Source: Eubacteriales bacterium (GTDB lineage Bacteria > Bacillota > Clostridia > Oscillospirales > CAG-272). From it: DNA of 64,000 nt. Made by a program: the position numbers and the translations under genes. Location of the stretch: the NCBI GenBank assembly GCA_045633625.1, contig JAZQYP010000038.1, positions 16,384-80,383 on the forward strand, given 5' to 3'. The notes under the pieces are model-generated. The model was not told the origin of the DNA. It ran no database searches and saw only the letters and a program-made list of their open reading frames with translations. The first letter of the stretch is position 1; every line of letters starts with the position of its first letter. Positions 1-64,000 of the stretch are shown one piece after another.

Positions 1-76
1 TTTCTTTTTCCACTTGCAAATGACTCTTCAAAAGTCGCAATTTTTATTCATTGCGGAATATTACAAAAAGTATTTT

Positions 77-162
77 CTTTCAACAGCCTACTGCTTGTTA
101 AAAGGTGAAAATTTCCTTGTAGATATGGGTTTTACACAGAGTTATCAACATCCTGTGGAAAA
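77..162. promoter_or_regulatory. Cluster of DnaA-box-like 9-mers downstream of gyrB (ctttcaaca 77-85, ttatcaaca 142-150, tgtggaaaa 154-162)
   Basis: Each 9-mer is within 1-2 mismatches of TTATCCACA/TGTGGATAA. The same variants recur in the dnaA-dnaN spacer. Confidence 0.4.
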
Positions 163-213
163 GTCGTCTCTGAAAAAATAGTTATATTTTTCTTTGGAAA
201 ATGAATATTTTGA

Positions 214-2166
<1,953 letters not shown>

Positions 2167-2270
2167 TTAGTTAGGGCTATTCCCTATGACGAACTTAAGA
2201 AGCTTTTCTTAAAAAGTTTCTTAAGAATCTTCAAAAAAATTAATGCAATTTTATATTTATTTTCGTTTGT

Positions 2271-2491
2271 TCAAATTTTGATTTATCGGTGAGTTTGTAG
2301 AGAGCAAGACATTATTTTTGATTGTAGGGGCGGCCACACGAACGAAGTTCGTAGCCTTTGCGAAGCAATATGTGGCCATCCGCAACGAACACCGAAGAAG
2401 CACGAGCGGACGCGCAGTGCGCGCCCCTACAGTGTTTGCGGAAATCGCTCGTTTATCCCCATACACAATATCCCGACAAATCCCAATTTTT
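2271..2491. repeat. MITE-like intergenic element, copy A (terminal inverted repeats, about 221 bp)
   Basis: The left end tcaaattttgatttatcggtgagtt matches 23/25 with 10113-10137. The right end ccgacaaatcccaattt matches 16/17 with 10327-10343. The two ends are inverted repeats of each other. Confidence 0.55.
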
Positions 2492-2734
2492 TTACATTCT
2501 TCCAATAAGCGCTGAGGTTGACAGGGTAGAGAAGAGCACCTTTACCTCTCCTTCAGACATATAGAGTATAAATGACTTCGGGATATCTGCTGCCGCCGAG
2601 GTCACGTTACCCTTTTTTTGTTCTGCGTTAAGATATTTTCTCGTTATAGGCGATATTGTGGCATTGTCCATATCGAAAATGCCTATAATATCGCTCTCAC
2701 GTATATTTTTTGAATTTCCTGCGTGTAAAAACAT
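2492..2734 (-). CDS. remB: DUF370 / RemB(YaaB)-like small protein
   Basis: 80-aa ORF in the conserved slot between recF and gyrB. The N-terminus (MFLHAGN..IRESDIIGIFDMD) resembles B. subtilis YaaB/RemB. Confidence 0.8.
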   Translation of the reverse strand: MFLHAGNSKNIRESDIIGIFDMDNATISPITRKYLNAEQKKGNVTSAAADIPKSFILYMSEGEVKVLFSTLSTSALIGRM

Positions 2735-2737
2735 AAA

Positions 2738-3847
2738 TCAATCCTCGGAATAATATTTTCCGCTCTTTACAGTTATCTTCTTAGCACTTCTTATCTCGTT
2801 TTTATCACAACAAGTAAGAATTACCTGCTTTCCCTCGATGCGATTGATAAGATAATCACGTCTGCGCGCATCAAGCTCGGAGAGCACGTCGTCAAAGAGG
2901 AAAACAGGATAATCTCCGTACTCCTCGCGGCATATCTCACCCTCAGCAAGCTTGAGTGCGATAGCGAGCGAGCGTTGCTGACCCTGAGAAGCATATAGCC
3001 TTGCCGCTTTGCCGTTAAGATCTATCGCCATATCGTCCTTATGTGCTCCGTAAAGTGTTGATCCTGCGTATATTTCCCTCTCAACGTTTTTTGTGAGGAG
3101 CTCGAGGTATTTTTCCTCTGTCAGCTTTACGTCACGACACTCCTCGTCGCTTACCTTTGCAGAACAGATATATTTTACCTCTGGCGTCTCTCTTGCTTCG
3201 CTCATATCGAAAAAGCATTCCTTGACGTGAGCGTCGACCTTTTTTATAAACTCAGTCCTGTATTTTGCAATGACTGCCGCCTCGTGTGCGAGCTGCTCTG
3301 ACCATAGGTCTATCGTTGCATCGAAGGTCTCTTTATCCTTTTCTGCATTTTTAATGAGCGCGTTGCGCTGCTTGAGAAGGTAATTATGCTTCTGAAGCGC
3401 GTGCAGATACATTGGATGTGAAGAGCTGATGGCTATATCAAGATAATTTCGGCGCAAAGCAGGACCTTCTTTTACGATAGACAGATGCTCAGGACAAAAG
3501 AGCACCGTACGAAAGGCTCCCACTATATCGGATAGCTTATCTATCTTAACACCGTTTTTTTCAGCTTTACGGCGTTTTTGACTGAATATAGTCATCTTTA
3601 TATTCTGTTCTCTTATTCCGTCGTCAAAGCTCAAATTTAAGCCTGCCTGTGACTCACCAAAGCGGATTATCTCGGCGTTGTGGGTGGCTCTGAAGCTTTT
3701 GCCGACAGATACGTAATATATCGCCTCAAGTAGATTTGTCTTTCCCTCGGCATTCTCGCCCGATATGACGTTGACCCCGCGGGAAAATTCTATTATCTCT
3801 TCACTTATATTACGAAAATCTTTAATAGAAATTTTTTTACAGTACAT
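2738..3847 (-). CDS. recF: DNA replication and repair protein RecF
   Basis: 369 aa with Walker A GENAEGKTNLLEAI, ABC/SMC signature SQGQQRSLAIALKLAE and Walker B PVFLFDDVLSELD. Synteny follows dnaN. Confidence 0.95.
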   Translation of the reverse strand: MYCKKISIKDFRNISEEIIEFSRGVNVISGENAEGKTNLLEAIYYVSVGKSFRATHNAEIIRFGESQAGLNLSFDDGIREQNIKMTIFSQKRRKAEKNGVKIDKLSDIVGAFRTVLFCPEHLSIVKEGPALRRNYLDIAISSSHPMYLHALQKHNYLLKQRNALIKNAEKDKETFDATIDLWSEQLAHEAAVIAKYRTEFIKKVDAHVKECFFDMSEARETPEVKYICSAKVSDEECRDVKLTEEKYLELLTKNVEREIYAGSTLYGAHKDDMAIDLNGKAARLYASQGQQRSLAIALKLAEGEICREEYGDYPVFLFDDVLSELDARRRDYLINRIEGKQVILTCCDKNEIRSAKKITVKSGKYYSED

Positions 3848-3993
3848 TGTTTTACGTTAATAAACTTTTTGAAAAAAGCTTCTTAACAATCTTCAAAAAC
3901 CTTCAAATATTTTTCTTGTGATATTATATCACTTATTTTTTCTTTATTACTGACAGCTTTTTGTCAACTTCAAATTGTGTGAAAGAGTTAAAT

Positions 3994-5148
3994 TTAATCC
4001 TTCATTCTGACGGGAAGGAGCATAAATATTTCTTCCTTGCCTTCTTCCTTTTCTGCGGGGAGGATATTCATGCTTGTAAGAGGAGAGGACATCGAGAGCT
4101 TGATGCGCTCGGCGTTGCACGCTCTTACAGAGTCTATAAGGAATCGGTTATTGAAAGCAATAAGCATATTATCGCCGTTATGGTCGATATTTACTTCATC
4201 GTATATGCTTCCTGCACTCGATACTGCCGAGATCTTGAGTATATCTCCGCTCACGTCAAGCTTAACGTGTGCTCTGACACTACCCGCAATTCTTTCCTCG
4301 GTAACGAGAGCCGCGCGCTCAAGAGCAGATATAAGCTCAGTGCGAGAGAGCTCAACGTCGATCTTATGATTTTTAACTATGATTCTATCGTAATCGATAT
4401 AATCTCCCTCAACGAGTCTTGAGAAGAAGGTGAGCTCGCCAATAAGGAAAACTATGTGCTTTCTCGTGATATATATCTGCGTAAGGCTGTCCTCATCGTC
4501 AGAAAGGAGTCTTGAGAGCTCGTTTACAGTCTTTACGGGAATGATAAATGCAAAATCAAGATGCTTATCATTATTTGTATTTTTGTTTTCAAGCTCGGTA
4601 TATCTCTTTACCTTTGCAAGCTTGAAGCTATCGCAGGAGACGAGCATTATCGAGTCGTCCTCGATCTTAACAAAGCAACCGTTAAGAACTGCTCTTTGAT
4701 CGTTTACACCCATAGAGAAGGAGACCTGAGAGATCATATCCTTCATCACTGCCTGTGAGAGAACGAAGCTTCTGTCACTCACAAGATCGGGGATAGCGGG
4801 GAACTCCTCACCCTTGAGGGCACTCATCTTATGAGAGGATTTTCCGCAAATAATGCAAGCACCAAACTTGTCGTCAACGGTAAGTGTGATCTCGTCACCG
4901 TCCATTACCTTTATAGTCTGATAGAATTTCTGAGCGTTGAGTATATATCTTCCTTCTTCTATGACCTTTGCCTCAATGGTTATTCTTACGCCCTTTTCAA
5001 GATCATAGGTGGTAAGCACACAAATATCGGGTGCTTTTGCCTCTATTAAGATTCCGTCTATCGAAGAAAGAGTCGATTTGCCTGAAACTGCGCACATAAG
5101 GGGAGTTGTAGCAGCATTTACTACCGAACGGTTAAAAATGACCTTCAT
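3994..5148 (-). CDS. dnaN: DNA polymerase III beta sliding clamp
   Basis: 384-aa ORF immediately downstream of dnaA, with length and sequence character typical of Firmicute DnaN. Confidence 0.95.
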   Translation of the reverse strand: MKVIFNRSVVNAATTPLMCAVSGKSTLSSIDGILIEAKAPDICVLTTYDLEKGVRITIEAKVIEEGRYILNAQKFYQTIKVMDGDEITLTVDDKFGACIICGKSSHKMSALKGEEFPAIPDLVSDRSFVLSQAVMKDMISQVSFSMGVNDQRAVLNGCFVKIEDDSIMLVSCDSFKLAKVKRYTELENKNTNNDKHLDFAFIIPVKTVNELSRLLSDDEDSLTQIYITRKHIVFLIGELTFFSRLVEGDYIDYDRIIVKNHKIDVELSRTELISALERAALVTEERIAGSVRAHVKLDVSGDILKISAVSSAGSIYDEVNIDHNGDNMLIAFNNRFLIDSVRACNAERIKLSMSSPLTSMNILPAEKEEGKEEIFMLLPVRMKD

Positions 5149-5618
5149 TTTCGTTTCCTTTCTTTACGTTCTCGCGTACACGCGAAAACAAAATAAATAA
5201 AATAATAAATAATTATAGTAATAGTGGTAATAGGCCCTGTTGAAATTGTGGAAAAGTCTTTTTTTCCTTACGGATACTTGATTTTTCCGTGTTGAAATTC
5301 ATATAAAAGCGGTTGATAACAAAATGTTTTTATGTTGAAAAAACATGGGTTTTTTAATCGAAGAGTTGCAGAATTTCTTTAATTCGGAAAAATTTCTTGA
5401 AACTAAAAAAATAATTTTTGCCTGTTGATAAAAAGACCGATTTTTTTGTTTATAAATCAATAAAAAACGCTTGATTTTTACTTTTCAACAGAATTGTATA
5501 AAAATACTTTCCACAGCTCTTTTCCTTTTACGTCAAGGAGAAATAAGTGTGCCTGTTGACAAAATATCACAGTTTATAACAAGCTTTTCAACAGGTTGAA
5601 ATGATGTTGAAAATAAGA
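5149..5618. promoter_or_regulatory. oriC part 2 (dnaA-dnaN spacer) with at least 10 DnaA-box-like 9-mers and an A/T-rich tract
   Basis: Boxes: tgttgaaat 5239-5247, tgtggaaaa 5247-5255, tgttgaaat 5290-5298, ggttgataa 5311-5319, tgttgaaaa 5333-5341, tgttgataa 5423-5431, ttttcaaca 5482-5490, ctttccaca 5507-5515, tgttgacaa 5554-5562, ttttcaaca 5585-5593, tgttgaaaa 5605-5613. There is an A/T-rich run at 5186-5225. Confidence 0.65.
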
Positions 5619-6986
5619 TTACTGTCCCGTAACGTCGTGGATAAGCTCTTTTATCTCAACGTTGAAAACGGGGTCTGTTATCTTTCTTTGTATCTTCGAA
5701 TAAGAAGAGATTATAGTCGCGTGATCGCGGTCAAAGAGCTTGCCGATATTCGGATAAGACATCTCGGTTATCTCGCGTATAAGATATATAGCGATGTGTC
5801 GAGCGTCGGCGATCTCCTTGTTTCTCTTTTGAGAGAGAAGATCCTCTTTTTTGATATCGTATTTTTTATATACCGCCGAATATATCTTCTCAACAGTCAC
5901 GCTCACAGGCTCAGCACCGCCGAGAAGCTCGGAAATACAGCTCTTTGCAAGCTCCATAGAGATCTTCTTTCCCTGAAGGAAGGAGAGTGCCGAGAGCTTC
6001 TTTATAGCTCCCTCTATCTGACGGATATTTGAGCGAAGATTTTCTGCAAGGAAGTTAAGAACGTCGTCTGGAATATTTACAGATACCTGTTCAGCCTTTT
6101 TCTTGATTATCGCTACTCGAAGCTCAAGATCCGGTGGCTGAATGTCGGCAATTATACCCCACTCAAAGCGGGTTCTCAGTCTGTCAACAAGCTTTTCGAT
6201 ATCCTTTGGAGGACGGTCGGAAGCAAGAATTATCTGCTTCTGATCCTCATAAAGTGCGTTGAAGGTGTGGAAGAATTCCTCTTGAGTTGCGTCCTTGCCC
6301 GAGATAAACTGAATATCGTCGATAAGGAGGATATCGCAGTTTCTGTATTTGTTTCTGAATTCGGGCATCTCGCGCTTTGAGAGGCTCTCGATAAGCTCGT
6401 TTGTAAAATCCTCGCAGGTGATGAAAATTACCTTGAGATTAGGCTTTTTCTTTTTGATCTCATTAACAACCGCGGACATAAGGTGAGTCTTTCCAATACC
6501 GCTCGGACCGTAAATGAAGAGAGGATTGTAATCGGTCGCAGGCTTTGCGGCAACGGCTGTGCAGGCTGCGTGAGCAAATTTATTTGAGTTACCTACGATA
6601 AAGTTCTCAAAGGTGTACTCGAAATTGTAGTTTTGAGGAACGATATTTGCGGGCTTCTCATCGCTTTTGCTGTCAACGATCTCGCCGAGCGTCTTTTTTA
6701 TAAGATTTGTGTATTCGCGCTGCTCCTCACTCTCAACGAAGATTATATCTACCTTTGTGTTAAATCCGAGGTATTCGCCGAATTTCTCCTCAAGGGGAGA
6801 AATAAATCTTTCCTTTACGACCTTAAAGCGAGTGCTTGTGTCGGTTGAAAAGGTTATGCAATCGTTCTCATAGGAGACGATCTTGAGCTCACCAAGCCAC
6901 AGATCTACCGCAGAAGACGGCATATTCTCACGCATGGAGAGCTTTATATTTTCCCATATTGACTCTATTTCATTGAGGAATGACAT
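5619..6986 (-). CDS. dnaA: Chromosomal replication initiator DnaA
   Basis: 455 aa with AAA+ Walker A GPSGIGKTHL, Walker B LLIDDIQF, and the domain IV helix-turn-helix region (RHIAIYLIRE..DHATIISSYSKI). Confidence 0.97.
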   Translation of the reverse strand: MSFLNEIESIWENIKLSMRENMPSSAVDLWLGELKIVSYENDCITFSTDTSTRFKVVKERFISPLEEKFGEYLGFNTKVDIIFVESEEQREYTNLIKKTLGEIVDSKSDEKPANIVPQNYNFEYTFENFIVGNSNKFAHAACTAVAAKPATDYNPLFIYGPSGIGKTHLMSAVVNEIKKKKPNLKVIFITCEDFTNELIESLSKREMPEFRNKYRNCDILLIDDIQFISGKDATQEEFFHTFNALYEDQKQIILASDRPPKDIEKLVDRLRTRFEWGIIADIQPPDLELRVAIIKKKAEQVSVNIPDDVLNFLAENLRSNIRQIEGAIKKLSALSFLQGKKISMELAKSCISELLGGAEPVSVTVEKIYSAVYKKYDIKKEDLLSQKRNKEIADARHIAIYLIREITEMSYPNIGKLFDRDHATIISSYSKIQRKITDPVFNVEIKELIHDVTGQ

Positions 6987-7184
6987 ATAATACCTCCTGA
7001 TGTTAAAGTATCTTCTTTATACCTAAAAAATTGATATATATAGCAAGAATATTATATCATAAAAGGCATCTTATTGCAAGGATTTTTAAGAAATTTATAT
7101 ATTATATTTATATAATATATAATTAAGCTGTGGAAAACTATCTCCTAAGGTAGAAAAGGGACGAAAAAAAAGGAAAAATTTTAG
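6987..7184. promoter_or_regulatory. oriC part 1 / dnaA promoter region with a candidate DNA-unwinding element
   Basis: Nearly pure A/T tract aaatttatatattatatttatataatatataatt (about 7091-7125), followed by tgtggaaaa (7129-7137) and a ttgaaaaa motif. It sits upstream of dnaA, as in bipartite Firmicute origins. Confidence 0.5.
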
Positions 7185-7213
7185 TTGAAAAATAAGAGTC
7201 TGTATGGTATAAT
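7185..7213 (+). promoter_or_regulatory. Sigma-A type promoter for tRNA-Arg
   Basis: -35 TTGAAA (7185-7190), 17-nt spacer, extended -10 TGgTATAAT (7205-7213). The tRNA starts about 18 nt downstream. Confidence 0.6.
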
Positions 7214-7230
7214 CAATTTAACGTATATTT

Positions 7231-7307
7231 CTGCCCGTGGCACAGCTGGATAGCGCGCAAGACTCCGACTCTTGAGGTCGCAGGTTCAAATCCTGTCGGG
7301 CAGGCCA
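7231..7307 (+). tRNA. tRNA-Arg (anticodon CCG)
   Basis: 77 nt. The 7-bp acceptor stem is ctgcccg/cgggcag. The anticodon stem caaga/tcttg carries loop ctCCGac. The T arm is gcagg-ttcaaat-cctgt. Discriminator G plus an encoded CCA. Confidence 0.85.
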
Positions 7308-7312
7308 AAAAA

Positions 7313-7346
7313 ATAAGGAAGAGCTATGCTCTTCCTTATTTTTTTA
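7313..7346 (+). terminator. Rho-independent terminator after tRNA-Arg
   Basis: 12-bp stem ataaggaagagc / gctcttccttat with loop tat, followed by a T7 run. Confidence 0.75.
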
Positions 7347-7359
7347 GTTTATCTCTATC

Positions 7360-7462
7360 GATTTAGGACCTCGAAAATTGCTTGCAATTTTCTTTATTTG
7401 CGCTAAGTGAGCGTAGAAAACGGAGGACAAGAGCGCAAATATAGGTTCCTAAATCCTGTCGG
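7360..7462. repeat. Nested-palindrome element ending in a partial copy of the tRNA-Arg 3' end
   Basis: Outer arms are gatttaggacc / ggttcctaaatc. Inner hairpins are gaaaattgc-tt-gcaattttc and tatttgcgc...gcgcaaata. Positions 7443-7462 (aggttcctaaatcctgtcgg) repeat tRNA positions 7282-7299 (aggttcaaatcctgtcgg). Confidence 0.5.
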
Positions 7463-7594
7463 ATAGAGAATTATAAGCATAAAATTATATTCTCAAAATA
7501 ATCAACCTTTTTCAAAAATAAACGAATTTAATCAACAAAAAACAATAAATAATATTCATAAAAAATGAATATTTTATCAATATCTGTTTTTTCT

Positions 7595-7644
7595 TGTCGA
7601 AACCAATATACACAATCCGCCAATTTTTTTATTTCCCGTATAGT
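7595..7644 (+). promoter_or_regulatory. Candidate spoIIE promoter with a Spo0A box
   Basis: Perfect 0A-box core TGTCGAA at 7595-7601 and a -10-like TATAGT at 7639-7644, upstream of the RBS-supported ATG at 7696. Confidence 0.4.
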
Positions 7645-7695
7645 AAAATAAATCCGAATAAAAGCCATAGTAGGCTTCTTCGGAGGAAAAGAAAA

Positions 7696-10107
7696 ATGGA
7701 TCTCAAAAAAGAGCTGAAAAATGAAAAAAATGAAGTATTATCAACAAAAAAACTGAAATTTAACGGAGGAATTGATCTGTTAAGAGGGACGCTTATAGGA
7801 GTCTTTGATATATTTATATCATTTCTTCTCGGCGGGGGAGAGATATTCTTCGGAGCGTCTCCCTTCGGCATTGCATTTCTTGCCGCATCAAGCAAAAATA
7901 TTGTATATATATACATAGGCTTGTGTCTGTCGGCGATCTTCGGCGACGGCAACGTGACAGTCCTTATCTGCGCTTATACGATAGTTATGCTTTTGAGAAT
8001 TCTCTCACGGATAGTCATCGACAATACCGCCGCGAGGATAAAAGAAAGAAAAATGACGCTTGGCGAGATCATCCCGCTTCTTTTCGGTGAGCATATTTTT
8101 CTTCGTATGTCATCTGCGGCGATAGGAGCTTTTACAATAGGTGCTTATACGCTTATAGCGGGTGGATTTTACTATTACGATCTTTTTGGTGCTATCATCT
8201 CTCTTCTTCTCTCACCTCTTCTTACCCTTCTTTTCTTCGGGCTTGTTGGGGATAAAATGGTGAGCGAAAGGATACGCTTTGCATCATTTTGCGTGCTTAC
8301 CTTCTGCGTGATCTATTGCGCAAAGGATCTCTCTGTATTCGGCATCTCGCTCTCTGTTGGAGCCGCATTGGCGCTTACGTTATATTTCTCGCGCAAACGG
8401 GGAATTCTTGAGGGAGTTATCGTCGGAATGTGTGCAGGACTCGCCGTCTCGCCTATTATGGCTCCGGCATTTATCTTTGCGGCAGTTTCAGCCTCATTTT
8501 TGTGGAGGATATCGAGCTTTTTTGCTTGTAGCTCGGCAGCTTTGGTTGCATTTGCATGGGCACTTTTTGCAGAGGGCATCTCGGCGCTTACAAGCGTACT
8601 TCCCGCAGTTCTTATAACGGCACTTCTTTTCGCGGCGATAGACAAGCTCTACCTCTCTCCAAAAACGGCTACTGTGACAGAAGAGATCCGCGAAGAAAAA
8701 AAGAAAAAGGAGAAGGCGGCGTGCCGCGTGCTTAACGAGCGCGAGCTTGATGGGGCTGTGCTCTTTGACACAGAGCAGAGGATAAAAGCACTCTGTGAGA
8801 CCTTTTCCTCTCTTTCAAGCCTGTTTTTCGGGCTCTCAGAGCGGATGAAATACCCACGCGCATCCGACGTCAAGGAAATATGTGAGGGAGCCTTTGATTT
8901 TGCCTGCTCGCGATGTGAAAATAGGGCAATTTGCTGGGAAAAGGAATATTGTGCCTCCCTCAAGTCGATGAATGATATCACAGAGACTCTTATGAAAAAC
9001 GGACACGTGACAAAGGAGGACGTAGAACAAAAAATGTACGAGCGGTGTATGGGAATGCCCGATATACTCGACAGGATAAATAAAAATTCAATGCTTCATA
9101 CCCAACAGCTTCTTATTGGCGACAAGACCGAGATATTCGCGCTTGATTACGAGGCGGTATCAGAGCTGCTTGCCGCCGCTATGGTCGAGCAAAGGGAGGA
9201 ATTTGAGCCACTTCTCGAGCTTACGGCAGAGCTTGCAAAGGGATTTGACGAGAAAAAGCTGCCTGTCGAGGGTGTCATCGCCTACGGAAGTGTGGGCAGG
9301 CATACCGTGCTCATACGCGGCAGAGAGTCGCACGCCTTTTTTGCGGCAAGAGATAAGATAATCTCTGTAGCAGAAGGGATATGTGGTGAGAAGCTGAACG
9401 TTACCGAGAAAAATAATAGCTCAGATGCACCTTATATAGTGCTTGCAAGCGAGGAAAAATATAAAATAGAATACGCCAAAAGAAGCGTCACCGCAGAGGG
9501 AGAGGAAGGCTTTTGCGGAGACACGGTGAGTATTTTTGAGAGCTCAAGGAGAAAATTCTATTCTCTCATAAGCGACGGGATGGGCTCTGGCAGAGAAGCG
9601 GCGCTCACAAGCGGAATATGCTCTGTATTTCTCTCAAGAATGCTCAGTTCTGCGGTAAAGTGCGACGTAGCGCTCAAAATGCTGAGTTCATTTCTCAGAA
9701 ACAAGGGAAGCGGAAGCCTGCATGAGTGTTCGGCGACTGTCGATCTTATGGAATTCGATCTTGTTACGGGATCAGCGGCGTTTTATAAGGGGGGCGCGGC
9801 GCCAAGCTACGTATATCGTGACAAAAACCTCTTTAAGCTTCGTTCAAGCAGTGTGCCGCTTGGAATCATTAAGGAGATCGACGTCAGAAGGATATCCTTC
9901 GATCTCGGTAAGGGGGACGTTGTCGTGATGGTAAGCGACGGCGTCACACAATCGAGAGACGAATGCCCGTGGCTCTTTGATTTATTATGCGCGAACGCAG
10001 AAAAGGAGAGCCTTGCCTCAATAGCCGATATGATCGTGAAGCGTGCCAAGTACGAGGGAGCGACCGATGACATCTCGGTGGTGGTTATGAAGGTGAATGG
10101 AATCTAA
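7696..10107 (+). CDS. spoIIE: Stage II sporulation protein E (membrane PP2C phosphatase)
   Basis: A long polytopic N-terminal membrane region plus a C-terminal PP2C domain (GDTVSIFES, ISDGMGSG, VVMVSDGV, TDDISVVVMKV). I chose the start at the ATG preceded by GGAGGA (7682-7687); the open frame extends up to 7594. Confidence 0.9.
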   Translation: MDLKKELKNEKNEVLSTKKLKFNGGIDLLRGTLIGVFDIFISFLLGGGEIFFGASPFGIAFLAASSKNIVYIYIGLCLSAIFGDGNVTVLICAYTIVMLLRILSRIVIDNTAARIKERKMTLGEIIPLLFGEHIFLRMSSAAIGAFTIGAYTLIAGGFYYYDLFGAIISLLLSPLLTLLFFGLVGDKMVSERIRFASFCVLTFCVIYCAKDLSVFGISLSVGAALALTLYFSRKRGILEGVIVGMCAGLAVSPIMAPAFIFAAVSASFLWRISSFFACSSAALVAFAWALFAEGISALTSVLPAVLITALLFAAIDKLYLSPKTATVTEEIREEKKKKEKAACRVLNERELDGAVLFDTEQRIKALCETFSSLSSLFFGLSERMKYPRASDVKEICEGAFDFACSRCENRAICWEKEYCASLKSMNDITETLMKNGHVTKEDVEQKMYERCMGMPDILDRINKNSMLHTQQLLIGDKTEIFALDYEAVSELLAAAMVEQREEFEPLLELTAELAKGFDEKKLPVEGVIAYGSVGRHTVLIRGRESHAFFAARDKIISVAEGICGEKLNVTEKNNSSDAPYIVLASEEKYKIEYAKRSVTAEGEEGFCGDTVSIFESSRRKFYSLISDGMGSGREAALTSGICSVFLSRMLSSAVKCDVALKMLSSFLRNKGSGSLHECSATVDLMEFDLVTGSAAFYKGGAAPSYVYRDKNLFKLRSSSVPLGIIKEIDVRRISFDLGKGDVVVMVSDGVTQSRDECPWLFDLLCANAEKESLASIADMIVKRAKYEGATDDISVVVMKVNGI

Positions 10108-10112
10108 AGATT

Positions 10113-10344
10113 TCAAATTTTGATTTGTCGGTGGGTTAAAAAGAAGAATCCCCCCAAGACGAAGCCTTCCCCTTGAGGGGAAGGTGGCACGGAGTGTAGC
10201 GGAGTGACGGATGAGGTGTCGTAGGATTTGTAATGTTTATCACTACTCATCCACCGCTGTCGCGGTCCCCCGACCCACCCCTGCAAGGGAAGGCTTTAAA
10301 AGTTGTCTGCGACAAAAAACTACACACCGATAAATCCCAATTTG
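10113..10344. repeat. MITE-like intergenic element, copy B (about 232 bp, long imperfect foldback)
   Basis: The ends are caaattttgatttgtcggtg and caccgataaatcccaatttg (reverse complement caaattgggatttatcggtg, 17/20 with the left end). Inner inverted repeats are aagccttccccttgagggg / cccctgcaagggaaggctt. Confidence 0.55.
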
Positions 10345-10351
10345 TATGTTC

Positions 10352-10405
10352 TAACAAAAAAATGGCGCACCTGAAAAAACAGGTGCGCCAAATATGTTTT
10401 TTATT
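10352..10405. terminator. Bidirectional rho-independent terminator between convergent genes
   Basis: 10-bp GC-rich stem ggcgcacctg / caggtgcgcc with loop aaaaaa. An A-run lies on the left and a T-run on the right. Confidence 0.7.
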
Positions 10406-10456
10406 AAAGCTCCTCGACGAGATTTACTCCGTCAGCACGGGTGGATTTTTTCTATA

Positions 10457-12019
10457 TTATTCTATTCCCTCGGCTTCCGTGAGTTCTGCTATTTTCATCA
10501 TAGAGAACGCAACGTGTATCTGACAGTTGATCCAATAATTGCGTTTGCCCTCGGAGCAATCTTCTCCTATCCAGAACGTAGGGGACTGACCTGTCTTCAT
10601 ATCCATTCTTCTCGTTACGGTGTCGGCAAGAGTCAGCGCCTTTTCGAGATAGAGACGGTCTTTTGTCAGGCGGTACATATTTGTAAAGCCCGTCATTATG
10701 GTCACGGCGCTCGAATCGATAGGTCCATAGCAGAAATACTGCTCAAGTCCTGCGGGTGTGTGGTGAGGAACGAATTTCGCATTAGGATTCCAACGTGGAA
10801 ACTCTCCCCAAAGGACGAACTGGTCCTCAATGAAGCGCATAAGATCAATAGCCTCTGCAACCATATTTTTGTCATCCGAAAGATTGTCTGCGATATAACC
10901 TATCATATTGTTTGCAGCAAAATGCGTCAGATTTTTATAGTTGCCCGAAACCTTTACGTCCTCAAACTGACCTTCCCATTTATACGTTTTGAGACATGCT
11001 TCTTTTATGTAATTAAAATGCGCTATCTCAAGCTCGTGCCAGCATTCATCATTCGTCATTTTATAGAGTCTTGCAAAAAAATTAACGAATCTGAACTCTA
11101 TGCAGATATTTTCTGACAGGGGCTTGCCTGTCTTGCAATCAAAGAGCAAATACCAGCTTCCGCAGGGAAGAACCGTTCTTTTATAGTACTCTGCAATGCG
11201 GAGCGTAGCATCATAATATTTTTTGTCATTCGTCGCCTCGTAAAGAGTAAGAAGCGCGCCTGCGGCAGATATAGGATATATCATCATAGTTGTGCCAAGT
11301 GCACCTTCTGCGGCGGGAGCAACCTTATTCACCGATTCGGCATCAAGATCCTTAAATGAATACGTTGGTGGTAAGAATGCCAAGGGCTCATCCTTGCCGG
11401 GCGTTATGGAAAGCAGATAATCGGCAGCGCGTCGCGCAAGCTTTATGGCATTATCGGCATTTTCGGGTTCAAGACTTGCGTATGCCACCATTGCTCTTAT
11501 TATGCTTTCTATCGTTTTGGCGGGGTATGCGTTATGAGCATAGTCAGGCTTAGGAAGTCCGTGATCGAGCCAATATTTAACCGCGGGATCGTTATAAACG
11601 TATCTGAATGCCATTTTCGCGCACTCACGATACGAGCAGGTCTTTGCGGGATAGGCGGAGCGTCCGGGAAAGGGCGCGCATTTATAAAAGGTTCTTACCC
11701 CCGCAACGTGCAGGGCGTTATCACTTGAATCGAGTGCCTCGACGGTAAGAGTAACAAAGCCCTCGGGAATATCCTTCCAGATAGGTGCAAGAGAAGCCTC
11801 GGAGCTCTCATCGGTAAATGTGTGAAGCAGTCCGTTCTTATCCTTTGCGGTATATAGGTATTTACATCCTCTGGGAAGAGTAGGAAAGCAGAACTTTGGT
11901 ACGAACATAAACTGCGATGAGTACACGTTCCAATATGCTCTTCCGTTTGTACCGCCGGGATGAGCCATACATTCTTCGCTGTTGCATTCAAGCAAGGCTT
12001 GCTTTGCGTAGGTGTCCAT
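10457..12019 (-). CDS. Uncharacterised 520-aa cytoplasmic protein (possibly an alpha/alpha-toroid glycosidase/lyase-like fold; tentative)
   Basis: Long ORF with ordinary composition and no signal peptide. Its start lies 23 nt downstream of the MgtC gene pair on the same strand. I do not recognise the family. Confidence 0.75.
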   Translation of the reverse strand: MDTYAKQALLECNSEECMAHPGGTNGRAYWNVYSSQFMFVPKFCFPTLPRGCKYLYTAKDKNGLLHTFTDESSEASLAPIWKDIPEGFVTLTVEALDSSDNALHVAGVRTFYKCAPFPGRSAYPAKTCSYRECAKMAFRYVYNDPAVKYWLDHGLPKPDYAHNAYPAKTIESIIRAMVAYASLEPENADNAIKLARRAADYLLSITPGKDEPLAFLPPTYSFKDLDAESVNKVAPAAEGALGTTMMIYPISAAGALLTLYEATNDKKYYDATLRIAEYYKRTVLPCGSWYLLFDCKTGKPLSENICIEFRFVNFFARLYKMTNDECWHELEIAHFNYIKEACLKTYKWEGQFEDVKVSGNYKNLTHFAANNMIGYIADNLSDDKNMVAEAIDLMRFIEDQFVLWGEFPRWNPNAKFVPHHTPAGLEQYFCYGPIDSSAVTIMTGFTNMYRLTKDRLYLEKALTLADTVTRRMDMKTGQSPTFWIGEDCSEGKRNYWINCQIHVAFSMMKIAELTEAEGIE

Positions 12020-12042
12020 TTTTTTCTCCTTTTATTTGAAAC

Positions 12043-12735
12043 TTAAAGTTCTTCGACTAAAATCACTCCGTTTGTGCGCGCGATATAGGACATTATCTCG
12101 GCGTGCGAGGTGCGTCTTGGGGTCTGCAGAGAGAAAACCACCGAGGGATTTTTATTTTCTGCCGATTTTGTTATCTCAAGGTCAACTATGTAGCCGCCCT
12201 TGCGCTTTATCGTGTCAATAATTCCGCCGAGCTTTTCGTTATCCACGTACTCAACGTAGACGTTAAAGGAGCGCGAATTTGAGATTATGTAGTATTCAAG
12301 ACGGGAGAAAATTATCTCTGCCGCAAGGATTATGACGGTAGCGACGATCGCACCCTCAAAAAATCCAGCTCCCGAGCAAAGTCCCACGATAGCCGAGACC
12401 CAAAGGCCCGCTGCGGTTGTAAGTCCCTTTACCTGACGGCGACGAGTGACGATTATAGCACCCGCACCGATAAAACCGATGCCCGCGATTACCTGTGCGC
12501 CAAGACGCGCGGGGTCAGCGGTAAGTCCTAATTCAAAGATAACGTATTGGCTCGTCAGCGTCGTCATAGCCGCACCAAGACATATAAGAATGTGCGTTCT
12601 GAAACCCGCAGGACGTCTTTTTCTTTCGCGCTCAAGACCTATAATTCCGCCACAGAGGACGGCAAGAAAAAGCCTTACTATCACCGAGAGGGTATTCAGT
12701 TCTTCCGTTCTTAAAAAATTAAGAAAATCAAGCAT
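12043..12735 (-). CDS. MgtC/SapB family membrane protein
   Basis: 230 aa with the MgtC signature region GGIIGLERERKRRPAGFRTHILICLGAA, four to five TM helices, and a soluble ACT-like C-terminal domain. Confidence 0.88.
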   Translation of the reverse strand: MLDFLNFLRTEELNTLSVIVRLFLAVLCGGIIGLERERKRRPAGFRTHILICLGAAMTTLTSQYVIFELGLTADPARLGAQVIAGIGFIGAGAIIVTRRRQVKGLTTAAGLWVSAIVGLCSGAGFFEGAIVATVIILAAEIIFSRLEYYIISNSRSFNVYVEYVDNEKLGGIIDTIKRKGGYIVDLEITKSAENKNPSVVFSLQTPRRTSHAEIMSYIARTNGVILVEEL

Positions 12736-12737
12736 AT

Positions 12738-13430
12738 TTATACCTCCTCAATGATTCGTGTACCCGAGTGCTCGGCAATTGCCGCAATGACCGTGGTGTG
12801 TGATTTTTTCTTCGGCAGACGAAGTGTGAAAATAGCCGAAGGGTAGGGGCGCGCCTCTGACGCTTTTGCCTTGTTTATCTCAACGTCAAAAATTCTCACG
12901 TCGTGTTTTCTCAGCACTCTTGTGATCTCGGCAATATCGTCGACCGACTCGCATTCTATGTAAAGATTTACGTTTCGCGAGTGATGAAGTATAAAATTCT
13001 CAAGCCTTGAGAAAACGATGATCGTCACAAGTATAAACAGACACCCCGCAACAGCGCCGATATAAAAGCCCGCTCCAATTGCAAGTCCCATACAGGCAGA
13101 AGCCCAAAGTCCTGCGGCGGTGGTGAGCCCCTTTATCTGCTGCTTGCCCGTAATAATTATCGTGCCCGCACCAAGAAAGCCTATGCCGTTTATCACCTGT
13201 GCGCCAAATCTTGTGACGTCGGTGGATATACCCGCCGTCTGCCACACGTCAGCCGTCATAACGGCGAGATACTCGCCAAGTATCATAGTCAGCGCCGCGC
13301 CGACACAGACTATCATATGAGTTCTAAAGCCTGCAGGGCGGTGCTTTTTGCCACGCTCGATGCCTATAATTCCACCGCAAACGACTGCGATTGCGAGGCG
13401 CAACGCGGTTTCCCAGAAATTAAGTGTCAT
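12738..13430 (-). CDS. MgtC/SapB family membrane protein (tandem paralogue)
   Basis: 230 aa with GGIIGIERGKKHRPAGFRTHMIVCVGAA. It has the same architecture as the neighbour, and only 2 nt separate the two genes. Confidence 0.88.
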   Translation of the reverse strand: MTLNFWETALRLAIAVVCGGIIGIERGKKHRPAGFRTHMIVCVGAALTMILGEYLAVMTADVWQTAGISTDVTRFGAQVINGIGFLGAGTIIITGKQQIKGLTTAAGLWASACMGLAIGAGFYIGAVAGCLFILVTIIVFSRLENFILHHSRNVNLYIECESVDDIAEITRVLRKHDVRIFDVEINKAKASEARPYPSAIFTLRLPKKKSHTTVIAAIAEHSGTRIIEEV

Positions 13431-13504
13431 AAGCTTCTCCTTTCAAAAAAGACTCTGCCTTGATAATAAATAATTATATCATAAGCAGAGTCTTTATGCA
13501 AGAG

Positions 13505-14764
13505 TTAATTTATAAGTCGCACCGAAAAGGAGAGAAGCTGTCCTTTTCTGAAAACCGTCACCGTCACGCTATCGGCAGGGTTATAATTTGAAAGCTCTTT
13601 TGAGAGGGAAGCCGTGTTGGCTACAGGTGCGCCGTTTACCGAAACGATAACGTCGCCCGTGCGGAGCTTTTGCGCCGCATCGCAGTCGGTGGGATCAAAT
13701 TTGGCTATGGTAACACCAAGCAGTGTTTTGCCATCGACCTTGCCCGAGAAATTCTGCCCTGCGATGCCAAGCCTTGCGGCGTGTCTTGCAACGGCGGATA
13801 TTTTGTCGCTACTAGGCGTCACCCCTGCTATCATATCGTCAAGTATCGGCGCGGCTCTGTCAATCGGAATGGCAAAGCCTATGCCGTCAAATCCCGACCC
13901 CAGCTTCATCGTGACGATACCGACTACCTTGCCGTGTGTGTCAAAAACAGGACCGCCCGAGTTGCCGGGATTTAGTGCCGCGCTTGTCTGAATGAGAGTC
14001 ATTTTCTTTTTGAGAGTCCCCGCAGTCTCGTCATAAATGTAGACCACGCGGTCATTGTAGGAGACGTCCCCCCTCGTCATAGTTCCCGCAAATTCTATCG
14101 ACGCAGGCGTGCCGATAGCCACAAGCTCCTCACCGACGAGCAGGGAGGAGGAGTCGCCAAGCGAGAGAGCGGGCAGGCCCTTTGCCTCAATTTTCAGCAC
14201 CGCAAGGTCGCAAAGCTCGTTGCCACCAACAACGTTTGCCGCAAATTCTTCACCGCTTGCGGTAATGACACTGATATTTTCCATTTCATTTATCACGTGG
14301 TATGCCGTGGCAATATAGCCGTCGGAGCGGTAGACAAATCCCGTGCCGATACCCTCCTTGCCCTTTGCGGTGGCGTGGATAGAGACCACAGAGCCAATAG
14401 ATGTCGTGTATATCTCTTGCGGAGTCAGCACCCCATCGGCAGTGCTCAGGTCCTTAATATAAATGGTCTTCGTTCCGCTTTCACTCTCGTCGGTCTTTTC
14501 CGTGCCGTCGCTTTCGGCAATTGGTGCACTGTTTCTCTGCAGAGAGACGGTAAAGACTGCAAAAAAGGAGAATGCGGCAAGCAGCAGAATGCACAAAATA
14601 AGCATTCCCGAAAAATTCGGCTCCTTTTTCTTCTTTTGATTTTGTTTTCCCTCGGTATATTCCCATTTGAACGCAAAATCAGCCGTGTCGCTATTTTTTG
14701 GCAGAGATGCGTCGGTTTCCTTGCTCATAGGCAGATTTTCGTTGCCATTTTTCTTATCATCCAT
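13505..14764 (-). CDS. HtrA/DegP-family serine protease with TM anchor and PDZ domain
   Basis: Catalytic triad contexts TAYHVI, CDLAVLKI and GNSGGPV, with a C-terminal PDZ-like segment. The start is placed at MDDKKNG; the upstream ATG at 14809 has no RBS. Confidence 0.9.
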   Translation of the reverse strand: MDDKKNGNENLPMSKETDASLPKNSDTADFAFKWEYTEGKQNQKKKKEPNFSGMLILCILLLAAFSFFAVFTVSLQRNSAPIAESDGTEKTDESESGTKTIYIKDLSTADGVLTPQEIYTTSIGSVVSIHATAKGKEGIGTGFVYRSDGYIATAYHVINEMENISVITASGEEFAANVVGGNELCDLAVLKIEAKGLPALSLGDSSSLLVGEELVAIGTPASIEFAGTMTRGDVSYNDRVVYIYDETAGTLKKKMTLIQTSAALNPGNSGGPVFDTHGKVVGIVTMKLGSGFDGIGFAIPIDRAAPILDDMIAGVTPSSDKISAVARHAARLGIAGQNFSGKVDGKTLLGVTIAKFDPTDCDAAQKLRTGDVIVSVNGAPVANTASLSKELSNYNPADSVTVTVFRKGQLLSFSVRLIN

Positions 14765-14840
14765 AAAAAACACGTCCTTTCTTTCATAAATTTTTGCCCC
14801 GCAGGACATTTTTTATGCAGAAAGGACGCGTTGTTATATT

Positions 14841-16292
14841 TTATTGACCCTTAATTGTAAATCCAAAGAAGCAATTTTTGCCGTATTCGCTCTCGGCAAA
14901 TATTTCCTCGCCGTGAGCCTCGATTATCGTTTTTGAGATGAACAGACCAAGTCCTACACCCGTCTTGTCAAGTCCGCGGCTCTTGTCGCTCTTGTAAAAT
15001 CTCTCAAAGACGTGCGGCAGATCCTTTGGCGAGATGCCCTCACCCTCGTTATACACACCAACAAGGTATCTTCTGCCCTTGTGCTTTTTGACTGACACGC
15101 GTAGGAGTCCGCCTTCCTTCGAGAACTTCACCGCGTTGTCGCAGATGTTGTAGAATATCTGGTATATCGCGTCTCTGTCGGCAATTGCCGTTATGTTATC
15201 CTCGTCGAGATCGAAGTCGATAGTCAGCTTTTTCTCATCAATCTTCTTTTCAAAGGAGAAGAGTATCTGCCTTGCCATCTCGCAAATATCAAAGGGAGCC
15301 ATAGTGAACTTTCTCTCGCCCGCCTGGATCTTCGAGAGGTCAAGCAGAGTCGCAACAAGTCGGGACAACCTCTTTACCTCGTCGGAGATTATCTTAAGAT
15401 AGTGCGTGTGCTTTTCGGGCGGGATGACACCGTCAAGAATGCCGTCGACAAAGCCCGATATCGAGGTCATAGGACTTCGCAGATCGTGTGAGACGTTCGA
15501 AATAAAGGTGTTACGCATCTTCTCATAGCTGTCAAGTGACTCCGCCATATTGTTGAAGGTGGCGGCAAGCTCGGCTATTTCATCGTGACCCCTGACCTCA
15601 ACGCGCACGTCAAAATCTCCCTTTGCAAAGCTCTTTGCGGCGCGGCTTATCTGACGCAGAGGGGATATAACTCTCTCACTTATGACGTAAACGGCAATAA
15701 GTGCCGCAAGCATTACCCAAAGTATTGCAACTATGACAAGCTTTACGATATCGGAAAGCAAAGAGGAGAGGATAACCGTAGTGGAGCAGGCGTAGACGGT
15801 GCCGACCGCCTCGTTTGCGGCATTTTTGACCGATGCGGCAAGTACGATGTGCGACTCGTCGAATATGTTGTCCTCGGTGGGAATAAGAAAGAGCTCTCCC
15901 TCCTCGGCGGAATACTCCTTAAAGCTCTCGGGGAGCACCTTTGTCGACAAGGCACTCTCTGCATTGGCACCGTATGCCGAGATTATTCCTCCCTCGCTGT
16001 CGGTGAGTATGAGAGTCACGTCCTCCTTGGCGTACGAGAGTGAGGACAGTATTGCAGAGACCTCCTCGGGATAGTGCTCGTAAAGCTCGGTAAGCGTCGT
16101 GCTTCCCGATATATTCATCTGCGCTGAAAGATATGCCTCACCCGAGATTGCCGACGAGCGCAGAAGATCCTCCTTGGCGTCTCTTGAGTAGTTGCCAATG
16201 ATCGACGTGATGATACCGATGATCACGGCAAAGCTCAGAGAGATTATTACCATAAAGGCAAAAACGTATTTTGCATATATACTTTTGAACAT
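14841..16292 (-). CDS. Sensor histidine kinase (TM-sensor-TM, HAMP, HisKA, HATPase_c)
   Basis: H-box SNVSHDLRSPMTSI, N-box NICDNAVKFS, G-box GVGLGLFISKTI, and a HAMP-like segment after TM2. Confidence 0.92.
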   Translation of the reverse strand: MFKSIYAKYVFAFMVIISLSFAVIIGIITSIIGNYSRDAKEDLLRSSAISGEAYLSAQMNISGSTTLTELYEHYPEEVSAILSSLSYAKEDVTLILTDSEGGIISAYGANAESALSTKVLPESFKEYSAEEGELFLIPTEDNIFDESHIVLAASVKNAANEAVGTVYACSTTVILSSLLSDIVKLVIVAILWVMLAALIAVYVISERVISPLRQISRAAKSFAKGDFDVRVEVRGHDEIAELAATFNNMAESLDSYEKMRNTFISNVSHDLRSPMTSISGFVDGILDGVIPPEKHTHYLKIISDEVKRLSRLVATLLDLSKIQAGERKFTMAPFDICEMARQILFSFEKKIDEKKLTIDFDLDEDNITAIADRDAIYQIFYNICDNAVKFSKEGGLLRVSVKKHKGRRYLVGVYNEGEGISPKDLPHVFERFYKSDKSRGLDKTGVGLGLFISKTIIEAHGEEIFAESEYGKNCFFGFTIKGQ

Positions 16293-16348
16293 ATATACCT
16301 CGCGGAATATTATTTTTGGGCTGCAGACGCGCCACAGCCCAAAAGAAG

Positions 16349-17041
16349 TTATCCTAAAATTTCAAATTTGTAGCCTACGCCCCAAACCGTCTTGAGCATC
16401 CATTTTTCAGACACGCCCTCAAGCTTCTCACGCAGACGCTTTACGTGAACGTCAACCGTTCTTGAGTCGCCGAGATAGTCAAAGCCCCAGACCTTGTCAA
16501 GAAGCTGGTCACGCGTGAATACACGGTTGTAGTTCGATGCGAGGAAGTAGAGAAGCTCGAGCTCCTTGGGGGGCACGTCAACGGGCTTGCCGAGGAGCTT
16601 CAGCTCATATTTCTGAAGGCTTATCTCAATGTTCTCAAATTTGATGACCTCATCATCGCTCGGGTTTGCGTGCGACTGATAGCGGCGAAGCACCGCCTTT
16701 ACACGCGCCGAGAGCTCCTTCATATCAAAGGGTTTTACAACGAAGTCGTCAGCACCGAGCTCAAGACCCAGCACCTTGTCAAAGACCTCGCCCTTTGCCG
16801 TTATCATAATGATGGGCTTTGAGGACATCTCTCTTATCTCGCGGCAGACCTGCCAGCCGTCCTTGCGGGGAAGCATAATGTCGAGAAGCACGAGGTCGGG
16901 CTCGTACATCTTGAATGCGCTGATGCCCTCCATACCGTCAGAAGCGGTCTTTACCTCATAGCCCTCCTTCTCAAAGTAGAGCTTGAGTAGCTCGCATATA
17001 TTGCTGTCGTCGTCAATGACGAGTATTTTCGTATCAAGCAT
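16349..17041 (-). CDS. OmpR-family response regulator
   Basis: Receiver domain (ILVIDDD, LVLLDIMLP, ITAKG) plus a winged-helix output domain (VDVHVKRLREKL, TVWGVGYKF). Confidence 0.95.
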   Translation of the reverse strand: MLDTKILVIDDDSNICELLKLYFEKEGYEVKTASDGMEGISAFKMYEPDLVLLDIMLPRKDGWQVCREIREMSSKPIIMITAKGEVFDKVLGLELGADDFVVKPFDMKELSARVKAVLRRYQSHANPSDDEVIKFENIEISLQKYELKLLGKPVDVPPKELELLYFLASNYNRVFTRDQLLDKVWGFDYLGDSRTVDVHVKRLREKLEGVSEKWMLKTVWGVGYKFEILG

Positions 17042-17194
17042 ATTAAAATTCCTCCTTTAAGGGAAATTTATCCATTTTCTACATTATATCACACAACCCA
17101 AAGTTTGTAAATAACTTTTTGATTTTTCACAAAATTTTCAATTTGCCTTGAAAAAATCGTCAAAATACGCTATAGTTCAATACAGACAATATTT

Positions 17195-17226
17195 CAGCCG
17201 CGCTATCACGCGCGGCTGTTTTTTTA
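17195..17226 (+). terminator. Terminator-like hairpin (stem cagccgcgc/gcgcggctg plus T7)
   Basis: 9-bp GC stem followed by T7 on the + strand. The T-run overlaps the stop codon of the minus-strand nagB-like gene. The same stem sequence occurs at 23926-23957. Confidence 0.5.
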
Positions 17227-18027
17227 TTCGGATACAAGACCGTTTGCTACCGATTCGTAGGTGCAGAAGGTAGTGTTTGGATGATTTTGCAAAAGACTTG
17301 CGGGGATCTTTGGCGTAGGCGTATCGTTTAGAACGTGCTTTACGATTCCGTGCTGCCAATCGCGGTTGAGCGCGATGTATATCTTCCTTGCAGAAAGTAT
17401 CTGCTTCATACCCACTGTGATACACCATTTGGGCATGCCGCGGAGGTCGCCGCGCTGATAGCCGTAGGCGTTGATAGTCTGGGTCTCACGCGAGATAGGC
17501 AGGACTCTTGTCGGGAGCTCAGCATACTCCTCCACGGTGGTATCGTCACCTTCTTCGGTGGGCTCGTTGAATGCTATGTGTCCGTTTATGCCAAGTCCGC
17601 CAAGACAGAGGTCAACTCCTCCAAGGCTATCGATAAGCTCGTCAAACTCCTTCTCGCTGCCAGGGCAGGGGAATCTGCGCTGATTTTCGGGCATAACGAG
17701 ATCCTTGTCTACTCTTGAATAAAACTCATCGTTCATTCTCTTGTGGAAGCTCATCTTGTCCTCAAAATCAATGCAGGTGTCGGGAGTGATGAGATACTCG
17801 TCCATATTAAAGAACCACACGTTATGAAGTGGAACGCGAAGCTGATTTACAAGACGGGCAAGAAGGGGATACTGATTTGTAGGGCCTACGGGCACTATCA
17901 TTACGGTTGATTTTCCTATCGCGTTGTTTTTCATTATCTCCTCGAGCATAACGAGCGCCATATCAAAATATACGTCCCATTCGGTTCCTACCGTTTTAAG
18001 AGTCATTCCGTTTATTTTTCTTTCCAT
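17224..18027 (-). CDS. Glucosamine-6-phosphate deaminase/isomerase family protein (NagB-like)
   Basis: Motifs FFNMDEY and GLGINGHIAFNEP match the NagB/6-phosphogluconolactonase fold. It is adjacent to nagA. Confidence 0.8.
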   Translation of the reverse strand: MERKINGMTLKTVGTEWDVYFDMALVMLEEIMKNNAIGKSTVMIVPVGPTNQYPLLARLVNQLRVPLHNVWFFNMDEYLITPDTCIDFEDKMSFHKRMNDEFYSRVDKDLVMPENQRRFPCPGSEKEFDELIDSLGGVDLCLGGLGINGHIAFNEPTEEGDDTTVEEYAELPTRVLPISRETQTINAYGYQRGDLRGMPKWCITVGMKQILSARKIYIALNRDWQHGIVKHVLNDTPTPKIPASLLQNHPNTTFCTYESVANGLVSE

Positions 18028-18039
18028 TGTTTGTTCCTT

Positions 18040-19200
18040 TCAGACGGGTATGCCGTCGATATAAATTGCCAAAATATCAAAGTTGTTATCAAGGATGCAT
18101 ATGTCAGCCTGCTTTCCTACCTCAATGCTTCCGATATTTTTTTCCTCGCCAATTATTCTTGCGGGTGTAAGTGTTCCCATTTTTACTGCGTCAACAAGAG
18201 GAATACCCGCCCCGATAAGATTTCTCACCATTTCTCTTACCGACGTTATGCTTCCCGCAAATTTTTCTCCGTCGGCTGTTATTGCGATACCGTCACCTAT
18301 TTTTACGAGCACGGCATCCTCATCAGCACCGAGCTTATAGATGCGGTCGTCCTTTGGCATTCCCGCACAGCGCAAGGAATCGGAGACGACACATACGAGC
18401 TCGCTGCCCTTTGCGCGATATATAAGTCTTGCAAGCTCGGGCGGAATATGTCTGTTGTCTGCAATTATCTCGGCGGTAAGTCGGTCATCGGTAAGCGCAT
18501 ATTCACGAAGGCCTACGTTACGTATGCCCTCCTTGAAGCGAAGCTCGCTCATAGCACAGAACAAATGTGTAAGATGTGTAAGCCCTGCCTCGATAGCGGG
18601 AAGAAATTCGGGGTATATTCCGTCATCGTGGCCGCCCGAAACAACGATCCCCGCAGCTTTGAGCTCCGCCGTCATTTTGTCGGCAGAGGGGAGCTCGGGT
18701 GAGAGGGTGACGGTCTTTATGACGTCGGCATACTCAAGCATATATGAGTAATCGTCCTTCTCGGGTGAGGCAAGCTCCTCGAGCTTCTGCGCGCCGCGGT
18801 TTCTCACCGATAAAAACGGTCCTTCAAGATGCACACCCGCGATCTTGGTGGGAACAGAGTGCTCCTTGGTGCAATATTTCCTTGCAAAATCAAGAAATCT
18901 CACGATACTTTGCTTCGGGGCAGTGCAAGAGGTAGGGACTACCGTAGTTGTGCCATTGTCAAGGTGAAATCGCAGTCCTGTCTCGAAGGCGACGCTGTCG
19001 GCATCCATAAAATCGGCTCCGTAGCCACCGTGGGTATGTATGTCGACAAAGCCTGCCGTGACGTATGCTCCTTTTGCATCGACAGTAGGATATCCGTCAA
19101 GGGAAGCGCCTATTTCCGCAATTTTTCCGTCCTCAATCCGCACGTCGCAGTTAGGAATGGCTTCTTGCGGTGTTATCACAGTGCCGTTTTTAATTACCAT
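18040..19200 (-). CDS. nagA: N-acetylglucosamine-6-phosphate deacetylase
   Basis: 386 aa with amidohydrolase motifs FVDIHTHGGYGADF, HLEGPF and THLFCAM. Confidence 0.9.
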   Translation of the reverse strand: MVIKNGTVITPQEAIPNCDVRIEDGKIAEIGASLDGYPTVDAKGAYVTAGFVDIHTHGGYGADFMDADSVAFETGLRFHLDNGTTTVVPTSCTAPKQSIVRFLDFARKYCTKEHSVPTKIAGVHLEGPFLSVRNRGAQKLEELASPEKDDYSYMLEYADVIKTVTLSPELPSADKMTAELKAAGIVVSGGHDDGIYPEFLPAIEAGLTHLTHLFCAMSELRFKEGIRNVGLREYALTDDRLTAEIIADNRHIPPELARLIYRAKGSELVCVVSDSLRCAGMPKDDRIYKLGADEDAVLVKIGDGIAITADGEKFAGSITSVREMVRNLIGAGIPLVDAVKMGTLTPARIIGEEKNIGSIEVGKQADICILDNNFDILAIYIDGIPV

Positions 19201-20887
19201 TGCTTTCCTCCGTGGATTTTTGCATCAAAAGTCTTTCAATTGTCGCTATAGCGGTCATTCCGCTGATATTTTTTGAATCGAGCATCACTTTGCTGAGAAA
19301 AAGCTCGTAATTTGCTCTTTCGTAGTCTACGTCACAAAGAGCCGACACGATCCTCGTCGCGCGGTCGATAAGCTTTTTGTTGCTTATGCTTATATAGACC
19401 ATATAGTTTCCGCGAATTCTGCCTATCTTCGCCATCGTTCCCGTGGAGATGATATTTATTATCATCTTTGCCGAGATATGCTCGAAAATTTTGAGCTGGG
19501 TGGAGATCATAGGTGCGCCGCCTGAGTGGAAGATAAGCACAGTGGCATTTTTATATTTGCTCGCATGAGTGAAAAATTCGCTCGTAAGATCGTAATTAAA
19601 TCCTATCCACGTGGCAAGGCTCTCGCCCGCCTCTCGCTCGGGATCGGGCTCGTTGCCTATCTCAAACTCATAGATAGCATCAAGATTTATCTTCGATATT
19701 TTTTCAACGTCGCGAGGATCAATACCTATGCTTGCGTATTCCTCGGGCGTTTTGTCGATGCACCTCGGGGTCCTTTCAAAGCAAGCCTCCCACGCATCCT
19801 TTGTGCTCTTTACGGGGTTCTTTACAAACGCCCACGAGAGAGGGAGCTCTACCGATGTCTGCGGTCTGAAATGAGGAACGCTGAAGGTGGGTGCACGCTC
19901 GGTGGTGTCGGCAAGCACGTCAAGCAAATACTCGTTTGCAAAATAGGTGACGTGGCCACCGTTTTTGTAAAGCTCTGCCTCAGTCTCTATCTGCTTGCAT
20001 ATAAGTGCCTCCGTCTCGTTTACCGATAGAAGAGCTATGCTTCTAGTGAAGCCTTCTATAAGAGTCTTCTTATCAACGTAGATGTTTTCTGTGGGGAAGA
20101 GCCTGTACAGTGCTAACTCAAGCGCCGAGGAGATAACGAGCTGCTCGATGGTCGATGACTGCATTCTCGTCGAGCCTGTGAGAGCCATTCCACCGCAGTT
20201 CATATACAGACTGTTACATTTTCTATGAGTGTAGACGTCGTCTGCCCGCGCAAGCTTTCCGAGAATTGTCGAGGGGTCGGTGCAGATGACCATAAATACC
20301 TTCGCGCCGTCGGACAGCGCCTGCTTGGCTGTGCCGAGTATCGAGGTGGTCTCACCCGTTGCCGTAACGCCGATAAGCAGGTCGCTCTCGCCAAGTGAGA
20401 GCTCACGCGCCTGCATCTCGCCAAGACAGGTATAGTCCTCAAATGCCTCGACCGAGCGGATTATTGCATAATCGCCCCCCGTCATAAGCTCAAGAACGCT
20501 GTTCTCAAGCTTTTTTGCCTCGGGTTGAGTGACTGTAAGTCCCCTTATTGCCTGACGCCATGACGCCTCTATTCTCATCGCGAGTCTGCCTGTTGAGCCA
20601 CATCCTGAGATGATTATTCTGCCGCCCGCCATAAGAGAGGCGGTGACAGCTACGACAAGCTCGTCAAATTTTTTAGAATTAAGTGTTTTTTCGTAAAGAG
20701 AGAGAAGGTCTCTGTCAACGCTTGCAAGTAATCTGATTCCCGACAGAGTGTCCTCCATAAAGTCTTCGCCAAGGTGTTTTGTTTTTGGATTGGGTTGCTC
20801 GGCTTCTATAAACCCGAGTCGGTATTGAGATTCTTCTCTTAAAAATTGTTCAGACAGAGCACGTGCTCTTTTTTTCGTATTGTCCAT
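19190..20887 (-). CDS. Double-SIS protein of the GCKR / MurNAc-6-P etherase (MurQ)-like family
   Basis: 565 aa with the SIS phosphosugar loop ISGCGSTGRLA. It is about twice the length of MurQ. It overlaps nagA by 11 nt, so they form an operon. Confidence 0.7.
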   Translation of the reverse strand: MDNTKKRARALSEQFLREESQYRLGFIEAEQPNPKTKHLGEDFMEDTLSGIRLLASVDRDLLSLYEKTLNSKKFDELVVAVTASLMAGGRIIISGCGSTGRLAMRIEASWRQAIRGLTVTQPEAKKLENSVLELMTGGDYAIIRSVEAFEDYTCLGEMQARELSLGESDLLIGVTATGETTSILGTAKQALSDGAKVFMVICTDPSTILGKLARADDVYTHRKCNSLYMNCGGMALTGSTRMQSSTIEQLVISSALELALYRLFPTENIYVDKKTLIEGFTRSIALLSVNETEALICKQIETEAELYKNGGHVTYFANEYLLDVLADTTERAPTFSVPHFRPQTSVELPLSWAFVKNPVKSTKDAWEACFERTPRCIDKTPEEYASIGIDPRDVEKISKINLDAIYEFEIGNEPDPEREAGESLATWIGFNYDLTSEFFTHASKYKNATVLIFHSGGAPMISTQLKIFEHISAKMIINIISTGTMAKIGRIRGNYMVYISISNKKLIDRATRIVSALCDVDYERANYELFLSKVMLDSKNISGMTAIATIERLLMQKSTEESNGN

Positions 20888-21032
20888 TTTTACCGCCTTT
20901 TTGAAGCATATAAATTGTTATTTATGGATTACCGCATTTTCTGTCTTAACTTGATCACAAGATAAAAGCAGAGGTCATAGTTTCATAGATGGAAAGCCGC
21001 TTAAATCACCGCAACGTAAATAGCTTTTTTAT

Positions 21033-21830
21033 TTATAAAAGCTCGGCGTCCTCCTTAAGACTGCTCCCACATTTCTTTTTATATAGCTTTGCAAGATAGC
21101 TCTCGTCACAAAAACCGATCTCGTCGGCAATCTCGTGCATGGTTTTTCCCGTTCGGTAGAGCCTTTTTGCTTCGGCAAGGCGCAGTCTATTCCTGTAATC
21201 AACGGGAGAGAGACCTGTTGAGGCAAGGAAATGCTTTCTGAAATAGCTCTCACTCATATTACAAAGTGCCGCGTAGACCGAAACTGAGTCGTTTTCCTTA
21301 TAATGCTCGGAGATATACTCTACCGCAGGAAAGACAGTTTGTGAATTGCCTTCCTCTCCGTCAAGATGCACCGCAAAGTCCTCAATAAGATCGATAAGCT
21401 CGCGCTTCTGACTAAGAATATAATCAGGCTTTTTCTCTGCGAGCTCACAAAGAGAGAGCATCTTGTTTCTGAGCCTTCCTTTATTGTGCGTGGAGACGGT
21501 ATATATGTCTTCGGGAATAGCTCTCTCAGGTATTCCGCTAAGTGAAAAAACAGCACTTATTCCTTCACAGCGCTCTCCCTCAAAAGGACGGCTTACCGTA
21601 AGATAATGCGTTCCTTCGGGTATGTAAACCACCGTGTTTTCTCCGACGGTAAAGCGCTTCTCGCCAATGACGTATTCTCTCTCTCCGCGAAGGACAAGGT
21701 GTATGATATGCTTGCTTCTTCCGCACGCCACGTGGTCGGCAAGCGTTCCGTCAGAAAAGCTCACCCTACCAATCGCAATAGACGTCGGACACAGGTCACT
21801 TCTGAGAATAAACGTAAGACCCCTTTGCAT
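21033..21830 (-). CDS. AraC-family transcriptional regulator (cupin sensor plus HTH)
   Basis: C-terminal AraC HTH (ESYFRKHFLASTGLSPVDYRNRLRLAEAKRL). The start is set at MQRGL, which is preceded by GGAGG. It is a 265-aa paralogue of 38541-39338. Confidence 0.88.
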   Translation of the reverse strand: MQRGLTFILRSDLCPTSIAIGRVSFSDGTLADHVACGRSKHIIHLVLRGEREYVIGEKRFTVGENTVVYIPEGTHYLTVSRPFEGERCEGISAVFSLSGIPERAIPEDIYTVSTHNKGRLRNKMLSLCELAEKKPDYILSQKRELIDLIEDFAVHLDGEEGNSQTVFPAVEYISEHYKENDSVSVYAALCNMSESYFRKHFLASTGLSPVDYRNRLRLAEAKRLYRTGKTMHEIADEIGFCDESYLAKLYKKKCGSSLKEDAELL

Positions 21831-21944
21831 AAGTCCTCCAAAATTATCATTTTGTACCAAAATCATTGTACCACCAATGAAATTTCCTGTCAATACCGTT
21901 TTTAATGAAAATCGATTTGTACAAAAAGTGAATCGATATACACC

Positions 21945-21972
21945 TTGAAAGTACGCTCTCAGATGTTATAAT
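21945..21972 (+). promoter_or_regulatory. Sigma-A type promoter of the 22000-23902 operon
   Basis: -35 TTGAAA (21945-21950), 16-nt spacer, TGtTATAAT (21964-21972). Confidence 0.5.
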
Positions 21973-21999
21973 GAAAGTGAATACAGAAGGAGGTGTGCT

Positions 22000-22851
22000 A
22001 TGAAATACGGAACACTTGTAAGACTTCCCGAGGGCTGTGATCTTCGCACAGTTGCACGTGAAAAATTCGCAAAAATAAGGGAGATGGGACTTGAGTCCTG
22101 TCAGCTTGTTTACAAACCGAAGATATACGACGAAAAGGATGCCGACCCGATAAGAGAGGCGGCAGAGGAGGCAGGCGTTGAGATATCGGCAATGTTCTGC
22201 GGATATTACGACACGAATTATTTTTGGGACACGACTACGGGCTTCATGCTTGCGGGAATAAATTCTCCTATGTTCGGCGGGGATAGAGTAAATTATCTTC
22301 TTTCGGCAATTCCGTTTATAAAAAGGCTTGGAGTGACCGATATGGTCATACACGCAGGCTTTGTGCCTAACGATCCCTATGAAGCGGGTTACGTGCGTAT
22401 GCTTGCTGCTGCAAAGCTTTTGGCAAAGCGTCTTGGCGCGGCGGGACTTAACTTGCTTTTTGAGACGGGAATGGAGTCTCCCATAGCCCTTCTTAATCTT
22501 ATCAGCGATATGGGGCTTGATAACGTATACGTAAATTTTGACACGGCAAACCTCATACTTTACGGCTACGGAAATCCTGTTGATGCAATGTATACCTTTG
22601 GTAAATACGTAAGAAACGTTCACGCAAAGGATGGATTTCCGCCAATGGCGCCAAAAACTCTTGGCAAGGAAGTTCCTCTCGGCGAGGGACTTGTCGACTT
22701 CAGGCGAGTTTTCGAGCTTCTTATTAAAGAGGGCTATGACCGTTATATAACGATCGAAAGAGAGATCTCAGACGGTAAAGAGGAAAGCGGCATAATCGAT
22801 TCGATCAAATATTTGAAATCTATAGAAAAGGACATAAAGGATCATGAGTAA
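22000..22851 (+). CDS. Sugar phosphate isomerase/epimerase (xylose-isomerase-like TIM barrel; IolE/IolI-like family)
   Basis: 283 aa with sequence character of the AP-endonuclease-2/xylose-isomerase-like TIM family. The family call is a general impression; no diagnostic motif was identified. Confidence 0.8.
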   Translation: MKYGTLVRLPEGCDLRTVAREKFAKIREMGLESCQLVYKPKIYDEKDADPIREAAEEAGVEISAMFCGYYDTNYFWDTTTGFMLAGINSPMFGGDRVNYLLSAIPFIKRLGVTDMVIHAGFVPNDPYEAGYVRMLAAAKLLAKRLGAAGLNLLFETGMESPIALLNLISDMGLDNVYVNFDTANLILYGYGNPVDAMYTFGKYVRNVHAKDGFPPMAPKTLGKEVPLGEGLVDFRRVFELLIKEGYDRYITIEREISDGKEESGIIDSIKYLKSIEKDIKDHE

Positions 22852-23902
22852 GATAAGAGTTGGAGTAATTGGAACGGGCGGCATCGCTATGTCAAGACAC
22901 ATCCCCGAGCTTCTTGAGTGTCTCGATGCCGAGATAGTCGCAATCTGTGATATAAATCCCGATGCACTTGCCAAGGCTAAGGAAAAGATAGGAAACGAAA
23001 ACGTAAAGTGCTACACCGATTATAAGGAGCTTATTGCAGATCCCGATGTAGACGCTGTAGAAGTATGTACACCCAATAATCTTCACGCAAGAATGGCTAT
23101 CGCAGCTCTTGAGGCAGGGAAGCCCGTAAATCTTGAAAAGCCTGTAGCTATGAGCTATGACGAGGCTCTCTCGATAATCGAGGCGGAAAAGAAGAGCTCT
23201 GCCTTCGGTATGACCTGCTTTACCTACCGCTTTATGCCTGCGGTAAGATATGCTGTGCATCTTATGAAGCAAGGCTTGCTTGGCGATATCGTTGGACTTA
23301 ACGTAACGTATGCCAAGTGCTCGGCTTTCTGGGAGGGAAGACCTCTTGAATGGAGATTTGTCAAGGACAGTGCAGGCTCGGGTGTTGCGGGCGATCTCGG
23401 AGTTCATCTGGTTGATTTCGCACAGCTGCTTGCGGGTGAGATAAGTGAGCTTTGCGCTATGACCGAGATAGTAGTTAAGGAGCGCCCCACCCTTGACGGT
23501 AGCGCAATAGCGCCCGTTGAGACAGATGACAACTGCTTCTTCCTTGCGAGATTTGCAAGTGGCGCTATGGGTACCTTCCACGTAACTCGCGCGGCTATCG
23601 GTCATCCGAATACAATAAGATACGACGTTTACGGAACCAAGGGAAGCATCACCGTCGAGCTTACAAAGACGGTTCCCGATACCGTTTTCCTTACGTCAGG
23701 AGAGGGCGACCCTAAGATACTCCGCCCTGTAGAGCTGAAGGTGCCCGAGGAATTCTATCTCTCGCAGGCACAGGGATTTATTGATGCTGTCAACGGCAAG
23801 AGAGACGTTATATTCCCCACGCTCGAGCTTGGTGCGCAGGGACAAAAGGTTATTGATGCCATACTTGAATCGGCAGAAGGCAAAAAGTGGGTAAGTATTT
23901 GA
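22844..23902 (+). CDS. Gfo/Idh/MocA-family NAD(P)-dependent oxidoreductase
   Basis: N-terminal Rossmann IRVGVIGTGGIAMSRHIPEL, EKP motif (NLEKPVA), and a C-terminal alpha/beta domain. It overlaps the upstream gene by 8 nt. Confidence 0.9.
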   Translation: MSKIRVGVIGTGGIAMSRHIPELLECLDAEIVAICDINPDALAKAKEKIGNENVKCYTDYKELIADPDVDAVEVCTPNNLHARMAIAALEAGKPVNLEKPVAMSYDEALSIIEAEKKSSAFGMTCFTYRFMPAVRYAVHLMKQGLLGDIVGLNVTYAKCSAFWEGRPLEWRFVKDSAGSGVAGDLGVHLVDFAQLLAGEISELCAMTEIVVKERPTLDGSAIAPVETDDNCFFLARFASGAMGTFHVTRAAIGHPNTIRYDVYGTKGSITVELTKTVPDTVFLTSGEGDPKILRPVELKVPEEFYLSQAQGFIDAVNGKRDVIFPTLELGAQGQKVIDAILESAEGKKWVSI

Positions 23903-23925
23903 CCTTCCGCTAAATAAAAACCAAA

Positions 23926-23957
23926 ACAGCCGCGCTCTTTGCGCGGCTGTTTTTTTG
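23926..23957 (+). terminator. Rho-independent terminator
   Basis: Stem acagccgcgc / gcgcggctgt, loop tcttt, then T7. Confidence 0.75.
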
Positions 23958-24099
23958 TAATACATTGTATTTGTAAATCTTCATTTTTACCTTGAAATAT
24001 AATTGGGATAATAATGGGTTGATTTTTTGTGTTTTCTTTGCTATAATTAAAATAGCTCCATTTCGTAGCGGAGCATTGAATTAAAGGAGAAATACGAGG

Positions 24100-25242
24100 A
24101 TGGAAGTTGTAAGACTCAATGCGGATAATTTTGACCAGATGCACGCTCTTTTGACAACAGTTTACTCAAGAGATGACGGATACGTGGCGGATTTCAAGAA
24201 AATAATGCCCAAAATGGGTGTCCGCGACGATGAGAATATGGGTCATCACCTCGGCATTTTTGAGGACGGAAAGCTCGTTGCCTGTATGGGCGTATATCCC
24301 ATAGAGCTTATTGTGGCGGGAGAAAAGCTTCTGTTTGCAACCACGGGAAATATCGCCACTCACCCCTCCTACGAGGGCAGAGGCTATATGGGCGCTATGC
24401 TTGAGGCTGCGATGAAGGAGCTTGATAGACTTGGAGCCGATGCGGCTCGTCTTGGCGGACTTCGCAGTCGCTATAACCGATATGGATACGAGCTGTGCGG
24501 ACAAAATTATACATTCACTTTCACAGAAAAGAACCGCATTCGCAGGCTTTCAAATTTCGGTAAGGATATCTCCTTTGTAAAAATAGAGCCCGACGATACG
24601 GATGCTATCTCCTATGCTGTATCTCTTTACAATAAGGGCAGGGTGATCGTACCGAGAAGCTCCCACGATGCATATTTTACAATGACTACGTGGCGGAGTG
24701 TGCCGTATATCGTTATGCGCGGGGACGAAAGAATAGGATATTTGTCTGTAAATTCCGCGGGCAACTCGGTGAATGAATTCTTCGGCGCTGATATGGATGC
24801 ACGCGTAGATACTATTTGTGCATGGCAGGAGCGCGTGGGGGAGAGCATAACCTTCTCACTCCAAATGCACGAGATAGAGGCTGTACGGCTTTTTAGCGCG
24901 GTATGTGAGTCCTCAGTGATATCCTCACCTAGCCAATTCAAGATAATAAATTGGGAGAAGGTCGTGGATGCTTTTATGAAGCTTGAGGCGATGTACTCTT
25001 ATGTCGCAGAGGGAAGTCTCTGCATAGAGATAAAGGGCTACGGAACTCTCTGCTTATATTCGCAAAACGGGGAGGTTGGTTGCAGACCTTGTGACGATAC
25101 GCCCGATATCTCGCTTGACGCGCTCTCGGCGGCAAGATACATATTCGGTCCTTACTCGCCTATATACACCGCAGAGGCTCTGCCCCTTGCGAATGCATGG
25201 TTTCCGTTGCCGCTTGGTTGGAATACACTTGATAGAATATAA
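24100..25242 (+). CDS. GNAT N-acetyltransferase, Eis-like (GNAT plus C-terminal SCP2-like domain)
   Basis: 380 aa with acetyl-CoA binding motif HPSYEGRGYMGAMLEAAM. The length and architecture fit the Eis/YhbS-like family. Confidence 0.78.
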   Translation: MEVVRLNADNFDQMHALLTTVYSRDDGYVADFKKIMPKMGVRDDENMGHHLGIFEDGKLVACMGVYPIELIVAGEKLLFATTGNIATHPSYEGRGYMGAMLEAAMKELDRLGADAARLGGLRSRYNRYGYELCGQNYTFTFTEKNRIRRLSNFGKDISFVKIEPDDTDAISYAVSLYNKGRVIVPRSSHDAYFTMTTWRSVPYIVMRGDERIGYLSVNSAGNSVNEFFGADMDARVDTICAWQERVGESITFSLQMHEIEAVRLFSAVCESSVISSPSQFKIINWEKVVDAFMKLEAMYSYVAEGSLCIEIKGYGTLCLYSQNGEVGCRPCDDTPDISLDALSAARYIFGPYSPIYTAEALPLANAWFPLPLGWNTLDRI

Positions 25243-25310
25243 TCAAGAGAGATTTTACCAAACAGCAGATAAAAAAGAAAACCGACAAGATACTAAATAA
25301 TTCTTAGAAA

Positions 25311-25350
25311 ACAAGGCACTCGAACATACGTTCGAGTGCCTTGTTTTTTA
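25311..25350 (+). terminator. Rho-independent terminator
   Basis: 15-bp stem acaaggcactcgaac / gttcgagtgccttgt, loop atac, then a T-run. A near-copy lies at 52618-52660. Confidence 0.75.
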
Positions 25351-25413
25351 TCCTTGGACGTAAAAGATGTTAACGAGGGTGCAGAATTCCCAATATGAGA
25401 AATTTGTGGAAAA

Positions 25414-26259
25414 TCACTTTTTTGTTTTTTTATCGCTGAGTGCTAACTCGGTGTTGTATATTGCCTCACGTGCCTTGTTGTCTGTGTTAAGCACTATATA
25501 GGTATAGATGCTGTCAAGAATTGCAAGCTGAGCGATACGTGAGCTCATAGCGAGCACCGAGTGCTCGGTCTCCTCCGATTTTGTAAAAAGGGAAATGTCG
25601 GAAACCGACGTTATCGGAGAATTGTCGTAATTAGTTATGCAAATAGTTGTTGCATTCCATATCTTGCAAAGGCGGAGTGCCTCGATTATATCCTCAGAGC
25701 GTCCGGAGTGTGAGATGCCGATGGCAACGCTGTCGCGCTTCAGATGCGATGCAATTATCGCCTGCATGTGATTGTCGGTACAGCACTGTGCCACAAGACC
25801 CAGACGCAAAAATTTGTGTGTTGCGTCCTGTGCTATAGCGGCTGAATTTCCAAGCCCGAAAACCACTATTCGCTTCGAATTCATTATAGCTCTTGCGGCA
25901 GCCTCAAGCTTTTCTGCATCAAGCACTGATTCGGTATTGTGGAGAGAGGCGGAAATGTCAACTATCCTCTTTTTGAATATATCAAAGCAGCTGTCACCCC
26001 TCTCAATATCAGCACCGATATGAGATGACGATGTAAGCTCACCCGCAAGGCGCAAACGAAGCTCGTGGTATCCGCCCACACCAAGTCTTTTTGAAAATCT
26101 TACTATCGTTGCGTCTCCACAGCCGCACTCCTTGGCAAGCTCGGATATTGAAAGTCCAAGAGCTTTTGTGGTGTTTTTGAGTATATATTCGGCGATTCTT
26201 TTCTCTGCTCGACCCATCGATTCGTAAGTGAATCGTATCTTGTGTATCAAAGTTTCCAT
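25414..26259 (-). CDS. MurR/RpiR-family transcriptional regulator (HTH_6 plus SIS)
   Basis: N-terminal HTH (SISELAKECGCGDATIVRFSKRLG) and a SIS domain (VVFGLGNSAAIAQDA). The start is set at METLIHK, which is preceded by GAGGG. Confidence 0.9.
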   Translation of the reverse strand: METLIHKIRFTYESMGRAEKRIAEYILKNTTKALGLSISELAKECGCGDATIVRFSKRLGVGGYHELRLRLAGELTSSSHIGADIERGDSCFDIFKKRIVDISASLHNTESVLDAEKLEAAARAIMNSKRIVVFGLGNSAAIAQDATHKFLRLGLVAQCCTDNHMQAIIASHLKRDSVAIGISHSGRSEDIIEALRLCKIWNATTICITNYDNSPITSVSDISLFTKSEETEHSVLAMSSRIAQLAILDSIYTYIVLNTDNKAREAIYNTELALSDKKTKK

Positions 26260-26347
26260 TTTACCCTCTATATCGAAAATAATTTTCACTATTTTAGCAT
26301 ATTTTGATAAGAAAGTCAATATTTCAAAAATAATTTTCGGTTTTGTG

Positions 26348-26376
26348 TTGACACATCTTTATTAAACTGATATCAT
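26348..26376 (+). promoter_or_regulatory. Sigma-A type promoter of the 26442-36453 operon
   Basis: -35 TTGACA (26348-26353), 17-nt spacer, -10 TATCAT (26371-26376). Confidence 0.5.
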
Positions 26377-26441
26377 CTACTTATATGAAGCGAAGTACTT
26401 GCTAACGGATTATTTTGAGTGAAATTTAGGAGGATATAAAA

Positions 26442-27878
26442 ATGCAATACCAGATGAACGACTTTTTGTTTTCGATGATACTTACCGAGCTTGAGGACGC
26501 GGTAGGTAAGGAGAACTGCTCGATAAGAGCGATTGACAAGGTAACGCATAGCGTTGACTTTTTCTGGCTCTCGCGTATGTGGGCTGACAGAGGACAGAGA
26601 ATGCCCGAGGCTGATTTTATAGTTTGCCCCGCGGACGCCAAAGAGGTATCAAAGGTACTTAAGATAGCTAACTACTACAAGCTCCCCGTAACAACTTGGG
26701 GTGCCGGCGGCGGCTCACAGGGCGGTGCGCTTCCCGTTACAGGCGGTATCCTTCTTGATACAAAGAGAATGAATAAGATATACGAGGTAAATACCGAGGC
26801 TATGTACATAGAGTGCGGCACGGGTGCTATTTATAAGCACATCGAATGGGCTGCAAACGAGGTAGGAAAGTCTACAATGCATTTCCCGTCCTCGCTCACT
26901 TGCTCGACAGTCGGCGGATTCCTCGCTCACAGAGGTATCGGCGTTTGCTCTACAAAGTACGGTAAGATAGACGATATGGTGCTTCAGATGGAGGTAGTTC
27001 TTCCTAACGGAGACATTATTTACACAAGCCCTGCTCCAAAGCACGCGGCAGGACCTGATCTCAACCAGATATTTATCGGTTCCGAGGGCACACTCGGAAT
27101 CATCACGAAGGCTCAGCTTCGTATCTACGATCAGCCCGAGGAGCGTCGCTTCCGCGGATTTTTGTTCCAGGATATGCACGGTGCCTTCCAGGCTTCCCGC
27201 GAGCTTCTTCAGAAGTTCAAGCCCTCTGTTATGCGTCTTTATGACGAGGCAGAGACGGCATCGCTTATCAAGAAGATAGTCGGTGTCGAGCGCAAGGGCG
27301 CATTTATGAACGTTGCTTACGAGGGCGTTAAGGAAATGGTCGAGGTAGAGGAGAAAATACTCCTTGAAACCTTCAAAAAATACGGTGCTGAGGACCTCGG
27401 CTCCGAATACGGAGAAAAGTGGTGGAAGGAAAAGATTACCTTCTTCTATCCCGGTCATATGATGGATATCCCCCAGATGTTCGGTACGATGGATACCATC
27501 GCTCCTTACGGTAAGATCGAGGAGATATACTGGGCCATGAAGAATGCGATCGAAACCAACTTCCCTCAGGCAAAATTTATCGCTCATTTCTCGCATTGGT
27601 ACGAGTGGGGCGCTATGGTTTACGACCGCTTCATCGTTGACGGTAAGGATGTTCCCGAGGATCCCGTTGAGGCACTTCGTCTGCATCAGGAGATTTGGAA
27701 CTGTGGAGTTCGTGCGGCGCTCGAGCACGGCGGTGTGGTTAACGACCACCACGGTGTAGGCATCAAGCTTTCAAGACTTATGAAGGAGCAGTACGGACCT
27801 GCGATGCAGGTGTTTGAGGGTATCAAGAAGCAGCTTGACCCCAACGGAATAATGAATCCGTTTAAGCTTGGTATCTAA
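26442..27878 (+). CDS. FAD-linked oxidase (PCMH-type FAD_binding_4; GlcD / alkyl-DHAP-synthase-like)
   Basis: 478 aa with FAD-binding segment TTWGAGGGSQGG and a C-terminal FAD-oxidase_C-like region (HHGVGIKL). A strong RBS AGGAGG lies upstream. Confidence 0.88.
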   Translation: MQYQMNDFLFSMILTELEDAVGKENCSIRAIDKVTHSVDFFWLSRMWADRGQRMPEADFIVCPADAKEVSKVLKIANYYKLPVTTWGAGGGSQGGALPVTGGILLDTKRMNKIYEVNTEAMYIECGTGAIYKHIEWAANEVGKSTMHFPSSLTCSTVGGFLAHRGIGVCSTKYGKIDDMVLQMEVVLPNGDIIYTSPAPKHAAGPDLNQIFIGSEGTLGIITKAQLRIYDQPEERRFRGFLFQDMHGAFQASRELLQKFKPSVMRLYDEAETASLIKKIVGVERKGAFMNVAYEGVKEMVEVEEKILLETFKKYGAEDLGSEYGEKWWKEKITFFYPGHMMDIPQMFGTMDTIAPYGKIEEIYWAMKNAIETNFPQAKFIAHFSHWYEWGAMVYDRFIVDGKDVPEDPVEALRLHQEIWNCGVRAALEHGGVVNDHHGVGIKLSRLMKEQYGPAMQVFEGIKKQLDPNGIMNPFKLGI

Positions 27879-27930
27879 AAATATTTGAGAAAAGGAGACA
27901 CTTCGGAAGAGCCGAGGTATAATAAATACT

Positions 27931-29016
27931 ATGATAATGTCAGAAAAAAGCAAAAAGCACGTTGAGTCCTGCAGATTTTGCTGGATGTGTCACCATATCT
28001 GCCCGATAGGAAACGCAACGGGTCACGAGAGAAGCACACCGAGAGCGAGAGCTCTTGGTATCTCAATGGTCAACAGAGGCGCTATCGAGCTTAGTGAGAT
28101 AATGGATAATATTTACGAGTGCGCAGGCTGTGGTGCTTGCGTTCGCGATTGTACTACGGGCTGGGATCCCGTAATGTTCACAAGAGAAACAAGACTTCTT
28201 GCAGCTCTTGAGGATAAGCTTCCCGCTTACATAAATAAGCTTATCGATAACTGCTTTGAGTGCGGTAATCCTTACGGAAAGACCGCTCTTTGCGAAAAGC
28301 TCACAGAGGCTATTGCAGCTCACAGCGAGAAGACAGATACGCTTCTTTTCCTTGGAGCTGATGCAAGATACAAGGCCTGCCGTCAGGCTCTCAAGGCTAT
28401 AAAGGTGCTTGAGAAGGCAGGAGTTAAGTTTACAGTGCTTGCAGATGAGCTTGACTCTGGTGCAAAGCTTGATTTCCTTATCGGTGCGGCTGACGAGGCA
28501 AAAGAGGCAATGCAGAAGGCCGCGAAGCAGATGGGAGAGTTCGGGACAGTTGTTGTCTATGACCCCGCTGACGCGAAGATAATAAAGCGCAGATATAAGG
28601 AATACGGAATTGAGCTTGGTGCTAAGACCTATACGTACACTTCTTTCCTCTCTGAGCTTGTTAAGGCAGGTAAGCTTTCGGGTAATAGTGGCAAGACAGT
28701 TGTATATCAGGATCCCTTTGAGCTCTCGCGTGACCTTGAGGAGACAGAGGAGCCAAGAGAGGTTATTTCGGCATTCGCGACACTTCACGAGATGCTCCTG
28801 AACCGTGGCGAGACGGTTTGGGCAGGAAATATTCTTATGGCTGAATATATGCCCGACGTTATTAAGAAGGTTGCCGCTCGCAGACTTGAAAACGTAAAAT
28901 CTATCGGCGAGAGCATAATTGTTACCGCATCTGTTTCTGAGTACACAGCACTTAAGAGTGTAGAGCAGAGCGATGTGGAAGTTCTTTCTATTGAAGATCT
29001 TATTTTGGGAGAGTAA
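27931..29016 (+). CDS. (Fe-S)-binding protein, GlcF / heterodisulfide-reductase-like
   Basis: Two ferredoxin-type clusters, CRFCWMCHHICP and CAGCGACVRDC, followed by a Cys-poor C-terminal domain. It lies directly after the FAD oxidase. Confidence 0.8.
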   Translation: MIMSEKSKKHVESCRFCWMCHHICPIGNATGHERSTPRARALGISMVNRGAIELSEIMDNIYECAGCGACVRDCTTGWDPVMFTRETRLLAALEDKLPAYINKLIDNCFECGNPYGKTALCEKLTEAIAAHSEKTDTLLFLGADARYKACRQALKAIKVLEKAGVKFTVLADELDSGAKLDFLIGAADEAKEAMQKAAKQMGEFGTVVVYDPADAKIIKRRYKEYGIELGAKTYTYTSFLSELVKAGKLSGNSGKTVVYQDPFELSRDLEETEEPREVISAFATLHEMLLNRGETVWAGNILMAEYMPDVIKKVAARRLENVKSIGESIIVTASVSEYTALKSVEQSDVEVLSIEDLILGE

Positions 29017-29018
29017 AA

Positions 29019-29858
29019 ATGTTAGTAACACTTCAGAAGATAATTGGAATGGCGGAGGAAGGCGGATTTTGTATCCCCGCATTTAACGTATATAACATTG
29101 AGACGGTAATGGGCGTTATCGCGGCGGCTGAGGAAGAAAAGGCTCCCGTAATTATGCAGATATATCCGAGACTTATAAACGGAGACCTCGGTTGCTATCT
29201 TTCTCCCGCTGTTTTGGCGGCGGCGGAGAAGGCAAGTGTTCCCGTTTGCTATCACCTTGACCACGGCCCCACAGAGGCTGAGGTCACGAAGATGCTTCGC
29301 TACGGTGCGACGGGTATTATGATCGACGGCTCAGTCCATTCGTTTGAGGACAACGTAGCTCTCACAAAGCATATCGTTGATACCTGCGCGACAATCGGTG
29401 TCGGTGTTGAGGGTGAGCTCGGACACGTGGGTAGCGTTAATGACGACGCTATGGAAGAGTACACCGATCCCGCTGAGGCAGGGGAGTTCGTTAAGAGAAC
29501 GGGTGTGTGTTGTCTTGCGGTTCTTATCGGTAACGCGCACGGACATTACAAGAAAACACCTTGTCTTGATATTGAGAGAGTAAAGGCTATAAGAGAGGCA
29601 ACGGGCGGACTTCCTCTCGTGCTTCATGGCGGATCTGGCATTCCCGACGAGCAGGTAAAGGCAGCGATCGCGGCGGGTATTCGTAAGATGAACATCGGTA
29701 CTGACGTATGCTGTGCATTTGCAGACGGTGCGAAGTCGGAGCTTGATAACCCTAAGAGAAGTCTTGCCCCCGATCTCTTTATGAAGCCCGCTATCGAGTC
29801 TGTAAAGGGACTTGCAATCTCGAAGATAAGACTTTGCGAAGCAAACGGAAAGGCATAA
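29019..29858 (+). CDS. Class II (metal-dependent) ketose-bisphosphate aldolase family (IolJ/KbaY/GatY-like)
   Basis: Motifs PVIMQI, HLDHG, VEGELGHVG, GNAHG, LVLHGGSG. Confidence 0.9.
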   Translation: MLVTLQKIIGMAEEGGFCIPAFNVYNIETVMGVIAAAEEEKAPVIMQIYPRLINGDLGCYLSPAVLAAAEKASVPVCYHLDHGPTEAEVTKMLRYGATGIMIDGSVHSFEDNVALTKHIVDTCATIGVGVEGELGHVGSVNDDAMEEYTDPAEAGEFVKRTGVCCLAVLIGNAHGHYKKTPCLDIERVKAIREATGGLPLVLHGGSGIPDEQVKAAIAAGIRKMNIGTDVCCAFADGAKSELDNPKRSLAPDLFMKPAIESVKGLAISKIRLCEANGKA

Positions 29859-29859
29859 T

Positions 29860-30771
29860 ATGAAGAAGATAGTAGGAATTGGCGCGTGCGTTATGGACAC
29901 GCTCATAAGTGTACCCAGCTATCCGCGCGAGGACACAAAGCTTCGCGCTACAGACAGCCGCCTTGCAGGCGGAGGTCCTGTTGCGACGGGACTTGTAGCG
30001 GCAGCAAAGCTTGGTGAGAGTGCCGATTATATCGGTGTGCTGGCTGACGATAACGGCGGAAGATTTCTTAAGTCCGATTTTGAAAAATACGGTGTTGGAA
30101 CGAGCCTTACGGATATGCTTGAGGGCTTCCGTTCCTTCGCTTCCACGATATGGCTGGCGGCAGATACCGCGAGCCGTACCTGTGTTTTTGACAGAGGTAA
30201 TCTTCCGGTCCTCACACTTGACGAAAAAAAGCGCGAGGCAATAAAGAATGCCGAGCTTCTTATGGTCGACGGCAACGAGATGTCGGCGGCGGTTGAGGCG
30301 GCAAAGGTAGCCCGCGAGAATGGTACAAAGGTACTCTATGACTGTGGTGGACTTTACGCGGGAGTTGAAAAGCTGCTCGCACTTACAGACATTATGATTC
30401 CGTCAGAGGAATTCGCGTTGGGTCATACGGGGGAGAGCGACGCAGAAAGTGCGGCAAGAAAGCTTTATGAGACTTATCACCCCGACGTTGTAGTGGTTAC
30501 GCAGGGCAAGCGTGGCGGTATTTTGTTTGACGGCGAGAAAACTGTGTCTTATCCCATATATCCCGCGGTCGTAGTTGACTCGAACGGCTCGGGCGACGTA
30601 TTCCACGGCGCATTCGCGGCGGCTTACGTAAAGGGATTTGACCTTATCAAATGTTGTCATTTTTCAAGTGCCGTATCAGCAATAAAGTGTACAGGGATAG
30701 GTGCTCGAGAGAGCGTTCCCGATTTTGAAACCGTAAAAAATTACTTAAAGGAGAATGGATATGAGCTTTAA
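29860..30771 (+). CDS. PfkB-family sugar(-acid) kinase (IolC/ribokinase-like)
   Basis: GG motif AGGGPVATGL and PfkB signature DSNGSGDVFHGAF. Confidence 0.9.
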   Translation: MKKIVGIGACVMDTLISVPSYPREDTKLRATDSRLAGGGPVATGLVAAAKLGESADYIGVLADDNGGRFLKSDFEKYGVGTSLTDMLEGFRSFASTIWLAADTASRTCVFDRGNLPVLTLDEKKREAIKNAELLMVDGNEMSAAVEAAKVARENGTKVLYDCGGLYAGVEKLLALTDIMIPSEEFALGHTGESDAESAARKLYETYHPDVVVVTQGKRGGILFDGEKTVSYPIYPAVVVDSNGSGDVFHGAFAAAYVKGFDLIKCCHFSSAVSAIKCTGIGARESVPDFETVKNYLKENGYEL

Positions 30772-31549
30772 GAAATCCTATAAAACACAAAAGGGCTATA
30801 CACCCATTAGCAAGATAGGCGAGAGCACACTTAAGAAGCTTGAGTTTGGTATAATAGAGCTTGACGCAGGTGAGAAGCTTGACTTTTACACAGAAGACAA
30901 GGAGACCGCGTTTATAATGCTTTACGGTCACTGCAACGTAAGCTTTGATGACACAAGATGGGAGAACGTCGGTAACAGAAACAGCGTTTTTGAGAGCCGC
31001 CGAGCAGAGAGCTTTTATATGCCCATAAACAAAAATCTCACCATCGAGGCAATAGACTGCATAAAGATAGCCGTTTGCGCGACACCCATCACCGAGGTAA
31101 CAGAGCCTCAGCTTCTTCGCGAGGATCACGTTGTGCTTAAGGTGCTTGGCAGAGTACCCTTTGAGCGTGAGACAAGCTTTATTATTGACGGCAATTCTAA
31201 CGCAAAGGTGCTCACTATCGGTGAGTCATACTGTACCGAGGGCAACTGGGCAGGCTTCCCGCCTCACAAGCACGACGAGGACAATATGCCTACAGAGTGC
31301 ATCGCTGAGGAGATCTATTACTTTATGTTTGAGCCCAAGCAAGGCTTTGCAGTTCAGCTTTTCTATACTGCCGACGGCAAGGTTGACGAGGCTTACAGAA
31401 TGAAAGAGGACGAGCTCGTTGAGCTTCCTTTCGGCTATCACTCGACAGTCACGACCCCAGGCTACCAGACCTATTTCCTCTGGCTTATGGCGGGAGATTA
31501 TCAGGGCTTTAACCGTTCAAACGATCCCGAGCACGCTTGGATAAAATAA
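30761..31549 (+). CDS. iolB: 5-deoxy-glucuronate isomerase
   Basis: It can be aligned by eye to B. subtilis IolB (GNWAGFPPHKHDEDNMP..EEIYYF; NDPEHAWI). The start is chosen 7 nt after AAGGAG; an alternative ATG lies at 30755. Confidence 0.85.
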   Translation: MSFKKSYKTQKGYTPISKIGESTLKKLEFGIIELDAGEKLDFYTEDKETAFIMLYGHCNVSFDDTRWENVGNRNSVFESRRAESFYMPINKNLTIEAIDCIKIAVCATPITEVTEPQLLREDHVVLKVLGRVPFERETSFIIDGNSNAKVLTIGESYCTEGNWAGFPPHKHDEDNMPTECIAEEIYYFMFEPKQGFAVQLFYTADGKVDEAYRMKEDELVELPFGYHSTVTTPGYQTYFLWLMAGDYQGFNRSNDPEHAWIK

Positions 31550-31594
31550 CAGAAAGATCAATAAGAATTAACGCGAGCAAGGAAAGGATAAACG

Positions 31595-33565
31595 ATGCTT
31601 CATATTTATAAAATCACAGTGGCAAGTCCTGTTGACTATGCGGCTGAAGAACTAAAAAAATATCTTCGTATGATGATGCCCGAGGCGGGCGACATAACGG
31701 TTGAGTACAAGCCTGATGCGACCGAGGGCTTCAGACTTGGACTTATGCAGGACTTCGGTTTTGACGTGTCCGATGTTGACGATACCTATCTTGACGATAT
31801 TCTTTACGTTGACACCGACGAGCGTGGCGGTATAATCGCGGGTGACAACCCCCGTAGCGTGCTTCTTGCCGTTTACGAATATCTTCGTCGCAATGGATGT
31901 AATTGGCTCTTCCCGGGTGTTGACGGTGAGTTTATTCCTATGAAGGATATAACCCCCGTAAAATTCCGTCACGTTCCCACCTGCCGCTACCGTGGTTGGT
32001 GCAACGAGGGTGCCGAATATCAGTCGGATATGATAGATGCTATCGAGTTTACCCCTAAGCTCGGACTTAACATTTTTATGCTTGAGTTCCGTAATCCCAC
32101 CTGCTACTATAAATGCTATTACGATCATCCCCACAATGAAAAGAACCGTCCGCCCGAGCCCGTAAGTGATGACACCGTGCTTCAGTGGAAGCGTCAGTGC
32201 GAGTGCGAGATAGCAAAGAGAGGTCTTCAGTTCCATGACGTAGGCCACGGCTGGCAGTGTGACCCCTTCGGCATTGATTCGGCGCGTCAGGACTGGAATC
32301 TCGAGACTTCGGCGCTTCTCCCTGAGGACAAGAAGAAATATCTTGCTCTTTGTAATGGCAAGCGTGAGATCTTTGCGGGACACCCGAACTACACGAACTT
32401 CTGTATGGGTAACGACGAATACAGAAAGATAGTCGTTGATTATGCCGTTGACTATGCTGAAAAGCACCAAAACGTTGACTATATGCATATAGCTCTCGGT
32501 GATAGCTTCAATCACTACTGTGAGTGTGAGCTCTGCGAGCCCTATTCTGCGACCGACTGGTTCCACATTCTTCTTGATGAGATGGACGAGGCCTTTACCA
32601 AGAAGGGAATACCCACAAAGCTCGTATTCAATATGTATAAGGACACGCTTTGGGCGCCCGAGAAGATAACTCTTAAAAATCCCGACAGATTTCTTCTCCT
32701 TTACTGCCCGATAACCCGTAATTATACAGAGACTCTCCCCGAGGGAATAGAGCCCTTCGTACCCGCAAAGTACGTCAAAAACAAAAACGTACTTCCGAAG
32801 ACGCTCAACGAGTATTTCGGTTTCCTTGACGAATACAAGAAGCAGTGGTACGGCGCGTCTGTTGTATACGAATACCATTTCTGGCGTCATCAGTATAATG
32901 ACGTGGGCGGTATCGACATCTCAAAAATACTCAACGATGACGTAAAGCTTTACGATGACAGAGACCTTGGCGGTGTTATTCAGGACGGCTCACAGAGAAG
33001 CTTCTTCCCGACAGGACTTCCTTTCTACGTCTATGCAAGAACACTCTTTGACAGAAGCTATAGCTACGAGGAGCTTGAAGAAGAGTACCTTTCGCTCGCA
33101 TTCGGCAAGGACTGGAGAGCTTTCCGCGATTATCTTGCAAAGCTCGGTAAGGCATTTAATTACGAATTTATGGAAAGACTTCTCTCCATTGATCCCGAGG
33201 CGTCTCCTATGTTCAATCCTCCTCACGTCAAGTCTCTTGAGAAGGTATACGATATCGTTAAGGAGGGTGAGGAGCTGATAACGAGCCATTATAACTCAAT
33301 TTACCGCGTACAGACGGTGTCTGTCCGTATTCTTGAGAAGCACGCGAAGTACTGTAAGCTTCTTGCCGATGCTCTCATTCCTAAGGCACAGGGCAAGGAC
33401 GATGAGGCAGACGCTCTCTATGACGTGCTCAAATACGAAATGGGTAAGGAGGAGCTCTCGATCGAGCGCTGGTATGACCACACGCTCGCTATGAACTCAC
33501 TTGGAATTCTTTTCAAGACACGTACAAAGGTGACAGAGGCTGTTACAGACTTCTGGCAGGCATAA
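31595..33565 (+). CDS. Uncharacterised 656-aa protein, DUF4838-like (tentative)
   Basis: Long ORF with no signal peptide and a CxCxxC motif (HYCECELCEP). The family assignment is from memory only. Confidence 0.7.
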   Translation: MLHIYKITVASPVDYAAEELKKYLRMMMPEAGDITVEYKPDATEGFRLGLMQDFGFDVSDVDDTYLDDILYVDTDERGGIIAGDNPRSVLLAVYEYLRRNGCNWLFPGVDGEFIPMKDITPVKFRHVPTCRYRGWCNEGAEYQSDMIDAIEFTPKLGLNIFMLEFRNPTCYYKCYYDHPHNEKNRPPEPVSDDTVLQWKRQCECEIAKRGLQFHDVGHGWQCDPFGIDSARQDWNLETSALLPEDKKKYLALCNGKREIFAGHPNYTNFCMGNDEYRKIVVDYAVDYAEKHQNVDYMHIALGDSFNHYCECELCEPYSATDWFHILLDEMDEAFTKKGIPTKLVFNMYKDTLWAPEKITLKNPDRFLLLYCPITRNYTETLPEGIEPFVPAKYVKNKNVLPKTLNEYFGFLDEYKKQWYGASVVYEYHFWRHQYNDVGGIDISKILNDDVKLYDDRDLGGVIQDGSQRSFFPTGLPFYVYARTLFDRSYSYEELEEEYLSLAFGKDWRAFRDYLAKLGKAFNYEFMERLLSIDPEASPMFNPPHVKSLEKVYDIVKEGEELITSHYNSIYRVQTVSVRILEKHAKYCKLLADALIPKAQGKDDEADALYDVLKYEMGKEELSIERWYDHTLAMNSLGILFKTRTKVTEAVTDFWQA

Positions 33566-33607
33566 AAATACCCTAAATTTAATTTATTTCAAACGTCAGG
33601 AGATAAT

Positions 33608-35080
33608 ATGAAATATTTACTTGGCATTGATTTCGGCGGCGGATCGTCAAAGGCGACTCTGCTTTCTGAGGACGGACGTATCGTTTGTGAAAATACCGTA
33701 GAATATCCCACGCTTTACCCCGAGGTCGGCGCTTGTGAGCAGTCGCCAAAGGATTGGATAGACGCACTGTGCGAAAACATGAGTGCTTTGCTTTCACGAT
33801 CGGGAATAGAAAGCAAGGATATCGCGGCGATCGCTATAGATTCCGCAACTCACACTTATCTGCCGTGCGATGAAAATTATTTGCCTCTGTGCAATGCTAT
33901 CCATTGGACTGACAGCAGAAGCCGCACTCAAGCCGATGCGCTCAGAGAAAAATACGGCGATATGATATTCGAAAAGACCTACCATAAGCCCGATACTATC
34001 TGGACACTCCCACAGCTCGTATGGCTCAAGGAGAATCGTCCCGAGGTCTTTTCAAAAACAAAGCATATCTTCTTTGAAAAGGACTATATAAGATATTTCC
34101 TTACGGATATTTTCTGCACCGACTGTATTGAGGCGCAGGGAAGTATGCTTTTTGATTGCAATAATATGTGTTGGGACGAGGAGCTTTGCTCTCTTGCGGG
34201 AATCGATGCTCGTATCCTTCCGCCCATAAAGAAACCGACTGATATTATCGGAAAGGTTACGGCGAGAGCTGCAAAAGAAACAGGACTTTATGAGGGCACT
34301 CCCGTTATATGCGGAACGACCGATACGGTCATGGAGGTTTTTGCATCGGGTTCGGTAGAAGAGGGGGATATTACTGTCAAGCTTGCCACCGCGGGCAGAA
34401 TATGCGTTATAACTGATAAGGCATATCCCGACAGACACATGGTAAATTATTCCCATATAATAGATGGCTTGTGGTATCCCGGCACAGCGACAAAATCCGC
34501 TGCGGCATCGTACAGATGGTACAGAGATACCTTTGGCGGCGATTATCGTGAGCTTGATGCAGGGGCAGCCCAGATACCTGTAGGAAGTGAAGGACTTATC
34601 TTCCATCCTTATCTTAACGGAGAGCTTACACCGTATGGTGATTCCCGTCTTTGCGGAAGCTTTACGGGTGTGAGGGCAACTCATACGCGAGCACATTTCA
34701 CACGTGCTGTGCTTGAAGGAGTTTCGTTTTCTTTACTTGATAATAAGCTTTATCTTGATATGCTTAATATTCCCTATAAGCATACCGCAACGCTTATAGG
34801 CGGCGGTGCAAAGGGAAGGCTTTGGGCGCAGATCACCGCGGACGTTCTCGGTATCTCGCTAAGAACCACCGAGAGCTCGGATTCCTCTCTCGGATCTGCA
34901 ATGCTTGCCGGAATTGCACTTGGCATTTTCAAGGATGCGAAAAGTGCCGCCAAGCTTTGTGTAAAGTTCAAGGACGTTATCTATCCGAATCCGGATAACA
35001 CCGAAAAATATAGGGAAATTTTTGAAAAATATAAGAAGATTCAAAAGGCACTTGAGCCTATCTATCACGAAAAGCTATGA
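33608..35080 (+). CDS. FGGY-family carbohydrate kinase (xylulokinase/glycerol-kinase-like)
   Basis: N-terminal LLGIDFGGGSSKATL and C-terminal GGGAKGRLWAQI motifs. Confidence 0.92.
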   Translation: MKYLLGIDFGGGSSKATLLSEDGRIVCENTVEYPTLYPEVGACEQSPKDWIDALCENMSALLSRSGIESKDIAAIAIDSATHTYLPCDENYLPLCNAIHWTDSRSRTQADALREKYGDMIFEKTYHKPDTIWTLPQLVWLKENRPEVFSKTKHIFFEKDYIRYFLTDIFCTDCIEAQGSMLFDCNNMCWDEELCSLAGIDARILPPIKKPTDIIGKVTARAAKETGLYEGTPVICGTTDTVMEVFASGSVEEGDITVKLATAGRICVITDKAYPDRHMVNYSHIIDGLWYPGTATKSAAASYRWYRDTFGGDYRELDAGAAQIPVGSEGLIFHPYLNGELTPYGDSRLCGSFTGVRATHTRAHFTRAVLEGVSFSLLDNKLYLDMLNIPYKHTATLIGGGAKGRLWAQITADVLGISLRTTESSDSSLGSAMLAGIALGIFKDAKSAAKLCVKFKDVIYPNPDNTEKYREIFEKYKKIQKALEPIYHEKL

Positions 35081-36453
35081 AGATAGTAGTTTGTATAAGA
35101 CAGGGGCTTGACGGGGAGATAAATCCATTCGATGCCTGCGCCTATGAGGCGGCGCTTTCGGTAGATGGTGCTGAAATTACTCTTTTGTCTATGGCGCCGG
35201 AGCGTTCGGGAGAGTTTTTACTATCCCTCACAAGACTTGGCGCTGGTGGGGCAGTTTTGCTCTCTGACAAGGCATTTGCAGGCGCTGACACCTTGGCAAC
35301 GGCATACACACTCTCAAAAGCTATAGAAAAGCTGTCTCCCGATTATGTTTTTTGCGGCAGACAGACGCTTATCGGAGACACTGCACAGACTCCGCCTATG
35401 CTTGCCCAGATGCTTGGCTTTGGCATCATAACTAACGTTATGAAAATCGAGAGTATAAGCGACGACGCTATCGTTTGTGACACTCGCTTTGACGGAACCG
35501 TTACCTTGCCCTCTAAAACCCTCGTGACTGTCGAGAGAATAAACACTTTGCGACTGCCAAGGCTTCGCTCAAAGGTGAGTGAGCTTGCAGTTTGGAGTGC
35601 AGAGGATATAGGCGCAGACGTCGCAAGATGCGGCCTTTTGGGCTCGCCTACAAGAGTACTTGCAACCTACGAAAATCAGTCGGGCAAGCGCAAATGTAAA
35701 TTTATCACAAAGGACGAGCTTGACGAGGTAGTGAAAAAGGCGGCAGACGAGTGTTATACTCGCTCTACCGATACCGAAAAGGGTACGAAAGAGATGCTTG
35801 GGGGTGTCGTTGTCGTAGGAGAGGACGCACTTTTGCTTGCAAGAACTGTCAGCAACGATATTACAGTCTTAGGATTTGAGAGTGTTGACGCGCTTGTCAA
35901 AATGATAGAAGAAAAACGCCCGTCTGCAGTGCTTTTCGGTAGTGATGCGGTATCAAAACGAATCTCGGCTGCACTTGCCGCAAGACTTTCTCTTGGACTT
36001 TGTGCCGATCTTACGGCGCTCGAGTGCGAGAACGGCGAGCTTATTATGTACCGTCCGGCACTTTCAGGAAGCATTATAGCTAAGATAAAGAGCCTTACGT
36101 CGCCGGCTTTGGCAACTGTCAGAGGGGAGAGCCGCGCCGAAAACAAGATAGTTATAGGTGCCGGCTTCGGAGTTAAGGATAAGCTAAGTGATATCGAAGG
36201 GCTCGCCAAGAAATACGGCGCTGCCGTTATGTCCTCGCGTAAGCTTGTTGATAACGACTATATGCCGTACGAAAAGCAGGTAGGTCTTACGGGAACTTGT
36301 ATAAGCCCACCCGTATATATCGCTATAGGTATTTCCGGTGCCGTGCATCATATAGCCGGTATCGAGCGCTCGGGAACGGTTATTGCCATAAACCCCGATA
36401 AGAACGCACCTATATTTGAGTATGCCGATTACGGCATCGTTGATGAGTTTTAA
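35077..36453 (+). CDS. Fused electron-transfer flavoprotein (ETF beta-like N-terminal half plus ETF alpha-like C-terminal half)
   Basis: The N-terminus MKIVVCIRQ..INPFDACAYEAAL is ETF-beta-like. The C-terminus PPVYIAIGISGAVHHIAGI..IAINPDKNAPIF is the ETF-alpha FAD-binding signature. An ATGA overlap joins it to the FGGY kinase stop. Confidence 0.85.
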   Translation: MKIVVCIRQGLDGEINPFDACAYEAALSVDGAEITLLSMAPERSGEFLLSLTRLGAGGAVLLSDKAFAGADTLATAYTLSKAIEKLSPDYVFCGRQTLIGDTAQTPPMLAQMLGFGIITNVMKIESISDDAIVCDTRFDGTVTLPSKTLVTVERINTLRLPRLRSKVSELAVWSAEDIGADVARCGLLGSPTRVLATYENQSGKRKCKFITKDELDEVVKKAADECYTRSTDTEKGTKEMLGGVVVVGEDALLLARTVSNDITVLGFESVDALVKMIEEKRPSAVLFGSDAVSKRISAALAARLSLGLCADLTALECENGELIMYRPALSGSIIAKIKSLTSPALATVRGESRAENKIVIGAGFGVKDKLSDIEGLAKKYGAAVMSSRKLVDNDYMPYEKQVGLTGTCISPPVYIAIGISGAVHHIAGIERSGTVIAINPDKNAPIFEYADYGIVDEF

Positions 36454-36454
36454 T

Positions 36455-36496
36455 AAAAAAGCCGCTTGAATCATCATAGATTCAAGCGGCTTTTAG
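36455..36496. terminator. Bidirectional rho-independent terminator
   Basis: Stem gccgcttgaatc / gattcaagcggc, flanked by an A-run on the left and a T-run on the right, between convergent genes. Confidence 0.75.
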
Positions 36497-36497
36497 A

Positions 36498-37898
36498 TTA
36501 GTCCTCAATACCGTCGTAGATTATATCGTCAATGTATTTTGCGAATTCCTTGAGATATTCCTCGTAGTCGCCGTATATCTCGGTGACGTGGTGTATGTAT
36601 GGGCCTTCAATTAACTTTCTTTCGAGCCTCGGAAGATTTTCAAATTCTGCCCACATATATGTTCCGAAGGTCTCGGGGCCCTCGCAGGTGTGCAGCTTTC
36701 CGCCGAGGAGATAGTATTTTCCTCTCTCGCACTGGAAGCGAGCTATCGTGTATTCACCGTCTCGTACGCGGAAGGTAGGCTTCATTCCGACGAGTCTCGG
36801 CTTCTCGCCGTCTGCCTTGCAGGAGGCAGGGAAGGGACCACAGTGCCAAAGAAGCTCGGAATTGTTATTCTCGGGATGACGGCAGGTGAATTCACCCTGA
36901 ATGGGCTTACCCTTGCCTCGCGTTGCCGAGAGAAGAAGAATATTGGTTACTGACATAAACACGTCGCCCTCGCAGGTCACAAAAATGCCCTTCTCGGCGG
37001 CAAGGCTCATCGCAAGGCAGGGAGGTACACCTATGCCTGCTGCAAAGCCTGACCAGCAGTCAGTTCCAATGATATTTGTATTATAAGTTTTTGAAATCTT
37101 TTCAAAGAAGCGAACTGTTGCAAGGAGTTTTATGAGTATCTCGTCATCAGTGCCCTCACAGTCGAAGGTCTCTTTAAGTGTGGGAAGCTCTAAAATGAGC
37201 TCATCTCTATCTTCCTCGTAGATAGCCTTAAGCTCGTTCATAGCCTCCATAAGATTTACCGAGATGACGTCGATGCCGAATTTTTCGCACATCTCAAGCT
37301 CGTTGTACATAATTGATTTGAAGGGCTTAAGACGGGCACCAATGTTTACTATCTTTATGTTTTTGAAGTTGTTTACCATTGTGGCAACACCGAAAAACTG
37401 ACGTATTCCCTTATCGAAGGCGGGATCGGTGATGTCACAGTTTTCGATATACGAGAACTTCACGCCATTTCTCTTTAACTGCTTACTCATAGCAAACAGT
37501 CCGCACTGTGTGTCGGTGAAGCGCTGACCGTTCTCAAAATGACGGTCACGCGGGCCCCAAAGAAGAGTAGGTACTCCGCAAGCTCTTGCGACCTCTCCTG
37601 CCACTCTCTCCTCACCGAAGTTACAGTTTACAATAAAGAGGGCGTTTATCTTCTCGCTCTTGAAGTATTCGGAAACTCTTTCGCAGTCCTCGGAAAGGCG
37701 CAGAAGTCCTTCCTCGTTAAGCCATTCAATGTCAACGAATTCGGTCATCTCGTCGGCATAGTTATCGCGTAGGTATTTGAGCGTCATATCCTTGTTTTCT
37801 ATGGCATAATCGCTTTGGAACATTCCAATGCGCTTCGGGGGTTCTTTAATTAGTCTTCTTATAGTAAGTACACCTATTTTTAGTTTGTAGTTCAGCAT
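36498..37898 (-). CDS. L-fucose/L-arabinose isomerase-family protein (non-canonical member)
   Basis: 466 aa. The N-terminal half resembles the FucI/AraA-like Rossmann-type domains (ALFIVNCNFGEE, PTLLWGPRD). Confidence 0.75.
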   Translation of the reverse strand: MLNYKLKIGVLTIRRLIKEPPKRIGMFQSDYAIENKDMTLKYLRDNYADEMTEFVDIEWLNEEGLLRLSEDCERVSEYFKSEKINALFIVNCNFGEERVAGEVARACGVPTLLWGPRDRHFENGQRFTDTQCGLFAMSKQLKRNGVKFSYIENCDITDPAFDKGIRQFFGVATMVNNFKNIKIVNIGARLKPFKSIMYNELEMCEKFGIDVISVNLMEAMNELKAIYEEDRDELILELPTLKETFDCEGTDDEILIKLLATVRFFEKISKTYNTNIIGTDCWSGFAAGIGVPPCLAMSLAAEKGIFVTCEGDVFMSVTNILLLSATRGKGKPIQGEFTCRHPENNNSELLWHCGPFPASCKADGEKPRLVGMKPTFRVRDGEYTIARFQCERGKYYLLGGKLHTCEGPETFGTYMWAEFENLPRLERKLIEGPYIHHVTEIYGDYEEYLKEFAKYIDDIIYDGIED

Positions 37899-37910
37899 AA
37901 TGTGTTCTCC

Positions 37911-38519
37911 TTATATTTTGATATTCTCTCCCAAAATTGCCACTTCACGTCCAAGCTCAAGCTGTGCCTTGAAGTCAGGATGGATTATAAGCCATTTGTT
38001 TTTGGAGATAAGTCTTTTGTCGGACGCAGGCATATCAAGCGGTGTATTCGTACCGCGCGGCAATATGACGACGTTTTTGAAGGGAGTATTATCCACGCTT
38101 ATTGGGCAGAAGTGAAGAGTTGTAGCATACAGCTCGATGCTCTGTCCCTCTTTTACTAAAAAGCCCTTGAGATCGCCGCTATTATATTGTCCGTCTTTCA
38201 TGTCACGCATATCTCCGAGAAGAAGTATCATATCCGAAAGAGCAACTGCTACCTCTGAACTTTTGTGCCACTCGAGTGCATTCATAAGGTGATTTTCTCC
38301 ACGACAATAGCCAATCTGCACGTCAAGTCCACCGAAAAAATTCTTGTAGTAAAGAAGCGTATCGGGATCCTCAAGAGCATCTTCACTTGCACGGTAAGAG
38401 GTCGCTCCCAAAGGCAAGGGAAGTGTGTTAGCGGCAGATTTAAGTTTTTCGTAATACGGAGCATCGATCGGTCTACCGTATTTTTTGAATTTTTCGTCTT
38501 TTATTGAATAGATGTTCAT
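37911..38519 (-). CDS. Small cupin/ureidoglycolate-lyase-like protein, DUF4867-like (tentative)
   Basis: 202-aa ORF lying 12 nt upstream of the isomerase-like gene. The family assignment is from memory only. Confidence 0.65.
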   Translation of the reverse strand: MNIYSIKDEKFKKYGRPIDAPYYEKLKSAANTLPLPLGATSYRASEDALEDPDTLLYYKNFFGGLDVQIGYCRGENHLMNALEWHKSSEVAVALSDMILLLGDMRDMKDGQYNSGDLKGFLVKEGQSIELYATTLHFCPISVDNTPFKNVVILPRGTNTPLDMPASDKRLISKNKWLIIHPDFKAQLELGREVAILGENIKI

Positions 38520-38540
38520 GATTCATTCCTCACTTTTTTA

Positions 38541-39338
38541 TTATACGAGTCCTGCGTCATCTTTAAGATTCGTCCCATTTTCTCTTTTGTATATTTTTGA
38601 GAGGTAATGTTCGTCGCAAAATCCGAGTTCCTCGGCGATAGCCTTCATAGTTAGTCCCTCCCGATACAGTTTTTTTGCTTCTGTTAAACGCAGATTGTTT
38701 CTGTATGAAATAGGCGAAAAACCTGTTGTAAGTTGAAATATTTTTCTGAAATAGCTTTCGCTCATATTGCATATTGCGGCATATTTTGCTACAGGTTCGT
38801 TTTCCTTAAAATGAAGTGAAATATATTCTATAGCAGGAACAACGGAACGAGCGAGATCATTAGTATCGGAATACTTTTCAATAAATCTTGTGAGTACACT
38901 GAAAAATAACTTTTTTTGCTTGAGTATTGAGGAAGGCTCATTTTCAAAAATATCCACAAGCTCAAAAAATTCTCTCTCAAGATGACTTGACGGATGACTT
39001 TTATAGACGTATATCCCCTCGGATATGTTTCTTTCAAGCTCACCGTCGAGCCAGAATTTTACGCTAAGTCCCTTACACGTTTTGCCTTCTGTCGCGAAGC
39101 ACGTAGAGATGTATTTTGTGCCGTCGGGAATAAAGACAACGCTGTGTGCCTCAAGGTGCTTTTTTTCTCCCTTAAAGATGTATTCACGTTCGCCGCTAAG
39201 GATAACGTGCATAATATGTCCGTCTCTGCCACTCTTTGAGTAGTCAACACGTGCATTGTCAGGAAACTCTACGGTTCCCCCTATCATTTTTTTGGGGTCA
39301 ACGTTGCTTCTAAGAATAAAATCGATGTTCTCTTTCAT
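38541..39338 (-). CDS. AraC-family transcriptional regulator (paralogue of 21033-21830)
   Basis: C-terminal HTH ESYFRKIFQLTTGFSPISYRNNLRLTEAKKL. The start is at MKENIDF, preceded by GGAGGG. Confidence 0.88.
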   Translation of the reverse strand: MKENIDFILRSNVDPKKMIGGTVEFPDNARVDYSKSGRDGHIMHVILSGEREYIFKGEKKHLEAHSVVFIPDGTKYISTCFATEGKTCKGLSVKFWLDGELERNISEGIYVYKSHPSSHLEREFFELVDIFENEPSSILKQKKLFFSVLTRFIEKYSDTNDLARSVVPAIEYISLHFKENEPVAKYAAICNMSESYFRKIFQLTTGFSPISYRNNLRLTEAKKLYREGLTMKAIAEELGFCDEHYLSKIYKRENGTNLKDDAGLV

Positions 39339-39524
39339 ACGCCCTCCAAAAATCATTTAATACCAAGTAAATTATAACAATCCTTAAAAATAAAGTCAAT
39401 AGTGGCAAAACAACAAGATTGAATAATACACCAAAATGATTAAATCATACATTGTTTTTGCTTCTTTTGCGATGATATAATAGAAGAGAAATTATTGGAT
39501 TTTTGTTAAATCAAGGAGGATTTT

Positions 39525-40772
39525 ATGAACATAGAGTCACGCATCAGAAAATATATAGAAGATAATTGGGACGGCACGCTCCGCTATGTACCTGAAGACG
39601 GCGAGACGGTAATGGGGATTATCGGTATGCCGTATCCTTATTCGGTTTCGGGCTTTGGCAACGTCTTTCAAGAGATGTATTACTGGGGAACGTATTTTAC
39701 AAATCTTGGACTTATCCTTTCGGGTAGAGTAGAACAAGCGATAAACAACGTAAGAAACATGATATATCTCGTTGACCACTTTGGCTACGTGCCAAATGCA
39801 AATCGTAGATGGGGAATGACTCGCTCACAACCGCCATTCCTTTCCGAGATGATAAGGAATATATATGAAAAAACGCAAGATAAGAGCTTTCTTGCCGACG
39901 GATACCGTGCCGTTACCATCGAATATAAATTTTGGCAGACGCGGAGAATGACTCCGTCGGGGCTTAACCGCTATCTTGGTGAGAATCCCGATACGGCGCG
40001 CTGCTATAATCAGTACTGCGACCGACTTAAAATTAACAAACCTACCGATGAGGCGGTGCTTGTCGAATATGCTCTTGCATTCCAGTCGGGAGCTGAAAGC
40101 GGTTGGGATTTTTCGAGCCGTTGCGGTCTTATGCAGCACCACTACAATTGGCTCTGCCTTAACTCCTTGCTTTTCGGCGTTGAGAAAAATATGGAGTTTT
40201 TTGCCGCCGAGCTTAAAAATGGCGAGAGTGAGCTCTGGAGAAAAAGAGCAGAGGTGAGAAGCTCACTTATGAATGAGCTTATGTGGAATGAGGAGCTTGG
40301 CGCATTTTGTGATTATGATTTTGTAAACAAAAAACAAGCTGACCTTATCTCGCTCGCGATGCTCTATCCGCTTTTTGTAGGTCTTGCAACCAAAGAGCAG
40401 GCAGAAAAAACAATAAAAAATCTTCCCGCGCTTGAATGCAGGTACGGACTTGCGTCATGCGAGAATAGGGAAGACCTTTCAATGCTTCAATGGGATTTTC
40501 CGCACGCGTGGCCACCTTTACAGATAATTGCCGTAAAGGCGCTTTTGCGATACGGTTATGTAACCGACGCGCGTCGCGTAGCCGAGAAGCTTATTGAGGT
40601 TACTGATCTCAATTTTGAAAAGCATTCAAGGCTTTGGGAGAAGTTCAATGCGCTTGACGGAGCGGTCTCAAAGACCAAGGAATATGAGACGCCTCCTATT
40701 ATGGGATGGAGTGCCGCGGCTTACCTGTATTGCAAAGAAATAGTCACACCCTGTGATGAATCGCAGAATTGA
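39525..40772 (+). CDS. GH37 trehalase-family glycoside hydrolase (cytoplasmic)
   Basis: Trehalase signature 2 QWDFPHAWPP and a signature-1-like FQEMYYWGTYF. No signal peptide. Confidence 0.8.
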   Translation: MNIESRIRKYIEDNWDGTLRYVPEDGETVMGIIGMPYPYSVSGFGNVFQEMYYWGTYFTNLGLILSGRVEQAINNVRNMIYLVDHFGYVPNANRRWGMTRSQPPFLSEMIRNIYEKTQDKSFLADGYRAVTIEYKFWQTRRMTPSGLNRYLGENPDTARCYNQYCDRLKINKPTDEAVLVEYALAFQSGAESGWDFSSRCGLMQHHYNWLCLNSLLFGVEKNMEFFAAELKNGESELWRKRAEVRSSLMNELMWNEELGAFCDYDFVNKKQADLISLAMLYPLFVGLATKEQAEKTIKNLPALECRYGLASCENREDLSMLQWDFPHAWPPLQIIAVKALLRYGYVTDARRVAEKLIEVTDLNFEKHSRLWEKFNALDGAVSKTKEYETPPIMGWSAAAYLYCKEIVTPCDESQN

Positions 40773-40890
40773 ATAATACCCGAAGATGCTTGAATAATAC
40801 ATTTATATTTTGGCACTGATACGCTATAATTATAATGTAGTTTAAGTTGGGCTACTTAATTTTTTTTATAATGATTTTGGAGAAGATATT

Positions 40891-43800
40891 ATGAATAATC
40901 GAAAAAATATATTGAGTCTTTTTTTGATAGGTGTCTTAACTTTTGGTCAACTAGTACCGATTATTCCTGTTTCAGCGGTTGAAATAACCTTGAGCGTTAC
41001 CGACTTAAAGGTAAACAATATAGATACGCCTCTTGGAATAGATACGACCCCCTATTTTAGCTGGATAAACAACGGAAGCGGTTACTCACAGAGACAAACT
41101 GCGTATCAGATAATTGTCTCGGGAAGCGAAAAGAGCGCTAAAGAGCATGTCGGAGACATCTGGGATTCGGGAAAGACCGAAAGCTCAAAAAACTACGATA
41201 TTGCATACAATGGTGAGAAGCTTACCTCTAAAACGCCTTATTATTATTCAATTCGCGTATGGGATGAGAATGATAAGGTCAGCGATTGGAGTGAGATCGC
41301 GCGCTTTGAGACGGGTATTTTTGACGATTCCGAATGGAGCGCAAAATGGATAGGCGCAGTAAAGAACACTATACCCGAGGGAGAGGCTTATGACCTTGAG
41401 GGGGCGAAATGGATCTGGCGCGGAGAGTCGAACAATTCTCAATATCCTGCCGAGACGGTGTGGATACGCGGCGGATTTAACGTGAAGGCAAATAAAACGG
41501 TGAGAAGCGCGTATATTGCTTCTACCTTTGATGATGTCGGAATCGTATACGTAAATTCGGTTTATACGGCTGAAAGAGTAGAAGCTAAGAAGTCCTTGAA
41601 CGAAGTCAGGTTTGTAGACATAACCGAATTTATCAAGTCGGGACATAACTCCATCGTTGCTACCTGTGTAAATAAGAACGCGGGATACGCGGGCTTTATA
41701 TCTAAGGTGTACGTTAACTATACCGATGGAACTACCGAAATTTTTGTGTCGGACGAAAGCTATATGGTTTGCTCTGATCCGAAATCTGCTTGGTGGTCGG
41801 GTGTGTTTGATGAGAGCGAGTGGGAACGTGCAACGGAGATTGGAGAATACGGCTGTTTTCCTTGGAAGGACGAGCCTAAGGTAGATCCGTCAAGACTTGA
41901 ATTTCAAGATTCAGCCCCCATACTTCGAAAGACCTTTGAAGCAAAAGGCGAGGTTGTAAGAGCAAGGGCGTATATCACAGGTCTTGGTCTTTTTGAATTG
42001 AAAATAAACGGGAACTTGCCCGACGATACCGTTCTTAATCCGGTTGATTCACAATATGAGGATACGGTGAGATATCGTGTGTTTGACGTTACCGAGCTTA
42101 TAAAGGGTGGAAAGAATGCTGTAACGATCGAGCTTGCAGGCGGATTTTACGACTGTAACGAGTACGTTGCGGTAGACTGGAATAACGCTAAGTGGAGAGA
42201 TGACCCCAAGGCGCGTATGGAGCTCGTCATAGAGTATGCCGACGGCACGAGTGAGACTGTGATCACTGATGAGAGTTGGCTCTCTTATAATGACGGACCT
42301 ACTACAAAGTACACTGTTTTCAGCGGCGAGATCTATGACGCAAGAAATGAAATAGAGGGCTATTCGCTTCCCGAGTTTGACGACTCGTCATGGGGATCAG
42401 TTCGCGAAATGAAGGGGCCACGTGGAAAGCTTGCCTTCCAAATCATTGAGCCTATGAGAAAGGTAACGTCATTTAAGCCGCTTTCGGTTGAAAGACACGA
42501 GAATGGAACCTATATCGTAAGACTTCCCGAAATGGCAACGGGCTGGGCAAGGATAGAGTTTGATGCACCTCTGGGAACGTATATCACAATTTCTTATGCT
42601 GAAAGACTTCGTGATGACGGCAATATAAAGGCTCCAATAGGTAACTATTTCCTCTTGCAGACCGATGCATATATATGTAAGGGTGTTAAGGGAGAGGCAT
42701 ACGAGCCGAAGTTCAGCTACAAGGGATACGAATATATACAGATTTCGGGATATGATGGGGAGCTGACTATAGACGATATTACCTGCTACGTTGTAGCTAC
42801 CGACGTTGAATATACAGGAAGCTTTGAGAGTGACAGTGAATTTGTAAACGCCCTTCACGAAATTATGATTCGCACGATGCGAAACAATATGCAAGGTAAA
42901 GCGACCGATACGCCTATATATGAAAAGCTTGGTTGGACGGGTGATTTCAATGTTGCTATGGACACCTTCAATTATAATTTCAACATGGCTAATTTCACAG
43001 CCCACTTTTTGCACAATCTTCGCGATACGGGAAGAACGGACGGACATCTTAATGAGTACAGTCCTTCTCCCATTATCAGCGGTTGGAATGGCCCTATATG
43101 GACTCAGATGTACATCAGGGGAATATATAAGGCGTGGAAGGTAAATGGACAATTCTCGCTTGTTGAAGAGCATTATTCCTATATGTGTAAGCAGGCAAAC
43201 CTCTACATAAAGGATATCGGAACCAATTGGATATGGGAGAATAATCCGACAGGGCTTACTCTTGGAGATTGGGCATCGCCTTATGGCGGAACCTCACCCA
43301 ATGAGGGAGGAAGGATCTGTAACACAGCGGCAATATACAATGCGCTTACAATGCTCGCCGAAATGGCAGAGGCACTTGGTAATGAATTCGAATCGGGAAA
43401 ATACAGTCTTGCGGCAAGCAATATCTATAAAGCATTCAATAAAGAATTTTATGATGAAACCAGAGGCTGTTACGATACGGGAGATTGGAAGACCTCAAGT
43501 ACCCGTTCAAGATACAGACAGACTTCAAATCTTGTGCCGTTAGCATACGGTCTGTGTCCTGATGAAATAAGAGATCAGATAGTAGAAAGACTTGTCAAGG
43601 AGATAGAAAAGAAGGATTTTCATCTCGATACGGGTTGTGTCGGAACGGAGCTTCTTCTCCCACTCTTGTGTGATGAAGGATATTCTTACGTTGCAATGAA
43701 GATACTTATGCAGGACACGTATCCTTCGTGGGGATTTTTCCTCGCTAACGGAAGCACAACTCTTTGGGAGATGTATCACGAGGACGATATAAGATCGTAT

Positions 43801-44514
43801 GATCATTTCTTCCTTGGCACCTATGACGAATGGTTTTACAGTGGTCTTGGCGGTATTAGAGAGAGCACAGATGCTTACGAAACCTTTACCATAAATCCCC
43901 AAATAGTTGATGAGTTGAACTACGTAAATTGCTCGGTCAAGACCGTTCGCGGAAGGATAACGAGCGATTGGGTGAGGGATGAAAACGGACATATAACGAT
44001 GAAGATAGAGATCCCCGTTGGATCGACAGCTTCGGTTATTATCCCTACTGATAGCATATCAAAGGTGACGGTAAACAAAAAGGCACTTTTTGTGCAAGAG
44101 GGAGTTCTTGGCGCGACTGTTGAAGGAAACGTATTGAATGTTAGTGTTGGTAGCGGCTCTTATACCTTCAATGTCGGCGAGGTTAATCCCGACGTTGAGG
44201 CGGCACTCGCAGTTGACGCAATGATTGACGCTATCGGAGAAGTGAATGCCGAGAGTGGTAACGCTATTAAGGAAGCGAGAGCTTCGTATGATGCGCTTAG
44301 TGACGCACAAAAGCAAAATGTGTCAAAGCTTGGTGTTCTCCTGTCGGCAGAGGAGAAATACAACGAATTAAATGGTAATACCGACACTATAGACAATGTA
44401 AAATCAGGTTGCAAGGCTAATCTTTTAAGTGGTGGTCTCTTTGCGGCAATAACATCTGCTATTGCATCAGTTTTGATAGCTTTTAATCGAAAAAACACTC
44501 AAAAAAAGAGGTAA
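40891..44514 (+). CDS. Secreted GH78 alpha-L-rhamnosidase with C-terminal membrane anchor
   Basis: Signal peptide, then the GH78 N-terminal pattern (LKVNNIDTPLGIDTTPYFSW..QTAYQIIV) and a six-hairpin catalytic region. The C-terminal hydrophobic helix is followed by NRKNTQKKR. It is a paralogue of the next gene. Confidence 0.88.
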   Translation: MNNRKNILSLFLIGVLTFGQLVPIIPVSAVEITLSVTDLKVNNIDTPLGIDTTPYFSWINNGSGYSQRQTAYQIIVSGSEKSAKEHVGDIWDSGKTESSKNYDIAYNGEKLTSKTPYYYSIRVWDENDKVSDWSEIARFETGIFDDSEWSAKWIGAVKNTIPEGEAYDLEGAKWIWRGESNNSQYPAETVWIRGGFNVKANKTVRSAYIASTFDDVGIVYVNSVYTAERVEAKKSLNEVRFVDITEFIKSGHNSIVATCVNKNAGYAGFISKVYVNYTDGTTEIFVSDESYMVCSDPKSAWWSGVFDESEWERATEIGEYGCFPWKDEPKVDPSRLEFQDSAPILRKTFEAKGEVVRARAYITGLGLFELKINGNLPDDTVLNPVDSQYEDTVRYRVFDVTELIKGGKNAVTIELAGGFYDCNEYVAVDWNNAKWRDDPKARMELVIEYADGTSETVITDESWLSYNDGPTTKYTVFSGEIYDARNEIEGYSLPEFDDSSWGSVREMKGPRGKLAFQIIEPMRKVTSFKPLSVERHENGTYIVRLPEMATGWARIEFDAPLGTYITISYAERLRDDGNIKAPIGNYFLLQTDAYICKGVKGEAYEPKFSYKGYEYIQISGYDGELTIDDITCYVVATDVEYTGSFESDSEFVNALHEIMIRTMRNNMQGKATDTPIYEKLGWTGDFNVAMDTFNYNFNMANFTAHFLHNLRDTGRTDGHLNEYSPSPIISGWNGPIWTQMYIRGIYKAWKVNGQFSLVEEHYSYMCKQANLYIKDIGTNWIWENNPTGLTLGDWASPYGGTSPNEGGRICNTAAIYNALTMLAEMAEALGNEFESGKYSLAASNIYKAFNKEFYDETRGCYDTGDWKTSSTRSRYRQTSNLVPLAYGLCPDEIRDQIVERLVKEIEKKDFHLDTGCVGTELLLPLLCDEGYSYVAMKILMQDTYPSWGFFLANGSTTLWEMYHEDDIRSYDHFFLGTYDEWFYSGLGGIRESTDAYETFTINPQIVDELNYVNCSVKTVRGRITSDWVRDENGHITMKIEIPVGSTASVIIPTDSISKVTVNKKALFVQEGVLGATVEGNVLNVSVGSGSYTFNVGEVNPDVEAALAVDAMIDAIGEVNAESGNAIKEARASYDALSDAQKQNVSKLGVLLSAEEKYNELNGNTDTIDNVKSGCKANLLSGGLFAAITSAIASVLIAFNRKNTQKKR

Positions 44515-44519
44515 AGCAT

Positions 44520-47500
44520 ATGAAAAATACAAGAAGAATTCTTTCGGTTCTGTTGATAGTTTCCCTTATTTTGGGACCGATATCAATATTTATTCCCGTG
44601 TCGGCAGCAGAATCGGCGATAACAGTTAGTGATCTGAAGGTAAACAGCATTGATACCCCTCTTGGAATTGACACCACTCCTGTTTTTAGCTGGATCAACA
44701 ACGCAAGCGGTTACGGTAGAGCACAGAGTGCATATCAGATAATCGTTTCCTCCTCATACAAGAATGCTGTATCACACACAGGCGATATGTGGGATTCAGG
44801 CAAGACCTCGGGAAGTACCAACTATGACATTGCATACGCGGGTACTGCTCTTGAATCGAGGACAGTGTATTTTTATTCCGTTCGCGTATGGGATGAAAAT
44901 GATACTGCAAGTGAGTGGAGCGATATAGCTCGTTTTGAAACAGGCATTATTGATGATGCTGAGTGGACGGCAGAGTGGATAGGTGCGCTAAAGAATACGA
45001 TCCCCGAAGGTGAGACGTACGATCTTGAAGGTGCAAACTGGATCTGGAACGGAACGAAGACCGACGGAAAATATCCCGCATCAAATCCTTGGTTTATGAC
45101 ATCTTTTAACGTTTCTACTGCCAAAACAGTAAGAAGTGCTTATATGACTGCAGCTTTTTACGACTACGGTATCGTGTACGTTAACTCTGTATATACTGCC
45201 GAAAAGGTAGAAAACTGGAAAAACACAAAACAGGCGCGTATTGTTGACATAACCGACGTAGTAACTAGCGGGACTAACTATATAGTTGCATCGTGTGGAA
45301 ACAAGAATGCGGGCGACGCAGGCTTTATTGCTAAAGTATACATAAACTACACAGATGGAACACAGGATGTCTTTTATACCGATGACACCTGGAAGGTAAG
45401 GGCATCGGATCCCTCTACTGCTTGGTGGGCTGATCAGTTTAATGATTCGGAATGGTCAAATGCGACAGTTATCGGAGAATACGGCTGCAGTCCTTGGGGA
45501 ACTACGGTTACTGTTGATTACGATAACCTTCAGTTTGCAGATTCTGCACCCATGCTTCGCAAGACGTTTAATGTAGAAAAAGAGGTTCTTCGCGCAAGAG
45601 CATACGTTATAGGTCTTGGCCTTTTCGAGATGACTGTTAACGGAACGTTGCCTGATGATACGGTTCTTAATCCCGTTGATAGCTTGTACGAGGCAAGAGA
45701 GTTCGTTCAAAACAGCGGAACGGTTCGTTACCGTGTATTTGACGTAACAAAGCTCTTGAATGCAGGGGAGAACGCCGTAGCTATTGAGCTTGCAGGAGGA
45801 TATTATGACTGCGAGGAGGTAGTTGCGGTTGACTGGAACAATGCTGCGTGGCGTGACGATCCCACGGCCCGTATGGAGCTTCTTATCGAATATACCGACG
45901 GAACAAGCGAAACTATAATCACAGACGAAAGCTGGAAGTCCTATACCAATGGACCTACGACAAGATATACAGTTTTCTGTGGAGAAGTTTACGATGCAAG
46001 AAATGAGGTCGATGATTGGCAGCTTGCAAACTTTGATGACTCTTCTTGGAAGGGTGTTCGTGTTATGGAGGCACCTTACGCTGATATTCTTTATCAGACG
46101 ATAGAGCCGATGCGCAAGGTTAAATCGTTTGCTCCTCTTTCTGTCACGAAGCATGATAACGGAACGTATATCGTAAGACTTCCCGAAATGGCGACAGGCT
46201 GGGCAAGCATTGCATTTGATGCCCCCGCAGGAACACTTATTAAGATTTCTTATGCTGAAAGACTTAATAAAGACAATGGCAACATAAAGGTTCCGCTCAG
46301 TGGAAGCGACCATTTGCTTCAGACAGACGTATACGTTTGTAGTGGAGAGGCAGGGGAGACCTATGAGCCTAAATTCAGCTACAAGGGATATGAGTATATC
46401 CAGATAAGCGGATACACGGGCGAGCTTACAGTTGACGACATTACCTGCTACGTAGTTGCGACAGACGTTGAACAGACGGGTAGCTTTGAGACAAGCAGTG
46501 AATTTGTCAACGAGCTTCACGAGCTTATGCTTCGCACAATGGTCAACAATATGCAGGGAAAGCCTACCGATACCCCTGTTTATGAGAAGCTTGGCTGGAC
46601 GGGTGACTTTAACGTCGCTATGGACACCTTCAACTATAACTTCAATACTATAAATTTCACGGGTAATTTCCTTCACAATTTGCGTGACACCGGTAAGCCC
46701 GACGGACATCTTAACGAGTATGCTCCCTCTCCGATCATAAGCGGATGGAACGGCCCTGTCTGGACGCAGATGTACGTAAAGGGCATTTACGAGGCATGGA
46801 AGGTATACGGTCAGTTATCTCTTTCGGTTGAGCATTACGACTATATGAGAGCGCAGGCACAGTACAATATCACACAGATAGGTGATAATTGGATCTGGGA
46901 GGATAATGGATCGAGTCTTACACTCGGTGACTGGGCATCTCCCAACGGAGGTACTTCTCCCGATGAGGGCGGAATGATCTGCAATACGGCCGCTGTATAT
47001 AACGGACTCAGAATGCTCGCTGAAATTGCTGACGAGCTTGGCAAAACAGCAGACGCCGCAGAATACAGATCGGCAGCCGCAAATATTTATACTGCATTTA
47101 ATACAAAATTCTACAATGCTACAAAGGGATATTATGAAACGGGATATTGGGGAGGCTCTACCAGCCGTAACCAGTACCGTCAGACCTCGAATCTCGTGCC
47201 TCTTGCTTACGGACTTTGTCCTGAAGAATATAGAGAAAGCGTTGTAAATAATCTCATCGAACAAATTAAGAAGAATGGATTCCATCTTGATACGGGATGT
47301 ATCGGAACAGAGCTTCTCCTTCCTTTCCTTTGTGACGAGGGCTATGAGGACGTAGCTATCGCAATTCTTCTTCAGGACACCTATCCTTCATGGGGATATT
47401 ATCTTGCAGAGGGAAGCACGACGCTTTGGGAAATGTATAAGGATAGCGGAATTCGTTCTTATGACCACTACTTCCTCGGAACCTATGACGAGTGGTTCTA

Positions 47501-50500
47501 CAGTGGACTTGGCGGTATCCGCGATATGACAAACGGTTATGAAACGGTTACTATCAAACCCGTTATAACTAATGCTTTCGAGTTTGTAAACTGTTCTGTT
47601 GACACCGTTCGCGGAACGCTTACAAGTAACTGGAAAATAGAAAATGGTACGACTATTATGGAGATCGTTATCCCCGTAGGTACAACCTCGACCGTATATT
47701 TCCCGACTACAAATACAGCAGAAATTTTTGCAAACGGAGTTGCTCTTGCATCTCACGAGGGAATATCGGATGTTTCAGTTGACGGAGAATACGTAAAGGC
47801 TACCGTTGAAAGCGGAAGCTATACTTTTACACTTGACGCTCCCGAAAAGATGCTTCCCACAGTTGACGGTCTGATTTGTGAAAACGAGTACGCGTGGACG
47901 TCGGGAAAGTACGACAGAAACGTAACTGTTGACGGTGAATTCTACACTGTAACCGCCTACAACGATACTCAAATTCTCACGTCTCAGTTCTGGATGGATT
48001 ATGACGATGAATACCTTTATATCGCATATCGCGACAGAGTTCCCGGATATAAATCAGGACTCATTCTTGATCTTTATCCTAACCCCAAGGCAGGTGTTAA
48101 GGATCAGCTGACGATTGAGCTTTCATTCTCACGTGCGGTGGGTGAGAGCCAATATGCAGAGTATGACGATATAACTATAGCTGTTTATCAGTACGTTGAT
48201 AACGTTAAAAATAACCGAGTCACGCTGAATGCCGACGATTATATCGTAGATTCTGCGCGTTCGTGGCGCGATGACAACATAAAAAACAACAATAGCATTG
48301 AGCTTAAAATCAGCCGCGCAGCTCTTGCGTCATACGCAAAATCAACTTCGCTTGATAGTCTTGGTTTAAGAGGATTTATTACATCCGGAGCAAGTGCGGG
48401 ATACTACCCCGAAGCATGCTTTGGAGATAAAGGCTCTACCGTATTCCCGAATTATCTCCATGCCCATATCGGATACCATATATTCGGACTCAAAGAGCTC
48501 GATTCTATGGATCTTGGTGACTACGGACAAAAGAAGCTGGTTATAGGAAATGCTACTAAGGCAACCGCTGACGGTGTTGTAAAGAGCGATGAATATAGCT
48601 TCTCGCTCCTTGCAAAGAAGACAGAGGATGCTGCAAACACTTATTTCCACACAGCTAACGCTGCAACGTTTGCCAACACGGAATATGTGAATTTCCATAT
48701 TGGTGCAGACGAGAATAACATTTACATTGCGGCAGAGCAACAGGATTCGGATCTTGCCGCTTGGGCGAATGGTCTTTACATAAAGCTTGGCGCGAATCGA
48801 TCCTCCACAGATATTCCGATTCGAATCTATTTGGCATACTTAAATGAGCAAAAGCAACATACTCCCGAGATAGCTACTCCCGAGGCTTCTTTCGTGGCGT
48901 CTAATTATTATTCGTCACATATAGCCAAGGCAAACACCGAGACAAAGGTTATAACGTACGAGATAGTGCTCAACAGGAAGCATATCGCAAAGGTTTTGGG
49001 TGTAGAGGATACCGATGATCTGCTTATTGCTATTTCTCAAAAGACGAATAATAGCAATGGAATGTTCGTTCTTGGCTTCCAAAGCTCTTCTATTCCTTCC
49101 GATTACGTTTACACCGATTTTCCTGTATACGGATATCCTCACGTGCTCGATATGAGTGCTCTCAATGTGTGCGTTCACGATTTTGATAACGGAGCCGTCA
49201 AAAAGGAGGCAACGTGCTGGAGCAAGGGAATTATGCTCTATTCTTGCGAGCTTTGCGGTGAGGAGAGGGAAGAAATAATTCAACCCTTGACACATGAAGA
49301 GATAACTCTTCCCGCAATCCCTGTTTCTTGTACAGAGCCGGGTCTTACCGAAGGAAAAGCTTGTAGAGTATGCTTTGCGGATATTGTAGAGCAGCAAGAG
49401 ATATTGAGCGAAGGACATACCTATGAGGATGATTACGACTCTACCTGTAACGTTTGCGGAGAAACAAGAAGCATAACGTCAGCGCAAGTTAATACTTCGG
49501 GTGGCTCTGCGTCAATAGATGTCTTCGGATGCTACGTTCTCAATGAGGCACCGAATGTGATTTCTGTAAGTATTAATTGGGAGGATATGGAAGTATTTAC
49601 TTATGTGGTAAATGCTGAATGGAATTCGACAAATTACACTGAAGAAAAAACGAAAGGTGAATGGAAAATTTCTCCTGTTAAGATAGATATTGTTAATCAC
49701 TCAAATCAGAAGATAGGTGCAAAGCTTGATTTTACACCCGTGGAGGATACAACGGATGTTTACGGAATCAAGGGTAAATTTATCCTGTCGAACGTTTCGA
49801 GTAAAGAAGAGCTTGATGCGGTAAAGGCTGTAACTTCTATTGAATTGGCGAGCGCAGCTAAAAATAATGCGGCAGTGAGCCAGACGGTATATTTCCAGAT
49901 CACAGACGGCACGCTTACTTCTGATATAAACGAGACGATACTTGGAAACATAACCGTTACTATATCTGCTCTCGGCAACGATTCCGAGGACGAAAAGATT
50001 GCAGAGTATGAACGGTATCTTGAAACTGTAACATATCTTGATTTTGAGCTTACAGGCTCGCACAAGCCCTACTACATGGGCAGATGGTTTGCAAAAGAGC
50101 TTAGAGGCGTAGACTATATGGCAACTCTCACGGACGGAAGTCTATTGTATTTCCTTGTTGACGGTGCGGAGAGCTTTGACCTTGACTTTTACGTAAATAC
50201 CACAAGCTTTACTCCTTATTTTGCTTATTCCATTGATGGCGGAGCACCCGTAAGACAGCTTATTACCGATAAGACTGTATATCTGCCCGACACGGGTAAG
50301 CATACGGTAAGAATAATCGCTGACGGAATGGATGAGAGCGAGGGTAAGTGGAATTATGAAAAGGGATTTTACCTCAAGTCTGTTACTGCCTCCGAGGGCG
50401 GAGAAATTCGCGGAATAAAGCCTACCAATAAGACGATCTTCTACTTTGGTGACAGTATTACAGAGGGAGTATATGCGCTTGAGGCCGGTCCCATAGGAAA

Positions 50501-50996
50501 TAGCGCTACCAATTCCTATCCTTGGCATTGCTCAGAGAAGCTCGGCGCGGTTACTTATAGCGTTGGTTACGGTGGATCGGGAGTTACGACGACGGGTTCG
50601 TTCAACACCTTTATAAACGCTATCGACTATATAAGTGCTCATAGAGAGGTTACAGACGGCATAACACCCGACGTGATCGTTATAAATCACGGCACAAATG
50701 ACTATGGAAAGACAACAACAGAGGCATTTTATGTGGGACTTAAGGAAGCGATCGACAGACTCCGCGAAAAGTATCCTGATACGCCTATCGTTTATATGAT
50801 TCCTTTCTCAGGGCGTATGGCTGGTGACATCAGAATTGTCATTGCCGAGTATGAAAATGCCTACGTCGTTGAAACCACAGGCTGGGACATCTCCTTGACT
50901 GATAGCTTCCATCCTAATGCCGAGGGCGCAAAGAAGGCTGGAGAAAAGCTTGCAGATGCACTTGTGTCTATATTCGGAGAGGAGTTCTTTGAATAA
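44520..50996 (+). CDS. Giant (2158 aa) secreted multidomain enzyme: GH78 rhamnosidase, two CBM9-like modules, a Cys-rich module, a beta-sandwich region and a C-terminal SGNH/GDSL esterase
   Basis: The N-terminal roughly 1010 aa are colinear with the upstream GH78 (for example RLPEMATGWA, FSYKGYEYIQISGY). The C-terminus has SGNH blocks FYFGDSITEG, GYGGSG, INHGTNDY and DSFHPN. Confidence 0.9.
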   Translation: MKNTRRILSVLLIVSLILGPISIFIPVSAAESAITVSDLKVNSIDTPLGIDTTPVFSWINNASGYGRAQSAYQIIVSSSYKNAVSHTGDMWDSGKTSGSTNYDIAYAGTALESRTVYFYSVRVWDENDTASEWSDIARFETGIIDDAEWTAEWIGALKNTIPEGETYDLEGANWIWNGTKTDGKYPASNPWFMTSFNVSTAKTVRSAYMTAAFYDYGIVYVNSVYTAEKVENWKNTKQARIVDITDVVTSGTNYIVASCGNKNAGDAGFIAKVYINYTDGTQDVFYTDDTWKVRASDPSTAWWADQFNDSEWSNATVIGEYGCSPWGTTVTVDYDNLQFADSAPMLRKTFNVEKEVLRARAYVIGLGLFEMTVNGTLPDDTVLNPVDSLYEAREFVQNSGTVRYRVFDVTKLLNAGENAVAIELAGGYYDCEEVVAVDWNNAAWRDDPTARMELLIEYTDGTSETIITDESWKSYTNGPTTRYTVFCGEVYDARNEVDDWQLANFDDSSWKGVRVMEAPYADILYQTIEPMRKVKSFAPLSVTKHDNGTYIVRLPEMATGWASIAFDAPAGTLIKISYAERLNKDNGNIKVPLSGSDHLLQTDVYVCSGEAGETYEPKFSYKGYEYIQISGYTGELTVDDITCYVVATDVEQTGSFETSSEFVNELHELMLRTMVNNMQGKPTDTPVYEKLGWTGDFNVAMDTFNYNFNTINFTGNFLHNLRDTGKPDGHLNEYAPSPIISGWNGPVWTQMYVKGIYEAWKVYGQLSLSVEHYDYMRAQAQYNITQIGDNWIWEDNGSSLTLGDWASPNGGTSPDEGGMICNTAAVYNGLRMLAEIADELGKTADAAEYRSAAANIYTAFNTKFYNATKGYYETGYWGGSTSRNQYRQTSNLVPLAYGLCPEEYRESVVNNLIEQIKKNGFHLDTGCIGTELLLPFLCDEGYEDVAIAILLQDTYPSWGYYLAEGSTTLWEMYKDSGIRSYDHYFLGTYDEWFYSGLGGIRDMTNGYETVTIKPVITNAFEFVNCSVDTVRGTLTSNWKIENGTTIMEIVIPVGTTSTVYFPTTNTAEIFANGVALASHEGISDVSVDGEYVKATVESGSYTFTLDAPEKMLPTVDGLICENEYAWTSGKYDRNVTVDGEFYTVTAYNDTQILTSQFWMDYDDEYLYIAYRDRVPGYKSGLILDLYPNPKAGVKDQLTIELSFSRAVGESQYAEYDDITIAVYQYVDNVKNNRVTLNADDYIVDSARSWRDDNIKNNNSIELKISRAALASYAKSTSLDSLGLRGFITSGASAGYYPEACFGDKGSTVFPNYLHAHIGYHIFGLKELDSMDLGDYGQKKLVIGNATKATADGVVKSDEYSFSLLAKKTEDAANTYFHTANAATFANTEYVNFHIGADENNIYIAAEQQDSDLAAWANGLYIKLGANRSSTDIPIRIYLAYLNEQKQHTPEIATPEASFVASNYYSSHIAKANTETKVITYEIVLNRKHIAKVLGVEDTDDLLIAISQKTNNSNGMFVLGFQSSSIPSDYVYTDFPVYGYPHVLDMSALNVCVHDFDNGAVKKEATCWSKGIMLYSCELCGEEREEIIQPLTHEEITLPAIPVSCTEPGLTEGKACRVCFADIVEQQEILSEGHTYEDDYDSTCNVCGETRSITSAQVNTSGGSASIDVFGCYVLNEAPNVISVSINWEDMEVFTYVVNAEWNSTNYTEEKTKGEWKISPVKIDIVNHSNQKIGAKLDFTPVEDTTDVYGIKGKFILSNVSSKEELDAVKAVTSIELASAAKNNAAVSQTVYFQITDGTLTSDINETILGNITVTISALGNDSEDEKIAEYERYLETVTYLDFELTGSHKPYYMGRWFAKELRGVDYMATLTDGSLLYFLVDGAESFDLDFYVNTTSFTPYFAYSIDGGAPVRQLITDKTVYLPDTGKHTVRIIADGMDESEGKWNYEKGFYLKSVTASEGGEIRGIKPTNKTIFYFGDSITEGVYALEAGPIGNSATNSYPWHCSEKLGAVTYSVGYGGSGVTTTGSFNTFINAIDYISAHREVTDGITPDVIVINHGTNDYGKTTTEAFYVGLKEAIDRLREKYPDTPIVYMIPFSGRMAGDIRIVIAEYENAYVVETTGWDISLTDSFHPNAEGAKKAGEKLADALVSIFGEEFFE
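50004..50996 (+). repeat. Duplicated module, copy 1 (C-terminal beta-sandwich plus SGNH domain of the giant ORF)
   Basis: Long identical peptide runs are shared with 51183-52181: VTYLDFELTGS, YMATLTDGSLLYF, GKHTVRIIADGMDESEGKW, NSATNSYPWHCSEKLGAVTYSVGYGGSGVT, DSFHPNAEGAKKAGEKLADALV. Confidence 0.9.
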
Positions 50997-51032
50997 TCTC
51001 AGAGAGCACTAAATAAGTTAGGACGCTTGATT

Positions 51033-52181
51033 ATGATGAAAAAAATATTAGTGATTGTAATGACACTCAGTATTTTGGTATCCTTTTGCGCTTGTCGGTC
51101 AAATACCGACAGCGCAGAGGATATAGGTGAAACACAGATGAAAGAAACACTTGAAACAATGTCTGCTGAAGAGATAAGAATGACGGAATATACCGAATAT
51201 CTGAGTAGTGTGACATATCTTGATTTTGAATTAACAGGATCGAATGAGCCATATTATATGGGAAGATGGTTTGAAAAAAGTCTTCGCGGTGAAAAATACA
51301 TGGCAACGCTTACTGACGGCAGTCTTTTGTATTTCCTTATAGACGGTGCCGAGAGCTTTGATGTGATATTTTATGAGAATACTACCATTTATACACCATA
51401 TTTTGCCTACTCGATTGACGGTGGAGAGCCTGTAAGGCAACTGATCACCGATAAGACTGTGATGCTTCCCGATGCTGGCAAGCATACCGTAAGAATAATT
51501 GCTGACGGTATGGATGAGAGTGAAGGGAAATGGAAATATGAAAAGGGCTTTTGTCTTAGTGATATAATTCCTTCAGAGGGAGGATCAATATTAGGGATAA
51601 AACCCAAAAATAAGGTCATATTCTACTTTGGAGACAGCATAACCGAAGGCATCTACGCACTTGAAGCAAGTCCTCTTGGTAACAGTGCCACAAACTCTTA
51701 TCCGTGGCATTGCTCAGAAAAGCTTGGCGCGGTTACTTACAGCGTAGGATACGGAGGATCGGGGGTCACAAGAGAGGGTTCCTTTAATACCTTTATTATG
51801 GCTATTGATCACATAAGCGCGAACCGAGAAGTGTCGGATGGCATTATGCCCGACGTCATAGTTATAAATCACGGCACGAACGATTATGGCAGAGCTACCG
51901 ATAAGGAATTTGTCGAGGGACTCAAACTTGCCCTTGACCGGTTGCGTGAAAAGTATCCCGAAACACCAATAGTGTATATGGTTCCGTTCTCACAGCGAAA
52001 TGCGAGAAATATCATTAACTTAATTCCTACCTATGAAAACGCCTACTTTGTTAAAACAAATTCGTGGGGAATTAGCTGTACCGACAGCTTTCATCCAAAC
52101 GCTGAGGGCGCAAAGAAAGCAGGCGAGAAGCTTGCGGATGCACTTGTCGATATATTTGGCGAGGAGTTCTTTAATAATTAA
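51033..52181 (+). CDS. SGNH/GDSL esterase lipoprotein (stand-alone copy of the giant enzyme's C-terminal module)
   Basis: Lipoprotein-type signal (LVSFCAC), then sequence colinear with residues about 1830-2158 of the upstream ORF, with SGNH blocks conserved. Confidence 0.87.
   Translation: MMKKILVIVMTLSILVSFCACRSNTDSAEDIGETQMKETLETMSAEEIRMTEYTEYLSSVTYLDFELTGSNEPYYMGRWFEKSLRGEKYMATLTDGSLLYFLIDGAESFDVIFYENTTIYTPYFAYSIDGGEPVRQLITDKTVMLPDAGKHTVRIIADGMDESEGKWKYEKGFCLSDIIPSEGGSILGIKPKNKVIFYFGDSITEGIYALEASPLGNSATNSYPWHCSEKLGAVTYSVGYGGSGVTREGSFNTFIMAIDHISANREVSDGIMPDVIVINHGTNDYGRATDKEFVEGLKLALDRLREKYPETPIVYMVPFSQRNARNIINLIPTYENAYFVKTNSWGISCTDSFHPNAEGAKKAGEKLADALVDIFGEEFFNN
51183..52181 (+). repeat. 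Duplicated module, copy 2
   Basis: See 50004-50996. Confidence 0.9.
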
Positions 52182-52232
52182 AAGCAATACTTGATGAGTT
52201 AACCTTTTCGAAAGAGTGGATGGACAAAACTA

Positions 52233-52270
52233 CAAACATAGGGTGTCGCAAATGCGACACCCTATGTTTG
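52233..52270. terminator. Long perfect hairpin after the esterase gene (possible terminator, no U-tract)
   Basis: 17-bp stem caaacatagggtgtcgc / gcgacaccctatgtttg with loop aaat. Confidence 0.45.
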
Positions 52271-52559
52271 CGTCATAAAGAGCTTTAAGAAAAGTTTAAT
52301 TATTTAATTTTTAAGGTGTTGCAAAAAATGAGTTAATATGATATAATAAAGTGTTAAAAATTATTCGTATAAAGTTTAAGGAGTAAATTTATTATGAAGC
52401 TTGGAATAGCTGATTGACCAGCTTTTTCGGCTGTTTTCATATATCTCCTTAAATCTCTATAAAGCCTTATACAGTAAGGGTTTGTGACTGTTTTTCTCTA
52501 TCATCGCAAAAACGTGATTTATATAAAAATCTATGTAACTTTATATAAATCCACGCCAA

Positions 52560-52597
52560 AATGGTGTAAAAAATGGTGTAAATAAAAATGGTGTAAA
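52560..52597 (+). repeat. Three direct repeats of ATGGTGTAAA
   Basis: Exact 10-mers at 52561-52570, 52573-52582 and 52588-52597. Confidence 0.85.
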
Positions 52598-52617
52598 AGG
52601 CACTCAGTGTAACGAAG

Positions 52618-52660
52618 ACAAGGCGCTCGAGCATATGTTCGGGCGCCTTGTTTTATTTTA
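52618..52660 (+). terminator. Orphan terminator hairpin (near-copy of 25311-25350)
   Basis: caaggcgctcga gcatatgt tcgggcgccttg followed by TTTTATTTT. There is no upstream + strand ORF within about 430 bp. Confidence 0.55.
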
Positions 52661-52749
52661 AGTTAAAATTTAGAGATATGGCTGACTCAAAAGTGCTTCC
52701 ATTAAAAATGGTTTTATGGGTATTTTCCGCACTATTCGGCAATAACACC

Positions 52750-52778
52750 TTGCTTTCTACAAGTTTTTATGATATACT
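52750..52778 (+). promoter_or_regulatory. Candidate promoter of the HTH/R-M cassette
   Basis: TTGCTT (52750-52755), 17-nt spacer, TATACT (52773-52778). RBS AGGAG lies 9 nt before the ATG at 52816. Confidence 0.35.
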
Positions 52779-52815
52779 AAAACAGTATAATTCTATCTAA
52801 TAGGAGAGTTGTAAA

Positions 52816-53010
52816 ATGCAAGAGATGAATCAAATGCCAGAACGATGGTTTTCGACAAAGGAAATGTGTGCCTACCTCGGCGTAACACGTGACACTTTGC
52901 TTACATGGATAAATGAAAAGGGAATGCCAGCGCACAAGGTCGGCCGTGGTTGGAAGTATAAGCCCAGCGAGGTCGATGAGTGGATCAAGAGCGGAAAGGC
53001 GGCTGAATAA
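52816..53010 (+). CDS. Excisionase/MerR-type helix-turn-helix DNA-binding protein
   Basis: 64 aa. STKEMCAYLGVTRDTLLTWINEKGMPAHKVGRGWKYKPSEVDEWI fits the excisionase-family HTH pattern (..L.V...T.Y.W...G..P..K.G..W.....E...W.). Confidence 0.75.
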   Translation: MQEMNQMPERWFSTKEMCAYLGVTRDTLLTWINEKGMPAHKVGRGWKYKPSEVDEWIKSGKAAE

Positions 53011-53723
53011 TGACAGAAGCAACGGTAGAAATACTTACAAGTATTATTTCAAGTGTTTTGGGTGGATTGGTTGGCGGTCTTTTTACCTTTCTTGGAGTAA
53101 AAATGACAATTAACCACGAGGAGAAAAAAGAAAGACGAGCAAAAGAAGAATTGATTTTGCAAAGTCGTCCTAGATTGGATATAGTGGATTTCTTTGAAAT
53201 TGACAAATATACAACTAGTTCAAAAGCAGACGAAAGTCTTATAATTGCAACCATTGAAGAGTTTGATAATGGTCAATTTATGTATGACGACGAAATTCTT
53301 AATGAAGAAAAATGGGCTTCGGTAGAATATATTTTGAAGAATATTGGTTCAACAGAAATTGATCATATGTATTTTTCAACCAATTATATGAAAACCACCT
53401 CTGTGTTTGACAATTTCGGTATTTATGGTAGACACTTCCCTGAGAAAAATATGTTGAATTATTCTGTTTATTCTAACAGGAAAATAAAACCCAGAGAAAC
53501 TTTTTGCTTGCAGATAAATTTTCTTGATGATAAAATTATTGCTTCACAGGTTCGTGCTTTGATGACGATTTGGTTAGTAGATATAAATGGTAATTGGTGG
53601 AAACAACAATTGTTCGCTCCTTATAAACAGATTGACAATTCTCTTAAAACAGCGCATAAAGAATGGTATGATTCTGTTAATCAAGCAGAAGAAACCAGAT
53701 GTTATTTTTATCCTGTAGAATGA
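53010..53723 (+). CDS. Uncharacterised 237-aa single-pass membrane protein
   Basis: N-terminal TM helix (ILTSIISSVLGGLVGGLFTFLGV), then a charged linker and a soluble domain. The start overlaps the HTH stop (TAATG). No family recognised. Confidence 0.7.
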   Translation: MTEATVEILTSIISSVLGGLVGGLFTFLGVKMTINHEEKKERRAKEELILQSRPRLDIVDFFEIDKYTTSSKADESLIIATIEEFDNGQFMYDDEILNEEKWASVEYILKNIGSTEIDHMYFSTNYMKTTSVFDNFGIYGRHFPEKNMLNYSVYSNRKIKPRETFCLQINFLDDKIIASQVRALMTIWLVDINGNWWKQQLFAPYKQIDNSLKTAHKEWYDSVNQAEETRCYFYPVE

Positions 53724-53753
53724 TAAATATAACTTACGAAAGAGAGAAACAAG

Positions 53754-55493
53754 ATGACAGATAAAGAATTAAAGAAACTGAAAGACGACCTTTGGCACTC
53801 GGCGGACGTGCTTCGTTCAAGTGCGCATTTGGCGGCAAATAAATACGGTCAACCCATTCTTGGCTTGATCTTTCTTCGCTATGCAGATATTCTCTACAAG
53901 CAGCACAAGGACGAGATTGAGGCAGAATTTAAGAAATACGAAGGCACTCGTATGGAAAAATCCATTAAGGAAATCTCCATTGAAAAATGCGGCTTCTATC
54001 TGCCCGAGTGCGCTTACTATGATACCATCAATAATGCGCCCGATACGGCAGAAAAAGCGAAGCTTGTAAAGCTTGCGATGGAAGCAATAGAGGAATACAA
54101 TCCTAAGCTTGCAGGCGTCCTTCCCAAAGAAGTGTATGCAGGGCTTGTTCCCGACGAAGAACCCGAGCTGCTTTCCCGTATCGTTAAGATTTTCAAGGAT
54201 ATCCCCGAGAATATCAGCATCGATCTTTTCGGTGAGATTTACGAATACTTCCTCGGCAACTTCGCACTTGCCGAAGGCAAGGACGGCGGAACATTCTATA
54301 CACCTGCAACCGTTGTTCGTTATATGGTAGAGGTATTGCAACCCGAAGCGGGTGCTGAAAAGAAGTTCCTCGACCCTGCTTGCGGTTCGGGCGGTATGTT
54401 CGTGCAGGCGGCGAGATATATGCACAAGCACAACGCAAGCGCATCGGCTATGATGAATTTCCGTTGTTATGGTGTAGAAAAAGAACCCGATACGGTAAAG
54501 CTCGCAAAGATGAATCTGCTTCTTAACAACGTGCGCGGAGAGATTACCGAAGCCAACTCTTTCTATGCCGATCCTTACAACGCCTTTGAACAGTTTGACT
54601 ACGTTATGGCAAATCCGCCCTTCAACGTAGATGAGGTTGTTTACGAAAAGGTAAAGGACGATAACCGTTTCAATACTTACGGTGTGCCGAGAAATAAGTC
54701 TAAGTCCACCAAGAAGGAATCCGACAAGAAAGAAACTGTACCGAACGCAAACTATCTGTGGATCGGATATTTTGCGGCGGCGCTGAATTGGCAAGGCAAA
54801 GCAGCACTCGTTATGGCAAACTCTGCATCCGATGCAGGCGGTAGTGAATACGAGATCCGCAAGAAAATGATTGAGGACGGCATTATCAGTCAGATGGTAA
54901 CGCTTCCGTCCAATATGTTCTCGTCGGTTACACTTCCCGCAACACTTTGGTTCTTTAACAAAGCAAAAACGGAAACAGAAAAGCGCGATGAGATCCTGTT
55001 CGTTGATGCGAGAAACGTTTTTACACAGGTTGACAGAGCGCATAGAAAGTTTACCGACGAACAGATCAAAAATCTCGGCATCATTACCCGTCTTTACGAG
55101 GGCGATACCGAGGCGTTTGCCGCATTGATCGCAGAATATAAGTCTGAAATGGAAGTTGCTCCCGAGGTTGCCGAGGACAAGGATACCAAAACGAAAGCGT
55201 ATTGGCAGGAGCAGATGGAATGGCTGACAAGCCGTTTCCCCGACGGCGTTTACCGTGATGTAGTGGGTCTTTGTAAGGTTGCCAAAATTGAGGGCGAGGA
55301 CGGAATTAAAGATCAGGACTATTCGCTCAATCCCGGACGCTACGTTGGTGTAGTCATCGAGGATGACGGAATGACCGCAGATGAGTTTAAGGCAGAAATG
55401 CTGTCTCTTAATGATGAGCTTGCGAAGTTGAATGATGAGGCGCGCGAGCTCGAAACTAAAATTTCAGACAACTTAAAAGGATTATTTGAATGA
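53754..55493 (+). CDS. hsdM: Type I restriction-modification system, methyltransferase subunit
   Basis: HsdM_N-like N-terminus (LWHSADVLRS), AdoMet motif I LDPACGSGGMF and catalytic motif IV VMANPPFN. Confidence 0.95.
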   Translation: MTDKELKKLKDDLWHSADVLRSSAHLAANKYGQPILGLIFLRYADILYKQHKDEIEAEFKKYEGTRMEKSIKEISIEKCGFYLPECAYYDTINNAPDTAEKAKLVKLAMEAIEEYNPKLAGVLPKEVYAGLVPDEEPELLSRIVKIFKDIPENISIDLFGEIYEYFLGNFALAEGKDGGTFYTPATVVRYMVEVLQPEAGAEKKFLDPACGSGGMFVQAARYMHKHNASASAMMNFRCYGVEKEPDTVKLAKMNLLLNNVRGEITEANSFYADPYNAFEQFDYVMANPPFNVDEVVYEKVKDDNRFNTYGVPRNKSKSTKKESDKKETVPNANYLWIGYFAAALNWQGKAALVMANSASDAGGSEYEIRKKMIEDGIISQMVTLPSNMFSSVTLPATLWFFNKAKTETEKRDEILFVDARNVFTQVDRAHRKFTDEQIKNLGIITRLYEGDTEAFAALIAEYKSEMEVAPEVAEDKDTKTKAYWQEQMEWLTSRFPDGVYRDVVGLCKVAKIEGEDGIKDQDYSLNPGRYVGVVIEDDGMTADEFKAEMLSLNDELAKLNDEARELETKISDNLKGLFE

Positions 55494-56215
55494 CAACAGA
55501 AGAACTTTTTGAATCGGTTGGATTTGTTGGAGAATATTACTCGCAAATGTCTGATTTTTATAAAGACAATTTTGATTTGGAAGAGGATATGATTTCGTTT
55601 TTTATAAAAATATTCAAAAATGATAAAAATGACAAAATTCCTCGTCAAATGATGAATCAAGTACAGCAGCTTGTGTCGATTGCAACCGATATTGATCAGA
55701 TTCGTCCTGCGCGTGATCCGCTTAGAATGTTCTTTATCAAAACATGTTTGGAAGCGTTATGTGAGTTGTCGGGAATGAACAACAAAAAAGACAAACCCAT
55801 TTTTTACGAGATATTTCCAACCTTTATCAGCACGGAGGGGAAACAATATATTCTTGATAATTTTTTGTTAATGAGTTTCGATGACATATATATGAACCAT
55901 AAATATGAAGCATATCACGAATTAACCATTGATGATTTTTTTGAAATTATTAAAGCAGTTCGAGATATCGTGGCACATGAGGGAAACTATTGGGAGATGC
56001 AATTCTTTGCACATAACACAACAGACACGACCTGGGTTGTATCTTTGGAAACGAATCGAAAAATACTAAAATCTTATCAATACAAGTGTGAAGAGAATAT
56101 AACACGAGAATATCACTTTGAAACGACAATGCAATATGATAGGTTTATATATTATTTCATCGAAGCGTGCATTGGCTTTATTGTCAATTACATTGATAGA
56201 AAGGAGGCGGTATAG
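55490..56215 (+). CDS. Uncharacterised 241-aa protein with R-x4-H (HEPN-like) motif, embedded between hsdM and hsdS
   Basis: The ATG overlaps the hsdM stop (ATGA). Motif VRDIVAHEG lies at 55958-55984. No P-loop and no TM helix. Composition is A/T-rich. Confidence 0.75.
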   Translation: MTTEELFESVGFVGEYYSQMSDFYKDNFDLEEDMISFFIKIFKNDKNDKIPRQMMNQVQQLVSIATDIDQIRPARDPLRMFFIKTCLEALCELSGMNNKKDKPIFYEIFPTFISTEGKQYILDNFLLMSFDDIYMNHKYEAYHELTIDDFFEIIKAVRDIVAHEGNYWEMQFFAHNTTDTTWVVSLETNRKILKSYQYKCEENITREYHFETTMQYDRFIYYFIEACIGFIVNYIDRKEAV

Positions 56216-56218
56216 ATA

Positions 56219-57346
56219 ATGAAAACTACGAGATTTAAACTAAAAGACATATTAAAAATCAAAAACGGACGTGACCATTCTCACCTTGAAATAGGCGATT
56301 ATCCTGTTATAGGTAGCGGTGGTATTATGAGATATGCCGATCAATATCTGTATAATGGTGAAAGTGTTTTGCTTCCCCGTAAGGGTACATTGGATAACAT
56401 TCAATATATAAACGGAGCTTTTTGGACTGTTGATACTTGCTATTATACCGATATAAACAAAAATATTGTCAACCCTTATTATCTATATCGTCATTTGCGA
56501 AGTCTTGATTTGAGCGGGCTTGACTCGGGTGCGAGTATTCCAAGCATGACATCAAAATGTTATTATAATATAAAAATAGATTTGCCTTGCCTCCAAATAC
56601 AAAATCAAATTGCTGATATTCTTTCGACCTATGATGATCTGATTGAGAACAACAATCGCAGAATTGCTCTTTTGGAGAAAGCGGCGCAGGAGCTTTACAA
56701 GGAGTGGTTTATCCGCTTCCGTTTCCCCGGTTATGAAAACGCCAAGTTTGAAAATGGTCTGCCCGAGGGGTGGAATGTAAAGAGAATGAATGATTTTTGT
56801 TACGTTACAGACGGAACACACGATACTCCCAAGCCTTTAGACGAAGGTTTTCCGCTGATAACAGGCAGATGTATCAAAAACGGCTTTGTTGACTTTGATG
56901 AAGCTTATTGTATAAGCAAAAAAGATCACGAAAATATCAAAAAGCGCAGCGGGCTTTCCTCGGGCGATATTCTTTTTAGCAATATCGGCACAGTTGGTAA
57001 CTGTTGTATCGTGGATTATAGTAGAGAGTTCAGCGTAAAAAATGTGATTATTTTCAAACCCAATGATATGGTACAAACCGCATATCTCTATTATTGGATG
57101 ACGAGCCATTCTATGCAAGAAATATTTGCAACGCAAACGAATGGTGCATCACAACAGTTTGTTGGTCTAACCTTTATGCGCCGATATAAAATTCTTGTTC
57201 CCGAACAGGAAATTTTGACAGCGTTTGGAGATAAGATTTTGCCAATATTGGAGCAAAAGAGGCTGTTACATAATAACAATTTGAATCTCGCAAAACAGCG
57301 TGATTTACTCTTGCCGCGCCTTATGAGTGGCAAATTGGAGGTGTAA
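56219..57346 (+). CDS. hsdS: Type I restriction-modification system, specificity subunit
   Basis: 375 aa with two target-recognition domains separated by the conserved helical spacer (RIALLEKAAQELYKEWFIRFRFPGYE) and the C-terminal repeat (NLAKQRDLLLPRLMSGKLEV). Confidence 0.92.
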   Translation: MKTTRFKLKDILKIKNGRDHSHLEIGDYPVIGSGGIMRYADQYLYNGESVLLPRKGTLDNIQYINGAFWTVDTCYYTDINKNIVNPYYLYRHLRSLDLSGLDSGASIPSMTSKCYYNIKIDLPCLQIQNQIADILSTYDDLIENNNRRIALLEKAAQELYKEWFIRFRFPGYENAKFENGLPEGWNVKRMNDFCYVTDGTHDTPKPLDEGFPLITGRCIKNGFVDFDEAYCISKKDHENIKKRSGLSSGDILFSNIGTVGNCCIVDYSREFSVKNVIIFKPNDMVQTAYLYYWMTSHSMQEIFATQTNGASQQFVGLTFMRRYKILVPEQEILTAFGDKILPILEQKRLLHNNNLNLAKQRDLLLPRLMSGKLEV

Positions 57347-57348
57347 AA

Positions 57349-59280
57349 ATGGATAATCGAGTAAAGTATTATCCGCCTACAGATTTGTTCTTCGGGCATA
57401 ATCTTTCTAAAATTGAAGCAATCGAGGTTCCTGCTTTTGAGGCAATTGATATTAACGATGCGATTGAATTTTTTCAAATAAAAAGATACTTAGATACGGG
57501 AACTCGGTCAAAAACTTGGAGTGATGAAGCATATGAGGAATATAAAGCAAAATGCGAATCTCTTTCAAGGCTGACAAAACGTTTTTTTAATCAACTCAGC
57601 GACGATAATATAATTGATTATTATAATAGGATCGAAATGGGGTATCATTCCGACTTTTGGGTTCTATTTGACAACTGCAAGTTATTCAATAAAATAAAAA
57701 ATGAAACGTTTGAGGCATTGATCAATGGAGATAAAATCTCTCCTCACGATTTGTTTTTGCACAAAAATATTGTTCGCAAGTATGGTAATGAACTAAGAAA
57801 CTATATAATTCAGAATGAATACTGTATTATCATTCTTTTGCATGTGTATGAGCAGGACTATACTGATAGCGAAAAACTCATTTTGCCTGCCGAATTGACG
57901 GGAGAAGATATATGTAACTACCTTGAAAGTTATATCGATGGAGAACACCCGAATACAAATCATCTTAGCACTATTATCGATATGCACTGCACAAATCAAT
58001 TCCCAATCACCGATGAAATACGGTTGAAGGCAAAAAGAAGATACGAAAAAGAACTTGAAAATATATCTCAAACGGGTGTCAGCATTTCGCACGGAATCCA
58101 AATATCCTTTAACCCCGATCAGGAAAAAGAAAAGATTGGTACGCATAACGACCATGAATTTTCAATTTCATATAGCACAAAGTGGCTATTGGAAACACTT
58201 GATTACCCAAGCATACTAAACAACTTTATTTATCTGTTTGAGTTTGTGGACGTGCCTCAAATGAGGTGTTCCCATGTGAATAGGATATCGCAATCGGGTG
58301 TGTTTGAGCGTGTTCTCGCCTCTAAATCGTCGAGAGCATATCCTCATAATTACGCTTTCGGTTTTTCCAATGGAATAGCCTCAATGCAAATGCATGCCTA
58401 TTACGACTTTTTGGCAAGGCAAAATATTCGCTTGGAAGATGTAATAAAGTGGTTTTTTACTGAGCAAATACAATCCGAATTTGGTTGTGCGGAAATTCGG
58501 TTGTCTATGCCTTCTTCCGATAGTACTTATGCGGAAAAGTGTTCTTCCATCATTACCGCTTTTGAATCGGTTTTGAAACAATACTCGCTATATGTTAAAA
58601 ACGGAGAGATTGATTTTGAGCTTGTCGGGATGTCAACAACTCCGGTGCTTTTTGCTAATATTAAAAGTTTAGTCGAAGACAAGTATATCTACGGCGTTGG
58701 CGACGATTATAAGCGATTGTCCTTTTGGTTTTTCTCTGATCAATGTACGTTCTCTTTTATCGAGCGAATACACAAAGAAGGTCGTAATTATGATTGCTTT
58801 ATAGACCTAATGTTAAAGGAAACGGTTTATACTTACGATTATCGAGAAGAAGAACTATGGGCTTTTGAAAATATGGCAAGTTACGATCTTATAGCTATAG
58901 GTGACGATGGGAAAATAACTCTCAAAAACTTAGCAAAATTAGCGATGTTGCGTGACTTGTTCGAAAATGATGTTATCAGCAAGTGGCACTATCCACCGGA
59001 AGCGAAAGAGGCTATTGGTGATTTTATAGAAAAAGGCATTATAACAACCAAGTCAACTCTGTTTTCACAACCGGAAATTGATTACCTTAATTATCTGCTT
59101 AATCGTGCAGAATATACCAACGGCTTGGAAATTCGCAATAGATATATACACGGAATACAGCAGGTAAGCACCAATGAGGACGAGCATAGGCAAAACTACT
59201 TTATGTTGCTTAGACTTTTTGTTCTGCTTGCAATAAAAGTTAATGATGATTTTTGTTTGCGTGATGAACAGAACCAATAA
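57349..59280 (+). CDS. Uncharacterised 643-aa protein with C-terminal R-x4-H (HEPN-like) motif, embedded between hsdS and hsdR
   Basis: It starts 2 nt after the hsdS stop. Motif EIRNRYIHG lies at 59128-59154, followed by one predicted hydrophobic helix. No P-loop, TM helix or signal peptide. Very A/T-rich codon usage. Confidence 0.8.
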   Translation: MDNRVKYYPPTDLFFGHNLSKIEAIEVPAFEAIDINDAIEFFQIKRYLDTGTRSKTWSDEAYEEYKAKCESLSRLTKRFFNQLSDDNIIDYYNRIEMGYHSDFWVLFDNCKLFNKIKNETFEALINGDKISPHDLFLHKNIVRKYGNELRNYIIQNEYCIIILLHVYEQDYTDSEKLILPAELTGEDICNYLESYIDGEHPNTNHLSTIIDMHCTNQFPITDEIRLKAKRRYEKELENISQTGVSISHGIQISFNPDQEKEKIGTHNDHEFSISYSTKWLLETLDYPSILNNFIYLFEFVDVPQMRCSHVNRISQSGVFERVLASKSSRAYPHNYAFGFSNGIASMQMHAYYDFLARQNIRLEDVIKWFFTEQIQSEFGCAEIRLSMPSSDSTYAEKCSSIITAFESVLKQYSLYVKNGEIDFELVGMSTTPVLFANIKSLVEDKYIYGVGDDYKRLSFWFFSDQCTFSFIERIHKEGRNYDCFIDLMLKETVYTYDYREEELWAFENMASYDLIAIGDDGKITLKNLAKLAMLRDLFENDVISKWHYPPEAKEAIGDFIEKGIITTKSTLFSQPEIDYLNYLLNRAEYTNGLEIRNRYIHGIQQVSTNEDEHRQNYFMLLRLFVLLAIKVNDDFCLRDEQNQ

Positions 59281-59297
59281 TACCAAAGGAGAAAGAT

Positions 59298-62200
59298 ATG
59301 TCAAGATTTATATACGAAGACGACATAGAAAAAGCGTTACTCGACAAGTTAGCTGCCGAGCCGTTTTGCTATGACGTCATCACTTGTGATCCTTCGACAT
59401 CATCAAAAGAGAATATAAACGACGGAACGGGACGCGCAAGCAAAAAGCAGTGTGTTCTGCCCGCCGTGCTGCGTTCCGCGCTGATTCGTATCAATCCCAC
59501 GATCCCTGCCGAGGTGCTCGACGGTATCGTAAAGGATCTGTGCCGCGATTTCACGGGTGTGGATATGAAGGCGGTCAACTACAAGCTCTATCAGCAAATC
59601 CGCAACTACATAAAGGTGTCGGTAAGGCGGGGCGGCAAGCAGGACTTTGATTTTGTCAAGCTGATTGATTTTGACAAACCCGAAAACAATACTTTTACCG
59701 CAGTTTCGCAGATGTGGATCGAGGGGCGTTTTAATTGGCGTCGTCCTGACATTATCATCTTTGTCAACGGACTTCCGCTTGTATTTGTGGAGCTTAAGAA
59801 CAGCGACGTTAAGGTGGAAGAAGCCTATAATCGCAATCTGAAAAGCTATCTCAAGGACGTTCCCAATCTCTTTGCTTTCAATCAGATCTGCGTGCTTTCC
59901 AACGGACTTGAAACAAGGCTCGGTGCGTTTTCCGCTACCTATGACTATTTCTTTGAATGGCTGAAAGCAAGTGAGAATGAGAGAATTGACCGCAAGGCAA
60001 TCTCTGAAGACGGTGTTTCGCTGTCTTACTTTGCGGACGGTTTGTTGCCGAAAGCAAATTTGATTGACTACATTGAAAACTTCATATTGTTTGAGAATCA
60101 GTCAATCAAGATTATCGCAAAGAACCACCAATATCTCGGTGTTAATAATTTGATTGAGTCGGTTAAAGATCGCAAGGCGTTGCAGGGCAAGCTCGGCGTA
60201 TTCTGGCATACGCAAGGAAGTGGTAAATCTTACTCGATGGTTATGTTTACCCGCAAGGTCAAGCGTAAGATTGAGGGAAACTTTACCTTCCTTATCATCA
60301 CCGACCGCGACGACCTTGATACACAGATCCACAAGAACTTTGTTCGTACCGAGGTTATCGGCGACAAGGAAGAATGTCAACCCAAGAACGGTGCGCAGCT
60401 TCGTGAATACCTGCAAACCAATAAATCGTTTATCTTTACGCTGATTCACAAGTTTAATTACGATAAGACCAAGAAGTATCCCGTGCTTTCCGAGAGGGAT
60501 GACATTATCGTTTTGGTTGACGAAGCTCACCGCACGCAGTACAAGAGCCTTGCGGAGAATATGAGAACAGCGCTTCCCAATGCCAATTATATTGCCTTTA
60601 CGGGAACACCCCTGCTTGGCGCTAAACGTTTGACAAACCAATGGTTTGGTAACTACGTTTCGGAATATAACTTTGCACAATCGGTCGAGGACGGCTCTAC
60701 CGTGCCGCTGTTTTATAGCCGCAGAGTGCCCGAGGTTTGGCTTGAAAACGATTTCCTGGACGATGACGTACTTGACATTATTGAGGACGAAAACCTCAAT
60801 GAATCCGAAACAAAGCTCCTTGAAAATTCCTCATCGAGAATCCTTGAGGTTATCAAGCGTGATGACCGACTTGATAAAATTGCAAGAGATATCGTACATC
60901 ATCTGCCTCGTCGCGGATTCCGTGGCAAAGCAATGGTAGTATCGGTGGATAAATATACTGCCGTAAAGATGTATGATAAGGTCCAGCACTATTGGGGTGA
61001 GGAAAAGAAAAAGCTTGTTGCCGAAAGGAACAAAGCCGCAACTAAAGAGGAACGAGACCAGATTTCCGCAATGATCGATTATATGAACAGGATGGAGATG
61101 GCAGTTATCGTTTCCGAAGAAGCTGACGAGAATCAAAAGTTCGCGGCGCAGGGGCTTGATATTTCTTCTCACCGTGCCAAGATGAACGAGATCACACCCG
61201 AAGGAAAGGACATTGAAGATCGTTTCAAAGACCCTACTGATCCACTTCAGCTTGTATTCGTATGCGCAATGTGGCTGACGGGATTTGACGTTAAGAGTCT
61301 TTCGTCTGTTTATCTTGATAAGCCTATGAAGGGACATACTCTGATGCAGGCAATTGCACGTGCAAACCGTGTATTCCCAACGAAAACTTGCGGTATTATC
61401 GTGGATTACGTCAACGTTTTCAAGTATATGAAGAAGGCTCTTTCGGACTATGCTTCGGGCGATGATGACACCGAATTTCCGGCTAAAGACATCGATCAGT
61501 TGATCGTTAACATTGATTCTTGTATTGATGAAACCGATGCCTTCTTGAAGGAAATGGGCATTGATCTTGACAAGATTATTGCCGAGGCTTCTACTTTCGA
61601 TAAGCTTGACGAATTGCGTGCGGCATATAATAAAATCATTGCTACCGACGATGCAAAGGATCGTTTTAAGGTCTTGGCGAACACAACGATTAATCTATAC
61701 GAAGCTGCTAAACCCGAGATATTCGAGCAGAGTTGGACAAACGAAAAGTTCTCGCCAATATCCTATTTGCACGGTCTTTTCTACAATTACATTGACGATG
61801 AAAAGATCAATCGTGCGCGTCTTCGTATGGCGCAGGTGCTTGACACAAGCATTTCTTCAAACGTGAACTTAGATGCCGATTCCGAGTATGTGATTCACGG
61901 CTCAAAGGTTATCGATCTTTCAAAAATTGATGTGGACGAGCTTCGTTTGGAAATCAAAAAGACTCCGTACAAGGCAATAGAAATCGACGATTTGAAAAAG
62001 TATTTGGAAGAAGCTCTCCAAAAGATGATTAACAAGAATTGCACTCGTGTGAAGTTTTCGGAGCGTTTCAAAGGCATCGTTGACAGATATAACGCCGGAG
62101 GATCGGAGAATGAGGATTACTACGAGCAGTTAATCAAATTGCTCGAAGAAATGCAAGCCGAGCAGAAACGTGCCGATACGGAAGGGTTGAGCGAGGAAGA

Positions 62201-62507
62201 ACTTGAAGTTTACGACCTTTTGATTAAAGGCAAGAAGCTCACAAAAGCCGAGGAACAGAAGGTGAAGCTTGCCGCAAAGAATCTCTATAAGAAGCTCACG
62301 GAAGAAAAGGCAACTCTTATGGTGGTGGATTGGTATAAGGACGATCAGCCCACAGAGCGAGTCAAAAACGCAATCAAAGAGTCGCTCAACATTGACCTTC
62401 CCGAGTGCTATGACAAGGATTCTTTCAATGCCAAAACCGTTCTCCTCTTGAACCATTTCATTGATATGGCGGTTCAAGGATACGGATGGGTTGGAGCGAG
62501 CGCATAA
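59298..62507 (+). CDS. hsdR: Type I restriction-modification system, restriction (helicase-nuclease) subunit
   Basis: 1069 aa with N-terminal PD-(D/E)xK region (RPDIIIFVNGLPLVFVELKN) and SF2 helicase motifs I HTQGSGKS, II VLVDEAHRTQ and VI QAIARANR. Confidence 0.95.
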   Translation: MSRFIYEDDIEKALLDKLAAEPFCYDVITCDPSTSSKENINDGTGRASKKQCVLPAVLRSALIRINPTIPAEVLDGIVKDLCRDFTGVDMKAVNYKLYQQIRNYIKVSVRRGGKQDFDFVKLIDFDKPENNTFTAVSQMWIEGRFNWRRPDIIIFVNGLPLVFVELKNSDVKVEEAYNRNLKSYLKDVPNLFAFNQICVLSNGLETRLGAFSATYDYFFEWLKASENERIDRKAISEDGVSLSYFADGLLPKANLIDYIENFILFENQSIKIIAKNHQYLGVNNLIESVKDRKALQGKLGVFWHTQGSGKSYSMVMFTRKVKRKIEGNFTFLIITDRDDLDTQIHKNFVRTEVIGDKEECQPKNGAQLREYLQTNKSFIFTLIHKFNYDKTKKYPVLSERDDIIVLVDEAHRTQYKSLAENMRTALPNANYIAFTGTPLLGAKRLTNQWFGNYVSEYNFAQSVEDGSTVPLFYSRRVPEVWLENDFLDDDVLDIIEDENLNESETKLLENSSSRILEVIKRDDRLDKIARDIVHHLPRRGFRGKAMVVSVDKYTAVKMYDKVQHYWGEEKKKLVAERNKAATKEERDQISAMIDYMNRMEMAVIVSEEADENQKFAAQGLDISSHRAKMNEITPEGKDIEDRFKDPTDPLQLVFVCAMWLTGFDVKSLSSVYLDKPMKGHTLMQAIARANRVFPTKTCGIIVDYVNVFKYMKKALSDYASGDDDTEFPAKDIDQLIVNIDSCIDETDAFLKEMGIDLDKIIAEASTFDKLDELRAAYNKIIATDDAKDRFKVLANTTINLYEAAKPEIFEQSWTNEKFSPISYLHGLFYNYIDDEKINRARLRMAQVLDTSISSNVNLDADSEYVIHGSKVIDLSKIDVDELRLEIKKTPYKAIEIDDLKKYLEEALQKMINKNCTRVKFSERFKGIVDRYNAGGSENEDYYEQLIKLLEEMQAEQKRADTEGLSEEELEVYDLLIKGKKLTKAEEQKVKLAAKNLYKKLTEEKATLMVVDWYKDDQPTERVKNAIKESLNIDLPECYDKDSFNAKTVLLLNHFIDMAVQGYGWVGASA

Positions 62508-62576
62508 CCATACAATTATTTGTTTAAGGTGAACACAAAACGAAGTATGGTGATAAACCTTAACACACACAATTCG

Positions 62577-62609
62577 ATAGGGACGGATATCCGTCCCTAT
62601 CTTTTTTTA
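62577..62609. terminator. Rho-independent terminator after hsdR (between convergent genes)
   Basis: Stem atagggacgg / ccgtccctat, loop atat, then cT7. Confidence 0.75.
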
Positions 62610-62614
62610 GTATT

Positions 62615-63076
62615 TTATTTTGACGTAACAACCTTTCTATAAATCTGTTCCTGTTTGATGGGACCTACGAATCTGTTTCTGCTGTCCTTGCTGACAGCGC
62701 GGTTGTCGCCAAGGACGTAATATTCATCCTCTCCGAGTGTGAGAGGGAAGTAAGCGGTGCCTGCGAGCTCCGTTGGGATGTCGTCTACAGGCTTGTTGTT
62801 AACGTACACTCGGCCGTCGTGGATATGAACTGTGTCTCCGGGGAGACCGATCACACGCTTCATTATTGTGCCGTCTTCGCTTCCGGTCTTTATAGTGACA
62901 ATATCCATCCTGTCAATGCTAAGGGGCCTGATAGTGAGGAGATACTGTCCGTCATGCAGTGTAGGCTCCATTGATATGCCGCAGACAAGACACACGCGGG
63001 GAATGTATAACGTCCAAAGTATCATGTACACTATGGCAAAAACGCATAGTGCAATATCTAACTTTTTCAGCCTCAT
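62615..63076 (-). CDS. lepB: Signal peptidase I (S26, bacterial P-type)
   Basis: Ser box CGISMEPTL, Lys box MKRVIGLPGD, and GDNRAVSKDSR. The start is set at MRLKKLD just before the TM helix. Confidence 0.85.
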   Translation of the reverse strand: MRLKKLDIALCVFAIVYMILWTLYIPRVCLVCGISMEPTLHDGQYLLTIRPLSIDRMDIVTIKTGSEDGTIMKRVIGLPGDTVHIHDGRVYVNNKPVDDIPTELAGTAYFPLTLGEDEYYVLGDNRAVSKDSRNRFVGPIKQEQIYRKVVTSK

Positions 63077-63077
63077 A

Positions 63078-63251
63078 TCAATTGTTTCCCCAAAGCCAAT
63101 CAAGGTCGATGTCGGGCGTGTCATAGATCACATCAAAATAGTCGGCAGGTCGATTTCTTCGTTCTTCCTCGAGTTTTCGCACTGTCTCTTTGTCAATAAT
63201 AAGAACATTCTTGCTGTATTTTGGTGTAATAGTAATCATTTTGTCATCCAT
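63078..63251 (-). CDS. Small hypothetical protein (57 aa)
   Basis: RBS AAGGAG lies 9 nt before the ATG at 63251. Its stop is 1 nt from the signal peptidase start (TGAtATG). No family recognised. Confidence 0.45.
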   Translation of the reverse strand: MDDKMITITPKYSKNVLIIDKETVRKLEEERRNRPADYFDVIYDTPDIDLDWLWGNN

Positions 63252-63329
63252 CTTTCTTTTCTCCTTATATTTTTTCTTATATTGCCCAATGGTGGGCAAA
63301 ACACCGCCCTAAGGTGGGCTGTAAAATAA

Positions 63330-63614
63330 TTATAAATCATTGTTGAAGTCTTCTGTAAAGGCTTCTGTTGCAACTCGCATTCCAAGCTTAAAAGCATACG
63401 AAAAAATCGCCTCATTGTTCATGCTTACGTATTCATTAAAACAAGAATCAAGCTTATCGAATATTTCGAGCTGTTCGTCATTCAGTGTGATTAAAAGATC
63501 ATTTTTGTGTCTCAATATATATTCTGTCAGTTGCTCATGTTCCGAAGTTTGTGGCTTGAAATCGGTTTGCGGCACAATGTTTCCGTGCCAAATTTCTTTC
63601 ATTATCTCTCTCAT
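63330..63614 (-). CDS. Small hypothetical protein (94 aa) of a type common on Firmicute mobile elements
   Basis: RBS AAGGAGG lies before the ATG at 63614. The N-terminus MREIMKEIWHGNIVPQ resembles small conserved ORFs of clostridial conjugative elements (recollection only). The longer 167-aa frame has no RBS. Confidence 0.55.
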   Translation of the reverse strand: MREIMKEIWHGNIVPQTDFKPQTSEHEQLTEYILRHKNDLLITLNDEQLEIFDKLDSCFNEYVSMNNEAIFSYAFKLGMRVATEAFTEDFNNDL

Positions 63615-64000
63615 TTTGTCCTCCTTTCTTAGAAAATTGAGAGAAAAATACCGCCACACAAAACAATCAAAAGTGGCGGTATATCTCCCCTGCCGAGCAG
63701 GGATTATATATATACAAAACAAAAAAGGAACTAAGAATCGGCATTCCGCCTCATCTGCTATAATTATATCACAAACAAGATATACTGTCAAATTTCGAAC
63801 CCGAATAATCGCTTTTATATAAAGAAAAATCAACTTTTTTAGAAAAATAATAAATTTTTTTGAAAATTTTACTTTAGAGTAGCTTGGGTCCGGATTTTTG
63901 ACTTTTCAAAACGAAACAAATCGTTGCATTAGGTTGGTGAGTAATAGAAAAGAAGTATAATATATATCAATATTTTTCCGGTGTGATGCCTGTGTGCTTT

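What the first reader, a model, noticed from the sequence alone, without database searches (positions are those of the whole stretch)
52816..62507. Type I R-M operon interleaved with unannotatable ORFs: a seven-gene, translationally coupled cassette
All seven ORFs are on the + strand. Their junctions are TAATG (53008-53012), 30 nt, ATGA (55490-55493), 3 nt, 2 nt and 17 nt, and the cassette ends at the hairpin 62577-62609, so it reads as one unit. hsdM, hsdS and hsdR are recognisable by their motifs. Three further ORFs (237, 241 and 643 aa) match no family I can name. Two of them are inserted between the R-M subunits, and each carries an R-x4-H motif (VRDIVAHEG, EIRNRYIHG), the catalytic signature of HEPN ribonucleases. 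HEPN toxins are known to sit inside R-M operons as second-line abortive-infection modules (PrrC in the EcoprrI locus, RloC). Neither ORF here has the P-loop NTPase of PrrC/RloC, so this would be a different architecture. The inserted ORFs also look clearly more A/T-rich than hsdM and hsdR, which suggests separate acquisition.
Basis: partly seen in the sequence, partly recalled or inferred. Interest (0 to 1): 0.85.

Follow-up and report, generated by a model that had tools for sequence, protein, structure and literature searches.

The report
Type I restriction operon carrying embedded defence genes
A seven-gene restriction-modification operon carries three extra, swappable genes, two of which look like RNA-cutting "suicide" enzymes; this layout is already known in outline, but one of the two belongs to a family missing from every library searched.

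Summary

- **O6 (643 aa)** is not unclassifiable. It matches PADLOC candidate PDC-S56 over its full length (E = 5.6e-205). That family was defined by "guilt-by-embedding" and is untested. Its invariant RNxYxHG motif lies in a C-terminal domain with weak DUF4209 (HEPN) similarity. Only 5 of 44 relatives sit in type I R-M, always in the order hsdS–O6–hsdR.
- **O4 (241 aa)** belongs to a family of 439 clusters that is absent from Pfam, PADLOC, NCBIfam and PHROGs. Its most conserved residues are R158, H163, G165 and E88. The motif lies at the end of a helix, as in HEPN domains. Its recurrent weak hits are all to HEPN families. No PDB or viral fold match was found. One subclade sits between hsdM and hsdS.
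- **O2** is a membrane-anchored protein that recurs beside type I R-M operons and Fic genes.
- A relative with about 90% identity shares hsdM, O6 and hsdR but has unrelated ORFs in the O1/O2 and O4 positions.
- In related operons the hsdS–hsdR slot holds kinases, PARIS, DRT4 or TIR genes.

Best reading: a composite defence island in which HEPN-like abortive-infection effectors are embedded in a type I R-M scaffold.

The parts
52615..52654 (+). Terminator-like hairpin that closes the upstream unit and marks the 5' boundary of the cassette
   Evidence: 18-pair stem followed by a T-run; inverted repeat I2
52655..52815 (+). Putative promoter and leader of the cassette. It contains a small palindrome, TATACT-N5-AGTATA (52773-52789), overlapping a TATAAT (52786-52791). 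This may be an operator for O1 or may be chance.
   Evidence: Read directly from the sequence; not tested
52816..53010 (+). O1: a 64-aa HTH_17 / excisionase-type DNA-binding protein, probably the transcriptional regulator of the operon
   Evidence: Pfam HTH_17 1.4e-15. PADLOC mad1-like 7.5e-12. NCBIfam MADS1 68.8 bits, below the cutoff of 80, and TIGR01764 2.3e-16. PHROG excisionase/regulator. GC 0.487, like the host background.
53010..53723 (+). O2: a 237-aa membrane-anchored protein with an N-terminal glycine-zipper TM helix, a charged linker and a conserved domain of about 180 aa. It is an accessory gene that recurs beside type I R-M operons. Function unknown.
   Evidence: No Pfam, PADLOC, NCBIfam or PHROG hit. 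49 homologues. Alignment A3. Homologues lie directly upstream of hsdM in L111 and L117, at the 3' end of a type I operon in L116, and after a Fic gene in L113 and L117. GC 0.321, z = -4.2. Absent from the ~90%-identical operon L118.
53754..55493 (+). hsdM, the type I methyltransferase subunit
   Evidence: HsdM_N plus N6_Mtase 2.8e-75; PADLOC MTase_I 1.6e-181
55490..56215 (+). O4: a 241-aa HEPN-like protein from a family found in none of the libraries searched. Its start overlaps the hsdM stop (ATGA). Predicted active-site residues: E88 (55751-55753), R158 (55961-55963), H163 (55976-55978), G165 (55982-55984).
   Evidence: No family hit. 84 close homologues. 439 clusters at 50% identity. R158 100%, H163 99%, G165 98%, E88 95% of 122 members. 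R158 and H163 are invariant in 82 distant members. AF2 pLDDT 91.4, with the motif at the end of helix 147-164. Weak HEPN_Apea, Abi_2, KEN and DUF4145 hits. Lies between hsdM and hsdS in 11 other distinct loci plus near-identical copies L124/L125.
56219..57346 (+). hsdS, the specificity subunit with two target-recognition domains
   Evidence: Methylase_S, 2 stretches, 5e-31. PADLOC Specificity_I 5.2e-74. Only the central and C-terminal conserved regions align to L118, which is typical of TRD exchange.
57349..59280 (+). O6: a 643-aa member of PADLOC candidate family PDC-S56. It has a large, mostly helical N-terminal region and a C-terminal HEPN-like domain (about residues 570-642, nt 59056-59277). 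The invariant motif R596-N-x-Y-x-H601-G602 lies at nt 59134-59154.
   Evidence: PDLC05039 E = 5.6e-205 over residues 2-641. 967 homologues. R596, N597, H601 and E576 are present in 59 of 59 relatives down to ~26% identity. DUF4209 weak hits in 6 of 43 members, best 8.6e-4, covering residues 573-614 in the window's protein. AF2 pLDDT 91.4.
59298..62507 (+). hsdR, the restriction and translocase subunit
   Evidence: HSDR_N, SWI2_SNF2, T1R_D3-like and T1RH-like_C; TIGR00348 1.8e-145
62576..62609 (+). Intrinsic-terminator-like hairpin and T-run that end the operon
   Evidence: 11-pair stem with 7 GC pairs, then TTTTTTT

Best explanation
The locus is a composite defence island built on a type I R-M operon, probably in an Oscillospiraceae-like Clostridia genome. 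All seven genes are co-transcribed from one promoter downstream of the 52615-52654 terminator. O1, a small HTH protein, is the likely regulator.

hsdM, hsdS and hsdR form a conventional type I enzyme that attacks unmethylated incoming DNA. Three cargo positions hold separately exchangeable genes: upstream of hsdM, the hsdM|hsdS junction, and the hsdS|hsdR junction.

O4 and O6 each carry a HEPN-type catalytic constellation: an acidic residue in an upstream helix plus R-[ND]-x3-H at the end of the next helix. The most likely mechanism is inferred, not shown. Both would be metal-independent RNases that dimerise through the HEPN domain and are activated during phage infection. They would then cleave tRNA, mRNA or rRNA to stop translation, giving an abortive-infection or dormancy layer behind DNA restriction.

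O6 probably senses its trigger autonomously through its ~570-residue N-terminal region, because about 90% of its relatives work outside R-M operons. O4 is a small single-domain protein. In its close subclade it is translationally coupled to hsdM, so it may depend more on the R-M context.

O2 is a membrane-anchored accessory protein of unknown role.

Shown: gene content, junctions, family-wide conservation, genomic contexts and modular exchange. Inferred: RNase activity, the abortive-infection role and regulation by O1.
For: - ORFs, junctions, ribosome-binding sites and terminators.
- R-M subunits.
- O6 is PDC-S56. PDC families were derived from genes embedded in BREX, DISARM or type I R-M systems (bioRxiv 10.1101/2024.01.29.577857).
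- O6 motif: R596, N597, H601 and E576 present in 59 of 59 relatives. DUF4209, a published HEPN family that 'occurs in R-M related operons' (PMC3710099), recurs as the weak hit over the motif region.
- O4: R158, H163, G165 and E88 are the four most conserved residues of 122 members. The residue after R158 is N, C, D or H. R158 and H163 are the only invariant columns among 82 members at 18-32% identity.
- In the pLDDT 91 model, the O4 motif lies at the C-terminal end of helix 147-164 and is followed by a loop and a final long helix. This matches the published position, 'end of helix-3'.
- The only recurring weak Pfam hits in the O4 family are HEPN families: HEPN_Apea in 6 members, Abi_2 in 3, KEN in 1 and DUF4145 in 1.
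- A natural fusion joins an O4-like domain to an AbiU2 HEPN domain.
- Contexts: in O4-bearing operons the hsdS-hsdR slot holds PD-T4-6-like kinases, fused AriAB, Drt4 with PDC-M14 (TIR), an ATPase with PDC-S31, or an M78 peptidase.
- Stand-alone O4 and O6 relatives lie beside HipA, GmrSD-HNH, a PHP-ATPase with UvrD, CBASS, helicases and integrases.
- Modularity: the window and L118 share ~91% identity over 53738-55493 and ~90% over 57266-62527. L118 has unrelated ORFs where the window has O1/O2 and O4.
- Precedents: HEC-08, a HEPN protein, confers defence that requires the motif histidine. DarTG2 and TgvAB are embedded in type I R-M operons.
Against: - No profile hit to any HEPN family reaches a curated threshold for the window's own O4 or O6.
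- Foldseek with two confident models found no HEPN structure or any other significant match in the PDB, or in BFVD for O4.
- hmmsearch of both family profiles against PDB sequences found nothing.
- The strong AbiU2 hit is a separate fused domain, not the O4-like region. hhalign of the O4 profile against that AbiU2 domain is negative.
- No antitoxin or immunity partner is evident.
- PDC-S56 has never been tested experimentally.
- No nuclease, toxicity or phage data exist for any of the three ORFs.
Confidence: 0.55

Rival explanations
1. PrrC-like guarded toxin. O4, and perhaps O6, would be held latent by physical association with the HsdM2S or full R-M complex. It would be released as an RNase only when a phage anti-restriction protein (Ocr, ArdA or Stp-like) disables the enzyme. 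The RNase would then be a second line wired to R-M integrity.
For: - O6 occupies exactly the prrC position, between hsdS and hsdR.
- The O4 start overlaps the hsdM stop in the window and in L073, L074, L075, L078, L079, L082 and L085, and abuts it in L089. That would favour stoichiometric co-production with HsdM and HsdS.
- 12 of 18 close O4 relatives with informative flanks are linked to type I R-M.
- PrrC is almost exclusively embedded in type I R-M.
Against: - Only 5 of 44 O6 relatives lie in type I R-M, so O6 cannot generally depend on an R-M partner.
- Distant O4 relatives, and 6 of 18 close ones, lack an R-M neighbour.
- One O4 relative lies after hsdR of a different type I family.
- A ~90%-identical hsdM/hsdR operon works without O4.
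- There is no NTPase regulatory domain of the kind PrrC and RloC use.
Confidence: 0.2
2. O4 and/or O2 are non-toxic accessory or regulatory factors of the R-M enzyme itself. They might control assembly, restriction alleviation or localisation. The conserved R/H/E residues would serve in binding rather than RNA cleavage.
For: - The tight hsdM-O4-hsdS arrangement is conserved across operons of 41-75% identity. The DNA alignment runs contiguously through the hsdM-O4 junction in L075 and L078.
- O2 relatives recur beside three different type I R-M families.
- No HEPN fold match was found.
Against: - Most of the wider O4 family (439 clusters) is not next to R-M.
- O2 also occurs with Fic and no R-M.
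- The conservation pattern, with only R, H, G and E near-invariant, is that of a catalytic site rather than an interface.
- Closely related operons lack both genes.
Confidence: 0.15
3. The inserted ORFs are selfish or neutral hitchhikers, such as addiction modules or remnants of mobile elements. They would exploit recombination-prone junctions of hsd operons and contribute nothing to phage defence.
For: - The slots are plainly recombination hotspots with unrelated contents.
- Relatives sit near integrases, relaxases and recombinases.
- AT-richness persists in all loci, which is typical of the mobile gene pool.
Against: - The other occupants of the same slots are validated or candidate defence systems: PARIS, DRT4, PD-T4-6 and TIR genes.
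- All three proteins are intact, have ribosome-binding sites, and belong to well-conserved families.
- Embedded genes have repeatedly proved to be defence genes.
Confidence: 0.1

Closest known systems
PADLOC PDC-S56, a phage defence candidate defined by guilt-by-embedding (Payne et al., bioRxiv 10.1101/2024.01.29.577857)
   Same: O6 matches the PDC-S56 HMM end to end (E = 5.6e-205). It is embedded in a type I R-M operon, which is how PDC families were discovered.
   Different: Nothing differs in membership. The additions here are the invariant E...RNxYxHG constellation, the DUF4209/HEPN-like assignment of the C-terminal domain, the fixed hsdS-O6-hsdR position, and the 11% embedding rate. I did not find any of these in the papers I read.
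PrrC in the EcoprrI locus, and RloC (anticodon nucleases linked to type I R-M)
   Same: O6 lies between hsdS and hsdR, as prrC does. It has a HEPN-type R-x4-H motif near its C-terminus. The presumed role is an abortive-infection RNase backing up restriction.
   Different: O4 and O6 have no N-terminal P-loop NTPase. They show no sequence similarity to PrrC or RloC. Most O6 relatives are not R-M-linked. O4 sits in a different slot, between hsdM and hsdS.
HEPN superfamily families found in R-M operons: DUF4209/C6orf70, DUF4145, Ymh and Apea-like (Anantharaman et al. 2013, PMC3710099)
   Same: Conserved Rx4H with a polar residue after R, an upstream conserved acidic residue, the motif at the end of a helix, and an R-M or defence-island context. 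The weak profile hits go to exactly these families.
   Different: All hits are below the curated thresholds. The predicted folds give no Foldseek match to solved HEPN structures. O4 has large helical and beta-strand inserts. Among the libraries searched, O4 has no model.
RptR-DarTG2 island of EPEC (PMC12255303) and TgvAB in V. cholerae VPI-2 (PMC11411939)
   Same: An operon of similar size with a small HTH gene first and defence cargo embedded between hsdS and hsdR. That junction is described there as a recombination hotspot for defence systems.
   Different: The cargo differs (HEPN-like proteins rather than DarTG or GmrSD-like). O1 is an HTH_17/excisionase type and gave no PDB match to a regulator of that kind. 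This operon has additional occupied slots upstream of hsdM and between hsdM and hsdS.
HEC-08, a HEPN protein embedded in Hma systems (Payne et al.), and ApeA single-gene HEPN defence (ApeA role from my own recall)
   Same: Single-protein HEPN defence genes found embedded in or beside other systems. In HEC-08 the motif histidine is needed for defence.
   Different: No detectable sequence relationship beyond sub-threshold HEPN_Apea hits in 6 distant O4-family members. The domain architectures differ.

Membership tests
Type I restriction-modification system | HsdM with an HsdM_N domain and an N6-adenine methyltransferase domain | tested here: met
   PF12161 1.4e-18 and PF02384 2.8e-75; PADLOC MTase_I 1.6e-181
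Type I restriction-modification system | HsdS with two target-recognition domains | tested here: met
   Methylase_S, 2 stretches, 5e-31; Specificity_I 5.2e-74 over the full length
Type I restriction-modification system | HsdR with an N-terminal nuclease domain, an SF2 translocase and a C-terminal domain | tested here: met
   HSDR_N 5e-40, SWI2_SNF2 1.1e-72, T1R_D3-like and T1RH-like_C; TIGR00348 486 bits against a cutoff of 284.55
Type I restriction-modification system | Sequence-specific methylation and ATP-dependent restriction activity | not testable with these tools
   Needs methylome sequencing and plasmid or phage restriction assays
PADLOC PDC-S56 (O6) | Full-length match to the family HMM | tested here: met
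   PDLC05039 E = 5.6e-205, residues 2-641 aligned to profile positions 5-644 of 649
PADLOC PDC-S56 (O6) | Demonstrated anti-phage activity | not testable with these tools
   PDC systems are described as untested candidates
HEPN superfamily (O4) | Conserved Rx4-6H motif with a polar residue (N, D or H) after R | tested here: met
   R158 in 122 of 122 members and H163 in 121 of 122. The next residue is N in 70, C in 26, D in 18 and H in 3. R158 and H163 are invariant in 82 distant members.
HEPN superfamily (O4) | Motif at the end of helix-3 of a four-helix core, with a conserved acidic residue in an upstream helix | tested here: inconclusive
   In the AF2 model (pLDDT 91.4) R158-H163 lies at the end of helix 147-164 and is followed by a last helix, 216-240. 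E88 (95% conserved) lies in helix 76-93. This is consistent with PMC3710099. Coordinates could not be superposed on a HEPN structure.
HEPN superfamily (O4) | Significant profile or fold similarity to a recognised HEPN family | tested here: not met
   Only sub-threshold Pfam hits: HEPN_Apea 0.014, Abi_2 0.0032, KEN 0.017, DUF4145 0.0082. Foldseek best E was 0.9 against the PDB and 0.31 against BFVD. The PDB profile search was negative.
HEPN superfamily (O6 C-terminal domain) | Conserved Rx4-6H with a polar residue after R, plus an upstream acidic residue | tested here: met
   R596, N597, H601 and E576 are present in 59 of 59 relatives down to ~26% identity
HEPN superfamily (O6 C-terminal domain) | Significant profile or fold similarity to a recognised HEPN family | tested here: inconclusive
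   DUF4209 hits in 6 of 43 members (best 8.6e-4). The window's own protein scores 0.15 and 12.6 bits against a cutoff of 22.3, over residues 573-614. Foldseek found no significant hit.
HEPN superfamily (O4 and O6) | Metal-independent RNase activity that depends on the R and H residues | not testable with these tools
   Needs biochemistry
PrrC/RloC anticodon nucleases | N-terminal P-loop (ABC-type) NTPase domain that regulates the nuclease | tested here: not met
   No AAA, ABC or P-loop Pfam hit and no Walker A motif in O4 or O6
PrrC/RloC anticodon nucleases | Near-exclusive embedding in type I R-M operons | tested here: not met
   O6 family: 5 of 44 loci. O4 family: 12 of 18 close relatives and none of the distant ones.
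MADS (methylation-associated defence system) | MAD1 and MAD2 equivalogs above the NCBIfam cutoffs, plus the other mad genes | tested here: not met
   O1 scores 68.8 bits against a cutoff of 80. hsdM scores 68.3 bits against a cutoff of 720. No mad3, mad4, mad6, mad7 or mad8 equivalents are present.

The most novel reading that the evidence does not exclude
O4 founds a previously unrecognised, structurally divergent HEPN family. Its R-M-embedded subclade would be a minimal, NTPase-less functional analogue of PrrC. Being translationally coupled between hsdM and hsdS, it would dock on the HsdM2S core and be unleashed as an RNase when phage anti-restriction proteins attack the enzyme. The hsdM|hsdS junction would then be a second, dedicated 'guard' slot, distinct from the promiscuous hsdS|hsdR cargo slot.
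Probability: 0.15. Interest if true: 0.75.

Novelty: new variant of a known kind. Interest (0 to 1): 0.42.

Why it matters
**Defence cargo in type I R-M operons.** This locus shows three separately exchangeable slots in one operon, and it gives base-level breakpoints against a ~90%-identical relative. That makes it a clean model for how such operons collect and swap second-line effectors.

**O4.** The family is sizeable (439 clusters at 50% identity) and has no match in Pfam, PADLOC, NCBIfam or PHROGs. It has a HEPN-like catalytic signature and a confident predicted fold with no solved relative. Adding it to defence-finder tools, and testing it, would fill part of the large share of embedded genes that Payne et al. 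report as unexplained (more than 50%).

**O6.** The E...RNxYxHG constellation gives the untested candidate PDC-S56 a concrete catalytic hypothesis that can be tested by mutagenesis.

**Overall.** None of this overturns current ideas. It extends a framework that is already established.

Tried and rejected
- Foldseek of the O4 model against the PDB and BFVD, and of the O6 model against the PDB, gave no significant matches.
- Profile searches of both families against PDB sequences were negative.
- hhalign of the O6 C-terminus against the O4 family found them unrelated, so they are not paralogues.
- hhalign of A4 against the AbiU2 domain was a self-match artefact, because A4 contains P0383. The repeat with A1 was negative.
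- The strong AbiU2 hit (2.6e-17) first looked like a bridge to a known HEPN family. It is a separate fused domain, so I count it as domain association only.
- I considered MADS membership because of the mad1, mad2 and mad5 hits. All are far below the cutoffs, so I rejected it.
- O1 showed no match to a solved regulator; the best PDB hit was RdfS at E = 0.49.
- Rfam and tRNA scans of the flanks found nothing.
- Look-ups of the window's exact O4 and signal-peptidase proteins found nothing on record. I could therefore not define the island boundaries against an empty site, or identify the exact host.
- A literature search for 'PDC-S56' returned no papers.
- I rejected GC content as evidence of recent acquisition, because AT-richness holds in 7 of 7 O4 loci and 41 of 41 O6 loci.

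Full report
**1. Observation**

The window carries seven + strand ORFs at exactly the coordinates given:
- O1 52816-53010 (64 aa)
- O2 53010-53723 (237 aa)
- hsdM 53754-55493 (579 aa)
- O4 55490-56215 (241 aa)
- hsdS 56219-57346 (375 aa)
- O6 57349-59280 (643 aa)
- hsdR 59298-62507 (1069 aa)

The junctions are TAATG, 30 nt, ATGA, 3 nt, 2 nt and 17 nt. Each start has a Shine-Dalgarno-like sequence. Strong terminator-like hairpins lie at 52615-52654 and 62576-62601, and none of comparable quality lies on the + strand inside the cassette. A single transcription unit is therefore the natural reading.

The composition claim holds. GC is 0.321 for O2, 0.332 for O4, 0.363 for O6 and 0.383 for hsdS, against 0.466 for hsdM, 0.448 for hsdR and 0.487 for O1. 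Relative to 36 other genes in the window, the z-scores are -4.2, -3.9, -3.0 and -2.4.

**2. The R-M core and O1**

hsdM, hsdS and hsdR are unambiguous. O1 is an HTH_17 / excisionase-type DNA-binding protein (Pfam 1.4e-15). It resembles the MAD1 HTH of MADS systems but scores below the NCBIfam cutoff (68.8 bits against 80), and the hsdM hit to MAD2 is far below its cutoff. This is not MADS.

A small HTH gene at the head of a type I R-M island has a direct precedent in RptR (PMC12255303). O1 showed no sequence match to any solved regulator. A 6+6 palindrome overlaps a TATAAT 25 nt upstream of the O1 start (read). It could be an operator, or it could be chance.

**3. O6 is a catalogued candidate**

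O6 matches PADLOC PDC-S56 from end to end (E = 5.6e-205). Payne et al. derived the PDC families from genes embedded in BREX, DISARM and type I R-M systems. They list 145 such candidates as untested (bioRxiv 10.1101/2024.01.29.577857).

The family is large, with 967 hits. In 60 sequences down to about 26% identity, R596, N597 and H601 are present in all 59 relatives, as are E576, N591, G592, K630, N632 and D633. The C-terminal ~70 residues are the most conserved part of the protein.

The AF2 model is confident (pLDDT 91.4). It places RNxYxH on a short helix (595-600) between helix 574-584, which carries E576, and a long terminal helix (610-642).

The one Pfam family that recurs over this region is DUF4209. 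It hit 4 of 32 full-length members and 6 of 43 C-terminal segments, with a best E of 8.6e-4. The window's own protein scores E = 0.15 over residues 573-614. Anantharaman et al. list DUF4209/C6orf70 as a HEPN family that 'occurs in R-M related operons' (PMC3710099).

Foldseek found nothing significant. HEPN membership of O6 is therefore likely but not proven.

**4. O4 is an uncatalogued HEPN-like family**

O4 has no hit in Pfam, PADLOC, NCBIfam or PHROGs. The word-indexed search gave 84 homologues. An exhaustive profile search gave 439 clusters at 50% identity, all of them small proteins.

- In 122 representatives, the four most conserved residues are R158 (100%), H163 (99%), G165 (98%) and E88 (95%). 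The residue after R158 is N, C, D or H.
- Among 82 members at 18-32% identity, R158 and H163 are the only invariant columns.
- The AF2 model (pLDDT 91.4, pTM 0.89) puts R158-H163 at the C-terminal end of helix 147-164. A loop and beta-strand insert follows, then a final long helix (216-240). E88 lies in helix 76-93.
- This matches the published description of HEPN domains: Rx4-6H 'at the end of helix-3', a polar residue after R, an acidic residue in helix-2, and inserts between helices 2 and 3.
- Across family members, the only recurring weak Pfam hits are HEPN families: HEPN_Apea in 6 members, Abi_2 in 3, the RNase L KEN domain in 1 and DUF4145 in 1. The Apea hits cover the motif region.
- One member, P0383, is a natural fusion of an O4-like domain with a bona fide AbiU2 HEPN domain.

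Against this, no hit reaches a curated threshold. Foldseek against the PDB and BFVD found nothing. Profile searches against PDB sequences were also negative. I conclude that O4 is probably a divergent HEPN family, with membership not formally established.

The bare motif has no weight on its own, because hsdM and hsdR each carry an Rx4H by chance. O4 and the O6 C-terminus are not specifically related to each other. Neither has a P-loop.

**5. Genomic contexts**

*O6 family.* A scan of one genome per species returned 72 loci, from Bacillota, many Actinomycetota, Treponema, Bacteroidaceae and Cloacimonadales. Of 44 loci with at least 3 kb on both flanks, only 5 lie in type I R-M, always in the order hsdS-O6-hsdR. 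No partner gene is conserved. Stand-alone copies lie next to helicases, a CBASS pair, recombinases and integrases.

*O4 family.* Twelve of 18 relatives at 41% identity or above with informative flanks are linked to type I R-M. Eleven of those sit between hsdM and hsdS, mostly with the start overlapping the hsdM stop. One lies after hsdR of a different family. A further set of near-identical contigs (L123-L125) shows the same hsdM-O4-hsdS arrangement. Distant relatives are never in R-M. They lie beside HipA, GmrSD-HNH, and a PHP-ATPase with a UvrD helicase.

*O2 family.* O2 relatives recur directly upstream of hsdM (L111, L117), at the 3' end of another type I operon that also carries a Ymh HEPN-family gene (L116), and directly after Fic genes (L113, L117). 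O2 has a glycine-zipper TM helix, a charged linker and a conserved ~180-aa domain. Its function is unknown.

**6. The slots are exchange hotspots**

In O4-bearing operons, the hsdS-hsdR gap holds different cargo in each locus:
- PD-T4-6-like Ser/Thr kinases (L075, L081, L117)
- a fused AriAB (PARIS) protein (L078, 5.6e-126)
- PDC-M14A with PDC-M14B (TIR) and Drt4 (L074, 4.6e-219)
- an AAA_21 ATPase with PDC-S31 (L085)
- an M78 peptidase (L082)
- a 272-aa unknown protein (L123)

The published view is that this junction is a hotspot for defence cargo: DarTG2, TgvAB and RloF, and PrrC.

The most direct evidence for modularity comes from L118/L119, an operon on an element with a relaxase.
- It shares ~91% DNA identity with the window over 53738-55493. 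The homology ends exactly at the hsdM stop.
- It shares ~90% identity over 57266-62527, which spans the hsdS 3' end, O6 and hsdR.
- In the O1/O2 position it has a 174-aa ORF with no DNA similarity to the window there.
- In the O4 position it has a 109-aa four-TM protein unrelated to O4.

The hsdM|hsdS junction is therefore a second cargo slot.

The window-to-L075 and window-to-L078 alignments run contiguously through hsdM into O4. O4 is thus an old resident of part of this hsdM lineage.

AT-richness does not date the insertions. O4-like genes are 7-12 GC points below the adjacent hsdM in 7 of 7 loci. O6-like genes are below their flanks in 41 of 41 loci, by 8.7 points on average.

**7. Mechanism**

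Best supported (confidence 0.55): a composite defence island. O1 probably regulates the operon. HsdMSR restricts unmethylated DNA. O4 and O6 are HEPN-type, metal-independent RNases that act as abortive-infection effectors. O6 is autonomous and uses its large N-terminal region as a sensor.

The RNase chemistry and the abortive-infection role are inferred from the conserved E...R[ND]xxxH constellation and from precedents. These are PrrC, RloC and KEN mutagenesis and HEC-08 defence that depends on the motif histidine.

It is unlikely for O6, given its 11% embedding rate. The rivals are a non-toxic accessory role (0.15) and pure hitchhiking (0.1).

**8. Novelty and verdict**

The kind of system is known: type I R-M with embedded second-line defence, and HEPN proteins in R-M operons. 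O6 is an existing candidate family. The following are not in the libraries searched or the papers I read:
- the O4 family itself, which has no model in any library searched and a confident fold with no solved relative
- its preferred, translationally coupled hsdM|hsdS position
- the recurrent O2 accessory gene
- the simultaneous occupation of three slots in one operon, with precise breakpoints against a close relative

I rate this a new variant of a known kind, with moderate interest (0.42).

Noticed in passing
window 52190-52815: An AT-rich (GC 0.31-0.34) 620-bp spacer lies between a bidirectional terminator (52232-52271) and the terminator at 52615-52654. It holds three direct repeats of AAAAATGGTGTAAA (52557-52597, spacing 12 and 15 nt), a perfect 12-nt inverted repeat GATTTATATAAA/TTTATATAAATC (52516-52551), and a promoter-like site with an extended -10 (52319-52347). 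There is no Rfam match. It could be a small RNA, a regulator binding array or an integration scar.
   Followed up: partly
window 44520-50996 and 51027-52181: The 2158-aa secreted glycosidase-like protein and the following 384-aa lipoprotein-like protein share a near-identical C-terminal module of about 330 aa (SGNH/GDSL-like, ending ...FHPNAEGAKKAGEKLADALV.IFGEEFF). They are tandem paralogues, visible in the translations.
   Followed up: no
L074 11680-14746; L078 7072-8694; L075 6611-8197; L085 6208-8707; L082 6290-6874; L123 10910-11728: The hsdS-hsdR slot of related type I operons carries different cargo in each locus: PDC-M14A with PDC-M14B (TIR) and Drt4; a fused AriAB (PARIS) protein; a PD-T4-6-like kinase; an AAA_21 ATPase with PDC-S31; an M78 peptidase; and an unannotated 272-aa protein.
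   Followed up: yes
P0383 (396 aa, from the representative library): A natural fusion of an O4-like domain (residues 1 to about 197, motif VRCWIAHEG) with a bona fide AbiU2 HEPN domain (212-380, motif RNKHFAH). This tandem arrangement is reminiscent of two-HEPN effectors.
   Followed up: partly
L118 8506-8835, 6205-6729 and 15196-15975: In the ~90%-identical operon, a 109-aa four-TM protein fills the hsdM|hsdS slot. A 174-aa coiled-coil protein precedes hsdM and a 259-aa protein follows hsdR. None has a meaningful family hit. The whole operon sits on an element with a relaxase, NikA-like and TnpV genes.
   Followed up: partly
L116 4624-7705: A different type I operon (hsdR-hsdM-hsdS) is followed by a Ymh (PF09509, HEPN family) gene, a 235-aa unknown, a DUF3800 gene and an O2-like gene. 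This may be a recurrent HEPN plus O2 association at R-M operon ends.
   Followed up: no
L113 4677-6288 and L117 6115-7726: O2-like genes lie about 10 nt downstream of a 291-aa Fic-domain gene in two unrelated contexts, one with R-M and one without. This hints at a Fic-O2 functional pair.
   Followed up: no
all O4 and O6 loci: Embedded and stand-alone O4-like and O6-like genes, and hsdS, are consistently 5-13 GC points below neighbouring hsdM, hsdR or flanking DNA, in hosts ranging from 30% to 57% GC. This is a persistent compositional trait rather than a mark of recent transfer.
   Followed up: yes
window 59277-59304 (- strand) and 57668-57695 (+ strand): Two near-consensus sigma-70-like sites (11 of 12 matches). 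One is antisense at the O6/hsdR junction and one is sense inside O6. They may be internal or antisense promoters, or AT-rich chance matches.
   Followed up: no

Follow-up and report, generated by a model that had tools for sequence, protein, structure and literature searches.

A Type I restriction operon and its embedded genes

The window, by which we mean the whole stretch of 64,000 nucleotides that was analyzed (contig JAZQYP010000038.1 of a Eubacteriales bacterium), carries on its forward strand a Type I restriction-modification (R-M) operon in which two further genes are lodged among hsdM, hsdS and hsdR, one of them a 241-aa ORF here termed X. The features of the locus, numbered from the first letter of the window, are the following:

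52615..52654, + strand: strong terminator-like hairpin 5' of the operon (18-bp stem with 9 GC pairs, then a T-run)
53010..53723, + strand: 237-aa ORF upstream of hsdM with a hydrophobic N-terminal segment; variable accessory cargo
53754..55493, + strand: hsdM, Type I methyltransferase subunit (Pfam HsdM_N 1.4e-18 and N6_Mtase 2.8e-75; PADLOC MTase_I 1.6e-181)
55490..56215, + strand: X, 241-aa ORF of an unnamed HEPN-like family, probable RNase-type defence effector
55751..55753, + strand: E88 of X, acidic and nearly invariant (at least 90% of sequences), in the second of the predicted core helices (H76-94)
55961..55978, + strand: R158-x4-H163 motif of X (VRDIVAHEGNYW), putative HEPN catalytic dyad at the C-terminal end of helix H147-164 (AF2 model)
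56219..57346, + strand: hsdS, specificity subunit (Methylase_S 5e-31)
57349..59280, + strand: 643-aa ORF in the hsdS-hsdR slot, PADLOC candidate PDC-S56 (PDLC05039, E 5.6e-205, full length)
59134..59151, + strand: R596-N-R-Y-I-H601 motif of the 643-aa protein
59298..62507, + strand: hsdR, restriction/translocase subunit (HSDR_N, SWI2_SNF2, T1R_D3-like, T1RH-like_C; TIGR00348 1.8e-145)
62576..62601, + strand: terminator-like hairpin ending the operon (11-bp stem with 7 GC pairs, then TTTTTTT)

The hsd operon is flanked by terminators on both sides and has none within, no comparable + strand terminator being found between the first hairpin and position 62576. By their domain matches, the flanking genes hsdM, hsdS and hsdR are clean Type I subunits. 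The first target-recognition domain of hsdS (56225-56599) is swapped with respect to the nearest relative of the locus (L019), whose X protein is 98% identical. The 237-aa ORF upstream of hsdM has a GC content of 32% and matched no family in the Pfam, NCBIfam, PADLOC and PHROGs scans; a homologue lies upstream of hsdM in another locus (L001, E 4e-51), while L019 has unrelated sequence at that place.

The placement of X described by the sequence-only reading was confirmed by the ORF list and the sequence: its start ATG sits in the hsdM stop, forming an ATGA overlap (55490-55493), and its stop TAG ends at 56215, leaving a 3-nt gap to the hsdS start at 56219.

A conserved family and the evidence on a HEPN assignment

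X is a real, conserved gene. Its family has 84 close clusters, and a profile search of 1.84 billion representatives returned 438 clusters (50% identity) at E<=1e-3, found mostly in gut Clostridia and also on Vibrio plasmids, in Brevibacillus and in Acidobacteria. Three other identities were considered and ruled out: a spurious ORF, by the 438 homologous clusters and a model pLDDT of 90; a fragment of hsdS or hsdM, by the lack of similarity to either and an independent confident fold; and a C-protein-like regulator, by the absence of an HTH.

The protein carries FFEIIKAVRDIVAHEGNYW, in which R158 is encoded by cga (55961-55963) and H163 by cat (55976-55978), the sole R-x4-H within X. Roughly 0.2 such motifs would be expected by chance in 241 residues, so that the motif alone is unremarkable and becomes meaningful because it is conserved across X homologues. 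Both residues are invariant in 34 homologues and constitute the only invariant columns in an alignment of 126, down to ~18% identity; the motif, the most conserved feature of the family, is present in 120 of 122 representatives. Near-invariant positions in the 126-member alignment are F23, E88 and G165, and the consensus around the motif is R-[NDCH]-x3-H-[ED]-G-x-Y-W; HEPN domains typically have a polar residue after the arginine of their motif.

Remote-homology searches yielded no match at threshold. In scans against Pfam, NCBIfam, PADLOC and PHROGs the sole match of X was a noise-level one to Sec7-like_HDS, and 0 of the 5027 HMMs of PADLOC-DB v2.0.0 were matched; X itself matches no curated HEPN model, and no such model comes up to its threshold. 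The recurrent sub-threshold Pfam matches among the 126 relatives all fall into HEPN families: Abi_2 (PF07751) was matched by five (best E 1.5e-3) and HEPN_Apea (PF18739) also by five (best E 0.014), these being the only Pfam families matched by more than one member, while single members match Ribonuc_2-5A and DUF4145. Distant members have been named by NCBI "HEPN domain-containing protein" or "Apea-like HEPN domain-containing protein"; one of the latter (P0242) has no Pfam match. In another member (P0215) the family sequence is joined to a genuine HEPN_AbiU2 domain, to which the family profile was related by hhalign with a probability below 1%. The hhalign match obtained to AbiU2 with the broad alignment (A2) is an artefact, as A2 contains P0215. 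Profile searches of A2 and of alignment A1, the latter also used for the genome scan for X loci, against PDB sequences gave chance matches only.

The AF2 models are confident, with pLDDT values of 90.4 for X and 94.1 for a minimal family member. X is predicted to have a core four-helix bundle (H50-71, H76-94, H147-164 and H216-240), with an alpha/beta insert between core helices 2 and 3 (residues 105-141) and a beta-hairpin between helices 3 and 4. In both models the R158/H163 motif closes core helix 3 (H147-164 in X, H117-134 in the minimal member), after which come a loop and the last helix; E88 of X lies in core helix 2. HEPN domains have been described as carrying Rx4-6H where core helix 3 ends and the loop towards helix 4 begins, a conserved acidic residue in helix 2 close to the motif, and frequently an insert between helices 2 and 3 (PMC3710099); the predicted helix of E88 fits that of the acidic residue.

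Foldseek comparison of the full-length X model with PDB and BFVD gave nothing better than E 0.18. For the minimal member, the best PDB matches were AbiV (9bj7, 9bj6), the HEPN protein 4nqf, 1wol, HepT (6m6w) and Csx1 (8y7f), all weak in the case of the HEPN matches (E 0.47-3, TM 0.36-0.53). AbiV, 4nqf, 1wol and HepT resemble the minimal member in size and four-helix core, whereas full-length X with its inserts remains unmatched; AbiV needs an RNA antitoxin, and none was found near X.

Among the known HEPN families, Abi_2 (AbiD/AbiD1/AbiF) is the best recurrent weak Pfam match, aligned over the RNxxAH region. Like X, its members are single small proteins, and the family has been described as "embedded in R-M operons" (PMC3710099); the scores, however, are far under the gathering cut-off (25.6 bits, against 15.6 bits for P0160, the only match whose bit score was given). 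The AbiD/F group has been characterized as type III toxin-antitoxin systems with an upstream RNA (PMC13064643). X differs in having neither a repeat array nor intergenic space upstream, the latter because of its ATGA overlap with hsdM; no type III antitoxin-like tandem repeats relevant to X and no Rfam matches were detected at the locus. ApeA, a single-protein HEPN RNase defence found in R-M operons of some bacteria (PMC3710099), is linked to X through the weak matches mentioned above and the NCBI label of one distant member, but it has a beta-rich N-terminal sensor domain of ~300 aa that is missing from X.

The sequence-only reading had taken the R-x4-H of X for a putative HEPN motif, and the motif is indeed most likely a HEPN-type catalytic one. 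This reading rests on several weak lines that converge, namely the motif at the end of predicted helix 3, E88, the Abi_2 and HEPN_Apea matches and the Foldseek results of the minimal member. Together with the models, they give moderate support to placing the X family in the HEPN superfamily (Pfam clan CL0291).

Genomic neighbourhoods of X

The order hsdM-X-hsdS is found in two X clades. In other loci X follows MmeI (six species representatives and locus L014) or a DUF4379 zinc-finger/MTES_1575 REase-like gene (10 species of Clostridia). Further contexts are McrBC-X, an EcoRI-type MTase with GmrSD/HNH followed by X, HsdR-X, and X followed by a GIY-YIG gene, while at one locus X precedes a Type III methylase (mod). 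Almost always X comes immediately after a restriction-type gene in the same orientation, with an overlap or a very short gap between them, and its clades track the type of partner. The linkage of the family to restriction genes is strong. Some members (L002, L038, L047 and L049-51) have no recognisable restriction gene, which indicates that coupling to restriction is not obligatory. A tblastn search of X against phage genomes gave no match, and X is therefore not typical phage cargo.

At the locus under study, hsdM and X form one colinear DNA block that has diverged as a unit, with 94.6% identity to L019 and ~75% to two further loci (L020 and L021). The hsdM-X slot is stable in close relatives, while the hsdS-hsdR slot is hypervariable, containing PDC-S56, an ABC ATPase, a KAP NTPase, a TIR protein, an M78 peptidase with or without a PIN protein, or nothing. 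Embedded defence genes are common in Type I operons (Payne et al. 2024, bioRxiv 10.1101/2024.01.29.577857), of which this locus offers a clean natural example. The PADLOC phage defence candidates recognised through guilt-by-embedding follow the genetic logic seen for X, being nested in Type I, BREX or DISARM operons; among them are PDC-S56 and HEC-08, a DUF3644 HEPN protein whose Rx4-6H histidine is required for defence (10.1101/2024.01.29.577857), but X itself figures in no model of PADLOC-DB v2.0.0.

Candidate functions of X and of the 643-aa protein

From the comparisons above we infer a HEPN fold, RNase activity and a defence role for X, which would make it a probable representative of an unannotated HEPN-like family carried as defence cargo in R-M operons. 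The account that we favour, and consider rather probable, is that X is a small single-domain HEPN-superfamily protein acting as an RNase effector, independently of PDC-S56. By analogy with PrrC, AbiV, AbiF and ApeA, it would be a metal-independent RNase that stops phage growth by cleaving, upon infection, RNA of the host or of the phage. It would be co-transcribed with, and translationally coupled through the ATGA to, the restriction-type gene that precedes it, here hsdM, and in this Type I lineage it and hsdM have been passed on as one block. Several observations weigh against this account: the lack of any curated HEPN model at threshold; the full-length model without a Foldseek match and the E values above 0.4 of the minimal member; the hhalign comparisons, which link the family neither to the AbiU2 domain nor to PDC-S56; and the negative searches at the locus for anything that would silence a toxic RNase, be it an antitoxin, an array of RNA repeats or an RNA of a known family. 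Should the inference hold, the antiviral RNases would gain a large HEPN family that as yet has no name, with ~440 clusters (50% identity), one that current tools miss, given the results with Pfam, NCBIfam, PADLOC and PHROGs.

A possible but unlikely alternative is that the restriction enzyme encoded upstream, here the HsdM/HsdS complex, keeps X switched off as a latent RNase, and that X is set free, as a second defence line, once this enzyme has been disabled by an anti-restriction factor of a phage. The precedent is PrrC-EcoprrI (PMC3710099). The anticodon nucleases PrrC and RloC share with X an Rx4-6H HEPN-type motif; they too are nested among hsdM, hsdS and hsdR, co-transcribed with them, and presumed to be second-line RNA-cleaving defences (PMC3710099; 10.1101/2024.01.29.577857). 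The position of X just 3' of a restriction-type gene, the inheritance of X and hsdM as a block, and the tracking of partner type by X clades, consistent with co-evolution with the partner, all speak for such an arrangement; a protein partner encoded upstream would also take the place of the antitoxin, gene or RNA, for which the search was negative. On the other hand, X has its partners in six or more unrelated restriction architectures, for all of which one specific inhibitory interface is difficult to envisage, and some members (such as L002 and L038) have no restriction neighbour at all. Nor does X resemble these nucleases in build: in PrrC and RloC a large N-terminal ABC/Rad50-like ATPase regulates the nuclease, while X, with its 241 aa, has no P-loop domain by Pfam and NCBIfam and no detectable sequence similarity to them, and accompanies restriction genes other than Type I as well.

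A broader version, which we regard as speculative and doubtful, would make the X family a general restriction-coupled HEPN guard that fires when the upstream enzyme is neutralised or overwhelmed. Translational coupling, together with co-evolution specific to each partner, would have wired it time and again to unrelated architectures, six at the least (Type I, MmeI, McrBC, GmrSD/HNH, Type III and the DUF4379 zinc-finger/Vsr-like nuclease). If this were true, the module of zinc-finger/Vsr-like nuclease and X seen in the 10 Clostridia species would be a new two-component defence system. The consistent position of X behind many different restriction enzymes provides a way to test whether RNase back-up of the PrrC type is wider than the single classical case.

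It is improbable, in our judgement, that X is not a HEPN RNase and has instead another fold or chemistry (such as that of a DNA nuclease, of a phosphodiesterase or of a regulator that binds nucleotides, its R/H dyad being convergent), or that it is a non-catalytic accessory subunit for restriction or methylation. Every HEPN line is sub-threshold, the full-length model lacks a structural neighbour, and X possesses additional beta elements as well as a helical extension at its N-terminus in which F23/F28/F37 are conserved; its stable position between hsdM and hsdS is also where an accessory subunit might be expected. Nevertheless, the recurrent weak matches are exclusively to HEPN families, and the published HEPN description (PMC3710099) agrees with where the models put the motif and the inserts, and would also suit the helix-2 acidic residue. 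The occurrence of X after MmeI, McrBC and other enzymes that have no subunit in common with Type I systems speaks against an accessory role peculiar to the latter.

Returning to the favoured account of X as an independent effector, the 643-aa ORF must be considered, since the sequence-only reading had seen a putative HEPN motif in it as well and had suggested that the two proteins could act as a pair. That motif is real: R596, N597, Y599 and H601 (RNxYxH) are invariant in five homologues with 24-71% identity. HEPN active sites arise at dimer interfaces, the two ORFs share one terminator-bracketed operon and each has an invariant R-x4-H motif, yet a nuclease-plus-regulator pair or HEPN heterodimer within the R-M complex is very improbable, and the comparative data argue against an obligate pair. 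Co-occurrence of X, strong with R-M genes, was nil with the 643-aa family, a PDC-S56 homologue being present in 0 of the other 52 X-bearing loci. In L019 the hsdS-hsdR slot holds an AAA_21/AAA_15 ABC-type ATPase, and the swap of this cassette is a clean one, with one border right at the stop codon of hsdS and the other right at the start of hsdR. An hhalign comparison of the X and PDC-S56 families showed no relationship (probability below 1%).

PDC-S56 is a separate, exchangeable cargo of the hsdS-hsdR slot, without linkage to X. The sequence-only reading had also called two HEPN-motif genes in one R-M operon unusual, a view that is not supported in the light of the embedded defence genes already documented (10.1101/2024.01.29.577857); descriptions of R-M operons with a HEPN gene inside go back to 2013 (PMC3710099). 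The 643-aa protein is listed by PADLOC as a single-gene candidate; our metagenome scan for PDC-S56 returned one locus only, and homologues stand alone, without R-M genes or an X relative, on a gut contig and on plasmids of Bacillus, Pseudoalteromonas and Enterococcus.

Operon layout and exchange of its cargo genes

Six genes, from a 237-aa ORF to hsdR, lie on one strand of the window with terminators at both ends; scans of family libraries identified HsdM, HsdS and HsdR as textbook Type I subunits. The 241-aa ORF between hsdM and hsdS is referred to here as X.

Features of the operon
52615-52654 and 62576-62601, +: terminator-like hairpins bracketing the gene row
53010-53723, +: ORF of 237 aa, hydrophobic helix at its N-terminus; matches no family
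53754-55493, +: hsdM, Type I subunit
55490-56215, +: X (241 aa), starting within the hsdM stop (ATGA) and ending 3 nt before hsdS
55961-55963, +: R158 of X
55976-55978, +: H163 of X
56219-57346, +: hsdS, Type I subunit
57349-59280, +: 643-aa ORF (PDC-S56)
59298-62507, +: hsdR, Type I subunit

Both the placement of X, overlapping hsdM and 3 nt short of hsdS, and its R158/H163 pair were confirmed as the sequence-only reading had described them. The GC content of X (33%), PDC-S56 (36%) and the 237-aa ORF (32%) is low compared with hsdM (47%), hsdR (45%) and the window (45%), which supports the status of these three genes as cargo. The 237-aa ORF has a homologue at the same position in locus L001 (E 4e-51) and an unrelated gene stands there in L019; this site may be a third cargo position.

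L019, a MAG assigned to Eubacteriales, has an X 98% identical to that of the window and thus probably represents the same or a sister species. Aligned to the window, hsdM and X form one block of 94.6% identity; the first TRD of hsdS (window 56225-56599) was unalignable amid 91-95% identity in the rest of hsdS and the hsdM/X block, a sign that specificity was swapped between close relatives. The interval from hsdS to hsdR was fully replaced (window 57352-59285 vs L019:10010-11623), with breakpoints that coincide exactly with the stop of hsdS and the start of hsdR, and holds PDC-S56 in the window versus an AAA_21/AAA_15 ATPase in L019; the alignment resumes in hsdR at 91% identity. This slot was also compared in L001, L003, L009, L018, L021 and L022, where its contents were a KAP NTPase accompanied by a 175-aa ORF, a set of three ORFs ending in a TIR-domain protein, an unknown protein of 272 aa, an M78 peptidase either by itself or joined by a PIN_12 protein, or nothing. 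In this Type I lineage the hsdS-hsdR junction is a hotspot for cassette exchange, and since slot contents differ among relatives while X is kept, the operon has one stable cargo position (X, between hsdM and hsdS) and one hypervariable position (between hsdS and hsdR).

Elsewhere in the window, a 2158-aa secreted multi-domain protein (44520-50996, +) precedes a lipoprotein-like ORF of 384 aa (51027-52181, +). The C-terminal ~330 residues of this ORF (TYLDFELTGS...SFHPNAEGAKKAGEKLADAL) closely resemble the C-terminus of the larger protein, by eye suggestive of a duplicated SGNH-esterase-like module.

The X family and its HEPN-like features

X is a real, conserved gene. A word-indexed search returned 84 homologous clusters, none bearing a functional name or Pfam domain, and a profile search over 1.84 billion representatives returned 438 clusters at E<=1e-3, of which 298 reach E<=1e-10; most are 190-290 aa long. 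Invariant residues in 34 close homologues include R72, P73, R75, C86, R158, H163, G165 and Y167. Across 126 diverse members, down to ~18% identity, only the R158 and H163 columns are invariant, with F23, E88 and G165 retained in 90% or more; in general form the motif reads R-[NDCH]-x3-H-[ED]-G-x-Y-W. X was unmatched in every curated library scanned (Pfam, NCBIfam, PADLOC, PHROGs), and the family, which seems not to have been described before, goes unseen by current annotation resources.

Confident AF2 models were obtained for X of the window (pLDDT 90.4, pTM 0.89) and for a 182-aa minimal member (pLDDT 94.1, pTM 0.90). They agree with three features of HEPN domains, namely an Rx4-6H at the end of a helix (core helix 3) with a loop following, frequent inserts between helices 2 and 3, and a conserved acidic residue in helix 2 (PMC3710099): in the X models helix H147-164 ends with the R-x4-H, residues 105-141 make up an alpha/beta insert that separates H76-94 from H147-164, and E88, a candidate for the helix-2 acidic residue, lies within H76-94. 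Foldseek with the minimal member placed AbiV (9bj7/9bj6), the HEPN protein 4nqf, 1wol, HepT 6m6w and Csx1 on top, all weakly (E 0.5-3, TM 0.36-0.53); the full-length X model returned nothing.

Among the 126 members, the only Pfam families matched more than once were Abi_2 and HEPN_Apea, each in 5 members (best 1.5e-3 and 0.014, respectively), with single matches to Ribonuc_2-5A and DUF4145, both also HEPN families. Above the curated threshold the family had no HEPN match, its profile was negative against PDB sequences and, by hhalign, against the AbiU2 domain, and membership tests assigned X to neither Abi_2 proper nor ApeA proper. Distant members on Vibrio plasmids are labelled "HEPN domain-containing protein" by NCBI, another being an "Apea-like HEPN domain-containing protein". 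Several independent lines from sequence and modelling, individually weak, together make it likely that X belongs to the HEPN superfamily. One of these lines is P0215, a member of 396 aa in which the X domain (residues 1-190) is naturally fused to a genuine C-terminal HEPN_AbiU2 domain (2.6e-17), which would be a tandem HEPN arrangement if the X domain is itself HEPN.

X and the 643-aa ORF

The 643-aa protein is a full-length match to PDC-S56, a single-gene candidate in PADLOC (E 5.6e-205), and R596-N-x-Y-x-H601 is invariant across five homologues at 24-71% identity, so that the second R-x4-H motif proposed for this operon is genuine. The suggestion that both proteins act as a functional pair found no support: a PDC-S56 homologue was present in 0 of the 52 further loci with X (contigs from metagenomes, NCBI and GTDB representatives), its homologues are solitary, on plasmids of Bacillus, Pseudoalteromonas and Enterococcus and on a gut contig, with neither X nor R-M genes, hhalign detected no relatedness between the two family profiles, and, most tellingly, the slot is swapped in L019. 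From these comparisons we conclude that X and PDC-S56 are not partners. Nor was it supported that two such genes in one R-M operon are very unusual. The Type I operon of L018 likewise has two RNase-type cargo genes, X and a PIN_12 protein.

Genomic neighbours and proposed role of X

The hsdM-X-hsdS order is seen in two clades of X, one comprising window/L009/L019-22 and the other L001/L003/L018. In other loci X follows an MmeI-type Type IIL enzyme (L014, L023-28; with a Schlafen/AlbA_2 gene between them in L025), McrBC (L006-8), an EcoRI-type methylase with a GmrSD/HNH nuclease (L043) or HsdR (L004, adjoining Kiwa, and L044). In L048 and L040 X instead comes first, ahead of a Type III mod gene and a GIY-YIG/DUF4357 gene, respectively. 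A small number of members are found either at junctions with a prophage or recombinase (L002, L041) or surrounded by genes of no known role. In 10 species of Clostridia, most of them represented by Acutalibacteraceae MAGs (L029-31, L033-37, L039, L042), X stands directly 3' of a DUF4379/MTES_1575 protein (in L029, 7294-8949 followed by X at 8971-9681) of 550-770 aa, in which 6-9 DUF4379 treble-clef zinc-finger repeats flank a weak MTES_1575/Vsr-like REase core. This looks like a conserved two-gene module and may be a new defence system.

In a neighbour-joining tree the X clades follow partner type, which together with the neighbours in the 52 loci shows that X is defence-island cargo with a long-lived, strong preference for the position directly 3' of restriction-type genes. 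A distant relative (26% identity) on the Vibrio harveyi conjugative plasmid pvh3 (L054, 5986-6558), annotated as a HEPN domain-containing protein, has a resolvase gene on one side and a Phd/RelE toxin-antitoxin pair on the other, an NYN-domain gene standing further downstream; the family thus also travels on plasmids outside Firmicutes.

This placement fits the known embedding of HEPN genes in R-M operons (PMC3710099) and the "guilt-by-embedding" principle, Type I RM systems frequently holding embedded genes (Payne et al. 2024, bioRxiv 10.1101/2024.01.29.577857). Effector genes, HEPN or other, nested in R-M operons are already known from the PrrC paradigm, the 2013 HEPN census (PMC3710099) and the 2024 embedding screen (Payne et al. 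2024); the useful products here are the definition of the X family, the recognition of two cargo slots in the operon, and the module of zinc-finger/Vsr-like nuclease and X that recurs across species.

We lean towards X being an R/H-dependent HEPN RNase effector that would be co-expressed with the restriction system and act independently of PDC-S56. A PrrC-style guard of the upstream restriction enzyme would suit the tight coupling of X to that gene and the partner-specific clades, but the diversity of partners and the existence of solitary members make it unlikely; besides, PrrC has an ATPase regulator whereas X comes without one. As for a silencing partner of the favoured RNase effector, the locus showed no antitoxin gene, repeat RNA or Rfam match. 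In ApeA-like single-protein HEPN defences the sensor lies within the one protein, and the N-terminal helices and alpha/beta inserts of X could serve likewise.

Follow-up and report, generated by a model that had tools for sequence, protein, structure and literature searches.

Single-protein anti-phage systems with a HEPN RNase offer the closest described comparison for the protein analysed here. ApeA (Juozapaitis et al. 2026, bioRxiv 10.64898/2026.01.26.701840) and DARNA / PD-T7-3 (Puteikiene et al. 2026, bioRxiv 10.64898/2026.02.22.705581) both combine a HEPN domain with large helical ligand- or DNA-sensing domains, lack an NTPase and cleave tRNA anticodons. ApeA is a mostly alpha-helical protein of about 580–640 aa. 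Its HEPN domain is diverged, split and interrupted by insertions, and carries the catalytic Rx4H close to the C-terminal end of the protein, the sensor being made up of the large domains at the N-terminus and in the middle; some ApeA genes are embedded in restriction-modification (R-M) operons. DARNA (456 aa), an abortive tRNA anticodon nuclease, carries its HEPN RNase at the N-terminus (R117x4H122), fused to a helical-repeat sensor. PrrC from the E. coli prr locus, the logic of which is summarised in PMC3710099, is encoded between hsdS and hsdR, exhibits a HEPN-class RNase at its C-terminus and an ABC-type ATPase at its N-terminus, and is nearly always embedded in type I R-M operons (Payne et al. 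2024, bioRxiv 10.1101/2024.01.29.577857). In the DUF4209/C6orf70 (PF13910) and RiboL-PSP (PF18735) families, the C-terminal end of the domain consists of an RN-x3-H(G) motif and, after it, a long helix, and bacterial DUF4209 members are found in R-M-related operons. The features of a HEPN site include a polar residue (N/D/H) after the arginine and upstream acidic residues, and an Ex3[KR] signature has also been described (Anantharaman et al. 2013, PMC3710099).

The window (the whole 64,000-nucleotide stretch that was analysed) contains a type I R-M operon with the gene order hsdM-hsdS-X-hsdR, in which X encodes a 643-aa protein, hereafter S56 (Table 1). X is a genuine gene, with the position and length given in the original prediction, and occupies the slot that prrC holds in E. 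coli. A further gene, of 241 aa, is located at 55490-56215, ahead of hsdS. The hairpin closing the operon has an upstream counterpart at 52615-52654, and no hairpin comparable to the operon terminators was found on the + strand from hsdM to hsdR.

Table 1. Features of the R-M operon and of the embedded 643-aa protein, with positions in the window.
Feature	Position	Strand	Remarks
hsdM, type I R-M operon	53754..55493	+	N6_Mtase E 2.8e-75, HsdM_N
hsdS	56219..57346	+	Methylase_S E 5e-31; 2-nt gap to the 643-aa ORF
GGAGG ribosome-binding site	57337..57341	+	within the hsdS 3' end, 7 nt ahead of the ORF ATG; direct reading
643-aa ORF	57349..59280	+	ATG start; in the program-made ORF list; PDC-S56 member
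Residues 1-469, mostly alpha-helical	57349..58755	+	AF2; one three-stranded sheet (249-276); many conserved polar residues
E406-S-V-L-K410, conserved [ED]-x3-[KR] pair	58564..58578	+	long helix 394-418
Two small alpha/beta modules, residues ~470-570	58756..59058	+	AF2 secondary structure H-H-E-E and H-E-H-E
E576, invariant acidic residue	59074..59076	+	20 residues before the motif; 1.00 in 140 representatives; predicted helix 574-584
R596-N-R-Y-I-H601 (Rx4H with N following R; putative catalytic residues of an RNase)	59134..59151	+	conserved hexapeptide
Terminal long helix, residues 610-642	59176..59274	+	AF2 DSSP; conserved Y617, K630, I631, N632
hsdR	59298..62507	+	TIGR00348 E 1.8e-145; Pfam HSDR_N, SWI2_SNF2; 17-nt gap after the 643-aa ORF
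Terminator-like hairpin, operon end	62576..62601	+	11 pairs + T run

The protein belongs to a catalogued family: the PADLOC model PDLC05039 (PDC-S56) matches residues 2-641 of S56 with profile positions 5-644 of 649 (E 5.6e-205). PDC families were selected by Payne et al. (2024, bioRxiv 10.1101/2024.01.29.577857) as "guilt-by-embedding" candidates, on the basis of recurrent embedding in BREX, DISARM or type I R-M and with mobilome and housekeeping genes excluded. We found 967 homologues of S56; the family as a whole comprises 1,703 clusters at 50% identity and has a wide phyletic range covering many phyla and some plasmids, with members in gut Clostridia, Paenibacillus, Actinomycetota, Bacteroidota and enterococcal plasmids. 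A shorter sub-family of 580 aa (PDLC05038, e.g. on the E. faecium plasmid pVBR48) ends in the same manner, with RNKYLHG, and lacks part of the residue ~470-570 stretch. No annotation of PDC-S56 by name was found in a literature search or in the supplementary tables of Payne et al. The original prediction had considered that S56 could turn out to be a known family such as an accessory R-M component: it is indeed a member of a catalogued candidate defence family, one without an assigned function or domain, and not an R-M accessory subunit.

In case of the C-terminal motif, R596 and H601 had been singled out beforehand, and the codons concerned (cgc aat aga tat ata cac) read R596 N R Y I H601 as claimed. 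Across 140 PDC-S56 representatives that are 28-46% identical to the query, conservation amounts to 0.99 for R596, 1.00 for N597, 0.97 for Y599 and 1.00 for H601, and RNRYIH is invariant among 38 closer homologues; R596 and H601 thus withstand the homologue alignment that the original prediction had called for. Judged from this alignment, the motif is far beyond chance, since conservation reaches 95% or more at only 24 of the 643 positions, four of which fall inside the hexapeptide. RNxYxH, typical of HEPN RNases, is the most conserved feature of PDC-S56. The hexapeptide combines the Rx4-6H spacing with a polar residue directly after the arginine. A second Rx4-6H pattern in the protein, at R94, was dropped as it is not conserved. 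Further upstream of the motif, position 406 is acidic in 139 of 141 sequences and position 410 is K or R in 137 of 141, so that [ED]406-x3-[KR]410 may, by its sequence pattern, represent a second HEPN signature; in the terminal helix, K630 is conserved at 0.99 in the 140 representatives. The roughly 590 residues ahead of the motif had been described as having neither Walker A motif nor transmembrane helix nor any recognisable motif. The first two points hold, but this region also exhibits strong conservation (e.g. P180, N292, D301, Y351, [ED]406-x3-K410, K445, S463, Q465).

Searches of S56 against Pfam and NCBIfam gave nothing meaningful, and its 38 full-length homologues yielded only 4 weak Pfam matches, all to DUF4209. 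When 61 C-terminal fragments were compared with Pfam, DUF4209 (the C6orf70 HEPN family) was matched by 14, HEPN_RiboL-PSP by 10 and HEPN_Apea (PF18739) by 2 of them, with any other family matched by at most 2. All HEPN matches are sub-threshold (RiboL-PSP: 18.3 bits versus a gathering score of 28.4; DUF4209: about 13 versus 22.3) and span only the motif and last helix, some 30-48 residues: these align to profile positions 144-190/191 of RiboL-PSP, where helix 610-642 falls on the last helix of the profile, and to positions 55-84/89 of DUF4209, whilst upstream parts of the protein show no similarity to either family. Motif and last helix thereby fall on the C-terminal end of the Pfam models, in agreement with the layout first proposed for this part of the protein, the last two helices of a HEPN fold, but the scores lie below gathering and a fold match is lacking. 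Sequence searches of the PDB with full-length and C-terminal profiles gave zero matches even at E 10, and neither the PrrC HMM nor the ApeA HMM of PADLOC matches S56. The predicted absence of an NTPase was confirmed: the Walker A pattern [AG]x4GK[ST] is absent from S56, a pattern of this type occurs in just 2 of 141 PDC-S56 representatives, and no ATPase Pfam domain is found in S56 or the 38 homologues.

The full-length AF2 model of S56 is confident, with a pLDDT of 91.7, and so is a second AlphaFold model, with one of 90.5. Foldseek returned no significant match for the full-length model, either against the PDB (best E 0.14, a PUF protein; Csx1-Crn2 at E 1.1 only) or against the viral structures of BFVD, and none for a model of residues 330-643 against the PDB (best E 0.88); the fold comparison called for in the original prediction thus gave no HEPN match with either model. 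The weak matches of the 330-643 model are mostly to PadR/GntR/MarR-type winged-helix proteins (E 0.9-6, non-significant), and these as well as the PUF/HEAT-like matches are used descriptively only because they are at chance level. In the predicted structure, residues ~470-570 tentatively resemble winged helices. For residues 1-469, proposed to be the sensor or regulatory part, neither a Pfam/NCBIfam match nor a PDB relative by sequence or fold was found, and structural relatives of this part were likewise not detected in BFVD. A transmembrane reading of the last helix was ruled out given its length of 33 residues, the conserved K630 and N632 and the low hydropathy: the highest 19-residue Kyte-Doolittle mean of the protein is 1.5, and no transmembrane helix is therefore predicted, as had been claimed.

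S56 resembles ApeA in size, in its mostly alpha-helical single chain without an NTPase, in the location of the Rx4H motif and in its embedding within an R-M operon, and the sensor role of its N-terminal and middle regions is proposed by the same likeness; winged-helix-like modules are present in S56 and not in ApeA, and there is no significant sequence match between the two proteins, the HEPN_Apea matches being below threshold. For DARNA, homology to S56 was not detected and the order of domains differs, although the same logic is proposed. With DUF4209 and RiboL-PSP, S56 shares the RN-x3-H motif and the long helix behind it, and with DUF4209 also the R-M setting. Based on membership in PDC-S56, on motif conservation and the sub-threshold HEPN matches, on the absence of an NTPase, on the variable genomic context and modularity, and on analogy to ApeA and DARNA, our preferred reading, to which we would give even chances, is that S56 acts on its own, as a single-protein system of the abortive-infection type against phages, with a HEPN-type RNase that is not controlled by the R-M system. 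We infer RNase activity, dimerisation, an N-terminal sensor role, an RNA target and a defence phenotype as follows: the C-terminal ~70 residues would provide a metal-independent, HEPN-type RNase site made up of R596, N597 and H601, to which an acidic residue further upstream (E576 and/or E406) would contribute; like other HEPN enzymes, S56 would require the pairing of two copies for its active centre. The preceding ~570 residues, comprising the helical region and the two winged-helix-like modules, would act as sensor and regulator, holding the RNase inactive as long as no cue from an infection is perceived; upon activation, the enzyme would stop translation by cleaving host RNA, with tRNA anticodon loops as the most plausible target. 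In the window, the S56 cassette would have been inserted at the hsdS|hsdR junction and be co-transcribed with the type I R-M genes, serving as a second line of defence whose control is independent of the R-M proteins. A further-reaching version, which we put forward tentatively and regard as somewhat doubtful, is that PDC-S56 represents a very large, previously unrecognised clade of HEPN-class RNase defence effectors with a new-fold sensor, in which the catalytic bundle is split by a winged-helix-like insert of ~170 residues and the winged helices read a nucleic-acid cue (e.g. phage DNA or the state of the R-M complex) to switch on the RNase.

It is unlikely, in our estimation, that S56 is not an RNase at all and that RNxYxH is instead a structural, ligand-binding or nucleic-acid-binding element of a novel helical winged-helix protein, for example a DNA-binding regulator or non-catalytic sensor, with any effector activity located elsewhere. 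The lack of a HEPN fold in the Foldseek searches would agree with this, as would the winged-helix transcription factors among the weak matches of the C-terminal model, and the many equally conserved polar residues far from the motif (e.g. N292, D301, K445, S463 and Q465) could form another functional site; however, the winged-helix matches are non-significant (E >= 0.9), and the families that recur among the sub-threshold matches are catalytic HEPN families. Some HEPN-like domains are indeed non-catalytic binders (PMC3710099), but such domains typically lack the R/H residues, whereas R, N and H are essentially invariant in S56. A PrrC-like guard, inactive when bound to HsdMS/HsdR and freed when a phage anti-restriction factor disables the complex, appears more improbable still, in spite of what the locus itself suggests: S56 occupies the prrC slot, the genes are tightly packed, with a ribosome-binding site for S56 and without an internal terminator, and the same hsdS-X-hsdR arrangement recurs in two type I lineages that are distant from each other, with hsdM ~78% and ~37% identical to that of the window (in the latter lineage, S56 is only ~30% identical). 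Against this, only 6 of 49 evaluable PDC-S56 loci (~12%) show the hsdS-X-hsdR embedding, and most of the other 43 lack any type I gene within 10 kb, unlike the nearly constant embedding of PrrC (Payne et al.); S56 furthermore has neither the ABC ATPase of PrrC nor a match to its HMM. ORF clustering over 80 genome loci found no conserved partner gene, which also speaks against the guard and for which reason a multi-gene system was ruled out. The dependence on R-M that the original prediction had implied is hence a poor fit to the family, the neighbours of which are variable and defence-island-like or mobile, among them type I R-M, Schlafen-type helicase, KAP NTPase, HpaII, DUF2357, Fic, resolvases, PDC-S71, TIR and AbiC-like genes.

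Such surroundings also bear on the idea, highly unlikely in our view, that mobile elements carry S56 as a selfish or addiction module; it would then be a toxin-like gene that serves stabilisation and becomes inserted into operons without anti-phage benefit. The family is carried on conjugative and other plasmids, adjoins serine recombinases and IS elements and has Resolvase/Recombinase domains among its immediate neighbours, and the GC content of embedded genes (0.33-0.39) is below that of hsdM and hsdR (0.43-0.475); these mobile associations do not separate a selfish from a defensive role, because mobile defence genes show the same ones. A conserved small antitoxin-like neighbour is absent, however, and tblastn found no PDC-S56 homologue in 50,697 phage records.

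If RNxYxH does function as an RNase site, as in our preferred reading, an effector chemistry could be assigned to one of the 145 PADLOC candidates, and R596A and H601A would be the obvious knock-out mutations. S56 would then join ApeA and DARNA among the HEPN tRNases that lack an NTPase and have large sensors, a class now emerging, and the version with DNA-reading winged helices, if true, would amount to a new mode of coupling DNA sensing to RNA cleavage within a single polypeptide. At this locus, moreover, both the hsdM|hsdS and the hsdS|hsdR junction of a single type I lineage are seen to take independent cassettes bearing an Rx4H motif, which makes it a convenient natural setting in which to study whether such effectors and their host R-M system work together. 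The S56 cassette is modular: the same R-M lineage (hsdM 78-83%, hsdR 74-75% identical) contains S56 in two loci (L004 and L012) and lacks it in a third (L084).

As originally predicted, ORF listing places the 643-aa ORF exactly between hsdS and hsdR, in a PrrC-like slot of a type I restriction-modification (R-M) operon (see table). All genes of this block lie on the + strand and are closely spaced, and an RBS-like GGAGG could be read inside the last hsdS codons, 7 nt 5' of the ATG of the 643-aa ORF. Terminator-like hairpins stand on either side of the block and a hairpin scan revealed no comparable hairpin within it (52615-62601): together with the tight packing, this makes a single transcription unit the simplest reading. 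GC content is 0.33-0.39 over 55500-59500 (241-aa gene, hsdS and 643-aa gene) as against 0.43-0.475 for hsdM and hsdR (53500-55500 and 59500-62500), which is consistent with cassettes gained separately from the R-M core.

Features of the R-M operon and its upstream neighbours (window positions)
Feature	Position	Strand	Remarks
2,158-aa secreted protein	44520-50996	+	
384-aa neighbour	51027-52181	+	
Terminator-like hairpin, 5' side of block	52615-52654		
237-aa protein	53010-53723	+	Hydrophobic N-terminal stretch (from translation only); no family match
hsdM	53754-55493	+	Strong Pfam, NCBIfam and PADLOC matches (hsdM/hsdS/hsdR set)
241-aa gene	55490-56215	+	Between hsdM and hsdS; 4-nt overlap with hsdM
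hsdS	56219-57346	+	Strong Pfam, NCBIfam and PADLOC matches (hsdM/hsdS/hsdR set)
643-aa ORF (PDC-S56)	57349-59280	+	PADLOC-DB PDLC05039 match
C-terminal motif codons of 643-aa ORF	59134-59151	+	R-N-R-Y-I-H
hsdR	59298-62507	+	Strong Pfam, NCBIfam and PADLOC matches (hsdM/hsdS/hsdR set)
Terminator-like hairpin, 3' side of block	62576-62601		

The 643-aa protein matches nothing in Pfam or NCBIfam, but is covered end to end by PDC-S56 (PADLOC-DB PDLC05039, E 5.6e-205), one of 145 'phage defence candidate' families picked for recurrent embedding in BREX, DISARM or type I R-M systems and for not resembling mobilome or housekeeping genes (Payne et al., bioRxiv 10.1101/2024.01.29.577857). Since the family is catalogued, its status as an embedded candidate defence gene is already known; the catalogue entry is nevertheless that of a candidate only, with PDC-S56 not mentioned by name in the literature searched and carrying no annotation in the supplementary tables of Payne et al. 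All 967 matches in a 90%-clustered database are named 'hypothetical' and are devoid of Pfam domains, while a search with E up to 1e-3 gave 1,703 clusters at 50% identity, nearly all of them ~640 aa long and aligning from end to end. Genome matches were obtained from Bacillota (Clostridia, Paenibacillus, Salinicoccus), Actinomycetota, Bacteroidota, Cloacimonadota, Desulfovibrionaceae, Treponemataceae, Mycoplasmatota and one Pacearchaeota bin, as well as from 9 plasmid records (Enterococcus, B. thuringiensis, Pseudoalteromonas) and from none of the 50,697 phage records searched. A 580-aa enterococcal plasmid protein represents a second sub-model (PDLC05038), in which part of the 450-510 stretch is absent and '...LAIRNKYLHG...' is kept.

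The most conserved feature of PDC-S56 appears to be a near-invariant, putatively HEPN-type RNxYxH motif with acidic partners. R596 and H601 lie where the original prediction had placed them, and the conservation it had called for was found: R596, N597, Y599, H601 and G602 show no variation among 38 homologues with identities as low as 46%, and among 140 representatives with 28-46% identity to the query, R596 (0.99), N597 (1.00), Y599 (0.97) and H601 (1.00) belong to the 24 of 643 positions conserved at 95% or above; E576 (1.00), N585, Y617 and K630 are found close by. A further pair, [ED]406-x3-[KR]410, lies in a long helix ~190 residues upstream of the motif (acidic in 139/141, basic in 137/141). 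The HEPN active site is defined by Rx4-6H in which the R is followed by a polar N, D or H, and by an acidic residue on the upstream side, often within Ex3[KR] (Anantharaman et al. 2013, PMC3710099), and judged by these sequence signatures PDC-S56 would fit this definition. When 61 C-terminal fragments starting at residue 566 were each scanned singly against Pfam, only DUF4209 (14/61), the C6orf70 HEPN family (PMC3710099), and HEPN_RiboL-PSP (10/61, best E 0.0011) were matched by more than two; HEPN_Apea was matched by two, as were two unrelated families, and no other HEPN family appeared. These alignments run colinearly and lie at the ends of the profiles (RiboL-PSP positions 144-190 of 191 with residues ~587-634; DUF4209 55-84 of 89 with ~590-621), which agrees with the proposed layout of the last two HEPN helices, but every HEPN-family score fell below its curated threshold, so the matches offer a lead and do not prove membership.

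AlphaFold2 with a 38-sequence alignment gave a confident full-length model (pLDDT 91.7, pTM 0.83). The chain is mainly helical from 1 to ~245 and continues with a three-stranded sheet (249-276); then come three long helices (335-418), a pair of small alpha/beta modules (~470-570) and finally a helix with E576 (574-584), a short motif helix (595-600) and a terminal helix of 33 residues. Residues 330-643 modelled separately show the same layout (pLDDT 90.5). Foldseek returned nothing significant for the full-length model against the PDB (best E 0.14, a PUF repeat protein; the Csx1-Crn2 HEPN protein only at E 1.1) or viral structures (best E 0.07), nor for residues 330-643 against the PDB (best E 0.88, mainly winged-helix regulators), a method with poor sensitivity for short or split helical bundles, and sequence-profile searches of the PDB gave no match. 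The HEPN-like fold put forward earlier is therefore not confirmed. The HEPN domain of ApeA, a 'structurally diverged split HEPN', was itself recognised only with GTalign (bioRxiv 10.64898/2026.01.26.701840). For the N-terminal ~470 residues there are no detectable relatives within reach of these searches.

ORF clustering over 80 genome loci revealed no conserved partner gene. Amongst the 49 loci with flanks of 3.5 kb or more on each side, hsdS-X-hsdR embedding was scored in five and recognised by inspection in a sixth (L060), with type I genes nearby in two more. Embedding was seen in two type I lineages that are distant from each other, with hsdM ~78% identical to that of the window in one and ~37% in the other (S56 only ~30%); thus, the hsdS|hsdR junction has been used either repeatedly or for a long time. 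Loci L004 and L012 carry the R-M lineage of the window with S56 and without the 241-aa gene, whilst L084 (hsdM 83%, hsdR 75% identical) carries the 237-aa and 241-aa genes without S56: thus, the embedded genes are cassettes independent of one another. S56 also diverges faster than the flanking hsdM/hsdR (48-59% versus 74-79% identity). Elsewhere, the genes directly beside S56 are of kinds characteristic of defence islands and mobile DNA: Schlafen-type and DEAD helicases, KAP NTPase, HpaII with C5 methylase, DUF2357, Fic, resolvases and PDC-S71, with TIR genes, AbiC-like genes and recombinases on the enterococcal plasmids.

Several individual loci deserve mention. In Anaerosporobacter faecicola (L001/L007, 6829-9885), a 1,018-aa DEAD/ResIII helicase, the C-terminal half of which matches the PADLOC candidate PDC-S71 (E 1.7e-43), precedes the S56 homologue, so that two candidates adjoin outside any R-M system. 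A Mycoplasmatota MAG (L040, ~10001-11902) has S56 flanked by two copies of one three-gene set (clusters c40-c1-c41; about 90, 620 and 400-450 aa), which suggests a mobile or defence cassette present as a repeat; cluster c1 is found in 14 loci. Acidaminococcus fermentans (L076, 7866-~11800) encodes two tandem same-strand paralogues of 659 and 655 aa, which could be a heterodimeric variant, because HEPN enzymes act as dimers.

The best-supported model for the 643-aa protein is a stand-alone abortive-infection effector: the large N-terminal region would sense infection and would also keep a putative HEPN-type RNase site at the C-terminus inactive, and co-expression with the type I R-M system would here provide a second defence layer. 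We consider the chances of a HEPN-class RNase effector to be roughly even, and those of a defence gene of any kind somewhat better. Masking of a latent nuclease by the R-M complex, as for PrrC, is possible in the embedded members; as the general mode of the family it is disfavoured, because ~88% of loci are without R-M context, unlike PrrC, which is almost exclusively embedded (Payne et al., bioRxiv 10.1101/2024.01.29.577857) where S56 is so in 6/49, and because the protein is without an ATPase. In line with the original prediction, it shows no Walker A pattern and no predicted membrane helix (highest 19-residue hydropathy mean 1.5). A non-catalytic or nucleic-acid-binding role appears unlikely, and selfish addiction more improbable still.

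In logic only, the closest characterised analogues of the stand-alone effector model would be ApeA and DARNA, with no homology to S56 detected for either. ApeA (~583 aa) combines helical N-terminal and middle domains with a split C-terminal HEPN, is activated by deoxydinucleotides and cleaves the tRNA anticodon (bioRxiv 10.64898/2026.01.26.701840); DARNA joins a HEPN domain to a helical-repeat domain that senses ssDNA (bioRxiv 10.64898/2026.02.22.705581). R-M-linked HEPN genes, in at least 16 clades, were described as early as 2013 (PMC3710099), so there is little surprise here for the specialist; the candidate motif, the lack of detectable structural relatives for the rest of the protein and the occurrence of PDC-S56 mostly outside R-M appear unreported in the searchable literature.

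The 241-aa gene, with no match in Pfam, NCBIfam or PADLOC, has an Rx4H of its own ('RDIVAH'): R158 and H163 are invariant in 78 homologues, in which G165/Y167/W168 are conserved, and its homologue in L084 (44% identical) occupies the same hsdM-X-hsdS slot. From its sequence, it could be a further uncatalogued HEPN-like embedded candidate. The 237-aa gene is perhaps an additional, conserved component of this type I operon, with a 258-aa homologue (38% identical) at the same position 5' of hsdM in L084. Upstream of the operon, the C-terminal ~330 residues of the 2,158-aa secreted protein recur as a close repeat in its 384-aa neighbour, running from '...TYLDFELTGS...' to '...GEEFF' in both: the smaller gene is a paralogous C-terminal module adjoining its parent gene.
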